Part shown: in pieces, positions 1-64,000 of the stretch
Numbering within the stretch: the stretch's first letter is position 1
How the letters are laid out: each line of letters begins with the position of its first letter
Assembly (NCBI GenBank): GCA_964016885.1
Contig: OZ024742.1
Span: 195,734,001 to 195,798,000 of the forward strand
From: Eledone cirrhosa
Lineage: Eukaryota
Reading direction: 5' to 3'
Length of the DNA stretch: 64,000 nt
Program-made: the position numbers and the translations under genes
Notes under the pieces: model-generated
What the model was told of the DNA's origin: nothing
Databases searched by the model: none
Seen by the model: the letters and a program-made list of their open reading frames with translations, nothing else

Positions 1-377
1 TATATATAATATTATAACTCATGCTTTAGTTACATTTTAAATTTCTTGATTGATATTCTACCACTTCAAAAAACTTTAATTTTTAACGTTTTAATTTGTA
101 AATTCACGTACACTCTAATATTAATATAAGCTTCTCTTTCTTCTTCCTATATCCTAATAATTATTTTAATCGACCTAGCGTCTAAAAATAACGATTTTTT
201 TCAGCTCTACGCTTCAACCTCATTTGCATATTCATCAAAATAATTTGAAATATTTGTTCTTTTTTCCTCTCTTCCTCTTTTCTTATTTTTTCCTCTTTCT
301 TCTCACTATCCAAACGGAACCTGAACTGTTCAGGTCTGATTCCTGGGTATGTCACTATTTATAAAACAAATTTTGTA

Positions 378-434
378 TTTTATCTGATGAGAGCGTACCA
401 AAGTTTTGGTACCCTTGAAATATATATAATAGAA
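378..434 (+). ncRNA. Type I hammerhead ribozyme motif in a solo pLTR-like cassette between TA runs
   Basis: TTTAT-CTGATGA-stem II GTACCAA/TTGGTAC-GAAA-TATATA-TA-ATAGA. Confidence 0.75.
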
Positions 435-477
435 TAAATATGGTTTTATAAATATAGTTTCCATTTATTAATATCAT

Positions 478-1601
<1,124 letters not shown>

Positions 1602-1626
1602 TAAACGAGTTACATTTTCTTTTCTT

Positions 1627-1700
<74 letters not shown>

Positions 1701-1898
1701 GTAGGAGGTGAGTTTTATTGTAGTACAATTATGCATACTCCAGTCCCACAAACTGTAGAGTGCTTCTTATCCGATATCTGCATTGCTTTATTGTACTACA
1801 ATAAAACTCACCTCCTACATTAACTTGCTCCTTAACGGTTGAGCGCTTACTCTCATATTGGATACCTTTTGATGGTCCTTCACCTCTTCTTCTACAAC

Positions 1899-4297
1899 AT
1901 GGATTATTACAACATAACCAATTCAACTAAAGACATTCCTATACCTGGTAAATCTGAATTCACCAAACTTCTTATTGAAAAAACTGACTCCTTCGTAAGA
2001 AGACTTAGATGGACAGCCTATTTCTATGACCAGCGCCTAAAAGGGAACTTTCATACCAAAGAACACAACTTCCTCGATCATCTTTTTAATTCTAGACGAA
2101 ATCCTCCTTCCAACAAAAATCTAGTACAATTCGAGGAAGAATTAACTAAAATAATAAAAAATCTTAAATTCAAGAGATACCCTTACAAAAGACAAGAGCA
2201 CCTTGTAAATCTCAAGAACACAATCTCTAACCTAAATTCCTCAAAAAATGTTTTAGTCCACTCTGACAAAACCAATAACCTATATGGTATTTCCAAGGAT
2301 AATTATAACAACCTTATCCTAAAGGAACTTAGGAAAAAGTATCGTAAAACCAACCATGAAAATTTAGAATGCATAAACCTTGAAGCCTATGAGATTATGT
2401 CAAAACTTGGCATTGAAAAAAAGACCGAACCATTCCTCCCAAGAACTCCGAGGATAAATCTCAAGGATCACAAAAACAATTTTCGCACTGAACTACCTGT
2501 TAGATTAATCGCCCCCTCTAAATCTGATCTGGGGGTTGTTAGTAAAGCCATCTTGGATAGGATTATCCCACAGGTTAGTTCTAATTGCTCTTCTTTAAAC
2601 CTAAATTTATGGTTTGGTACTTCTGAAGTGATTGGCTGGTTCAACAAATTGGATAATAAAAACAAACTAAAATTTATTCAATTTGATATTGCCAGCTACT
2701 ATTCCTCCATTTCGCCTTCACTTCTCAATAATGCTCTATCTTTCGCACTTAAATATTCTGACATCACCACAGATGAACTTCACATCATCCTCACCGCACG
2801 TAAAACCATCCTAGAGTTCAACAACGAATATTGGACCAGAGCCGATACCTCTAACATCTTCGACATCACAATGGGAGCATCCGATTCATCCCAATTGACT
2901 GATTTAATTGGTATCTTCATTTTGAACTCTTTGAGTCGGAAAATTCCTCAACTTCGCGGTGGAATTTATCGTGACGATGGACTCTTTACTATCCTAAATT
3001 GCAATATAGTTAAACTTAATATTATTAAGAACAATATACGTAATCTCTTTAACCAACATAACCTAAAAATTGAATTTGATAATAGTATCAAACTAGCTAA
3101 TTTCTTGGATGTATCTCTTAATCTTGACACTGGCCTATATTACCCTTACCATAAAAACAATGAGAACCTTAATTATGTTAACTTTAAATCTAACCATCCT
3201 ACCAATATCAAGAATGCTATAGTTAATAATATTGGAAATAGAATATCTAACATATCTTCTAATAAAAACATCTTTGATGCTAACGCCAATTACTATAATA
3301 ACGCACTTTCTAAAGCCGGCTATCCAGATAAAATCAAATATAATAAAGAAACAAATTCTAGGAAAACTTACAGTAGAATAATTAATCATGACCATTCCAA
3401 TAATTTTAATAAAAGACCTAGATACAAAAACATAATCTGGTATAATGCTCCTTTCTCCATCTCTATTAATAACAATATTCCTAAATTATTTTTTAGTGCC
3501 TTAAATAAATGCTTCCCTCCCTCACATATCTATAGTAAAATATTTAACAAACACACCATCAAATTTTCGTATTCTACATCCTCCAATATTTCCAACATCA
3601 TCTCTAAACACAACAAAATATTAAATACTAAATCTCTTCCTTCCAATATTGATTTCATAATAACAGTAATAGTACTCCCGACGTCATTGTAAACCCTAGG
3701 CTAACTTCTGTAAACCCAAATACAACGTCAAACACAACTTCGCTAAATGTTCATAATCCAACTCTAAATCAAGAAACTATTATTCCTATTATTCCTATCG
3801 CAAACAACTTCTCCAATCCAATTCCTTCTATAGATAACACTAGATCACTCATTAATAATCTCTCTAATTGCAACTGCCGCATTAAAAATAAATGTCCTCT
3901 CAACAACCATTGCCTCGATAAAAACTTAATTTATGAATGTAAAATTATAACTAGCACCAATTCCTTCACCTATTTTGGCTCCACTTCCACCTCTTTTAAA
4001 GCTCGTCTCTATAATCATCATTCATCTTTCAAATACAAACTTAAAAGAACTAACACTGCTCTCTCAGAACTCATATGGTCCTTAAAAGACAAAAACATTA
4101 AATATACCATCTTTTGGAAGAAGATTTCTTCTGCATCCTCATACTTGAACAGCTCTCTATCTAAAATCTGTAATCTCTGCCTAAATGAAAAATTTACCAT
4201 TATCTCTAACCTAGATTCTATAATAAATAGACGCACAGATTTGTTTTCTATCTGCCTGCATAAATTCCATAGAACTTTTCACAAAGTATACAGTTAA
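1899..4297 (+). pseudogene. PLE RT + GIY-YIG ORF with one frameshift near 3655
   Basis: QFDIASYY, TMGASDS, GIYRDDGL, FLDVSL; after the shift CNCRxKxxCPL, LIYEC..YFGST, CNLC, CLHK. Confidence 0.9.
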
Positions 4298-5305
4298 TAT
4301 TCAATTCTTTATCAATTTAGAATCTTTTCTCAAAGGCACATATACATACACCTCTTTAAAATATACCCATCTACCTTACTTTAAAGGGCATTATACACTC
4401 TATAATACTCGTTTACTCATTACCCTCATTCTATCTTCTCGTAAAATAATAACATTTGTTTTTGACATTTTGAATATTCATCCGCAATCATTATTATTTT
4501 TTCTCTCTATCATAAATCTTTTTAATCTCAATTTCATCCTTAATTTATTATTATTTTTTTCTCCCCATCAACGAACTCATTATTAATACATATTAACTCT
4601 TATATGTATTATCAATTCAATATACAAACTTTAACTTCACATTATTTTTCTCAAATCCTTCTACACACAAACCTTAACAATTTTTCTCTTCGCTAACTTT
4701 GAAATTGCCACAATACATACATTTCTTCTTTTAACGTTAGAATATTCACCCACAATTATTATTTTTTTCTCTCTATCTTCATACATAATTTCCCTTCGTT
4801 AATTTTCAAATTCCTTTAATTTATACATTATCTTCCAGCGGTTCCCAACCTCTCTATATTAAAACAATATATCTTTTTCTCAGTTATAAAAACTATCTCT
4901 TTCTCTCTATCACCCATCTCTCCCTCTCCACCTTCACTCTCATCTCCTCCACCTTTTTTTCATCCTTTCCACCCCCCCCCCTCCCTAAATAAAATATTTT
5001 TTCCTCGCACATATCCTCCCTTCGTTAATTTTCAAAATTTTTAATTTATACAGTATCTTCCAACGGTTTTCAACCCCTCTATGTAAAAAATATATCTCCT
5101 CTCAGTTATAAAAACTATCTCTTTCTCTCTATCACCCATCTCTCCCTCTCATCTCCTTCCCTTTTCATCCTCCCCCCCCCCCCCCCCCTCTCTAAATAAA
5201 ATATTTTTCCCAATATCACACATCAATCTAAAACCACTTTTCATATGTTGATTTAAAACTGCACTATCCACAAGTGTTTTTTAGCCTTCATATCATGTTC
5301 TCCTG

Positions 5306-5372
5306 TTTTATCTGATGAAAACACAAATATTATTGCTTGATGATGTTTGTTTTTGAAATGCGCATAATAAAA
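5306..5372 (+). ncRNA. Hammerhead ribozyme in PLE pLTR
   Basis: TTTTAT-CTGATGA-long stem II-GAAA-TGCGCA-TA-ATAAAA; palindromic stem III. Confidence 0.85.
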
Positions 5373-5404
5373 TATATGGAACTCCTTTAACCATCTTTTG
5401 ATCT

Positions 5405-5468
<64 letters not shown>

Positions 5469-5504
5469 TTGGTGGTGCAACAACCACCCAAATTTAACAC
5501 CAAT

Positions 5505-5790
5505 ATATATAAGTGAATTAACGACGGTGAGTATTCCAGTCTAATCAGCTGCTCGCAAAACATGAAATAAAGCTATAATTCAAAGGGTCAGCTTTATCAA
5601 TCACTGTGCTACGCCGAATATTAGAATTACATTAAAGTTACATGTTTGCAGAATCCTCGACCACGTCCATGTTAATTTTATGATCAGGCTGAAACATTCA
5701 TCGAGAATTGTTCAAGCACACAACACGCCGCTGGCAATTGAACCCACGACCTTACGATCATGAGGCGAACACCCTAACCACTAAATCACA
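5505..5790 (-). mobile_element. tRNA-derived SINE
   Basis: Reverse strand reads TAGTGGTTAGG (A box)...GGTTCAATTGCC (B box); central part related to 7727-7790 and 32110-32172. Confidence 0.7.
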
Positions 5791-5829
5791 TGAATCTATG
5801 CATACATCTATTCACTCATATACATTACA

Positions 5830-6236
5830 TTTACAATCTTGCTATATGGAAGTAAACGTGGACGCTTTCATCTAAACCACAAAAGCACCTTGATGGTACC
5901 TAGACTCGCCTGCTTCAACGCATTCAGAACATAAGCTGGCGACATCTGCCTTTGAGAGAGATATATGCCGGCCTCCCACGCATATCTGTCGTTGTACGTA
6001 AAAGGAGAGTAAGATTCGCTGGCCACTGCCAACGTGCCACCTACGAGGCTGTGTCCCCATCAGTGCTTTGGAAACCACACGCAGTCACTAATAACAGGGG
6101 GCGCAAGCTCTTCTACCCCGATGTCATCTCCAGAGATTCTGGTATTGAAATCCAGGACTTGGCAACGGCAATGAACGACAGACCCACGTGGAGGTCAATT
6201 GTTGAGTCCATTTCGGCTGAGGCCATCAGATGATGA
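5830..6236 (+). mobile_element. RTE-clade LINE 3' fragment
   Basis: LLYGS..WTL, YTRLL, RFAGHCQR, MNDRPTWR C-terminal motifs; ends TGATGA. Confidence 0.8.
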
Positions 6237-6697
6237 CATTTACATCGAGACACGTCAGGATCGTAAGTTCTAGAAGTTTGCCAGGTTTTGCCAGTGTCCT
6301 AACGGTCTATGTGGCGAATATGATGTAATCTCTACCACAACTCTCTTCAATTTTTTACCAATAATATACGTAACTCTTCTGCCCAGGTATTTGACGGGAT
6401 GCGCAGTGTTTGTTGACGATGGCCATGACTGAGCCGATCCAGAGTCCGATAATTTATTGTTCATAATGCAGATAAACTTTTTTTTCCTAGGGAAATGAAA
6501 GGACGTTATCGTCCTTAACGTAAACAACTAAATAGATTAGATAATCAATCATACTTCATTAACAGCTGGTGTTCTTGTAATCGATCGTTCAATGCACACA
6601 GTATCTTGATATGTTTTGTATTGATATTTGAAATCTGCATTTGGTATTACTGCTTGGTTGCTTGTAACTATTAACTTCATGGCTTTTTATTAAAATA

Positions 6698-7624
6698 CTA
6701 GCAGCAGGACCTGGCGTTGCATGGGGTAGGAAACGTGAAATAGCAACACGCATATGCAAAAGATTGAGGAATGAAGCTGTGTACTTTTTGAATTCTCTTA
6801 TTCTCATGGAACGACTGTTCATCTACTAGAAACGTAGAACACCAGCAGGCCCGAGTCATGAAACATCTGCATGCATGTGTAACATCTGAAGAAATCAGCT
6901 GGATACTCTTTAAGCGTACTAAATCTTAGAGTATGATTTTTCTTCCATTTGAAGAAAATTGGTTAGGTACTTTTCGAGTTTTATAGATTTGCACCCAGTT
7001 ATCCGGACAGACATCATCTGAAGGAGTGACATAGTCAATTGTGTGAAAACCAAGTAGGGATGTACGTTTAAGTAGGGATATTGAGATGACGAAATCAGCG
7101 TGGCAACGCAGCTGCAGCAGAAGGGGGGGGGGGGTCATAGTGCAATTAGGACAAACGCTGGACGGCACTGGTTGCAGGGCGCGGACAAAAATGTTAAGGT
7201 CCTCTTCATTTCTTCAATCCCCCGAAAATGGTCCTGCTTAAAAGTAAGTAAGTGTTGTGTCCTCTGTTAAATAAACCAAATTTTTAACGAAATATTATAC
7301 GCTACTTACGATGTTTAAGTAGCATTTATATTGAAAATGAAAATGGAATGTAATGCCCAATGCTAATTCGTAAATTTCCTAGAAGCCATTAATGGAATCG
7401 GAAATGAAATCGTTAAGTTACGCCTCAAAATAGCCTTAAAATGCCTAAAAAATGCGGTTTTTCGCCTAGGGCAGATAAAGTTAAAATTGTTTTAGCCCAT
7501 TGCACTTCAAGAAATATAAGTAACGCATGTGTAAAGTTTGAAAAAAATCGGTCGGGTACTTCTCGAGTTTTAGGGATTTACACAGACAGACAGACAGACA
7601 TCATCTGTTTTATGTATATAGAGA
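6698..7624 (-). mobile_element. Non-autonomous Helitron-like element
   Basis: Minus strand starts TC followed by (CTGT)n, ends with a GC-rich hairpin and CTAG, inserted at A|T with no TSD. Confidence 0.7.
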
Positions 7625-8397
7625 TATACAATAGTATTTGCTAGTTAAAAAAGCATGTCAATGGAATAGACTGCTCATGAAATCAATCTCCCTTTTTCTC
7701 TTCCTTTCCCACCCGCTCTCTCTTTCATGACGATTCAGAGAGTCACAGTATGTGACAAGGCCGGCCCTTTGAATTATAGGTACAGTCCACTTGACTGGCT
7801 TCCAAAAATTTTTCCCTCCCCGGGTGGGGATGTAGTTGTTGCCATTGACGGTATTGTTATCACTGCTACTTCAATGGCCAATGTAGGCGATATGGTCGGT
7901 ATTGTTGTTGTTGTTGTTGTTGTTGCCGTTGTCTTGAATGTAGCTGTCATCACACTGTTTATATCGCCCTCCCTCAGAATTTCGTTTATTGCTTCCACTA
8001 TCTGCAAGTCACCACAACGCAGTTGAAGGGTAATTTTGGTAATTTACGACCCCAGTTCTGTGGGGGTACACGAGGTTCACTCCGCAAATTGTAAACAGAA
8101 CGGCTGGGGAAAAACCCTTTGGGAACTTATATGTCTACCGGGTGCACGAACAGAATGATGTGTATTTTTTTTTTTTTGTCTGCGGCATATCGGATTTTTC
8201 ATCTGAGGATACCGTTCTCATAACAACAACAAATGCATGAATTACATCTTGGATTGCATGGGAGAACTGTTAAAATAATTATTATGAATAAACGATTTAT
8301 CATCATTTATCAGCATCTTTCTTAATGTTATTCTTATACTGAATCTCCATCGTAACTACAAACTACAAATGTAGAGAGCTTTCTCCTGCTGAACATA

Positions 8398-9179
8398 CGA
8401 GGTGTCAGAAAAGTTCCAGGACTGATGTCATAAAAAGATTTATTTCAAACCCAAACTTCACACTAAGAGTTTTCTCCTTCAAAGTAATCCCTCTGGAGTA
8501 TGTAACTGTAATCTTAGCTCTCTGCAGCGATCAAACTTTTTTCTTCATAATTTTATATACATGTCCTCTGTTTCAGGTCGTCAAGCAATGAGCACAGAGC
8601 AACGAAGGGTTGGGGAAAACTCCGTCAGAAGCACTGGGATTGCTGCAGCAAGTGTATGGAGATGAGACGATATCACGCTCACGTGTTTTTGAGTGGTGCA
8701 AGAGGTTTAAAGAAGGACGCGAGGACGTGGAAGGCCCTCAACAACCAGGACTGAGGTCAACGTTGAGCGCGTCAGGCAGATGGTACGTAGCGATCGTCGG
8801 CTGATTGTTCGACTGATGGCAAATGAGCTGGGCATGAATCGGGACAGCGTCTGGAAGATTCTCACATCCTTGAGCGTCTTGAAACCGAACCAGACTTGCT
8901 AGGGACAGTCATCACCGGTGATAAGTCATGGATGCTCAAGGGGGTCATCAAGGGGACCCGTTTTGAAAACGTGGACGACATCAAAAAGGCCGTGACGACG
9001 GAACTGCGGAGGATCCCGGAAGAATCCTTCCAGGAGTGCATGCAAGCGTGGCAGAAAAGGATGGAAAAGTGCATTAGACTCCAGGGGAATTACTTTGAAG
9101 GAGAAAACTCTTAGTGTGAAGTTTGGGTTTGAAATAAATCTTTTGTAACATCAGTCCTGGAACTTTTCTGACACACCTC

Positions 9180-9180
<1 letters not shown>
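8398..9180 (+). mobile_element. Internally deleted mariner with ~100 bp TIRs
   Basis: TA-CGAGGTGTCAGAAAAGTTCCAGGACTG... inverted at the right end, TA TSD; HTH (VFEWCKRFKEGR), TGDKSW and GNYFEG remnants. Confidence 0.9.
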
Positions 9181-9226
<46 letters not shown>

Positions 9227-10044
9227 GTAATAATAATAATTTTGAAGACTAAAATATTACAGCCTCACATTATACCCTAACGGCTAGTACGAACAATACG
9301 CGGATAATTTAGGTCTTGATATGGTAGCTAAGTATATTTTATGTTTATACCTTTACTTATTTGTATAGGTAAGTATACCTTACCCGTATGTTTTGTGAAG
9401 GAAAAAATGACAGATGTTATTGAAATCAACAAATTTAATGTATACATACACGCATCCATATACGTACGTCATCTATATACGTACGTCATTTTCGTATACT
9501 TTCTCATACGTATATTTGCTTGTATTTGTTATAAGCGTATATATCATATTACATATACTGGTACATGTGTATATGGTTATTTGTATATGCGTATTTTGTG
9601 TTTGTGTGTATATGCGTGTTGGCACGTATGTAAGGTGTGTGTATATGTGTACTTTGTGTTTTCGTTGACGTACGTTTAGTGAACATATGTGTATTTACAT
9701 GTAGGTATGTGTGTGCGTGTGTTATATACGTATTTATGGGTGTATATTTATATACGTTTATATAATTATATGTATACACACACGCCCACACATATATATA
9801 TTTTTTTAATGTGTATTTGGTGTATACGTTCGTATGTGTGCAGGTATAGGTGTCGCGCGGGTTTATGTATGTGTGCGCGTGTTTATGTGTACGTGCGTGT
9901 TTATGCATGCATGGCGGTTGTTTTCGCGTATGCATGTGTATGTACGTATATGGATGCGTGTATGTATACATTAAATTTGTTGATTTCAATAACCTCTGTC
10001 ATTTTCGTTCTACTAATATATTTACATTATTCTTAACTCTGAAG

Positions 10045-10229
10045 GCGGTGGAATGGCAGTATCGGTAGAGGGTTGGACGCCATGCTTTGCAGCAAAGAGT
10101 TACAGCCCTTTGTGATCTGAGTTCAAATCCCGCCGAGGTTAACTTTGCCTTTCATCCTTACGGGGTCGATAAAATAAAGTTCCAGTAATACACTGGGATA
10201 ATTGCTGGCCTTGTGCCTATATAAGAAAC
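10045..10229 (+). mobile_element. tRNA-derived SINE with 20 bp TSD
   Basis: A/B boxes (TGGCAGTATCGG, GAGTTCAAATCC); TSD CATTATTCTTAACTCTGAAG at 10025-10044 and 10230-10249. Confidence 0.88.
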
Positions 10230-10553
10230 CATTATTCTTAACTCTGAAGCCGAGAATCATTCAGTTTCCTAAATAGAATATTAATCTACGACTTCATTTA
10301 TACCATAAACGTGGTTTTGTCTTTGCGTGTAATTGTTCTCACCGCTCCACATAATGACGTATTATCTTCGCTTTTTTCCGTTCATTGCCAGGGAACGTCT
10401 TCACGAACCAAAGTATCGTCTTCCTGTTTTCCTTCGGTTGCAACGTTATTCGAAATATTTACTTCTGCGTTCACAGATTGATTTTTTTAGTTTCAGAAGA
10501 TCCCGTTAAGGGTGAAAGCAGTGATTCTTTGCTTAAACTTTAATCTTTTATTT

Positions 10554-10597
<44 letters not shown>

Positions 10598-10653
10598 CGT
10601 TTCTGAATTTGTTTAGCAAGATTCTTTATCTGAAAACGTGTGTTAAAACCGAT

Positions 10654-11373
10654 ATTGTTATACTTTGGGAGGGTCATGTTGCCACTAAGAAACACACGCA
10701 CCAGTTGCTTTCACTCCAAATTATTATAAATTAAATTTAAAAATTTCCGGTTGGTTGGTTGGTTCCACAACCGGAAGGTTGTTCATATATTGTCAAAGTT
10801 CTTTCGTCACACATTCTGTGGCCTCTTCAGTGACTGGGGATTCTTCTCTTTGTTTTGTGCCTCTCCTTTGTTCTGTCCTACGCCATCTTGTTTTTGTGTG
10901 TGTTGTGTGCTTATTTTGCGCATGTGTTACATCCGGGTGTCTGTGTGTGTTTTTTATTTGTTTATTTATTTGTTTATTTACATGTTACTGGTTGCTGGTT
11001 TGTTCTATGTGTGTGTGTTTTCATTTTGTCCTTAATTGTAAGTTGTGATATTGCTATTCCATTCATGTTTTCTATTTAATTTTGGTTGGAGTTCATTTAT
11101 GTTTATTGCCTCTGTGATTTGTCTAATCATTGCGTCTTTTCAAAAACAAGATGGCGTAGGACAGTACAAAGGAGTGGCACAAAACAAAGAGAAGAATCCC
11201 CACTCACTGAAGAGGTCACAGAATGTGTGACGAAAGAACTTTGACAATATATGAACAACCGTCCAGTTGTGAAACCAACCAACCGGAAATTTATAAATTT
11301 AATTTATAATAAATTGGAGTGAAAATAACTGGTGCGTGTGTTTCTTATTGGCAACATGACCCTCCCGAAATAT

Positions 11374-11378
<5 letters not shown>
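10654..11378. mobile_element. Head-to-head pair of PLE 3' ends (family of 61703-64000), each with an HHR
   Basis: Left arm 10654-11140 matches 61703-62185; right arm 11141-11378 is its inverted copy; HHRs at 10792-10834(-) and 11203-11245(+). Confidence 0.88.
11203..11245 (+). ncRNA. Minimal hammerhead ribozyme
   Basis: TCA-CTGAAGA-GGTCAC/GTGAC-GAAA-GAAC-TT-TGA. Confidence 0.75.
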
Positions 11379-11467
<89 letters not shown>

Positions 11468-11780
11468 GTATATATATATATATATATATTGGTAAACGGA
11501 ATAGAAAATGCTGACAAATTGTTCACAGTTGAAAAATGGTTTAATCAGATCAGAGCAAACAACACGGACACTCTATCTCAAAATTATTTTTGAAAAGTAT
11601 TTAGAAATGCGCAACCGGTAAAAACTTAAAAACTTAAAACCACAACTGAATACTAACCCATACAATTACTAATACTCTTTTATTCCTAATTAAACCATTT
11701 TTCAACTGTGAACAATTTGTCAGCATTTTCTATTCCGTTTACCAATATATAATAACTTGTGTGTTACACCTCTATTCTTT

Positions 11781-11856
<76 letters not shown>

Positions 11857-11860
<4 letters not shown>

Positions 11861-14345
11861 AAATAATACATTTTTCAACCCTCCTTTCAATTTAAACGTC
11901 TCTACCAACCTTCCTAGGGCTTTCTTCTCACTACTAGATAAACACTTCCCATCCGGCCACAGGTACCACGGCCTTTTAAACAAAAACACTATTAAGATCT
12001 CATACTCTACTACGCCTAACTTAGCATACCACATAGCTAGTACAAATAAAAGAAAAATTAATTCTTACTTCCAACAAACTAAATCACAACGGTCGATAAA
12101 CCTTCAAAATAACATTCAAAATGACAGTCAAAGTAACATTATAACAAATAACCTTAATATCAATGGAAATAGTAGTAATAGCACTAGTGTAAACATTAAC
12201 GCTGCGTACCACAACCCGCATAACCATAACCCTATAGCTAACCTCCAAACTTCTACACAGCATAGTAACCGGCAGACTAGCACCCAGAGTAATTGTAACT
12301 GTAGATCAAGTAGAACCTGTCCTTTAGATAAAAAATGCTTAACCAAGGATATCATATACTCATGTACAGTCACAACTAACAGCTCTTCTGAAACCTACAT
12401 AGGCTCCACTTCTAACTGCTTCAAAACTAGATACAATTCGCACCTCCACTCTTTCAAAAAACACAGTCTAGCCAACTCCACTTCACTATCTAGCTACATA
12501 CACTATCTAAAAACTAAAAATAAAATATATACACTTAAATGGGAAGTGGTAGGTAGTGCAACATCGTACAAACCACCTGATAAATTTTGTAACCTCTGTC
12601 TACTAGAGACCCATACTATCATCTTCTCTAAACATAATCTCCTTAATAAAAAATCAGAAGTGTTCGAAAATTGCCAACACCGCTTCCGACACTTGTTCCA
12701 AAACTTTAAACCCTATATATAATAATGTCAGACTGGAACCGGCACCACCCCTAGCAATTAACATCAGTAGCACACCTTACACCTCACATCCACACCCATC
12801 TCTATACTCTAAAGATAATACTGACAGCATTTGAGTGCAACCTACCCTGGGAATACTCCCTTGTACCTCTAATACTGATATCCCGACCGTGGACTACTTA
12901 TTCTGCATTGCACAAATATAAGATTAGTATAAACTGGGGACACGGTACTGGTTGTGATAGCATAGTCCTGTGCATGGATTACCACCAAGAGATAGATTGA
13001 TGATTAGATAGATAATCGTATTGTTAAGTGAGTATATACTGTAAGCGATCAGTTCATTGAATTATACACGTAATCATCTTGATGTGGACTCCTTTAATAC
13101 CTATTAATAGACTCCACTCTAGCTTGGAGATGTGATACATAATTGATTTATATTTGAGACGGGGGTTGTCTATTACCTGATGGCCAGACTAGTGCGTTTA
13201 TATGAGAGATCGGATCTCCGGACCATACCGAAGATTTACTGGAGATGCAGGCAAGCAATGACCCGGAGCCTACCGGGTGGCATATATAATAGTGGGACCA
13301 TACCAGGTCCTACTGTTGTATTACATTTGCATGGAGCAGTGACTTGAGAGTCCGACTCCTCTTATAGAACGTTCAGATATGACACCCCTTAATTATTGGT
13401 TGGCAATCATCCTAGTATATACACCCTTGTACTCCTTAATGAACAACTCTCTAACTTATAAATGGGTACCATACTCTAGATATTAGTTATAACTTCACAT
13501 GATAGGCACGTATTTGAATCACCATTAATGTAGTTTAGCATAGTAATGTAACTAAAATAACTAGCTAGTTACCTCCCCTTACGCATTAATTCCCCTTAAT
13601 CATTCAGGCACTTCCGGAATTTGGACAGCATGATATATTAATTAAGAACCGACTGGATACCGTTTATAGCTTGACTATATGCTGAACCACTGCGAATTAT
13701 ACGACAGACGCGTGTTCTCTATATATATATTGCGTCTCATGGATTATGTGAGTGGTGGTGTGAGCAAGGACAGTGGTACGACCTTGCCTACGATACAATA
13801 AGGTTTATAGTATGTTGAAGGTTTTTGATATTTTGGTGTTTCCTCGCATCCGAGACTGTATATCATACAGATGTATGAGAATAAATGACTTAATAATTCA
13901 GCCTATATTATAAGATCGATTGCCTGCTTCAACTGCCTGACCCTGCAAATATCATTCTGACGCACTCTAATCATGTATAGATAAGACAAGCGTGCATGCT
14001 ACACGGGAGATTGCTTCATGCACTGACTACTCTAAGCTTTCCTCTTGCTTTATCTTCATAGACTGCCAACGCTTCATGTTTATCTTTATTTTCACTCTTG
14101 CTTTTATTTTTATTTTATTTTTATTTTTATCATGTAACACTTTATATGTAAATTGCCATGCTATTTCATTTGATGAATGTCACCCCACTGTTGATCAATA
14201 TGCGCATATGTTTTATGTGTCTCTTGGGTTGAAAAGAAGGTCAAGTATGTTATAAATAGCTGCTCCGAAGAATCCAAACCTCGGTTTGGAGGAAACAATT
14301 GTAAGCAAATAAATGACTTAAACTGAACTTTGATTACTGTAATCT
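11857..14345 (+). mobile_element. 5'-truncated PLE: GIY-YIG ORF end (to ~12722), long 3' UTR, terminal HHR
   Basis: FNPPF, KHFP, KISYS, CNCR..CPL, IIYSC..YIGST, CNLC; begins in a TA run. Confidence 0.88.
14261..14307 (+). ncRNA. Hammerhead ribozyme, CCGAAGA core variant
   Basis: TGCT-CCGAAGA-TCCAAACC/GGTTTGGA-GAAA-CAATTG-TA-AGCA. Confidence 0.75.
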
Positions 14346-14391
14346 CTCTCTCTCTATATATATATATATATGTAAAAGGTAAACAGAAATA

Positions 14392-17300
14392 GCTTGTGGT
14401 GAGAAAGCTATTCCACTTACCGCGAGTCTGCTGGTTCACTCAAAACCGTGCATCAATCTTCGTGTTATAATCCATTCGCCAAGCTGCAGCTTCATCTGGT
14501 ACGTCCGTCTTTCTCCAAGTCACTGCGAGAGACGCAGTCTACAGACGCCGCCTCAGAAACGCATCTGACGTCACTACTCCTCCGCCTCCAGTCAAGCGTC
14601 CCCAGCTTCCGGTCACCTCCTCCACACAGCCCCCACCCCCCACCCCCACCCCCTGATCTCAAGGATCAATCTCCCTCTCACACTGCTGCATGTGATAATC
14701 TGCCGTCCACCCAGGCAGTCGGCGATCCCGTAGCAATCTCCGTAATGTTGGGGCGGCGCTTTCGATTTCCTCTTCCTCTTCCTCGGAGTCCGTCAACACA
14801 ACGATTCTACGGACATCCATGACGTGACGTGGCACTCCGTCCACAGACACGTTATTCTGGGAATTTACGGCCGTTACCGTTCCATTTCCCCATTGAGATG
14901 TGCAGCGTGCGTCAGGGGGCTTAACCCAGACTTCCTCGCCCACCTGTACGAATGCGTTCTCTCTCTACTGGCCGTTGTGGTACCGTGCACGGGTGCCGCC
15001 ACTCGTATTTGTATATCGCTCTGTGTGGCACCGATTCCTCAGCCTGTCCCACCCGAGGGGACATGTTGTACCAAAACACTACCTCCATTGGTGAGATGTG
15101 CCCCCGTTCTGCCATTGCTTTGATTGTGCGGTGGTGTCGCTCCACGATCCCATTTCCGCTCCGCCTGTATGCTGCTCTGAAGAAGCGGTCCACCTTCCAC
15201 CCATCAAGCATTTCCCTCAGCGCCTCCAAGCGGAACACTGCGCTATTATCCATCAGCAGTTCATCCACAGAGCCCCGCTCCAAGAACATCTCTCTCAACG
15301 TCCGTGTGATTTCCTCCGCAGTTCCCATCTTCATTTCCCTCCATATCGCCATCCGTCCCGGTCCACAATCAACCATCGAGAGGTATGTTCCCTGTCGGTA
15401 GTGTGTTACGTCCACCGCCAATCGCTTCCAGTCGCAATCCACCGGGAGACTTCCCGACTTGTGCACACCCGGGGCGGGATCGATAGACGCATCGGACGCA
15501 GCCTCTGACTACTCTCTGGACACTGTCTCTGCTAACGTCGGAATCGATTCTCCTGGCTAGGAACAGGGTCCTATCCACTCCCATGTGGTGCATGGCATGC
15601 AACCCTTTAAGGTCCGACTCGCTCAGCCGACACACAGCGACTATCTCCTCTTCTGCATCCTCCGGCGCTTCCATCCAGGCTTTCTTCACCCTGGTTAAAA
15701 CGTCTGCTCTATTTTTCTCTGAGGGCACGAAGACTACACTCAACTTCAGGCCGAACTCGGTGGCCAGCTCTCCTAGAGTTCCCAGGCGGCGCTTTATCAG
15801 CATTTCTGCCTCCCCTCCCGTTCGCACTCTCTTCTCACTGGTAAGCACTGACCTCACCCATCCGAGTACAGCCGCCGAGTCGGTGCGAATCTCGATGGTG
15901 CGCAGTCCTCACCTCAAGGCGAGGTGGTTCACCCCTTCTTCCTGAGCCAGGCTGCATCCTCGACCTCGACACCTCCTATTTCCAGTGTGACACCTAACGC
16001 TATGCTGCTGGCATCACACCATACGGTCCCGCTCTGGGATTCGGGGACATACCAGCGTCCTCGCACCTTCACCCTCCCCACGATCTCCTGCATCATGGCC
16101 ATCGTCCTCTCTCCCACCTTGTCACTCCAAGTCACCCCGTCCGCTCGTCTCTTGACATAGCTGCATGCCGTCCGGAGCCACCCAGCGATTGGATAGTGAC
16201 CCACTAATTTTCCACACACTGAGAAGAGTTCCCGTCTGTTTATATTTTCGCCCAGTTCCGGGACTTCATTTCCCCTCCGAAATACCAACGTGCCCGTCTT
16301 GTCTCTTCGCAGCCTAAGTCCTAGTGCGGCTCCTCCCTCCAACGCCTCTGACGGCTTCGCAGTCAATCCGTATCCTCGCAAATCGCTTGTGACCTCCGCC
16401 GCCGACACTATAGTCTCGTCCACTAAGATGTCGTCGATGTAGGAATTGGTGGCCCTCTTCATCTTGTCGGCCTTTCCCAGAACGGTCTTGGGGACCGCCG
16501 TCATGATCTTCAGTGCAGAGTTCAGTCCGAAATATGTCCGGCCCTTATACCTGACAAGCTGATACTGCCACAGCTTCTCCTCCACGTGTAACTGTAGATA
16601 TGCCGACTTTAAGTCGACGATCGTGGAAGCCCGCGTTATACGTCTCCACTCGCCCAGAGTTTCCCCGCAGACATCCGTGACCTCACCAACCGTGTGACAC
16701 GACACATGCTCGTTCAGCTCCCGAAAATCTAACACTGGTCTCACCTTGTTCTTCGTGGGTTGCACCACAGCCATTAACGGCAGCACCCCACACTTCATCT
16801 CCTCCTTCCAGGGAACCAGCATGCGCTCCTCGATCCATCTCTCTACCTCTCGCTCAAACTCTCTCCTAGTATCTCCTTTCAGTGTGTGCTGATAGGAGCC
16901 CATTTAGTTTTTCAGTGTTGGCGGTTCTCCCTTCCAGTACCACTCAACAATCCATAGTTGCCTGTCGAACACGGCCTTGAAGTCCTTATCTTGTACGGTG
17001 TGAGCGGCATATTTTTCCTCGTGGGCCTTCTCGCCCTCCTGACGCGTACTCACAGCGCATGCTGGTGCAGCGCCACCAAACCTTACTCCGACATCGGTCA
17101 CTATGACGCCTCCTAATCGGCCAATCGCATCCATGCCCATAACCACGTCAATTCCATCCAATACGCAGTCGACAACAATGGCTGAAAGCCTAATTCTCTT
17201 TCCCCTTACCACCATCTCCACCTCGCTGCGACCTCTACCTTCAATCTTCCTACCGTCGACTGCCCTTATGATACTCTTCCCTCTCCACTTTTCCACCACC

Positions 17301-18457
17301 CCCACAGTCACCAGTGTCGTTGTACAGGACTTTCATCACAGGCAGCGCCTCTACACTCGAGGGGTAGCTACCGGCGCAATAGCCCCCCTTGGACCGTTTC
17401 CCTGATCGCAATTGGTAGCGATGTGGCCCGGCCGCCCACACCGGTAGCAAATTATGTCTGGTTTCGACTCCTTGCAATCTCTCGCCATGTGCGCACCCTG
17501 GCACCTATAGCAACGACCCCTAAACGTGCGCGGGTAACTGTTCGCCGTGTTTGTCACCCTTTCGGCATTTCGCTGTCGGCTGCCCCGGGCCTCCATCGCC
17601 GCTATTGCCGCAACGCTCTTCTTAGCATCTTCCACTATGATGCGGGCTTGCTCTACCAATGTACGCATCTCCATTTCCTTGTAGCTAGGTATTTGCTGCA
17701 GTCTCACCGTGATGTCATCCGGAAATCCGTTTATAAATGCCAACCGCACCGCACACTCGCACTCGACCTGAAACCCCGCCAGCATGGTCAATCTCCTTAT
17801 CTCCGCAGCAAAAATATCCACACACTGACCTTCCCACCTTATCCTTGCCAGCTTGGCAAACGCCGTACACGGACCTTCCGCAAACGCTTCCATCATACGC
17901 CGCTCAATTTTTTGCGCGTCCCTCTGGCTGATTTAGTCCATCTCGAGGTACAATACTAGCGCATCCTCCTCGAGATATAGCGCCATGAGACCGGCCACAT
18001 CGTCTATCTTTTGTAGCTCGGCGACCACCTGAACCTTTCGCATCCAAGCGATAACGTTTCCTTCACCGGTGAAAGCTTTAAGTACTTCACCGCTCAACCG
18101 TAATCTCGTCGCCATGTCTTTAATCTTGCGGTAAGTAATTAGTCTTTGTTTTCAAGTAGCTTTGTCCCTTCTTTTTTTTTATTTCAATTGTACGTCTTCA
18201 TGTGCCGAAATAGCTTGTGGTGAGAAAGCTATTCCACTTACCGCAAGTCTGCTGGTTCACTCAAAACCGTGCATCAATCTTCGTGTTATAATTCATTCGC
18301 CAAGCTGCAGCTTCATCTGGTACGTCCGTCTTTCTCCAAGTCACCGCGAGAGACGCAGCCTACAGACGCCGCCGCGGAAACGCATCTGACGTCACTACTC
18401 CTCCGCCTCCGGTCAAGCGTCCCCAGCTTCCGGTCACCTCCTCCACACAGCCCCACA
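14392..18457 (-). mobile_element. Compact Gypsy-type LTR retrotransposon, degenerate ORFs
   Basis: ~245 bp LTRs (14392-14636, 18213-18457); gag with two CCHC knuckles, protease, RT (LDFRELN, YIDD), RNase H (CDAS), integrase (VDV..MDN..ERHHRTIK); G-rich PPT. Confidence 0.95.
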
Positions 18458-19150
<693 letters not shown>

Positions 19151-19295
19151 ATATATATATATATCAACGCTTACGTGGACCTCTCAAAATTCGTTGGATT
19201 TTCTGATTGGACTTTCACCTCGAAACTGGATACCAACCCGGAGTACACCTGAACTTCCACCAGGAAATCTTTCGTATCTTTGAAATTTTGTTTGC

Positions 19296-20194
<899 letters not shown>

Positions 20195-20223
20195 ATATAT
20201 ATATATATATATATATAAATGAA

Positions 20224-20256
<33 letters not shown>

Positions 20257-20424
20257 TAACAGATTAAAGTTTAAGCAAAGATTCGCAGTTTCACCCTTAA
20301 CGGGATCTTCTGAAACTATTTGCTCTACGGTTTTTATATATTTGATATATATTTATCCTTATCGAGCCCTCTTTGGATTTTAGTCTTCAAATTTATTATT
20401 ATTACTATATATATATATATAAAG

Positions 20425-20460
<36 letters not shown>

Positions 20461-20464
<4 letters not shown>

Positions 20465-21478
20465 TTGTCCTCATCAGTGGCCTTCCAACCGTCGTAGGCA
20501 TTTAGTCGCATTAAAGGCCATATACCTCAGGTTGGTGCGAGCAACGGCTAAAAAAGTCGTTGGGACACGTAAATAAGGGGGACGTTAGGGTAAACAAACA
20601 AAATGGTTTAAGCAACAGAAAGTGATGAAGAAGAAACAAGTCCCAGATTTCTATGAATATAAATTCGGTGGAATCGTGAACGAGAGAATAAAGACCATCA
20701 AACCTGGTTGAAATGTGAGCAAGGAAGGAATTTCGCACAGGTCTAACGGGAGGAAGAAGGGGTCTGGTCTGCGAATTCGGTAAACATGAGTTCTGTGAAG
20801 TCGCAGACGAGAGAGAGAGAGAAAAAATTCATACCGGCTTGGCCAAGTGCCCGCGAGAAAAGGATTACGGACAGGTCAAACGGGAAGAAAGGGGAGGAGG
20901 AGAGGTAGTGACAGAGAGTGAGTGAGTGAAAGGTGAGGAAGAGGCTAACAGAGAGAGAGACTGCTAGAAGGGGTAAAGACACAAAGAACGAAACAGACTG
21001 GTGGCAGCGGAGGAAAAAATATATGTGTAAATATGATAATAATGGAGCTGCGGCGCTGCAAATGGGTTTTTCTCTCTCTCTCGTCTGCGACTTCACAGAA
21101 CTCATGTTTACCGAATTCGCAGACCAGACCCCTTCTTCCTCCCGTTAGACCTGTGCGAAATTCCTTCCTTGCTCACATTTCAACCAGGTTTGATGGTCTT
21201 TATTCTCTCGTTCACGATTCCACCGAATTTATATTCATAGAAATCTGGGACTTGTTTCTTCTTCATCACTTTCTGTTGCTTAAACCATTTTGTTTGTTTA
21301 CCCTAGCGTCCCCCTTATTTACGTGTCCCAACGACTTTTTTTAGCCGTTGCTCGCACCAACCTAAGGTATATGGCCTTTAATGCGACGAAATGCCTACGA
21401 CGGTTGGAAGGCCACTGATGAGGACAAACTTTTTCCTATGTAACCCATTTGCAGCGGCGCAGCTCCATTATTATCATA
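20461..21478. mobile_element. Head-to-head copies of a sister subfamily of the 635 bp element
   Basis: 20461-~21064 minus arm; ~21066-21478 plus arm, which runs past the unit junction into the next unit. Confidence 0.78.
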
Positions 21479-21702
21479 TATATATATATATATATATATA
21501 CTGAACATATATATATAATTGAATAAACAAGAGAGATGAACACTAATATAAACATACAAGCAAACCTAGCAAATCTAGTCCTTACGATTCGGACACATGT
21601 ATGTTTATATTAGTGTTCAACTCTCTTGTATATTACACGGCTCGGAAAAGTTTTTTCTTAGAGCTATTTAATTGTAAGAGACTACTTTGAGTTTCTAACT
21701 CA

Positions 21703-21780
<78 letters not shown>

Positions 21781-22409
21781 GTGTGTGTGTGTTCAGTAGA
21801 GATTGTTTTGGTAAAAACAGGAGCAAGTTCTCTACTTTTGTAGAATGAATGTCATTTGTTGTTGTTATGAGAACGGTATCTTCAGATGAAAAATCCGATT
21901 TTGTGATATGCCGCAGGCAAAAAACACACTGTTCGTGCGCCCGGTAGATATATAAGTTGCTAAAGGGTCTATTATTTGGGTCTCCGCCGAACAACCCAAT
22001 TGCAGAGAACCTGGAGAGTTATGGTTTTCTCGGAACCATGCCACAAAAACAGCGAAAAAAATGAATCTATTCCCGCCTATACACTCATCAAGCCACATAT
22101 TGGATTCCTGAATAGTATCCTCAAGGAGGAGATAATCAGGGAAAAGAATATCCGTAAAAAATGGTCCATATATCCCACAGAATGTTGCCTCGAGTGAGAA
22201 AGCCGGCAATGCTGTGGACAATGTTAGGCAAGGAAAGGCTGCAGAATTGCTCCTCCCAGATCCCTGCAAGCTGACTAGGCTGCATCAGATACTGAACTAA
22301 AGTCATGTGCACCACCTCCCAAGACCACTACAAACAAAATAACCAGGGTGACTATCACTGACAACCACTCACATCAGCGGCCACTGCTGTCACCACAAAT
22401 GCCACACCA

Positions 22410-24430
22410 GTGCTACTGTTAAATGTCAGACGCCTCGTAAAACTTACCAACATGAGTAAAATCTCTTATCATAAGTACCTAGCCAAAAGCAACCAAGTGA
22501 TATGCATGGCCCTAACTGAAGCCCACCAAACAGCTAACATAGCTGATGTGGAAATATACATACCGAACTCGAGCTATGTTATATTTCTTACTAACAGGAG
22601 AGAAAGAACTCATGGCGAAGTTGCATTGTACATCCATGAATATGCCAGGCCCTTAATCCTGTTGCTACACCCCAACTATGTCTGTGGCGCACTAATAGTG
22701 CACATAAAGCAACTCAAATAGTAATATGTACCACATATCGGCCATCAGACACCCCTATTCCTTAGGACAAATTCGAAGGACAGACTCCAAAAGATAGACG
22801 AAGTGCCAACCAAACTAGACCAGTCTAGGCATTTTTCTGGGAAATTTCAACCTCCTCAAAGTCAAAAGGCCAGATGGCTCCTGGAATTACAGCACCTGAA
22901 CGAAGGTAGATAGAATACCTGCTTAACCTTACAATCAGGCTGTTTATCGAACAGATGATACTACGTCCAACAAAAAGCAATGATAACTTAGATCTGTGCT
23001 TCACAAATAACACGGAGCTCATCCACAATTTAAAGTTGTCACCGATGATTTTCTCAGACCATAACATAGTAGAACTAACAACATATGGTCTGAAGACGAC
23101 TATAGCCAACACGAAGAACTCAGATTCTATCCAACCTAAACTTTCACAAACAAACAGGAAAAGGATTCAGAAAGAAATCCTGAAATAAAACTGATCTTAT
23201 AGTCTCTCTATGCAGGCCATTGATATGAAATTTAAGCATTTAATGACAACAATACAAACTATATGTTTTAAATTTGCTCAAGAAAAAAAAGGATAACAGA
23301 CACAAAATATTATTCGCAGTGACAGAAAAATCGTTATAAGACGAACAACGAGGGCCTCAAATCGTTTACATATACAATTAAAAAACAGTAAAGAATCCCA
23401 ATTTGAAGCGGGATAAACTCAAACACTCCGATGGAAATGAAAGGGCAGAAAGTGAAGCCAGGGCTGTAAATAATATTTTTTAAAAAAACAAAGCCTAAAA
23501 ACGTCTTTAAATTTGCAAAAGAGTTTGCTGCAGTACACTACAAGATAGGGCCACTTTTCCATGAAAATAGCTCACTGACTGCAGACACCCAATGACACCT
23601 ATGGGGCACATGGGAATAAATAAGCCAGATGAGTTCTCTAACATCGTAGCTCTACACATAGAAATGGCAACCATCAATTACATAGATATAAAGGAGGAAG
23701 ATGTAAAATCAGCCATGGATGAAATGAGATCAAATCCATCTACCGTCATTGGTGGGTTCTCAGCAACCCTCATAAAACAGGCAAACTGACCTAAGCAAAG
23801 TCACTGCAGATTCTCTTCTAAAGTTCCCTCACAAGTGAGAAACTACACGGAAAGATAAACGAAGGCATAATATGTCTTCTCCGTAGGGCAGATGCTAAAA
23901 ACTACAGGCCTATGTCTCTGACCTCACAAATCAGCAAAGTCATGGAACGAGTCATCAGAAGGAAATTGATCTCATTCCTAGAGTTTTCACATGGAAAGAT
24001 ATGTCACAAACTACGTAGTCTCGGCATAGTTGGAAAACTAGGAGAATGGCTGCATGAGTTCTTACAATATAAAAGCCAGACTATCGGAGCCAATGAAAAG
24101 GAAATATTAATAACAAGTAGTATACCCCAGGAAACTGTCTTGCGACCATTTCTTTTTGTGGTGTCTCTTTCCTACATACCCTCAGTACAGGGAGCCACTC
24201 TCACTAGTTACACGGATGACATGAAAGTAGCACAAGCAATCATAAACCCCATTGTTGCTACTCTCTTACAACAAGATTCAGATGTCACATACACATGCAC
24301 AGAGGACAACAATATACAGTTTAATGCTTGACATTTTTAAGCTCTCCACTATCAACCAGCTAACATAAGTCCACTATACAAAAGCTACTCTTGACCAGGA
24401 GGGATTGAAATTCCTGATTGTAAATCAGTG
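22410..24430 (+). mobile_element. Old degenerate LINE ORF2 (CR1/L2/jockey group), AP endonuclease + RT
   Basis: LLNVR, LTE, LDLCFTNN, SDHNIV; NYRPMSLTS..SKVMER, IPQETVL, YTDDMK; many stops. Confidence 0.82.
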
Positions 24431-24558
24431 TGGAAACTGAGAGATTTACACGGGGATTATGTAGAGATATTCAACAAGGATAACATCATTCTGCTATCTA
24501 AGATCGCAGCTGACACAACAGCCGGTCTACTGAGACGGGTCAAAGAGTATAAGAGTAA

Positions 24559-24625
<67 letters not shown>

Positions 24626-24724
24626 ACTGGATGGCGATGGTCATCAAAACGACATAATGTAATGAAGGTGTTTGCTTACAAACGAATCGAATATTATCAT
24701 TATTCGATATAAAACTCACGAATG

Positions 24725-24775
<51 letters not shown>

Positions 24776-25197
24776 TAAACGTGGTGTCGTTTAAGGTAAT
24801 CCAAGTAGAGATTATGAGTTTCCTGTACCCTGGATGACTCTAACGTTCGGCGTTGTTTGACTCGACAAGATGTTTACTTAGTTGAGGTGTTCGGGTGGCC
24901 GATGCCAGACAGTTCCGAAGGAAGCAGTTTCTGGAGTATTAATAATAAGAAGTGCAGAATAACAAGGATCAGTTATACAGTAGGATTTATTCCAAGTATT
25001 AACAAATGTTTCATTGCTCCAGTGTGTCTAAAAATCGCTACCTTTAATGCTGCTTTCGTAGTAACTGTACTTAAAATCGATTGTCAAAGCACCATTACAG
25101 ATAGCGATTTTTAGACACACCAGAGCAATGGAACATTTGTTAATACTTGGAATAAACCCTATTGTATAGCTGATCCGTGTTATTGTTCACTCATGTG

Positions 25198-25232
<35 letters not shown>

Positions 25233-25245
25233 AAGTATATATACG

Positions 25246-25372
<127 letters not shown>

Positions 25373-25897
25373 ATGTGTATATATATACGTTATATATATA
25401 TATATATATATTAATTAAAAGATTATTTGTCTCTAATACTTAGACATCTCAATAAATGGATATATATTCAGATAAAATATCGCTCGGAGAAGTAATATAG
25501 CATATTAAGCTTATGCCAAAATTCAGTTTCAGGGGAGAGTTCTTTGGAACAAGAGGAGACATTGATCACGGATTATACAGACCATTTCGCTGCCGAAACC
25601 AATCCTTCATTGTAGAGTAGATTTAGACGGTTTTTTGCTGCTATTTCTAGCGTCATTATAAGCCTGTCGTATTGACCTAATATATATAGAGATTTGTTCA
25701 TTTAATAGTTCAACAACGCAACGTTTTGGACACCATGCGGTTTCGGCAACGAAATGGTCTCTTTTTTATCAATATCTGTTCTTGTTCCAAAGAACACTCA
25801 CCTGAAATTGAGATTTGGGCATAAGTTTAATGTGTGTGTGTGTGTGTGCGTATGTGTGTGTGTGTTTGTGTGTGTGTGTATGTGTGTGTGTGTGTGC

Positions 25898-25929
<32 letters not shown>

Positions 25930-25934
25930 GTGTG

Positions 25935-26002
<68 letters not shown>

Positions 26003-26429
26003 TGTAAAAGTGTGTGTGTGTGTGTGTGCGCGTGCGTGTGTGTGTGTGTGTGTGTTCGCGTGTGTGTGTGTGTATGTGCGTGTAAAAGTATGTGTGTGTG
26101 TTTGTGTGTGTTTGAGTTACTGATGTGAAAACTAGAATTTCAAACCACAAATTCTTTAATATTTATTTTCGTCAGAATATCCTCAAATACCATAAAATAA
26201 ACAATTCTATCAAATTCCACACAAAATACACCCAGAAATCTAGTCTGTATTTGTTGTTGTTCTTTTTTTTATATTCTTTTTGTTTCATTAATTCCTTCTT
26301 TATTCCCATTGCCTTCTTTTTTGTTGTTGTCTCCTTTTTACTAATCTATTTGTCAGGTTTTGTTCAAAGGTGGGTATTTTTATATATTTATTTTTTGACT
26401 AAAAATTTCAATTTCTATCTAAGTAATAT

Positions 26430-27686
<1,257 letters not shown>

Positions 27687-27737
27687 AGGTATATACCTAT
27701 ATATATATGTATATATATATATATATAGGTATATACC

Positions 27738-27794
<57 letters not shown>

Positions 27795-27799
27795 ATATA

Positions 27800-27865
<66 letters not shown>

Positions 27866-27875
27866 CAGGTATATA

Positions 27876-27948
<73 letters not shown>

Positions 27949-27960
27949 TGTGTGTGTGTG

Positions 27961-28224
27961 TAGGAAGTGAGTTTTATTGTAGTACAATAAAGCAATGCAG
28001 ATATCGGATAAGTAGCACTCTACAGTTTGTAGGACTGGAGTATAAATAATATAAGATCAAAAGATGGTTGATTTAAAACTTCACTATTCACAAGTGTTTT
28101 TTAACCTTCATATCATGTATCCCTATTTTATCTGACGAAAACGCAAATGTCATCTCATGATGATATTTGTTTTTGAAATGCGCATAATAAAATACATGGA
28201 ACTCTTTTAACCATCTTTTGATCT

Positions 28225-28230
<6 letters not shown>
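27961..28230. mobile_element. Solo inverted pLTR fragments of the 1701-5410 PLE family, HHR at 28126-28192(+)
   Basis: 27961-28050 is the reverse complement of 1730-1818; 28067-28230 is similar to 5247-5410. Confidence 0.85.
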
Positions 28231-28284
<54 letters not shown>

Positions 28285-28728
28285 ACGCATATATAAATAT
28301 ATACGCGCGTGTGTGTGTGTGTGTCTGTGTCTCTGTGTGTGTATGTGTTGATATTTCGGCTGTTCCGTTTCATCACCAGTTTCCTCACCACGGTGTAATA
28401 TAATAATATAAACAGTAAAATTTCAATACAACTTTCAGTTGTTTCGCTGATGAAGCATCAAATGTTCTTTATATTATTTTATAAACGTCTGACGGGAGAA
28501 AATATATTGTGTATTTATTTCAATATGGCGCTTCAATTTTTTTTTCAAGTGTCACTTCGTGTTGGCTTTACTTATGTATATAGCATTATATTAATGCTAT
28601 ATACATGGGTATTGTTTTCTTCGTTTCTTCGTTATTTTATTTCATTGGGCTTTCTTCTAATCATTTCGCACAAATGAATTGTTTTCCTTATAATTGTGAG
28701 GTGTAGGCATATATGTATATATGTGTGT

Positions 28729-28764
<36 letters not shown>

Positions 28765-28910
28765 ATTTATGTGCATATATGTGTGTATGTGGGGAGAGGA
28801 GGGGATTGGCAGAGAAAAACAAGATACATAGGTAGGTAGACAGACAGACAGACATACATACAGACAGACAGATAGACAGACAACAGACAGACATAGTTAG
28901 ACATACAGTG

Positions 28911-28990
<80 letters not shown>

Positions 28991-29074
28991 GGGGGAGTTA
29001 GGAAGAGATTGAAAGAGTGTTGGTCGACGCGGTGCGGTGATGTATAATTTTATTTTCTAAAAGAAGCACTTGAT

Positions 29075-29218
29075 TCACTTGATATATTTCTTGAAATAAA
29101 AGGCAGCCCCTAATGCGGCAGCTCCCACCAACGAAACAAACGTGGCTCCAAGAAATCCGGGTACCGACGGTAGATGGCGCTCAAAGAAGCTGTCGTCGAA
29201 AGGACGGGGGACGACCTC
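29075..29218 (-). CDS. MAO: MAO last coding exon with C-terminal membrane anchor (EVVPRPFDDSFFERHLPSVPGFLGATFVSLVGAAALGAAFYFKKYIK*)
   Basis: 144 nt, cag acceptor, TGA at 29075-29077; ERHLPSVPG motif followed by a hydrophobic helix and basic tail. Confidence 0.95.
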   Translation of the reverse strand, partial: EVVPRPFDDSFFERHLPSVPGFLGATFVSLVGAAALGAAFYFKKYIK

Positions 29219-29385
29219 CTGCAAAACGAAATAAAATTATATCATAAATTTCAGATATTATACCGATCGAAATACTACACACATACGCACGCACGCACAC
29301 ACGCACGCACACACCCACACATATACGTATACATATATGGCTGACTGAACACATTATATATATATAGAGAGAGAGAGAGGGGGGG

Positions 29386-29430
<45 letters not shown>

Positions 29431-29460
29431 GTATATTAAGCGTTGCTTAACGGTCGAATT

Positions 29461-29700
29461 TATACTTTGGGAGGGATTTGCTGCCAATAAAAACACCCTT
29501 ACCAGTTGAGTTTTACTTTGGTTTTATTATTAGTTTCGGTAACTAATCCATTCTTCAATTAATTTATTTACAGGTCGGATATTTAATTGGTATATTTAAT
29601 TGTCAAAGCACTTTCGTCACACATTCTGTGACCTTCTCAATGACTATCTTTCTCCTCTGTATCGCCTCTACGTTTTGATTTTGTTTATTCACTCCATCAT
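29461..29700 (-). mobile_element. Diverged pLTR of the 61703 PLE family with decayed HHR (29601-29644)
   Basis: ATACTTTGGGAGGG...TTTCGTCACACATTCTGTGACC shared with 10660-10834. Confidence 0.7.
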
Positions 29701-30243
29701 TTTTACTATTTAGTAAAGGAAGAGAGGGGCTCGAGGACTGGTGTGAGGGAAAGAAGAGAAAGGTGTCCTCAAATTAGAAACCCGGCGTGAATGCACGCAA
29801 CACTGTCGACTTCGCCAAAGGCGGCTCCTAAGGACTAGATGGGTTGTGTTAAACCAAGCAATGTATTAAGTCCACTACACAAATATGTGTGTGTATGTGT
29901 GTGGACGTTGTCTATGTATGTGTGCGTATGTGTGTGTATGTGTGTGTGTTTGTATGCATGTGTGTGCGTATGTATGTGTGTATGTGTGTGTATGTGTGTA
30001 TGTGTGCATCTATGTGTGTGCGTACGTGTGTGTGTGTGTGTATGTGTGCATGTATCTATATGTGTATGTGTATATCTATGATTGTGTACGCATGAGTGTG
30101 TATGTGTGTGCATGTATGTGTGCATGTATGTATGTGTGTGTGTGCGTATATGTGTGTATGTGTGTGTATATGTGTGTGTATGTATATGTGTGTATATGTG
30201 CATGTTTGTATGTAAATAGAAGAATGAAAGCAACTACACACAC

Positions 30244-30306
30244 CTCATCTTGAGGTTCATCCTGCCAAATTTCATCTTTCCTGATTCTTCCAAAATCGAA
30301 GAGGAC
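30244..30306 (-). CDS. MAO: MAO exon (VLFDFGRIRKDEIWQDEPQDE)
   Basis: 63 nt, cag/gtgtg, phase 0; resembles MAO-B GKIPEDEIWQSEP. Confidence 0.92.
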
Positions 30307-30341
30307 CTGTAAAGAGACACCAAAAACCTTTAATAAGCGTG

Positions 30342-30404
<63 letters not shown>

Positions 30405-30676
30405 GGTTACAGATTGTTGTTATAGGTAGTTCACTTAAGTGTAGTCCAGTTATGGTACTCCGGGTAGTGGATGATATCAACGCTTGGCTAAGTTTCACTC
30501 AACAAGACGTTTCCATAGTGATGCTGCGAGTACGCTGTAATTCCTATGTTGTAAACACTTGGAGTAATAATAAATCAGGAAAGAAGAGTGACACGGTTTG
30601 CTATACAAAAAAGGTTTTAATCTCATTGCTGACAATTGTTTCTCTGAACTGGTAGGTCTAGAGATCGCTACCCGCT

Positions 30677-30805
<129 letters not shown>

Positions 30806-31047
30806 GAAAACGAAAAATCAGTGATGCATCTGAACACAATTTATTGTGTGTTACAATTGTTTCCCCGGCGGACAGCTCGAGACGCGATCATTGTGTGGAT
30901 CTGTCTGATTCTGGACCCGCAGGTTCGACGGACACGTCTAATGATTTTGGAGCATATTCTCTCCGTCGAACCTGCTCTGTAAGAGCATAGAGTGCTCAAC
31001 CGGTATACCACCTATGGAACCATCTTAGCTACCACCAGACACACACA

Positions 31048-31235
<188 letters not shown>

Positions 31236-31467
31236 AAGAATAGAATTAGAATTTAGCTTCGAGCATAGCTATATACAGATATGTAATGGAATTTCGTATT
31301 TCTAATGAAATACGGTATATTTATAAATATGTTTATACGGTATGTTTTCAAAGTCAGATCTTCATATTAGCAGATAGGCCAGTCTGTTTTATGTATACGA
31401 TTAACGACTGGCTTTGCCATAGTCAAATAACTAACATATAGTTTTATCGCTCTACATGGCTTAATAC

Positions 31468-31980
<513 letters not shown>

Positions 31981-32008
31981 GTATAAATATTATTATTATT
32001 ATTATTAT

Positions 32009-32080
<72 letters not shown>

Positions 32081-32371
32081 GTGGATGGAAATTGTTTGGA
32101 AGCGAGGCAGATGGACTGTACCTATAATTCAAAGGGCCGGCCTTGTCACACACTGTGACTCTCTGAATCGTCTTGCAGGAATAGTACAAGTGTCTGTAGA
32201 CATTTCCACGTCTATTTTACGAAGGTCGTGCAACTAGAATACACACTTCGTCGAAACTGACGAATATCCATTCCTCTTTACTGAATTACAAGCCGTATGG
32301 ATACCAATACATCAGATTTCTATCTTTTTTCCAGAGTCACAAAAATAATATGAAAGAAAATTCCTTCTTAC

Positions 32372-32483
32372 CTCCCTTGCAGCTCGCTCTCCAGCTTGTA
32401 TTGCTCCTTCCATATAACCTGCCCATTCTGTAGCAGTTTCAGTTCCAGCGAAGTATATCTTGCCAATAGGTTCTCGCAGGACC
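32372..32483 (-). CDS. MAO: MAO exon ([37 protein letters not shown])
   Basis: 112 nt, cag/gtaag; near-identical to the MAO [19 protein letters not shown] motif. Confidence 0.97.
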
Positions 32484-32575
32484 CTGTATAATAGAAACAA
32501 TAAAACATTCTTAAAATTGCACTCACGCTGTGCTTCCCACAAATATATGATTTTTTTTACATACATGTATGTGTA

Positions 32576-32669
<94 letters not shown>

Positions 32670-32983
32670 TTATTTTTCTGTAATATACAGAGCATCTCAA
32701 TGAATCAATGAAGAGATGGCCAAAATATATCTAATTTATAATAATAGTAAGGTAGATTTTTGAAATCCCTCATATGACTGCTGGCCGATGAGAATTCTCT
32801 TGTCTGGAGTTTGCTGGAGTTTATGGATTTGTTATTAATCGATGACCAGCCGGTTCTCTACGGAATTTGAAACAGGACTGTACCGGCTTACACGTGGATA
32901 TCGTCGATCTAAACCATTATCATTATATAAGAAGTACCAGTAATGTACTGGGTAATTGCTGGCCTTGTGCAAAAACTAGAAAC

Positions 32984-33025
<42 letters not shown>

Positions 33026-33355
33026 GTTTCTAGTTTTTGCACAAGGCCAGCAATTACCCAGTACATTACTGGTACTTCTTAAGAAGCTAGATTTAACACC
33101 TTTCTAGTGGGTCCGGGTATGATTTTACATTCATTTAAATTATTGATGTATTGTTTTATTGATATTTTTTATCTGATTGTCCCGAATCTTCTATTATCGA
33201 TTTTTTATCGTATGGTTGATTTTAGACTTGTTCTATGTGTGACGGTATTTTAACGATAGTTATAGCTCTGATTCATCTGAATTATTGAGCCCTCTGCCGC
33301 TCATTTCGAATCTTGTTTATCGTGAACTCGTGCGCCGATTTTTCGATACTCGATC

Positions 33356-33386
<31 letters not shown>

Positions 33387-33394
<8 letters not shown>

Positions 33395-33802
33395 TAAGAG
33401 GAATTCCAACTTTGTCTGATTTACTCGTTTTATTTACAATCCTTTAAAATATATATAATATGGTATTATAATGAAATAGTATGATAGAATATTAAATTCT
33501 AAGTGTTAATTGAACAAGTACTTTCATGCTTTCGCAATCTTCAGGTTCATGGTATGTGGTGACAGTCGAGTTTGCAATTTTCAACTGTTGAAAATTTTCA
33601 ACAGTTGAAAATTGCAAACTCGACTGTCACCACATACCATGAACCTGAAGATTGCGAAAGCATGAAAGTACTTGTTCAATTAACACTTAGAATTTAATAT
33701 TCTATCATACTATTTCATTATAATACCATATTATATATATTTTAAAGGATTGTAAATAAAACGAGTAAATCAGACAAAGTTGGAATTCCTCTTATTAATA
33801 TA
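33387..33802. repeat. Perfect ~415 bp palindrome carrying two HHRs
   Basis: Centre GAAAA|TTTTC at 33594/33595, no spacer; HHRs at 33640-33678(+) and 33511-33549(-). Confidence 0.92.
33640..33678 (+). ncRNA. Minimal hammerhead ribozyme
   Basis: TGAAC-CTGAAGA-TGC GAAA GCA-GAAA-GTAC-TT-GTTCA; palindromic AAGTACTT. Confidence 0.8.
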
Positions 33803-33850
33803 ATCTTCTATACACAATCATACACACCTGTGTATATTTACCTATCTATA

Positions 33851-33918
<68 letters not shown>

Positions 33919-35285
33919 CTTTAAACGGTAACTGCCTCTCTAAGAACATCGTTTATGCTTGTGTAGTTAAAACAATTCCTCTAATAGTACATATATAGGC
34001 TCTACATCTAACACTTTTAAGACTAGGTTTAATTCTCATATCTCTAATTTTAAACATGTTAAGTTTAAGAATTCTACTTCTTTAGCACACCATATCTGGG
34101 ATCTTAAGGGGGCTAATATACCATATAGCCTTAATTGGCGAATAGTAGCACGCTCTAATAACCTTTCAACACATACTAAATTTTGTAATCTCTGTATCCT
34201 TGAGACCCACTCTATAATTTTCACTAGGGAAACCTTACTTAATAGAAAGTCTGAGATATTCTCTTCTTGCCCCCACGCCATTTCAAATTCTTACTTTTAT
34301 TATAAACCTAAAGGTTCTAGTAGTGTAAATTGTATCCATTAGCTGCTATATTCCCTTATCTTTTTAGTTTAGGTTCATTTTGTTTACTACCATCATTATC
34401 ATTATTATTATTATTGGTTTTTAACAGCTTTTCATTCTAGTTTTCATAGTCCTTTGGCTACCATACCATATCTATATTATATTTTCACTATTAACACCTT
34501 ATGAGTTTATATCTAATTATATATTTTATTTTATATTATTTTATTTTATTTTATTTTATTTGGATTCTTCTTTGGATATTTTATTTTATTTGGATTCTTC
34601 TTTGGATAACCCCCTCCCACACACACACTTGTCATTCGCCCCTTCAAATATACTATAATTATATTCAATTCCCTTTTATGCTCCTTTCTATTGTATAATA
34701 CAGTATATTGATTATGATTTTATGCTCCTTCGTATCCTTCATACATTTCTTTTTTCTGTCCCCATTGGCCTACCATAATTCTACTTAAAGTCCGTTTATT
34801 AGATAACGTTATTCAACTGATAGTAGAATATTTCATTCTTTTCCACATATTTTTATAGTGATATCTTAAACTTTGGAGTTTTTGATTACTTAAACCATAG
34901 CTAATTTTGTATTAACTTATTATGTATTTTAAATACTTTCAATATTAATTAATTTAATAGGGTTTTCTAGTCATTTATCCGGGTTTGCTTCCTAAATGTT
35001 TTACTTAACTGCATGTGACACCTAAGTAAATACTTTTGTTTTTGTTTTTCGATTTCCGGTTGATTTTATTTATATATTTATACTACCGTGCGTAGTTCTC
35101 TGTCTGGTTCTTATTCACTTATTCACAAATGTCTGTCCACCAACCACGTAATTATGTATATTATACTATGTTCAATATTTTATATTGAAATTTTTATATC
35201 ATTCCACTCTTTGTAAACGTACTACTGATCTTTATTATTTACCGATTATTACCAAATAAAATAAAATAAAATAAAATAATATAAA

Positions 35286-35475
35286 GGGCGGTGGATTGGC
35301 AGTATCGGTAGAGGGTCAGACGCCATGCTTTCCAGCATAGTTACGTCCCTTAACGATCTGAGTTCAAATCCCGCCGAGGTTGACTTTGCCTTTCATCCTT
35401 ACGGGGTCGATAAAATAAAGTACCAGTAATGCACTGGGTAATTGCTGGCCTTGTGCCTAAAGTAGAAACAATTAT
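35286..35475 (+). mobile_element. tRNA-derived SINE
   Basis: Same family as 10045-10229. Confidence 0.88.
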
Positions 35476-36474
35476 ATTACTCTTACCCTTTTACCTGTTC
35501 TAGCCATGCGGCTGAGGCCTAAAGTAGAAACAATTATTTACCGATTATTAAATGTACCATTATGTTATGTTAAATTTTGTAAATTCTGTAATACGTTTAT
35601 ATTTTTATAATTTTTGTAATGTTTGGATAATATTTATTTACACCAATTGTAGAGAAATGTGACCTCCATCTGTTTTCTTGCAATGGTTTTGATATTTTTC
35701 CAACATAATTTTTCCAACATAATTTAGTTCTGTACAATATTTTTTCTCACCCGGTCTGTAACTCTATATGATTTGTTAAGTTATATGCCATTATATTATA
35801 ATATTGTTATTATAGTGCTATTGTAACATTTATATTGTTTGTGCAAATTAACCGGAGATTATCTATTATATAATTATATAGTTTATTATAATATATTATG
35901 TTTACTTTTAATAATTTCTTCTTCATTTTATTCTGTAGATAATATATGTATTATATTATATTTTTATTTTCATTTTCATTTTCATTTTCATTTTCATTTT
36001 CATTTTTATTTTTATTTTTATTTTTATTTTTATTTTTATTTTTATTTTTATTTTTATTATTCTATTATTCTTATTTATATTTAAACTCTTAATAAGGGTT
36101 AGTTTGTGCTTGTATTGATGGAAATGTGTATTGATATATATGTATATATGTGTACATATGTATATATATATATATGTATATTGGGCCTTTTAATATTATT
36201 ATTATTATTGTCATAATCAATTATATTATTTTATAGTATATTATATTATATTATATATAGTACAATAATTCCCGCTCTATATCACCACCTTTGTTTAGCT
36301 TTAGTTTTTGCATTGGACTATATTTGCAATATGGTTCAAAATGTTATTCACTTCCTTAGCAATTTTTACTTGATAATTTTTACCCGATAATTTTCCTATG
36401 CTTTAATGTATGTACACTCCATATTCTTCTGAGTTTTTGGCTTGTATTGGCCGATAGTGCTTCTTATAGCTTTA

Positions 36475-36519
36475 ATTGCCCTGATGAGTCCTTAATAGGA
36501 CGAAACATTGTTGGCTAAT
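36475..36519 (+). ncRNA. Canonical minimal hammerhead ribozyme
   Basis: GCC-CTGATGA-GTCC TTAATA GGAC-GAAA-CATTG-TT-GGC. Confidence 0.88.
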
Positions 36520-36662
36520 AAAGACTTTTGATGTATTGAAGGCTTCTTTGGTTTATTTTCATAATTCTTCGGCTCTGTTTAATTACATTGAACTATACCT
36601 TTACTGTCATTTCTATAATACGAAGAGGGTGTTTAACTCCAACACACTCTAGTATTTTAATT

Positions 36663-36703
<41 letters not shown>

Positions 36704-36838
36704 ATTATTATTATTATTATTATCATTATTAAAATAACAAATTAAAGTTTAAGCAAAGAATCGCTGCTTTCACCCTTAACGGGATCTTCTGTTAACCGCC
36801 CTTATATATTAGTGATAATAAAATGAAATCGTACTTAC

Positions 36839-36936
36839 TTTCCAAAAACAGTGAGGAATCCTGGTGGTAACATGGCCGTATAACATCCCCCACTGAATTG
36901 TTCTTCCGCCCAGTTCTTCTCTTCATAATGGATAGG
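36839..36936 (-). CDS. MAO: MAO exon with FAD-linked Cys motif ([32 protein letters not shown])
   Basis: 98 nt, tag/gtaag; the SGGCY pentapeptide is the covalent FAD site of MAO. Confidence 0.97.
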
Positions 36937-37169
36937 CTATGAAGATAGACAAATCGTTTACTAACTGCAAACATACTTAATCTAGTGTTACCTGTTATCA
37001 CCACAAAAACAACTCATTTATTAAAACTACAGCTTGGTTTGTAATAAATATATATTGACTACATGCACGAAACTGATTTCCAGGCACCTTTAATTCCAAA
37101 GCCAAGCAAAAGTTATGAGATTCAGGTATGGTTTGAGAACAGCTAGACAGGCAGACAGACAGATAGATA

Positions 37170-40100
37170 AATTTCTTTATTAGCCACAAGGGCACAAAAG
37201 AACGGGACAAATACAAATGGGGAGTTTAGATACAGGTATATGAAAATAAAACTAATAAAACTAATAAATCTAATAAAACTAATAAAATAACAAATAACAA
37301 TTGAAATCCCCAATAGGGGGGAGGCGTTACACAGGGGTTGTACACACCCCGAAAAAATGTACAACCCTCATCTCTAGGATCACCAAGAGTGAGTACTCCC
37401 CTCCTCTCTTTCTCTTTTTCCTCAGCCTACAGGCTTATATAGAGAGAAGGCCCAACCACTCGGGCCATCTTTTCCACAATCACCCACCTTTTATAAAATT
37501 TGCTGGGGTACAGCACCTCTCTCTCCATCCTGATTCTTCTTCCAAAATGATATTTGGAAAAACGAATCAGTTGTTCGCCGGAGAGAAAGGTGTCTGACCT
37601 CAGCTCTTTTAACATCGTCCACCATATAACCTCTTTCACCATAGCCATAACATATAGGAAAATCGCCTCTCCTTCGTTTTTGAAGGAGGGTGGCGGTTTG
37701 ATCATGACAATGGACTCGGTGATCAACTGGATTGGTCCCACCCACGACAATAGTCGTTCTACATAGCCCCACAGGCCGGTAACGCCCGGGAAGTGTACAA
37801 ATGCGTGCGCGATGGTTTCCTCGTCGCGCACGCATCTCGAATAGATCTTTTTCGAAGGGTCCCTGCCCGGGCGCCCGTGTCTGTAGAGCTTGTCTCGAAC
37901 TGGTAGAGCTCCTCGGTAGCACTGCCAGGCCAGGGACTTTTGGAAGTTGTCCATCGGTCCCGGGCGGAAGGTTGTACCGAACAGACTGGCCAGTTCGTCT
38001 TCCTCTACGCCTAGAGTTTCTCCGAGCGCGTCGTCGCAGTTGCTGCGGACCAACCCTCTATAGAATGACGAAGTGGAGTCTCTACTGATCACCGGGTCCG
38101 CCTACCAGAGGGCTGTGAGCGCCTGAGCACATTCGATGTGCCAGTCACCCATTTTCCACGGTCTTTGCTTGACCCAGCACTGTAGCTCGGTCAGCGAGAC
38201 GAGTCGTGGGAATGCTCGGCTCACGAACGGGGCCCACACCGGTTGTCCGGTGAGGAATACGTGGAGGTGCCGCAGCCTGAGCGCGTGTTTGCTCATCGTC
38301 AGTCACGGCATCCCCAGCCCTCCGTTTGAAGGGTGTTGGCAGCAGATGGATCTTCTCACCAAAGGAGCCCGCTTTCTTCCAAACGAATTGGAAGAGCGCG
38401 CGCTCCATTTTGGTGAGCGTTTTGGCTGGACAAGGCACGACGGTCAAGCGGTAGTAGATGACGGAGGCTATAAAAGTGTTCGCCTCCTCCGCTCGACCTT
38501 TCAAGGATAGTTTCCACTTCTGGGTGAGCGCAAACACCTTGGCCGTCACCTCGTTCCAGTTCTTCTCCACCTGGAGGTCCGGACCAAACCAGACCCCGAG
38601 CAGCTTTTCCGGTCCTTCCGTCCAGCGTCCGATGACGCCATCGGAAGGCATCGGTTTGCCTCTCTACGTTCCGAGTTGCAAACCGACGGATTTGTCCCGG
38701 TTCAGCTTCGCTCCTGTGAACCTTTCGTATTCCTTCAGTAAGGTGCCGACCTCCCCGATTTGCGAGGTGCTCGACACCATTACTGTCACGTCGTCGGCGT
38801 AGGCCGACGCCGCTTTTCGCAGTCCTGGTTCCAAAGGGATGCCCTGCAATAGCTCCAACCTCCGCAGTAGTGGCTCGAGAATCAGTACGTACAGAAGGCA
38901 GGAGAGAGGGCATCCCTGTCGGATGGATCGCGTGATATGGAACGGCTCCGAGAGGTAGCCGTTCACCTTGACCCTTGAGCAGATGTTGCTGCTGTGCATT
39001 GCAGCAATCCAGCCCCTGAACACGGGTCCGAAGCCTGCCGCCTCGAGCACCGCATCCAGGTAACGATGGGCAATCCTATCGAAAGCCTTAGACTGATCCA
39101 AGTTGATCAGGGCCCCACGGTGGCACAGTCGGAAAATCTAGTCGATATCTATCGGCCAGGTCAAATCGGCCGATTAACTGTTTGAGGCTGTTACACCCTC
39201 CTTTATCGGGACATGCTCCCACATAGTCCCATCGTGCATCTAGAATTCCATTCCAGTCTCCCACTAAAAGCAAGGAGCGGGACGTTCCCAGAAAAGTCTC
39301 TAGACGTTTGAAGAAGTCTTGCCGCGGGGTCCCGGATGGGGGATATGCGGCCACCAGCCTGAAGGCTCCACCTTCACTACCGTCAACGTCTAGGACCACC
39401 AGTCGACCCTCCGGGTCCAGATGTACCATCTGTGTTACGAGGTCCAGTTGTTTCCGCAGCAAAACAGCAACCTGCCCCCACCTCCCAGAGAGATGCGTAT
39501 ATCTCAAAGTCGTCGAAGATGGAGGCCAATTGTCGCTCGCTGTGGATCCTGGACTCGCAAATGGCTACTACATCCATACTGTGCGACCTGAGATCGTTTA
39601 AGAGTTTGCACTGTTTCCATGGCATCCCCAGGCCGCGTACATTCACACATCCAACTCTTATATTGGCCATGTTTGTGCTGAAAAGTTAAAAGAAGAGGAA
39701 ATGAAATCACTCACCTCTTCGTCTCCTGGGGACCAGGCTGCACAATTTCCATGGGAGTGTTGGAGGGTATGTTTGGTGGGGTGATGGTTTCTGGCGGGGT
39801 GGGGACGGAGCTGTCTGGTGGGATGGGGTGACTGGAGTGGGGGTGCCTGTGGTAGGGAGATCTTTGAAGAGGACGCGGTTGATTGGTTTCACGCAGGAAT
39901 TCCCCACGTCCTCTTCAAGTGTTTCTTTTAGGGACCTATGAGTTCCTATAGGGACCCTGATCAGTTTTAGGTTCGTTTTTTTGTTTTTGTTAGAGCTATC
40001 CAAAGTTTTCCCTTCGGTTTTGACCAAAGGGTTGTTTTTGATGGTCTCCATCAGTGTTCTATTTTCTTCGTTTATGTAAGTGTATGTGTACTTTTCCTGT

Positions 40101-41800
40101 GTTGTGTTTGTTTTTGTCTGTGGTTCCTGCGTGTGTTTTCTCTTTGTTGTGGGTGTTTTGTTTTCGGGAGGGGGAACTTTTGTTTGTGATTTTTGTGCTG
40201 TGTGTGCTGGTGTTTGTGTGTTTGTTTCGTTTTTGTTCATGCGGTGCTTTCTTTTTTTTCTTTTCACGGGTTCGAAGGGTACCTCCTCATCGCCGCTGGG
40301 TGCCGTTGATAGGGGTTCATCATCCGTGTTGATCGGTAGGGGTATGGTTTAGGGTTCTGTATTGTCTGTGTGTGTTTTTGTATTTGTTTTGGGTGGCGAG
40401 GGTTGGGTGGGATAGTGTTCTGTGTTGTTTTTCTTGTTGTTTTTGTTGTTGTGATGGCGGCAGTGGTGGTTGTGTTGTTATTTGTGGTGTCGGCAAAAGT
40501 GGTTTTCTTTTTGTCAATTGAGGACAGGCAACCCTTAGGTGACCTCTGCTTGCGCAGTGGTAACATGCGAGCCGCCTACCCTCAACCGAAATGTTTATGT
40601 AGGTCTGTCCATCCAGAAGTACTCTTTGTGGGATTTTCGCTATACGTTCTGGGCTCATCTGCACCAGAATTTCGACGCTTGTCCCACTAAATATATCTCT
40701 GGGGGATTTTCCTACTGAGATCAAAATGTCTTGTTCAAAGTCAATTAGGTCATAAAGTATCCACCAAACATCTACTTTGGTCTTATGCATGTCATTTTTA
40801 TTTTTTGCGTCCTTTTTCCCATGTATGTAGAGAAAAAGGTAAAATGGGTGGACACAATGGGCGCGATGGAATATTTTTGTGCTGTTATTTTGTCTTTCAT
40901 CAGCATCGAAATGCTGGCGAAAAGTTTGGCTTTCTGAATGAATAAAATGTTATCCATGTGGTTACTTAAAACCAGCTCAATCTCACTCTGAGATAGTTGA
41001 GCTTTTTTTTTTTTATGCATTTGAGATTGTCCTGAAAACCACCGTGTTCAGGGCATTTTCTCTCCTTAGTTCTTGTGGTGAATTTATGCTATTGGGTCCA
41101 AAAGTAACATATTGTTTAGCTTGGTTAAATCCAAAAGTTGAAATATTTCCGGGTTTTTTACAGTATCAGCAAAAGAAATTTTGGTTGTTATTGTCACTGT
41201 TGTTTGTATTTTCTTTGGTGTTTGTGTTGGCATTTTTTTCTTTTTGATTGGTGTTGTTGGATGTGTTTTCAATTTTTTCATTTTCTGTATTTTTTGGTGT
41301 CTGTTGTGGGCTGTTATTTTCATTTTTTGTTGTGAATTTCCATTCCTTTACGAAACGAAGTATTTGCTACATATATTTCCTTCTGTGTGTGGATACATGT
41401 GACGTTTGTGACGTCAGGCGTGTTCAGTTGCTTACAAGCAGCTGAAGCTTGTTCCTCTTCTAAATGTTGAGGCGATGATGTTGGCATTCCTTTGTCCATG
41501 CCTGCTACGACCTGCTGGTCAAGTAGGCATGGCTTTCCCTTCCCATCTTCTTGTTTTGACAAAGAAGTAGGTGCCTTTGCTTCGGCCATTTTTTTTTAAA
41601 TGAAGTGTTTTACAAAAATATTTTCGAAAATATGTTGGATGTTTTTGCCCTGAGGGGCACGATATTTTGGGGGACTGACCAAATCAAAATTTGACCTGTC
41701 AGTCCCTCTACAAATTGGTATAAAAATAAAAGTTTACAATGACGAATTTCTAAAGAAATTTAAACAAAACTTACCAAGCAAGTTTAACACATGTATCCAT
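37170..41800 (-). mobile_element. Tx1/L1-like LINE: ORF1 (CCHC knuckle) and ORF2 (AP-EN, RT, C-terminal Cys), frameshifted, deletion near 39110
   Basis: CYHCASRGHLRVAC; NVRGL, GDWN; DQSKAFD, RQGCPLS, AYADD; 3' AATAAA next to GATA repeats. Confidence 0.92.
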
Positions 41801-41814
41801 CCAAGAAAGATAAA

Positions 41815-42445
41815 TAGATAACTTTCTTTTTATTTGCCACCAGGGCATCAAAGAGTGGGACAAGTACAATGGGGGAGTTTACATAAAAAGGCGTCCTCAA
41901 TAAGGAGGAAGCAATAACAAAATATATAAATAGATAGATAGATAGATATCTTTATTTGCCACAAGGGCGTACAAGAAATGGGACATTACAAGACATGACG
42001 ATGGGAGTTTTACATGAAATCGTTATAAACTTTAACATTAATAAATAACAATAAATTATATATTAAAAAATTAATAATCGAAATCCCTAATACTGCGTGG
42101 TTGTTTTACACCCCACAGATAGAACAACTCGCAACACCAGGAGCACGTTTTGTAGGCGCTCCCGTCTTCCCTCTTTTTGTCTTCCTCAACCTATAGGTTT
42201 ATACACAGAGAAGGCCTATTCACTCGGGCCATTTTCGCCACATTCACCCACCTTTCAGCGAATTTACTCTCTCTCTACTCTCTCTCTACTCTCACCTTCC
42301 TTCTGAAGTGGTATTTAAAGAAGGGGATCAGTTGTTGTCCGCAGAGGAAGGTGTTTGTCCTCAGTCCTTTTAACCTCATCCACCATATTACCTCTTTCAC
42401 CATAACCACCTGACAGAGAAAAGCCGCCTCTCCTTCATTCTTAAA
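41815..42445 (-). mobile_element. Two further 3' fragments of the same Tx1-like family
   Basis: TTTATTTGCCAC(A/C)AGGGC..GGGACA at ~41829 and ~41951, each after GATA repeats; 42190-42445 is similar to 37430-37685. Confidence 0.8.
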
Positions 42446-43089
42446 TGCCTGTGCTTTGAATATTTTTTAAGTGGGGAAAGGCCTTGCACTTGACCAATCC
42501 CACTCTCTGAGCATCAAAACACTACCCGAAAAGGAGAACTGGTCAACATCATCGGTAGCTTCCGAAGCCGCAGGGTTTTTTTTGTTTCAGAGTTTCCCTC
42601 TCTTAGAAAAGTGTTGTGACAACAACTGGGGGCCTTTCACTCCCAGGTGTTAAAAAAAAGTACTATTTGGATGACCGTTGACTCTACTGAGTTCCTCGGC
42701 CTTTTGCCGGGTCTTGTATTTCATCCCGCAGAGTGTCCAAATATCACCGTCCTCACCAAGCTAGCTTGGTAGGGTTGCCGGTTTAGTCGCCGACGACCCG
42801 ACCATCAGACAGGTTGTACTGGGTTACATGTTACCAGTAGCACTCGAGAGTGACCTGACATAAATACATACATACATACATTTTGTATGCGTGTGTCTGT
42901 ATTTATTTCTTGTAAATTAGCGGCTGCACAAAAAACGTGATGAGATATGTGCCAGATTTGAAAAAAGTAAAGCCTGGCAATATGATCGACTAAATTCCTT
43001 CAACGCGGTGCTCCAGCATGGCCAGAGTATAATGACTGAAAGCAATAAAAGAATAAAACATAACGAATATATAGAAACTTTATACTTAC

Positions 43090-43201
43090 ATACGCCAATT
43101 CTTCAATGCCGAATACCTTAGCATAAAGCTGAGCAATTCTGTCTTTCCTTTCGTCACGTGTAAGAAGCTGATAATCATGTGCCTTTGTAGCTAGAATGAA
43201 C
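43090..43201 (-). CDS. MAO: MAO exon (FILATKAHDYQLLTRDERKDRIAQLYAKVFGIEELAY)
   Basis: 112 nt, cag/gtaag; FILA..KA and LYAKV motifs; absent from the ORF track, translated by hand. Confidence 0.94.
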
Positions 43202-43228
43202 CTGTAACAATAGATTTTAGATCAGTTT

Positions 43229-43363
<135 letters not shown>

Positions 43364-43405
43364 GCGTGTGTGTATTTGTCTGCGTGTGTGTGTGTCTGTT
43401 TGTGT

Positions 43406-44125
<720 letters not shown>

Positions 44126-44161
44126 CGGTCTTTACATTACTATAATATCATTATAACTTAC

Positions 44162-44258
44162 CCCATAAGAGCTGGGTGACTACCGTTAGATTTCACACTA
44201 TCCAGTGTAAATCCGATGATAGCGTCTTTCTCGTTTATTGCAGATGAACCACACATTC
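44162..44258 (-). CDS. MAO: MAO exon (GMCGSSAINEKDAIIGFTLDSVKSNGSHPALMG)
   Basis: 97 nt, cag/gtaag, phase-consistent; resembles YCG...TLDDTKPDGSxPAIMG. Confidence 0.94.
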
Positions 44259-44291
44259 CTGAAAGTAAAAGTAGCGGTTTATAAAAAAAAA

Positions 44292-44457
44292 ATGATGATG
44301 ATGATGATGAGGAGGAGGAGGAGGAGGAGGAGGAGGAGGAGGAGAGGAGGAGGAGGAGGAGGAGGAGGCGGAGGAGGAGGAGGAGGAGGAGGAGGAGAGG
44401 CAAATGGAGAGCAGAGAGGATGGAGAGCAGAAAAGGAGAGAAAGGAGGATGGTGATG

Positions 44458-44495
<38 letters not shown>

Positions 44496-44750
44496 AGTGA
44501 TGATATTGATGATGGTGATGATGATAGTAGCGGTAATGATGGTGATGATGATTGTGATTATAGTGATGGTGATGTTGGTGGTATGGATGGTGGTGGTGGT
44601 GAGGATGGGGGTGATGATGATAATGGTGGTAGTGGTGGTGATGGTGGTGGTGGTGATGATAATGGTGACTGTGGTGTTCATGATTGTGGTGGTGGTGGTG
44701 ATGATAATGGTAACTGTGGTGTTGATGATGAGAGCGGTGGTGGTGACAGA
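44292..44750. repeat. Trinucleotide simple repeats (ATG, GGA, GAT, GGT)
   Basis: Direct inspection. Confidence 0.9.
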
Positions 44751-44890
44751 GCTATAACAACACAGTATAGATACACCATAGGTCTTTAGTCTTCATTGAG
44801 TTGAAATGTTTAATGAAAGGAAATGAGGTGAGGTGAGACAAGGTGAGATGAGATGTGAGAAGCTGGAATGAGATAAGAGGATAATTAGGT

Positions 44891-47800
44891 GAGATAAGAT
44901 ATGATGATGCGAGATGAAGTGTGATGAGGTGAGATAAGATATGATGATGCGAGATGAAGTGTGATGAGGTGAGATAAGATATGATGATGCGTGATGAAGT
45001 GTGATGAGATGAGATAAGATATGATGATGCGAGATGAAGTGTGATGAGATGAGATAAGATATGATGATGCGAGATGAAGTGTGATGAGGTGAGATAAGAT
45101 ATGATGATGCGTGATGAAGTGTGATGAGATGAGATAAGATATGATGATGCGAGATGAAGTGTGATGAGATAAGATAAGATATGATAATGCGTGATGAAGT
45201 GTGATGAGATGAGATAAGATATGATGATGCGAGATGAAGTGTGATGAGATGAGATCAGATATGATAATGCGAGATGAAGTGTGATGAGATGAGTTAAGAT
45301 ATGATGATGCGAGATGAAGTGTGATGAGATGAGATAAGATATGATGATGCGAGATGAAGTGTGATGAGATGAGATAAGATATGATGATGCGAGATGAAGT
45401 GTGATGAGATGAGATAAGATATGATAATGCGTGATCAAGTGTGATGAAATGAGATAAGATATGATGATGCGAGATGAAGTGTGATGAGATGAGATAAGAT
45501 ATGATGATGCGAGATGAAGTGTGATGAGATGAGATAAGATATGATGATGCGAGATGAAGTGTGATGAGGTGAGATAAGATATGATAATGCGTGATGAAGT
45601 GTGATGAAATGAGATAAGATATGATGATGCGAGATGAAGTGTGATGAGATGAGATAAGATATGATAATGCGAGATGAAGTGTGATGAGATGAGTTAAGAT
45701 ATGATGATGCGAGATGAAGTGTGATGAGATGAGATAAGATATGATGATGCGAGATGAAGTGTGATGAGATGAGATAAGATATGATGATGCGAGATGAAGT
45801 GTGATGAGATGAGTTAAGATATGATGATGCGAGATGAAGTGTGATGAGATGAGATAAGATATGATGATGCGAGATGAAGTGTGATGAGATGAGTTAAGAT
45901 ATGATGATGCGAGATGAAGTGTGATGAGATGAGATAAGATATGATGATGCGAGATGAAGTGTGATGAGATGAGTTAAGATATGATGATGCGAGATGAAGT
46001 GTGATGAGATGAGATAAGATATGATGATGCGAGATGAAGTGTGATGAGATGAGTTAAGATATGATGATGCGAGATGAAGTGTGATGAGATGAGATAAGAT
46101 ATGATGATGCGAGATGAAGTGTGATGAGATGAGATCAGATATGATGATGCGAGATGAAGTGTGATGAGATGAGGTAAGATATGATGATGCGAGATGAAGT
46201 GTGATGAGATGAGATAAGATATGATGATGCGAGATGAAGTGTGATGAGATGAGATAAGATATGATGATGCGAGATGAAGTGTGATGAGATGAGATAAGAT
46301 ATGATGATGCGAGATGAAGTGTGATGAGATGAGATAAGATATGATGATGCGAGATGAAGTGTGATGAGATGAGATAAGATATGATGATGCGAGATGAAGT
46401 GTGATGAGATGAGGTAAGATATGATGATGCGAGATGAAGTGTGATGAGATGAGATAAGATATGATAATGCGTGATGAAGTGTGATGAGATGAGATAAGAT
46501 ATGATGATGCGAGATGAAGTGTGATGAGATGAGATAAGATATGATGATGCGAGATGAAGTGTGATGAGATGAGATAAGATATGATGATGCGAGATGAAGT
46601 GTGATGAGATGAGATAAGATATGATGATGCGAGATGAAGTGTGATGAGATGAGATAAGATATGATAATGCGTGATGAAGTGTGATGAGATGAGATAAGAT
46701 ATGATGATGCGAGATGAAGTGTGATGAGATGAGATAAGATATGATAATGCGTGATGAAGTGTGATGAAATGAGATAAGATATGATGATGCGAGATGAAGT
46801 GTGATGAGGTGAGATAAGATATGATGATGCGAGATGAAGTGTGATGAGATGAGATAAGATATGATGATGCGAGATGAAGTGTGATGAAATGAGATAAGAT
46901 ATGATGATGCGAGATGAAGTGTGATGAGATGAGTTAAGATATGATGATGTGAGATGAAGTGTGATGAGATGAGATAAGATATGATAATGCGTGATGAAGT
47001 GTGATGAGATGAGATAAGATATGATGATGCGAGATGAAGTGTGATGAGATGAGATAAGATATGATGATGCGAGATGAAGTGTGATGAGATGAGATAAGAT
47101 ATGATAATGCGTGATGAAGTGTGATGAGATGAGATAAGATATGATGATGCGAGATGAAGTGTGATGAGATGAGATAAGATATGATAATGCGTGATGAAGT
47201 GTGATGAAATGAGATAAGATATGATGATGCGAGATGAAGTGTGATGAGATGAGATAAGATATGATGATGCGAGATGAGGTGTGATGAGATGAGATAAGAT
47301 ATGATGATGCGTGATGAAGTGTGATGAAATGAGATAAGATATGATGATGCGAGATGAAGTGTGATGAGATGAGATAAAATATGATGATGCGAGATGAGGT
47401 GTGATGAGATGAGATAAGATATGATGATGCGAGATGAAGTGTGATGAGATGAGATAAGATATGATGATGCGAGATGAAGTGTGATGAGATGAGGTAAGAT
47501 ATGATGATGCGAGATGAAGTGTGATGAGATGAGGTAAGATATGATGATGCGAGATGAAGTGTGATGAGATGAGATAAGATATGATGATGCGAGATGAAGT
47601 GTGATGAGATGAGATAAGATATGATGATGCGAGATGAAGTGTGATGAGATGAGATAAGATATGATGATGCGAGATGAAGTGTGATGAGATGAGGTAAGAT
47701 ATGATGATGCGAGATGAAGTGTGATGAGATGAGATAAGATATGATGATGCGAGATGAAGTGTGATGAGATGAGGTAAGATATGATGATGCGAGATGAAGT

Positions 47801-49170
47801 GTGATGAGATGAGATAAGATATGATGATGCGAGATGAAGTGTGATGAGATGAGGTAAGATATGATGATGCGAGATGAAGTGTGATGAGATGAGATAAGAT
47901 ATGATGATGCGAGATGAAGTGTGATGAGATGAGATAAGATATGATGATGCGAGATGAAGTGTGATGAGATGAGATAAGATATGATGATGCGAGATGAAGT
48001 GTGATGAGATGAGGTAAGATATGATGATGCGAGTTGAAGTGTGATGAGATGAGATAAGATATGATGATGCGAGATGAAGTGTGATGAGATGAGGTAAGAT
48101 ATGATGATGCGAGATGAAGTGTGATGAGATGAGATAAGATATGATGATGCGAGATGAAGTGTGATGAGATGAGATAAGATATGATGATGCGAGATGAGGT
48201 GTGATGAGATGAGATAAGATATGATGATGCGAGATGAAGTGTGATGAAATGAGATAAGATATGATGATGCGAGATGAAGTGTGATGAGATGAGTTAAGAT
48301 ATGATGATGCATGATGAAGTGTGATGAAATGAGATAAGATATGATGATGCGAGATGAAGTGTGATGAGATGAGATAAGATATGATGATGCGAGATGAGGT
48401 GTGATGAGATGAGATAAGATATGATGATGCGAGATGAAGTGTGATGAGATGAGATAAGATATGATGATGCGAGATGAAGTGTGATGAGATGAGGTAAGAT
48501 ATGATGATGCGAGATGAAGTGTGATGAGATGAGATAAGATATGATGATGCGAGATGAAGTGTGATGAGATGAGATCAGATATGATGATGCGAGATGAAGT
48601 GTGATGAAATGAGATAAGATATGATGATGCGAGATGAAGTGTGATGAGATGAGATAAGATATGATGATGCGAGATGAAGTGTGATGAGATGAGATAAGAT
48701 ATGATGATGCGAGATGAAGTGTGATGAGATGAGGTAAGATATGATGATGCGAGATGAAGTGTGATGAGATGAGGTAAGATATGATGATGCGAGATGAAGT
48801 GTGATGAGATGAGATAAGATATGATGATGCGAGATGAAGTGTGATGAGATGAGATAAGATATGATGATGCGAGATGAAGTCTGATGAGATGAGGTAAGAT
48901 ATGATGATGCGAGATGAAGTGTGATGAGATGAGGTAAGATATGATGATGCGAGATGAAGTGTGATGAGATGAGATAAGATATGATGATGCGAGATGAAGT
49001 GTGATGAGATGAGATAAGATATGATGATGCGAGATGAAGTCTGATGAGATGAGGTAAGATATGATGATGCGAGATGAAGTGTGATGAGATGAGGTAAGAT
49101 ATGATGATGCGAGATGAAGTGTGATGAGATGAGGTAAGATATGATGATGCGAGATGAAGTGTGATGAGAT
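44891..49170. repeat. 40 bp satellite, 107 copies, in a MAO intron
   Basis: Unit GAGATAAGATATGATGATGCGAGATGAAGTGTGATGAGAT; exact register, only point variants. Confidence 0.97.
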
Positions 49171-49211
49171 GTGTTGAGATATATTTAGATCAGACAAAAC
49201 AGTCAACTTAC

Positions 49212-49371
49212 CTCTCTCACGCCAGTAAGGCCGTTTGTAGTAGAGGAAGGTCTTAATAACTGTCCCCATAGGAATCCTCTGGATCAACTGGTTACGTAAT
49301 GGTGGCAATGGAGGCTCATATATCATCTTATTCTGCAGTGGTGCTGGAGACGCTAGTATAACTCTCTTACC
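49212..49371 (-). CDS. MAO: MAO exon (GKRVILASPAPLQNKMIYEPPLPPLRNQLIQRIPMGTVIKTFLYYKRPYWRER)
   Basis: 160 nt, tag/gtaag; conserved RNQLIQRxPMGxVIK with the conserved active-site Lys. Confidence 0.96.
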
Positions 49372-49507
49372 CTACAGAGAAAGAAACACATGTTGAAAAG
49401 TATAGGAAAGAAGTCGATCATCAGATATAACTATGGAAAAAATGTTTCTATTGGACTTTCCATTGCTGATACTATCTGTTGGTCATAACTCCTGACAGAA
49501 GAAATAT

Positions 49508-49579
<72 letters not shown>

Positions 49580-49608
49580 ATATATATATATATCTATTAA
49601 TTTGAATT

Positions 49609-49695
<87 letters not shown>

Positions 49696-49696
49696 T

Positions 49697-49851
<155 letters not shown>

Positions 49852-49897
49852 AATTCAAATTAAAAGATATATAAAAAGAGAAAGAGAGAGAGAGAGA

Positions 49898-49952
<55 letters not shown>

Positions 49953-50263
49953 ATATATCATTTGAGAAACTCATAGTATTTTGTACATATATATAAAGCA
50001 GAGAATATTTAGGAAAATGAACATATATTAAGGTGCTCTGACCAAACATCCATTGAGCTTTTCTATTGAGAAACATAATCATCATACATTTTATATATGC
50101 TATGATCCCATAACTTAGTATATATATATAACAAAGAAGGTGTGGTAAGATACCAGGTGGACCATAACGTACCAGGGTACTCAATACTTAGGGTAGAGGA
50201 GTGGGTAACAGGATCTAGCTGCCGAAATGGCCGGAGCTCAGCCGTCGGAGTCGTGACTCTTTT

Positions 50264-50341
<78 letters not shown>

Positions 50342-51167
50342 TATGTATACGTACATACATATATGTATTTCTATGGTGATGCGCATCCCCCCCCCCAAAA
50401 AAAAAATGGGGGATGCGCATCACCATAGAAAATAGGGCCTATACTGTGACACATTTTAATAGCTAGGTATAGAAACCCCGGAGTTACCTCCCCGCATGCA
50501 TTAACTCCCCTTAGCCACACACACACTTCCGGGTGGTATTCAATGGCGTTTCTCGAAACGTAACAGCCTCCTGTATTGAACTAAAGAACACCAGACTACG
50601 ATCTCTAACTGGATTGTCAAACGCTCAATATCGAATTGTCGTGGATTATGTGAGGGGCATATAATCGTAAAATACACTCCCCTGACCATGAAAATGTCGA
50701 AGTACATGAAATACTTGACATCCCTTCGCTGTGCATCTCCAATACGTTTAACACTTTTAATGCTTGCACTATTTTTAATGCTTATAACATTTCTCCACAC
50801 ACAGACTCTATCAATCATATAATGAATTTGCCACCAGATCTACCAACCTAACACTCTTGTTTACCTACCTAAGTGCCTCTACCACACATATCTCTCTGCC
50901 ACACTATATAAACAAGACGCACATGCGTGCCACACATATAACATTTGCACTATATAACCGCTTATCTTCATGTTGTATTTTAACCTGTATTTTCGATTTT
51001 TGATTGTACCTATTAATATAAATGTAATCTCGAAGTGTGTACTGCCACTCTAAATTCTGTAATGAATGTTGACCCACAATGTTTGAATATGTATCAATGT
51101 TTGAATATGTATCGGTATGCCTCTCGGCTGAAAAGGAGGTCATATAACTGTCCATGCATTAATAAAT

Positions 51168-51214
51168 TGCTCCGAAAAATCCAAACCTTGGTTTGGAGGA
51201 AACAGCTGTAAGCA
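51168..51214 (+). ncRNA. Decayed HHR related to 14261-14307, ending a PLE 3' UTR-like fragment (~50434-51260)
   Basis: TGCT-CCGAAAA-TCCAAACC/GGTTTGGA-GAAA-CAGCTG-TA-AGCA. Confidence 0.6.
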
Positions 51215-51418
51215 CAATAATGTTTTGAACAGTTCTTTGATTCTTATATTTCATATAACTGCTCTGTAAATCATCTGATGCTTTTACATTGAGCTACTTA
51301 ACTTACTGGTAATAATTTACTGGTAATACATTACTGCCTATCACTATTTAGGGTGTGTGTAAAATACTTATAACTGCATAAGGTTTTGTATTTACATAAC
51401 CATAAATAGTATTACTAA

Positions 51419-51519
<101 letters not shown>

Positions 51520-52477
51520 GTTATGTAATAAACAACATAAGGCAATTATTCCCTTTACCAGTGGTTTCTTAAAAGCAAAAAATGTTACTTTCAATCATTA
51601 GAATGAAAAAATCCTGGTCTATTTATTGATATTGGATTCTAAAAACAAAAATGCAATCTATATGAAAGTGAGGCTGGAGAAGGAAGAAGGAAAGGAAAAA
51701 TAAAATAAAAACACACATGCAAACACACACACACACAATTATATACATACACACACATATATATATATATATATATACATACACTCATAAATACACACAC
51801 ACATATACACATATATGTGTGTATATATATACACACACATACACATACATATACACATACATACATACACACATAAGTATCAACATATCCATACATACAC
51901 ATACATATATACAACCACACACACATATATACACACATATATATAGAAATAGAAATATATATATATATATGCGTACACATACACATACATAGCCATACAC
52001 ACATACATATACATACATACATACATACATACATACATACATACATACACACAATCATACCTATATACACACGTACATACATACACATACTTAATTGTAT
52101 ACATATGCATGCACAAAATTAGAAAAATATACACACACCTCTACATATTCACACACGCAAATAAATATAAGAAAAAATATATATAAAATAATAAACGAAA
52201 ATAAAGACTGTTATAAGTTGACAGCGATACAGGCAACAAATAAATGAACAAACACACGTGGTAAGCAATACACACAAATGCACGTACACATACATACGTA
52301 AAAATAAATACATACACACACTCTCACACATAAATATACATATACAAATACATAAACACATACATACGCATACACAAATACATACACAAACACACACACA
52401 TATACACATATACACACACATATACATACACATATATATATATATATACATATATATTTATATATATATATATATAT

Positions 52478-52558
<81 letters not shown>

Positions 52559-52639
52559 CATATACACACACATACATACATAGCCATACAATTATACACA
52601 TACAAATACGTACATATCACAAACATGCACAACCAAATA

Positions 52640-52782
<143 letters not shown>

Positions 52783-52976
52783 GTGTGTAAAACTCAATCT
52801 TAGATAATTCATATGAACCTTATTTAACTCCAAAATATACATATATATATATATATAGTCATGTAATAAAAAACATAAGGCAATTATTCCATTCACCAGT
52901 GGTTTCTTAAAAGCAAAAGATTTTGCCTTCAATCATTAGAATGAAAAAATCCTGGTCTATCCATATATATACATAT

Positions 52977-53013
<37 letters not shown>

Positions 53014-53054
53014 CACATACATACATTTTGGTATGTGAAGGGTAAGGCAAAAAA

Positions 53055-54256
53055 ATGAAAACTCTTTTGATGTTGCAATGGGTTCATATGACAGTGCGGA
53101 TGTGTGTGACTTAGTAGGATTATTCCTTCTCCACACCCTCAAAGAGAAATTTCCTTCCCATAATATCGGTTTATACCGTGATGACGGATTGGCAGTTTCT
53201 CATACCACCAACGGCCATAACCTTGATAAATTCCGTAAAGATTTAATCAATACTTTTGCTAATCTTAACCTTAAAATCATTATAGATACGAACCTTACCA
53301 ATGCTAACTTTCTTGATATTAATCTTGATCTACTTACCGCCTCTTTTGAACATTATCATAAACCTAATGAAAATCTTAGGTATATACACAAAGAGTCTTG
53401 CCATCCCCCTATAGTTTTTAATAATCTTATTCCTAACATTAGCCGTAGGATTTCTACCTTATCTTCGTCTATAGACATTTTTAATAAAGCCCTTAAGAAC
53501 AGCGGTTTTACAGAAAAATTTTTTTATTTACCTACTCCCCCCCCCCCCCTCTAAAACTAACCACAATAACAGGAAAAGGAAAATTATTTGGTTCACACCC
53601 CCTTCTCTCTAACTGTCAAAACTAATATAGGAAGGAAATTCCTTGAACTCTTAGATAAACATTTTCCTCCTAATCATAGATATTATAAGATATTTAATAG
53701 GAACGTAGTTAAGATCAGTTACTCTTGTTGCCCATCTATGAAGTCCAAGATCACTAGTTCAAATCATACGAGAACAAATCCAGGATGCAGTTGCAGGAAG
53801 CCGGATGAATGCCCATTGCAGGGCAAATGTAACACCAAATCTGTTGTTTATGAGGCTAAAATAACACCGTTAATCAACAACCAGCCAGCCAGGAGTGAGC
53901 GATATGTCGGCATGACTCAGGACAGGTTTAAAACCAGATTTTACTCATATGTCGCTTCTTTTAAGCACTCCGATAAACGAACAACAATAGCCCTCGCAAG
54001 TAAGGTGTGGGAATTCAAGGATAATAACATCCCGTACTCTATCGATTGGTCTATTTTAGACCATTCGAGGGAGTACCAAAGGGGCACAAAGAATTGTTCT
54101 TTGTGTACCACAGAAAAATATAGGATTTTGTTAAACTTGAGAGCCACTTCTGCTTGCCTGAACTCAAAGACCGAGATCTTTAGATGTTGTCCTCATCTGA
54201 AATCACATCTGATCTGTAACTGGATTGACATTCCTATGATAACTCAACCGCCTTGA
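53055..54256 (+). pseudogene. PLE RT (C-terminal half) + GIY-YIG, frameshift near 53550
   Basis: FDVAMGSYDSADVC, GLYRDDGL, FLDINL, CSCR..CPL, VVYEA..YVGMT, CSLC, CPH. Confidence 0.9.
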
Positions 54257-54665
54257 ACTCCTTTCCTGCTCTTTACTTCTACTACGGTTTTTATACCTGC
54301 TGAATCCACGTTCTGTACTCTTGTATTCTCTTTCTCCCTTATCTCCCCATATATTTAACCTTTTCCTATGTCTTTTTCCCCCCTCCTTTTCCCCCCTAAA
54401 TTTTTTTTTTTTTGCCTTACCCTTCACATACCAAAATGTATGTGTATGTGTATATATATATATATATGTGTGTGTATATGTATATATATATGGATAGACC
54501 AGGATTTTTTCATTCTGATGATTGAAGGCAAAATCTTTTGCTTTTAAGAAACCACTGGTGAATGGAATAATTGCCTTATGTTGTTTATTACATGACTATA
54601 TATATATATATATTTTCGAGTTAAATAAGGTTCATATGAATTATCTAAGATTGAGTTTTACACAC

Positions 54666-54703
<38 letters not shown>

Positions 54704-54781
54704 TTGTATTTGGTTGTGCGTGTTTGTGATATGTACGTATTTGTATGTGTATAATTGTATGGCTATGTATGTATGTGTGTG

Positions 54782-55969
<1,188 letters not shown>

Positions 55970-56584
55970 ATGTGTGTGTATATGTGTGTGTGTGTGTTTG
56001 TGTATGTATTTGTGTATGCGTATGTATGTGTTTATGTATTTGTATATGTATATTTATGTGTGAGAGTGTGTGTATGTATTTATTTTTACGTATGTATGTG
56101 TACGTGCATTTGTGTGTATTGCTTACCACGTGTGTTTGTTCATTTATTTGCCTGTATCGCTGTTAACTTATAACAGTCTTTATTTTCGTTTATTATTTTA
56201 TATATATTTTTTCTTATATTTATTTGCGTGTGTGAATATGTAGAGGTGTGTGTATATTTTTCTAATTTTGTGCATGCATATGTATACATTTATGTATGTG
56301 TATGTATGTACGTGTGCATAAAGGTATGATTGTGTGTATGTATGTATATGTATGTGTGTATGGCTATGTATGTGTATGTGTACGCATATATGTATATATA
56401 TATATATATTTATATTTCTATATATATGTGTGTATATATGTGTGTGTGGTTGTATATATGTATGTGTATGTATGGATATGTTGATACTTATGTGTGTATG
56501 TATGTATGTGTATATGTATGTGTATGTGTGTGTATATATATACACGCATATATATGTGCATATGTGTGTGTGTATTTATGAGTG

Positions 56585-56658
<74 letters not shown>

Positions 56659-56708
56659 CGTGTATGTGTGTATTTATGAGTGTATGTATATATATATATA
56701 TATGTGTG

Positions 56709-56741
<33 letters not shown>

Positions 56742-56889
56742 ATAACTGTGTGTGCGTGTGCGTGTGTTTGCATGTGTGTTTTTATTTTTTTATTTTATTT
56801 TTCCTTTCCTTCTTCCTTCTCCAGCCTCACTTTCATATAGATTGCATTTTTGTTTTTAGAATCCAATATCAATAAATAGACCAGGATTG

Positions 56890-56949
56890 TTTCATTCTGA
56901 TGATTGAAAGCAAAATTTTTTGCTTTTAAGAAACCACTGGTAAATGGAA
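56890..56949 (+). ncRNA. Complete type I hammerhead ribozyme (GUA site)
   Basis: CATT-CTGATGA-TTGAAAGC/GCTTTTAA-GAAA-CC ACT GG-TA-AATG. Confidence 0.88.
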
Positions 56950-57136
56950 TAATTGCCTTATGTTGTTTATTACATAACTATTAAGCTCTGTTACTTACAT
57001 AGAGCACTCTTTTTTCCTGGACTTTTCCGACGGAATTACTTCATTTACACACACACACACACACAAATTCGGCCTACTTATATGAAATGATGAGTTAGCA
57101 AAGCACTCGATAAGTTAGGTCCTTAGAGTAATAACA

Positions 57137-57317
57137 TACGTTTAAATAGCTTGACAAATCGAACATTGTGGTAGGCAAAATCTAACACACAATAATATAC
57201 CAAAGTAAGGATAGAACTAACAGGTTTCTCAACCTGTTAGTTCTATCGTTACTTTGGTATATTATTGTGTGTTAGATTTTGCCTACCACAATGTTCGATT
57301 TGTCAAGCTATTTAAAC

Positions 57318-57320
<3 letters not shown>
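57137..57320. repeat. Near-perfect ~185 bp palindrome abutting (TA)n
   Basis: Arms mirror around the TCTC loop at ~57228. Confidence 0.88.
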
Positions 57321-57351
<31 letters not shown>

Positions 57352-57354
<3 letters not shown>

Positions 57355-58726
57355 TTTACATATACATAAAGTCATAGATATATATGTGGCAACCGGTCAC
57401 GTTGTGGCTCAATGAAGAATTAAAAAATTAAATAATCAGACCAAATATCATAAATCATGTCCTTAGAATTATTAGAAAAAATATATACCATTTCCTCTCC
57501 CAATTAGCATAATTAACCATATAAAAAAAATCAATTAAACCAGGCTATAAGAATAAAGGCTCCTATGAAGAAATTTTCGACAAATAACCGAAAGCGGCCT
57601 CTTCGCGGTGACTCCAATAGAGTATTTATCCAACATTTCAACAGCATGTAGAAACTGACTTAATATACCGTCAACCATACACAATTAGGTGTAAATTTAA
57701 ACTTAGAAGAAACGTGTACATACCGTAATTATATCTCTACCATTGTTTCGTCCGTATTTTAAGACATCCTATTGTTAGGATATATCCAGAGTAACAGACT
57801 TATCAGGAGAAAACTCAAGATTAGACAGTTAATTTTCCAAAGCGATCGCGCCAAAAATAGATTCAAAAATGGCTAAGAATCGTGACGTGGCAGTGGTCAA
57901 GTTAGAAAGAATGTGATTAGTTACTTACGGCGGGTAGGCTTGTTGCTAGAAAGCGCAGCCCAATATCGCCCAATTGTATCTCAACTAACGGGAGATTATT
58001 AAATATAAAGATTTACATATACATAAAGTCATAGATATATATGTGGCAACCGGTCACGTTGTGGCTCAATGATATATTGCTCTGATTATTTAATTTATTA
58101 ATTCTTCATTGAGCCACAACGTGACCGGTTGCCACATATATATCTATGACTTTATGTATATGTAAATCTTTATATTTAATAATCTCCCGTTAGGTTGAGA
58201 TACAATTGGGCGATATTGGGCTGCGCTTTCTAGCAACAAGCCTACCCGTCGTAAGTAACTAATCACATTCTTTCTAACTTGACCACTGCCACATCACGAT
58301 TCTTAGCCATTTTTGAATCTATTTTTGGCGCGATCGCTTTGGAAAATTAACTGTCCAATCTTGAGTTTTCTCCTGATAAGTCTGTTACTCTGGATATATC
58401 CTAACAATAGGATGTCTTAAAATACGGACGAAACAATGGTAGAGATATAATTACGGAATGTACACGTTTCTTCTAAGTTTAAATTTACACCTAATTGTGT
58501 ATGGTTGACGGTATATTAAGTCAGTTTCTACATGCTGTTGAAATGTTGGATAAATACTCTATTGGAGTCACCGCGAAGAGGCCGCTTTCGGTTATTTGTC
58601 GAAAATTTCTTCATAGGAGCCTTTATTCTTATAGCCTGGTCTAATTGATTTTTTATATGGTTAATTATACTAATTGGGAGAGGAAATGGTATATATTTTA
58701 TCTAATAATTCTAAGAAAATGAATTA

Positions 58727-58730
<4 letters not shown>
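57352..58730. mobile_element. Retrozyme-like non-coding element, 657 bp unit, head-to-head in (TA)n
   Basis: 57354-57413 repeated at 58011-58071; 58071-58730 is an inverted, permuted copy; HHR-like motifs at 57734-57810(-) and 58369-58445(+). Confidence 0.82.
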
Positions 58731-58773
<43 letters not shown>

Positions 58774-59135
58774 TGTATGTATAGTATATTTGGCAATATA
58801 CTGTATGTTATTTAATATATTGGAACGTCAAGTGTGAAATTTGTAGAAATGTTTTCTTTTTTATACAAATTTCTACAAATTTCTACAAATCTCATACTTG
58901 ACGACCCAATAAGTCATCTTTTTTTAAAGTAAGTTATCGTTTGTGATGATGTTGGTGGTGGTTGTTCTGGATTGGGGGTGGGAGAGCGTTCCTCTATTAG
59001 CTCCTTCAACGTAATCAGTTCAGAGAAAGGAAGAAAGGGGAGGGAGAGGGAATAAAAGGAAAGAGAGAGGAAGAGAAAGAGGAAGAATGGAACAGAAATA
59101 ACCTGGTACTTTAAATAACTATGCTTTATACTTAC

Positions 59136-59224
59136 ATGGAAATCTCTCCCCTTTGCATCTCGAACAGTAACGTGGACACCTGCTTGGTCAATACTGACCA
59201 CAGGATGTTCTAGTAAAACTTTAT
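59136..59224 (-). CDS. MAO: MAO exon (DKVLLEHPVVSIDQAGVHVTVRDAKGRDFH)
   Basis: 89 nt, cag/gtaag, phase-consistent; resembles MAO DQVKLNHPV. Confidence 0.92.
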
Positions 59225-59268
59225 CTGAAACAGAACAAAAATTCAGTACATTATTTACTGTGTATAAG

Positions 59269-59440
59269 TATTGCAGTATCGGTAGAGGGTCGGACGCCAT
59301 GCTTTGCAGCCTAGAGTTACGTCCCTTTACGGTGTAAATTCAAATCCCGCCGAGGTTAACTTCGCCTTTCATCCTTACGGGGTCGATAAAATAAAGTACC
59401 AGCAATACACTGGGTAATTGTGCCAAAAGTAGAAACAATT
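59269..59440 (+). mobile_element. tRNA-derived SINE with 19 bp TSD
   Basis: Same family as 10045; TSD ATTATTTACTGTGTATAAG at 59250-59268 and 59438-59456. Confidence 0.85.
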
Positions 59441-59724
59441 ATTTACTGTGTATAAGCATTATTTAATTCAAGCGGAGTATTTGCAGTGTCGTTGGAATGT
59501 GGATAGAATGTTTTACGGTATTCGTACAGGCTTTCAGCACTCTTTGAGTTCAAATCCCACCAACGGCAACTTTGTCTCTCACATTCTCTTTCTTTCTCCT
59601 TCTCTGGAAATAATCGGCTGTGTTCATTGATTTCTTTTGTAAATCTTAAACAATATATACTTCTTTTCAACAATAAATTCCAAACAATTATATAATATTT
59701 CTTACTAGTCATCAAAACCAATCA

Positions 59725-59875
59725 ACAGGAGCCCCGGGGGACGACCAGAGCATGATGGTTGGATAGCATCCATGAGCTGGTCTCGCTTGGGGATCCAGCC
59801 GGACCTCAACTGGAGACGGTTAATTCTGACAGGGCTCGCTGGAAGGAGAGTCTGAGGTCTCTGCCCCCACAAAAT
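59725..59875 (+). mobile_element. RTE-like LINE 3' remnant
   Basis: Translates to GRP..WLDSI...DRARWK, typical of an RTE C-terminus. Confidence 0.5.
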
Positions 59876-61340
59876 TATCAAATAACTGTTTATTCTTTAT
59901 TAATCAATGTAAAATACAAGTACATATTGAACAGTATCTAAGAAAACAAAACACACTATTAAAGGGAACAGAAAAGGAAGAAGAAAGAAAATGAAAAGGA
60001 GAAAAAGAAAAGGAAAGAAGAATCAAGCAACGAAAGAAAGAGAGAAAGGTGGGGGGGGGGCAGACACTACACCCCAGGCTGAGCGGTGCGTCAGCCACAC
60101 CCTGCAGACAAAACGGCAAAAGCGCTACCGCAGAGAAGTGGGGTGGCTGTTGCAGCAGTTTCTTTGGTCATTCTCCGCGGTAAAGAATATATGATATTTA
60201 TGATTTACAAAAGAAACAAATAATTTTTTTTAAATATCAGAAAGGAGAAGAAAAGTCAAGAAGACATACACACTCAGTTACACACTACAATACGGACTGT
60301 TGGTGTTGCCCTTTAAAAGGGGGAGAGGCATGCTAAGACACTGATGACATAACTGCAGGTGATAGCTATGCTAAGGCGCTGGAACAAAAAGCACCCTCAT
60401 TAACATTACTTATTACTGTCATGAACGCCGCGAATGTCAGAGGCTGGAATATATAATTTAACGATAGTTTACAGTATTTTAACAGTTTATTCAGTTCGGC
60501 CATAGATGTAGTGGTGTTAGAAGCAGTGAAAGAATCACTGATCAGTTAACCTCTAGCCCTCGACACGAAGCCCTAATAGTAAATTCTCCGTCGGTCTCGA
60601 CGATGAGCAGTCACTTCGAGCAACTGAACTGCTATGTACTCGTTAAATTAACTTTAAGCGGTTCAGTATTCTACAAACACATGTAATCTTAATCAGAAGT
60701 GTAGTTGATAGTGTTGAAGGGATAATCCACCTCGGGAGACACTTTTGGGTGTAAGCATGTTTGATGTATAGTGTGTTGCGTTTTTCATGGGATGAGGGGG
60801 CAAGCGAAGGACGGCTCCGGGTAGCAAAATTCTAACTACACTACTGCCCTTAATGTGTCATGGCTAAACGTTTGTACAATATAGAAACGCATTTGACGGC
60901 CATGCGGTTGTGTAAAACTACATAAGTAAACCACAATATGATTTAAAACGAAAAGAGACGAAACAAATATCGAAAGAACCTAACGATTCCGTCACTCTAC
61001 AATCTTCGACTTTTACTTTATTTAGCGACCCCTGGGGGATGAACAACAAAGCTGATCTCGTTTTCATATCAACTCAGAACACGAGGAGTCAGAATAAAGC
61101 CGCAAATTATTTCGTTTAATGCTCTAATGCTCCTGCTAATTCACTGCCCCTGAAGAGAAATAGAATACGGGATGAAAGACATTCCTGCTATGACTGTCCC
61201 GTATTTTATTTCCCTTCAAGAGCAGTGAATTATAAAAAGCGTTAGGTTAGAGCATCAAACAAAATGCTTTGCGATATTTATCCTTAATTCAGTGAGGTCA
61301 TTTTTGTTGTTCAATCCAAACAATTTAGTTAAAAACTTAC

Positions 61341-61401
61341 CTCCAAGATAATTTGCGATAGCCTTACTGATTTGTTGAGAACCTCCGATAAATTTCCTTT
61401 C
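61341..61401 (-). CDS. MAO: Monoamine oxidase coding exon (ERKFIGGSQQISKAIANYLG); most 5' exon seen in window
   Basis: 61 nt, cag acceptor and gtaag donor; resembles MAO-A/B ERKFVGGSGQVS; phase fits next exon (G|AT=Asp). Confidence 0.93.
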
Positions 61402-61622
61402 CTGGAAATAAGAAAAGTTAAGAATAAAGAAATGAACGAAGAGAATAACAAAAATGTATTTACATATGTTCAAATGCTCACAGAGGAGTTTGTGATATAA
61501 AAACAGTAGTTACACATGCATTAAATTCATCTTATATTGTCAAATATACAGTGAGGTGTGAACCAATACATACACACGCACGCACACACACACTTACACA
61601 CACACACACACACTCACACACA

Positions 61623-61702
<80 letters not shown>

Positions 61703-61707
<5 letters not shown>

Positions 61708-64000
61708 ATACTTTGGGAGGGTCATGTTGCCAATAAGAAACACACGCACCAGTTGCTTTCACTTCAATTTATTATAATAAATTTATAAATTTCCGGTTGG
61801 TTGGTTCCACAACCAGATGATTGTTTATAAATTGTCAAAGTTCTTTCGTCACACATTCTGTGACCTCTTCAGTGACTGGGGATTTTTTTCTTTGTTTTTG
61901 TGCCTCTCCTTTGTTCTGTCCTACGCCATCTTGTTTTTGTGTGTGTGTTGCGTGCTTAGTTTGCGCATGTGTTACATCCGGGTGTCTGTGTGTGTTTATA
62001 TTCGTTTATTTATTTGTTTATTTACATGTTACTGGTTGGTTGTTTGTTCTATGTGCGTGTGTGTTTTCATTTTGTCCTTAATTGTAAGTTGTGATGTTGC
62101 TGTTCCATTCATGTTTTCTATTTAATTTTGGTTGAAGTTCATTTGTTTATTGCCTCTGTGATTTGTCTAAACATTGCGTCTTTTCTGTGTGTAGATTCTA
62201 TTTTTATTTCTATGTTTTCTAATTTGCCCTATGTTCTATTTTAGCATGTTGGTAGAGTACAGATGAGTCTTTTCTATCTTGAAGGTCTCGCCAGTGTTCA
62301 TTTATCCGTTCCCCTATACTACGAGCTGTCTCACCTATGTACACTATATTTTTATCTCTACATTGTCCTTCAGTACATCTTATGCTATATACTACATTTC
62401 TAGTTTTACAGTTAATATGGGGGCTTAATTTACAGATTATACATTTCTTATCTATACAGGGAGGTCTTTGAAAAGGGTATGTATTGCTAATAGTGTTTTT
62501 ATGGAGGTACCTGGTCTTTCTACTATCTTAATATTGCGTTTACGTTTATCTAGGGCCCTTCTAAATTTGTAAGCTAATTCATCTCTAGGGGTTGTATCGA
62601 TGAACATTACACTCTGGTATTTATTGCTATCATACCATGAGTTTATTCTATTAGCCTTATTCCTAGTTCTTTCTACTCTATTCCAAAATTTGCTTCTATA
62701 CAAGGGCCAGGTCCCATTTGTGTCATTATTTCCCATTTTTTCCCATTTGGTTCTGGCTCCTCTATACACTCTGATTTTATCTCTCTGATTGTAACCAGAG
62801 AACTGCATACGGTGGATGAAGTGTTGTATGTGTCTCTCTAGTTCTTTGGGGTTGCACATGCGGTACACGTTTCTCATCACCCGTACCAAATCCCCAATCA
62901 GTATGTTGATTTTGGTATGGTCCGAAACAGCTGAGTTTCGGTGGATCAGATATTTGGAAGTCTTGGGTTTGGCATAATAGGAATGGAGGATTTGTTTTTT
63001 GTTATTAATGGTATCTAACCAGAGCTCTGTGTCTAGCACAGGTAATCGATGGTTGGGCTGTTTACTTGGGTAGTCTATAGTAACTCTAATACTCTGGTGG
63101 ATGGAGTTAGCTATTTGCTGGATGCTTTCCATTGTGTTTTTCTCTAATTCCTGACTGTTCTCTAGTGGGGGTGTTTTAACTACGATGTTTATATCATCAA
63201 CGTAGCGGGAGTACATTATCAGGGTTAAGGTGTCTTCTAATTGTTCTTTAAGTTTAAGTTTAAGTCTACTGTCCCACCATACCATGAATAAGTTAGCTAT
63301 GTCGCCTGCAATGCTAACACCAATGGCTGCTCCTTCCTCTTGGGCATATGTTTTTCCATTAAAAAAATAGCTTACAAATTTAGAAGGGCCCTAGATAAAC
63401 ATAAACTCAATATTAAGATAGTAGAAAGACCAGGTACCTCCGTAAAAAGACTTATTAGCAAGACATACCCTTTTCAAAGACCCTCATGTATAGATAAGAA
63501 ATGTATAACCTGTAAATTAAGCCCCCATATTAACTGTAAAACTAGAAATGTAGTATATAGCATAAGATGTACTGAAGGACAATGTAGAGACAAAAATATA
63601 GTGTACATAGGTGAGACAGCTCGTAGTGTAGGGGAACGGATAAATGAACACTGGCGAGACCTTCAAGATAGTAAAGAACCATCTGTACTCTACCAACATG
63701 CTAAGATAGAACACAAGGATAAATTAGAGAACATAGAAATAAAAATAGAATCTACACACAGAAAAGACGCAATGTTTAGACAAATCACAGAGGCAATAAA
63801 CATAAAAGAATTACAACCTAAATTAAATAGAAAATATGAGTGGAACAGCAACATCACAACTTACAATTAAGGACAAAATGAAAACACACACGCACATAGA
63901 ACAAACAACCAACCTGTAACATGTAAATAAACAAATAAATAAACGAATATAAACACACACAGACACACGGGTGTGGCGCATGCGCAGACTGAGCACACAA
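61703..64000. mobile_element. PLE of a second clade (YVDD RT): minus arm 63365-61703 and inverted plus arm from ~63368 running off the window
   Basis: QEEGAAIG, YSRYVDD, VLDTEL; GIY-YIG VVYSI..YIGET on both arms; HHR at 61834-61876(-); left end in a TA run. Confidence 0.92.

Follow-up and report, generated by a model that had tools for sequence, protein, structure and literature searches.

Probable ribozyme damage shared by the two arms of a 657-bp hammerhead element inserted head-to-head

If two inverted arms of one insertion carry the same unusual letter in the core of a hammerhead ribozyme, was that letter already present in the RNA from which the arms were copied? The locus that raises this question lies in a 64-kb stretch of DNA, the whole of which was analysed and is referred to here as the window; it is AT-rich and microsatellite-rich, has the look of animal DNA, perhaps octopus-like, and contains several retroelement and transposon fragments. 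The initial annotation of the locus had reasoned that, because both arms share an A at core position 8, the template must already have had it. The sharing was confirmed, but the inference does not follow, since a template origin is one of two explanations and the clustering of rare letters along the arms (p=0.027) leans toward later copying from arm to arm. We put a probability of roughly 0.55 on the account developed below as a whole, in which a multi-copy 657-bp element with canonical CUGAUGA relatives was mobilised in the Penelope-like manner, was damaged in this copy and subsequently underwent conversion between its arms.

Mapping of the arms bore out the layout that had been proposed, namely a 657-bp unit, a left arm of about one unit plus 60 bp and a right arm consisting of an inverted unit. 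The unit length of 657 bp is given by the spacing of two copies of one 16-mer within the left arm, and the insertion has the following parts.

57319–57350, no strand: (TA)n tract at the left edge, the likely target site as judged from its sequence
57343–58072, minus strand: left arm, one 657-bp unit plus 62–73 bp, with its 3′ end at the left TA tract
58069–58072, no strand: 4-bp microhomology at the head-to-head joint
58073–58105, plus strand: 33-bp spacer of unit sequence between the inverted arms, which recurs in the second round of the left arm
58069–58732, plus strand: right arm, one unit plus 6–7 bp, with its 3′ end at the right AT tract
58729–58770, no strand: (AT)n tract at the right edge, likewise the likely target site

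The excess of the left arm over one unit amounts to 62 bp if the match is exact, or to 73 bp with mismatches that reach into the TA tract; its outer limit is accordingly 57343 or 57354, depending on the mismatches allowed, and its inner limit is 58072 on the minus strand. The right arm is permuted, as it begins 37 bp earlier in the unit than the left arm. In both arms, the sense 3′ end faces outward into a (TA)n tract and the 5′ end lies at the centre, where the arms meet. As an inverted pair, the arms comprise 465 nt that are 99% complementary, which is far beyond chance, and their comparison revealed 12 events over 621 bp, consisting of 10 substitutions and two indels. The unit is low in GC (34%) and non-coding, the longest ATG-initiated open reading frame, present once per arm, having 47 amino acids at a 40-amino-acid cut-off. 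In addition, its predicted fold is more stable than that of shuffled sequences, with z-scores of −3.5 for the linear form (20 shuffles) and −4.4 for the circular form (40 shuffles). A near-perfect palindrome of 186 bp (57136–57321), with no second copy within the window, touches the left TA tract of the element.

Each arm contains a type I hammerhead motif, and the elements named in the initial annotation (CTGATAA, GAAA and an inner hairpin) were found letter for letter in both. The same is true of the change from G to A at position 8, which is present at 58378 on the plus strand and at 57801 on the minus strand.

58369–58445, plus strand: type I hammerhead motif, right-arm copy, with a helix I of 4 bp and the core at 58373–58379
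57734–57810, minus strand: type I hammerhead motif, left-arm copy, with the core starting at 57806 and position 8 at 57801
58378, plus strand: core position 8, A in both arms of the locus and G in family reads
58435, plus strand: loop-3 position, A in both arms, where the C of the family completes a perfect 8-nt palindrome

In the right arm, helix II has 6 bp and carries the inner hairpin, GAAA is located at 58430–58433, and the 2-bp helix III is closed by a 4-nt loop; N17 is the A at 58441, after which the cut is predicted. The corresponding predicted cut in the left arm follows 57738, and the loop-3 lesion of that arm lies at 57744. The locus presents a CUGAUAA core in both arms, on opposite strands and with the cores 567 bp apart. 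Since Rfam returned no match at the gathering score across the 64-kb window, and none of its 129 weak matches over 50000–64000 belonged to a hammerhead family, the identification as a hammerhead is based on the motif together with its stems and on the reads of the family. A search with a degenerate pattern of the ribozyme gave no matches in metagenome contigs and none in viral contigs.

What the two altered letters would mean for catalysis can be judged from pairing. The Watson-Crick pair between positions 3 and 8 is absent from this copy, where C3 faces A8, and present in family reads, which have G8. That the C3-A8 mismatch is harmful had been proposed before, and we agree that damage is to be expected: in a Penelope-like hammerhead, a single G8C or C3G change abolished cleavage, but not insertion (PMC11167929). 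A search of the literature on G8A and C3-G8 found no direct test of C3-A8 in the papers covered. Furthermore, a palindromic helix III is described as allowing such hammerheads to work as dimers (PMC4209133). For helix III, the predicted duplex energy amounts to −11.2 kcal/mol with the palindrome of the family, to −1.4 kcal/mol in this copy and to −4.7 kcal/mol in a mixed pair of this copy with a family member, the mixed helix being predicted to retain 5 pairs. Little or no ribozyme activity is predicted to remain in this copy.

The state of the family was read from sequencing runs. Eleven runs were listed, six of which, from three organisms, contain part of the unit, with no RNA run listed among these, a result that bears in neither direction on expression; four (X1, X4, X6 and X9, the latter consisting of raw reads of a DNA library) were aligned to 58069–58730 at a likeness of at least 80%. 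At this threshold, 3230 X1 contigs and 4262 X9 reads aligned to the unit and displayed many polymorphic sites, these figures being counts of matches and not copy numbers. The initial annotation had allowed for the element having no other genomic copies; the X1 and X9 matches demonstrate that this is not the case. In the best run, 0.66 of the sampled words were present, close to the fraction of 0.56 of 31-mers that are free of the 12 copy-level letters, which fits with a very close family of which this exact copy was unseen.

At core position 8 (58378), the family letter turned out to be G. In X9, it was present in 42 of 46 raw reads with 11 start places (95% interval 0.79–0.98), the depth of 46 comparing with several hundred to 1,300 reads elsewhere, so that most family members were unread there. 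The X1 contigs, 13 in number, had G throughout (692.1 of 692.1 depth units), as had the one X4 contig (4.01 of 4.01), and X6 had no coverage at this position. The letter of the four non-G reads in X9 was not displayed, and contigs drop rare variants. The dip in depth over the 5′ half of the ribozyme was given no biological meaning, since some records are dropped during alignment. These counts indicate that A8 is not the family state, and they contradict the suggestion that it represents a tolerated variant core. Beyond what had been described before, a second lesion was found at 58435, where this copy breaks the loop-3 palindrome that the family keeps. Here, C was present in 223 of 230 X9 raw reads and accounted for contig depths of 21688 out of 21750.5, 19.8 out of 19.8 and 4.2 out of 4.2, the C-bearing contigs numbering 34 in X1, four in X4 and two in X6. 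Altogether, both lesions, A8 and the disrupted palindrome of loop 3, very probably represent damage to this copy and not a trait of the family. At 58429, which is C11.1 of helix II, 74 of 230 raw reads and both X4 contigs have a T, corresponding to closure of the helix by G-U in some family members.

Joints between units that go back 657 bases were detected in two X1 contigs, one X6 contig and nine X9 reads, and further joints with variant letters between the units were present in X9 and X4. Together with the left arm, which is longer than one unit, these back-joints establish a head-to-tail organisation of the short unit, while no long arrays were seen. Since a unit-to-unit joint exists in genomic DNA, both in the left arm and in the X9 DNA library, junction reads cannot prove the existence of a 657-nt circle. 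The inversion joint of the locus itself (58069/58106, opposite strands) was represented by no read or contig in the four aligned runs, and one X1 contig has a different opposite-strand joint within the 657-bp family (58069/58458).

The element is probably a non-autonomous Penelope-like element, or animal retrozyme, and represents a new family of a known kind. With the animal non-LTR retrozymes as they are described in PMC7229834 and 10.64898/2026.07.22.740005, it shares a non-coding unit of low GC content that carries a single type I hammerhead, units joined head-to-tail in DNA and a predicted structured RNA. The unit of 657 bp falls within the range of 51–972 bp given in the retrozyme preprint (Li, Clavereau and Pollet 2026, 10.64898/2026.07.22.740005) and is longer than the ∼300 bp typical of the retrozymes in Cervera and de la Pena 2020 (PMC7229834). 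Unlike the tandem array described for animal retrozymes, however, the locus is arranged head-to-head and both copies of its ribozyme are damaged. The preprint regards a copy as 'active' if it has two consecutive intact hammerheads (10.64898/2026.07.22.740005), whereas the motifs of the present locus are on opposite strands and both damaged; this lowers its standing as an active copy, but not its membership of the retrozyme family.

The hammerheads of Penelope-like elements described by Cervera and de la Pena in 2014 (PMC4209133) likewise have a short helix I, a 6-bp helix II closed by G10.1-C11.1 and a 2-bp helix III with a palindromic loop, the latter being the form seen in the family. That study also noted pairs of hammerheads on opposite strands 100–700 bp apart, in line with the 567 bp observed here. 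In contrast to the hammerheads described there, the present motif has a long inner hairpin in helix II and no unpaired base after A9, the locus has no linked open reading frame, and A8 is uncompensated as opposed to the published U3-A8 covariation. With the insertion pattern reported for the Hydra clade of Penelope-like elements (Craig et al. 2021, PMC8557442), the locus shares the combination of a partial tandem with an inverted copy attached through its 5′ end, the (TA)n target, and fragments of Hydra-type open reading frames with DKT and CxCX5C in the same window. A sequence link between the 657-bp unit and the terminal repeats of the Penelope-like fragments was not found within the 64-kb window. 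Insertions in inverted arrangement, targeting of (TA)n and, in vitro, insertion that does not depend on the hammerhead have all been published already (PMC8557442, PMC11167929).

A sister element of the same layout is located at 54938–55939. Its unit measures 555 bp; the left arm exceeds one unit by 153 bp, the inverted right arm extends over 296 bp, and (TA)n is present on both sides. Its repeats are 100% identical and an intact CUGAUGA is found at about 55790. In unit coordinates, the 3′ end of its right arm overlaps the 5′ start of its left arm by ∼39 positions, an overlap of the kind expected from twin priming. The 657-bp element had been called unrelated to this neighbour, which is now doubtful. 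The score of an unanchored comparison of the two units (52) stayed below the best of 200 shuffles (55) and was not significant. When anchored and performed without the ribozyme, the comparison of segments picked by eye gave a z-score of 3.5, which was reached by 2 of 500 shuffles and by none of 443 window segments, and in these segments the blocks have the same order and the outer ends are at matching places. On the basis of this weak collinear similarity, the 555-bp element is probably a distant relative of the 657-bp element.

The differences between the arms bear directly on the question of when the lesions were acquired. At eight of the 12 arm differences (58249, 58293, 58356, 58457, 58669, 58716, 58718 and 58723), the letter of the family is found in the left arm and a minority letter in the right, which indicates that the arms aged separately. 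The other four differences were absent among the 40 of 258 difference rows listed and presumably belong to the left arm. Among the same 40 of 258 rows, four family-rare letters are common to both arms, namely those at 58378, 58435, 58518 and 58566, the last being more frequent in X9 (18% non-family) than in X1 (2%). Shared sites at which 11–30% or more of the X1 depth has the letter of this copy, such as 58256, 58360, 58466, 58483, 58602 and 58604, were left out as subfamily polymorphism. Along the arm, the events occur in the order DDDDSSDSSDDDDDDD, where D denotes a difference between the arms and S a shared rare letter, and all four shared letters fall in one interval.

58357–58640, plus strand: candidate conversion tract of 284 bp with four shared rare letters and one arm difference, mirrored at about 57539–57822

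The 337 bp outside this tract contain 11 arm differences and, among the rows listed, no shared rare letter, with further shared letters outside the tract being possible beyond these 40 of 258 rows. Each arm diverges from the family by 1.6% within the tract and by the same amount beyond it, but the changes are common to both arms in the former zone and specific to one arm in the latter. In tests that were devised after seeing the data and that involve 16 events only, 49 of 1820 orderings were as clustered as the one observed (p=0.027), and a simulation gave p=0.018 for the location of all four shared letters within the widest gap that contains no more than one arm difference; the gap in arm differences taken alone was not significant (p=0.07). 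Seven of the 12 arm differences are located in the AT-rich outer 90 bp, and uneven mutation could mimic a tract. A gradient of likeness from centre to edge was sought in ten other inverted pairs of the window, where no general trend was apparent. Inverted repeats can undergo gene conversion, and the pattern of shared and arm-specific letters is what would be expected if both arms had first aged and one had then been overwritten by the other. The evidence leans toward this interpretation, and we slightly favour a conversion step after insertion as the way in which the lesions spread between the arms.

As for the insertion itself, the element was likely mobilised by a Penelope-like retrotransposon. 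Penelope-like elements are reported to form partial tandems, often with an inverted 5′-truncated copy, and the Hydra-clade families to insert into (TA)n (PMC8557442). In vitro, a purified Penelope-like protein cut and extended both target strands at AT-rich DNA and started reverse transcription inside the RNA; catalytic mutations of the hammerhead left insertion unaffected, unprocessed RNA being the main substrate (PMC11167929). Presumably, an RNA of more than unit length, either a multimer or a circle, was reverse-transcribed from both ends of a break in the (TA)n tract, each cDNA beginning at an AT-rich site, and the two cDNAs were joined via the 4-bp microhomology. Fold-back of one cDNA is an alternative to two primings on the more-than-unit RNA. 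Each arm would then have gathered about 1.6% of private change, and a gene-conversion tract of ∼280 bp would have copied the changes of one arm, including both ribozyme lesions, onto the other.

The four family-rare letters common to both arms could also have been inherited from a damaged source, that is, a minor older genomic copy carrying all four that was reverse-transcribed by a helper. We regard this as possible, at clearly less than even odds. The ribozyme would then have been dispensable, or an intact RNA of the family would have performed the cut in trans within a mixed dimer, which agrees with the 5 pairs (−4.7 kcal/mol) predicted for the helix III formed between this copy and a family member; fold-back of one cDNA would also place template letters in both arms. 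A damaged source is furthermore consistent with the right arm being almost exactly one unit, as if a circle had been read once, and with the four non-G reads at 58378, which could stem from sibling copies. In addition, mobilisation of a ribozyme-dead RNA would come as no surprise, given that mutation of the hammerhead does not impair insertion of a Penelope-like element in vitro, where unprocessed RNA is the main substrate (PMC11167929). However, letters derived from a template should spread over the whole arm, whereas the shared letters are confined to one tract (p=0.02–0.03), and no X1 or X4 contig has an A at 58378, although contigs drop rare variants. An extended version of this idea, which we consider improbable, holds that the doubly damaged source RNA was made into a 657-nt circle by intact family RNAs that cut it in trans in a mixed double-hammerhead, and that this circle was read through a single time and inserted head-to-head; if true, this would be a natural case in which intact retrozyme copies complement the ribozyme of a damaged one, so that a parasite is itself parasitised.

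Less probable still is an effect of assembly, either because the inversion is a fold-back chimera or because polishing with reads that map to both arms homogenised the arm middles. The failure to see the joint of the locus (58069/58106) in the four aligned runs would fit with this, but the flanks are not mirrored, the centre consists of 33 bp of unit sequence with microhomology, and the arms are distinguished by 10 substitutions and two indels, with the family letter in one arm at eight sites. The same layout in the neighbouring element and the X1 contig with another opposite-strand joint (58069/58458) also argue against it, and the 100% identity of nearby repeats suggests that base accuracy is high. 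Even if the arms had been polished, A8 would be real in at least one of them and still rare in the family. We give the least credence to C3-A8 as a working core of the family or of a sizeable subfamily. Natural core variants do exist, as exemplified by U3-A8 (PMC4209133) and A6C (PMC7151607), and most family members are unaligned over the 5′ half of the ribozyme, leaving their position 8 unseen. Nevertheless, the closest aligned relatives carry G (42 of 46 reads; all X1 and X4 contig depth), the published U3-A8 keeps the pair while C3-A8 does not (PMC4209133), single G8C or C3G changes abolished cleavage (PMC11167929), and loop 3 of the same copy bears a second lesion.

As it stands, the locus adds one family of the retrozyme type and is otherwise ordinary and of little consequence. 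It does illustrate that a variant common to two inverted arms need not derive from the template. If, on the other hand, the letters had come from a damaged source, the locus would parallel, in a genome, the in vitro finding that Penelope-like insertion needs no cleavage by the hammerhead, and would be relevant to the question of how these ribozymes serve their elements. The 555-bp and 657-bp families, with their matching outer ends, could help to map the starts of Penelope-type reverse transcription on non-coding passengers.

Several further features of the window were recorded. Fragments of Penelope-like open reading frames are located at 1836–4297, 11862–12722 and 53039–54256, with a CxCX5C linker in all three and DKT in the first; they are candidate helpers, assigned to the Hydra clade by motif only. 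A GIY-YIG match for 3653–4297 was below the cut-off. Additional type I hammerhead motifs with canonical cores and a palindromic helix III are found at 384, 5312, 28132 and 56897. The family of the last has copies at 51518–51695, 52855–52960 and 54494–54599, two of which are inverted around the fragments at 53039–54256. An inverted arrangement of another Penelope-like family occupies 62049–63923, with a reverse-transcriptase fragment at 62452–63390 on the minus strand and a GIY-YIG fragment at 63292–63870 on the plus strand. Two palindromes at 33392–33797 (406 bp) and 32928–33081 (154 bp) have arms that are 100% identical and are probably young inverted insertions. A long tandem array with a 40-bp period and a strong G skew extends over 44770–49400. 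Lastly, direct repeats of 244 bp (97%) at 14386–18450 surround GC-rich DNA with a weak integrase match, and are probably the remnant of an LTR retrotransposon.
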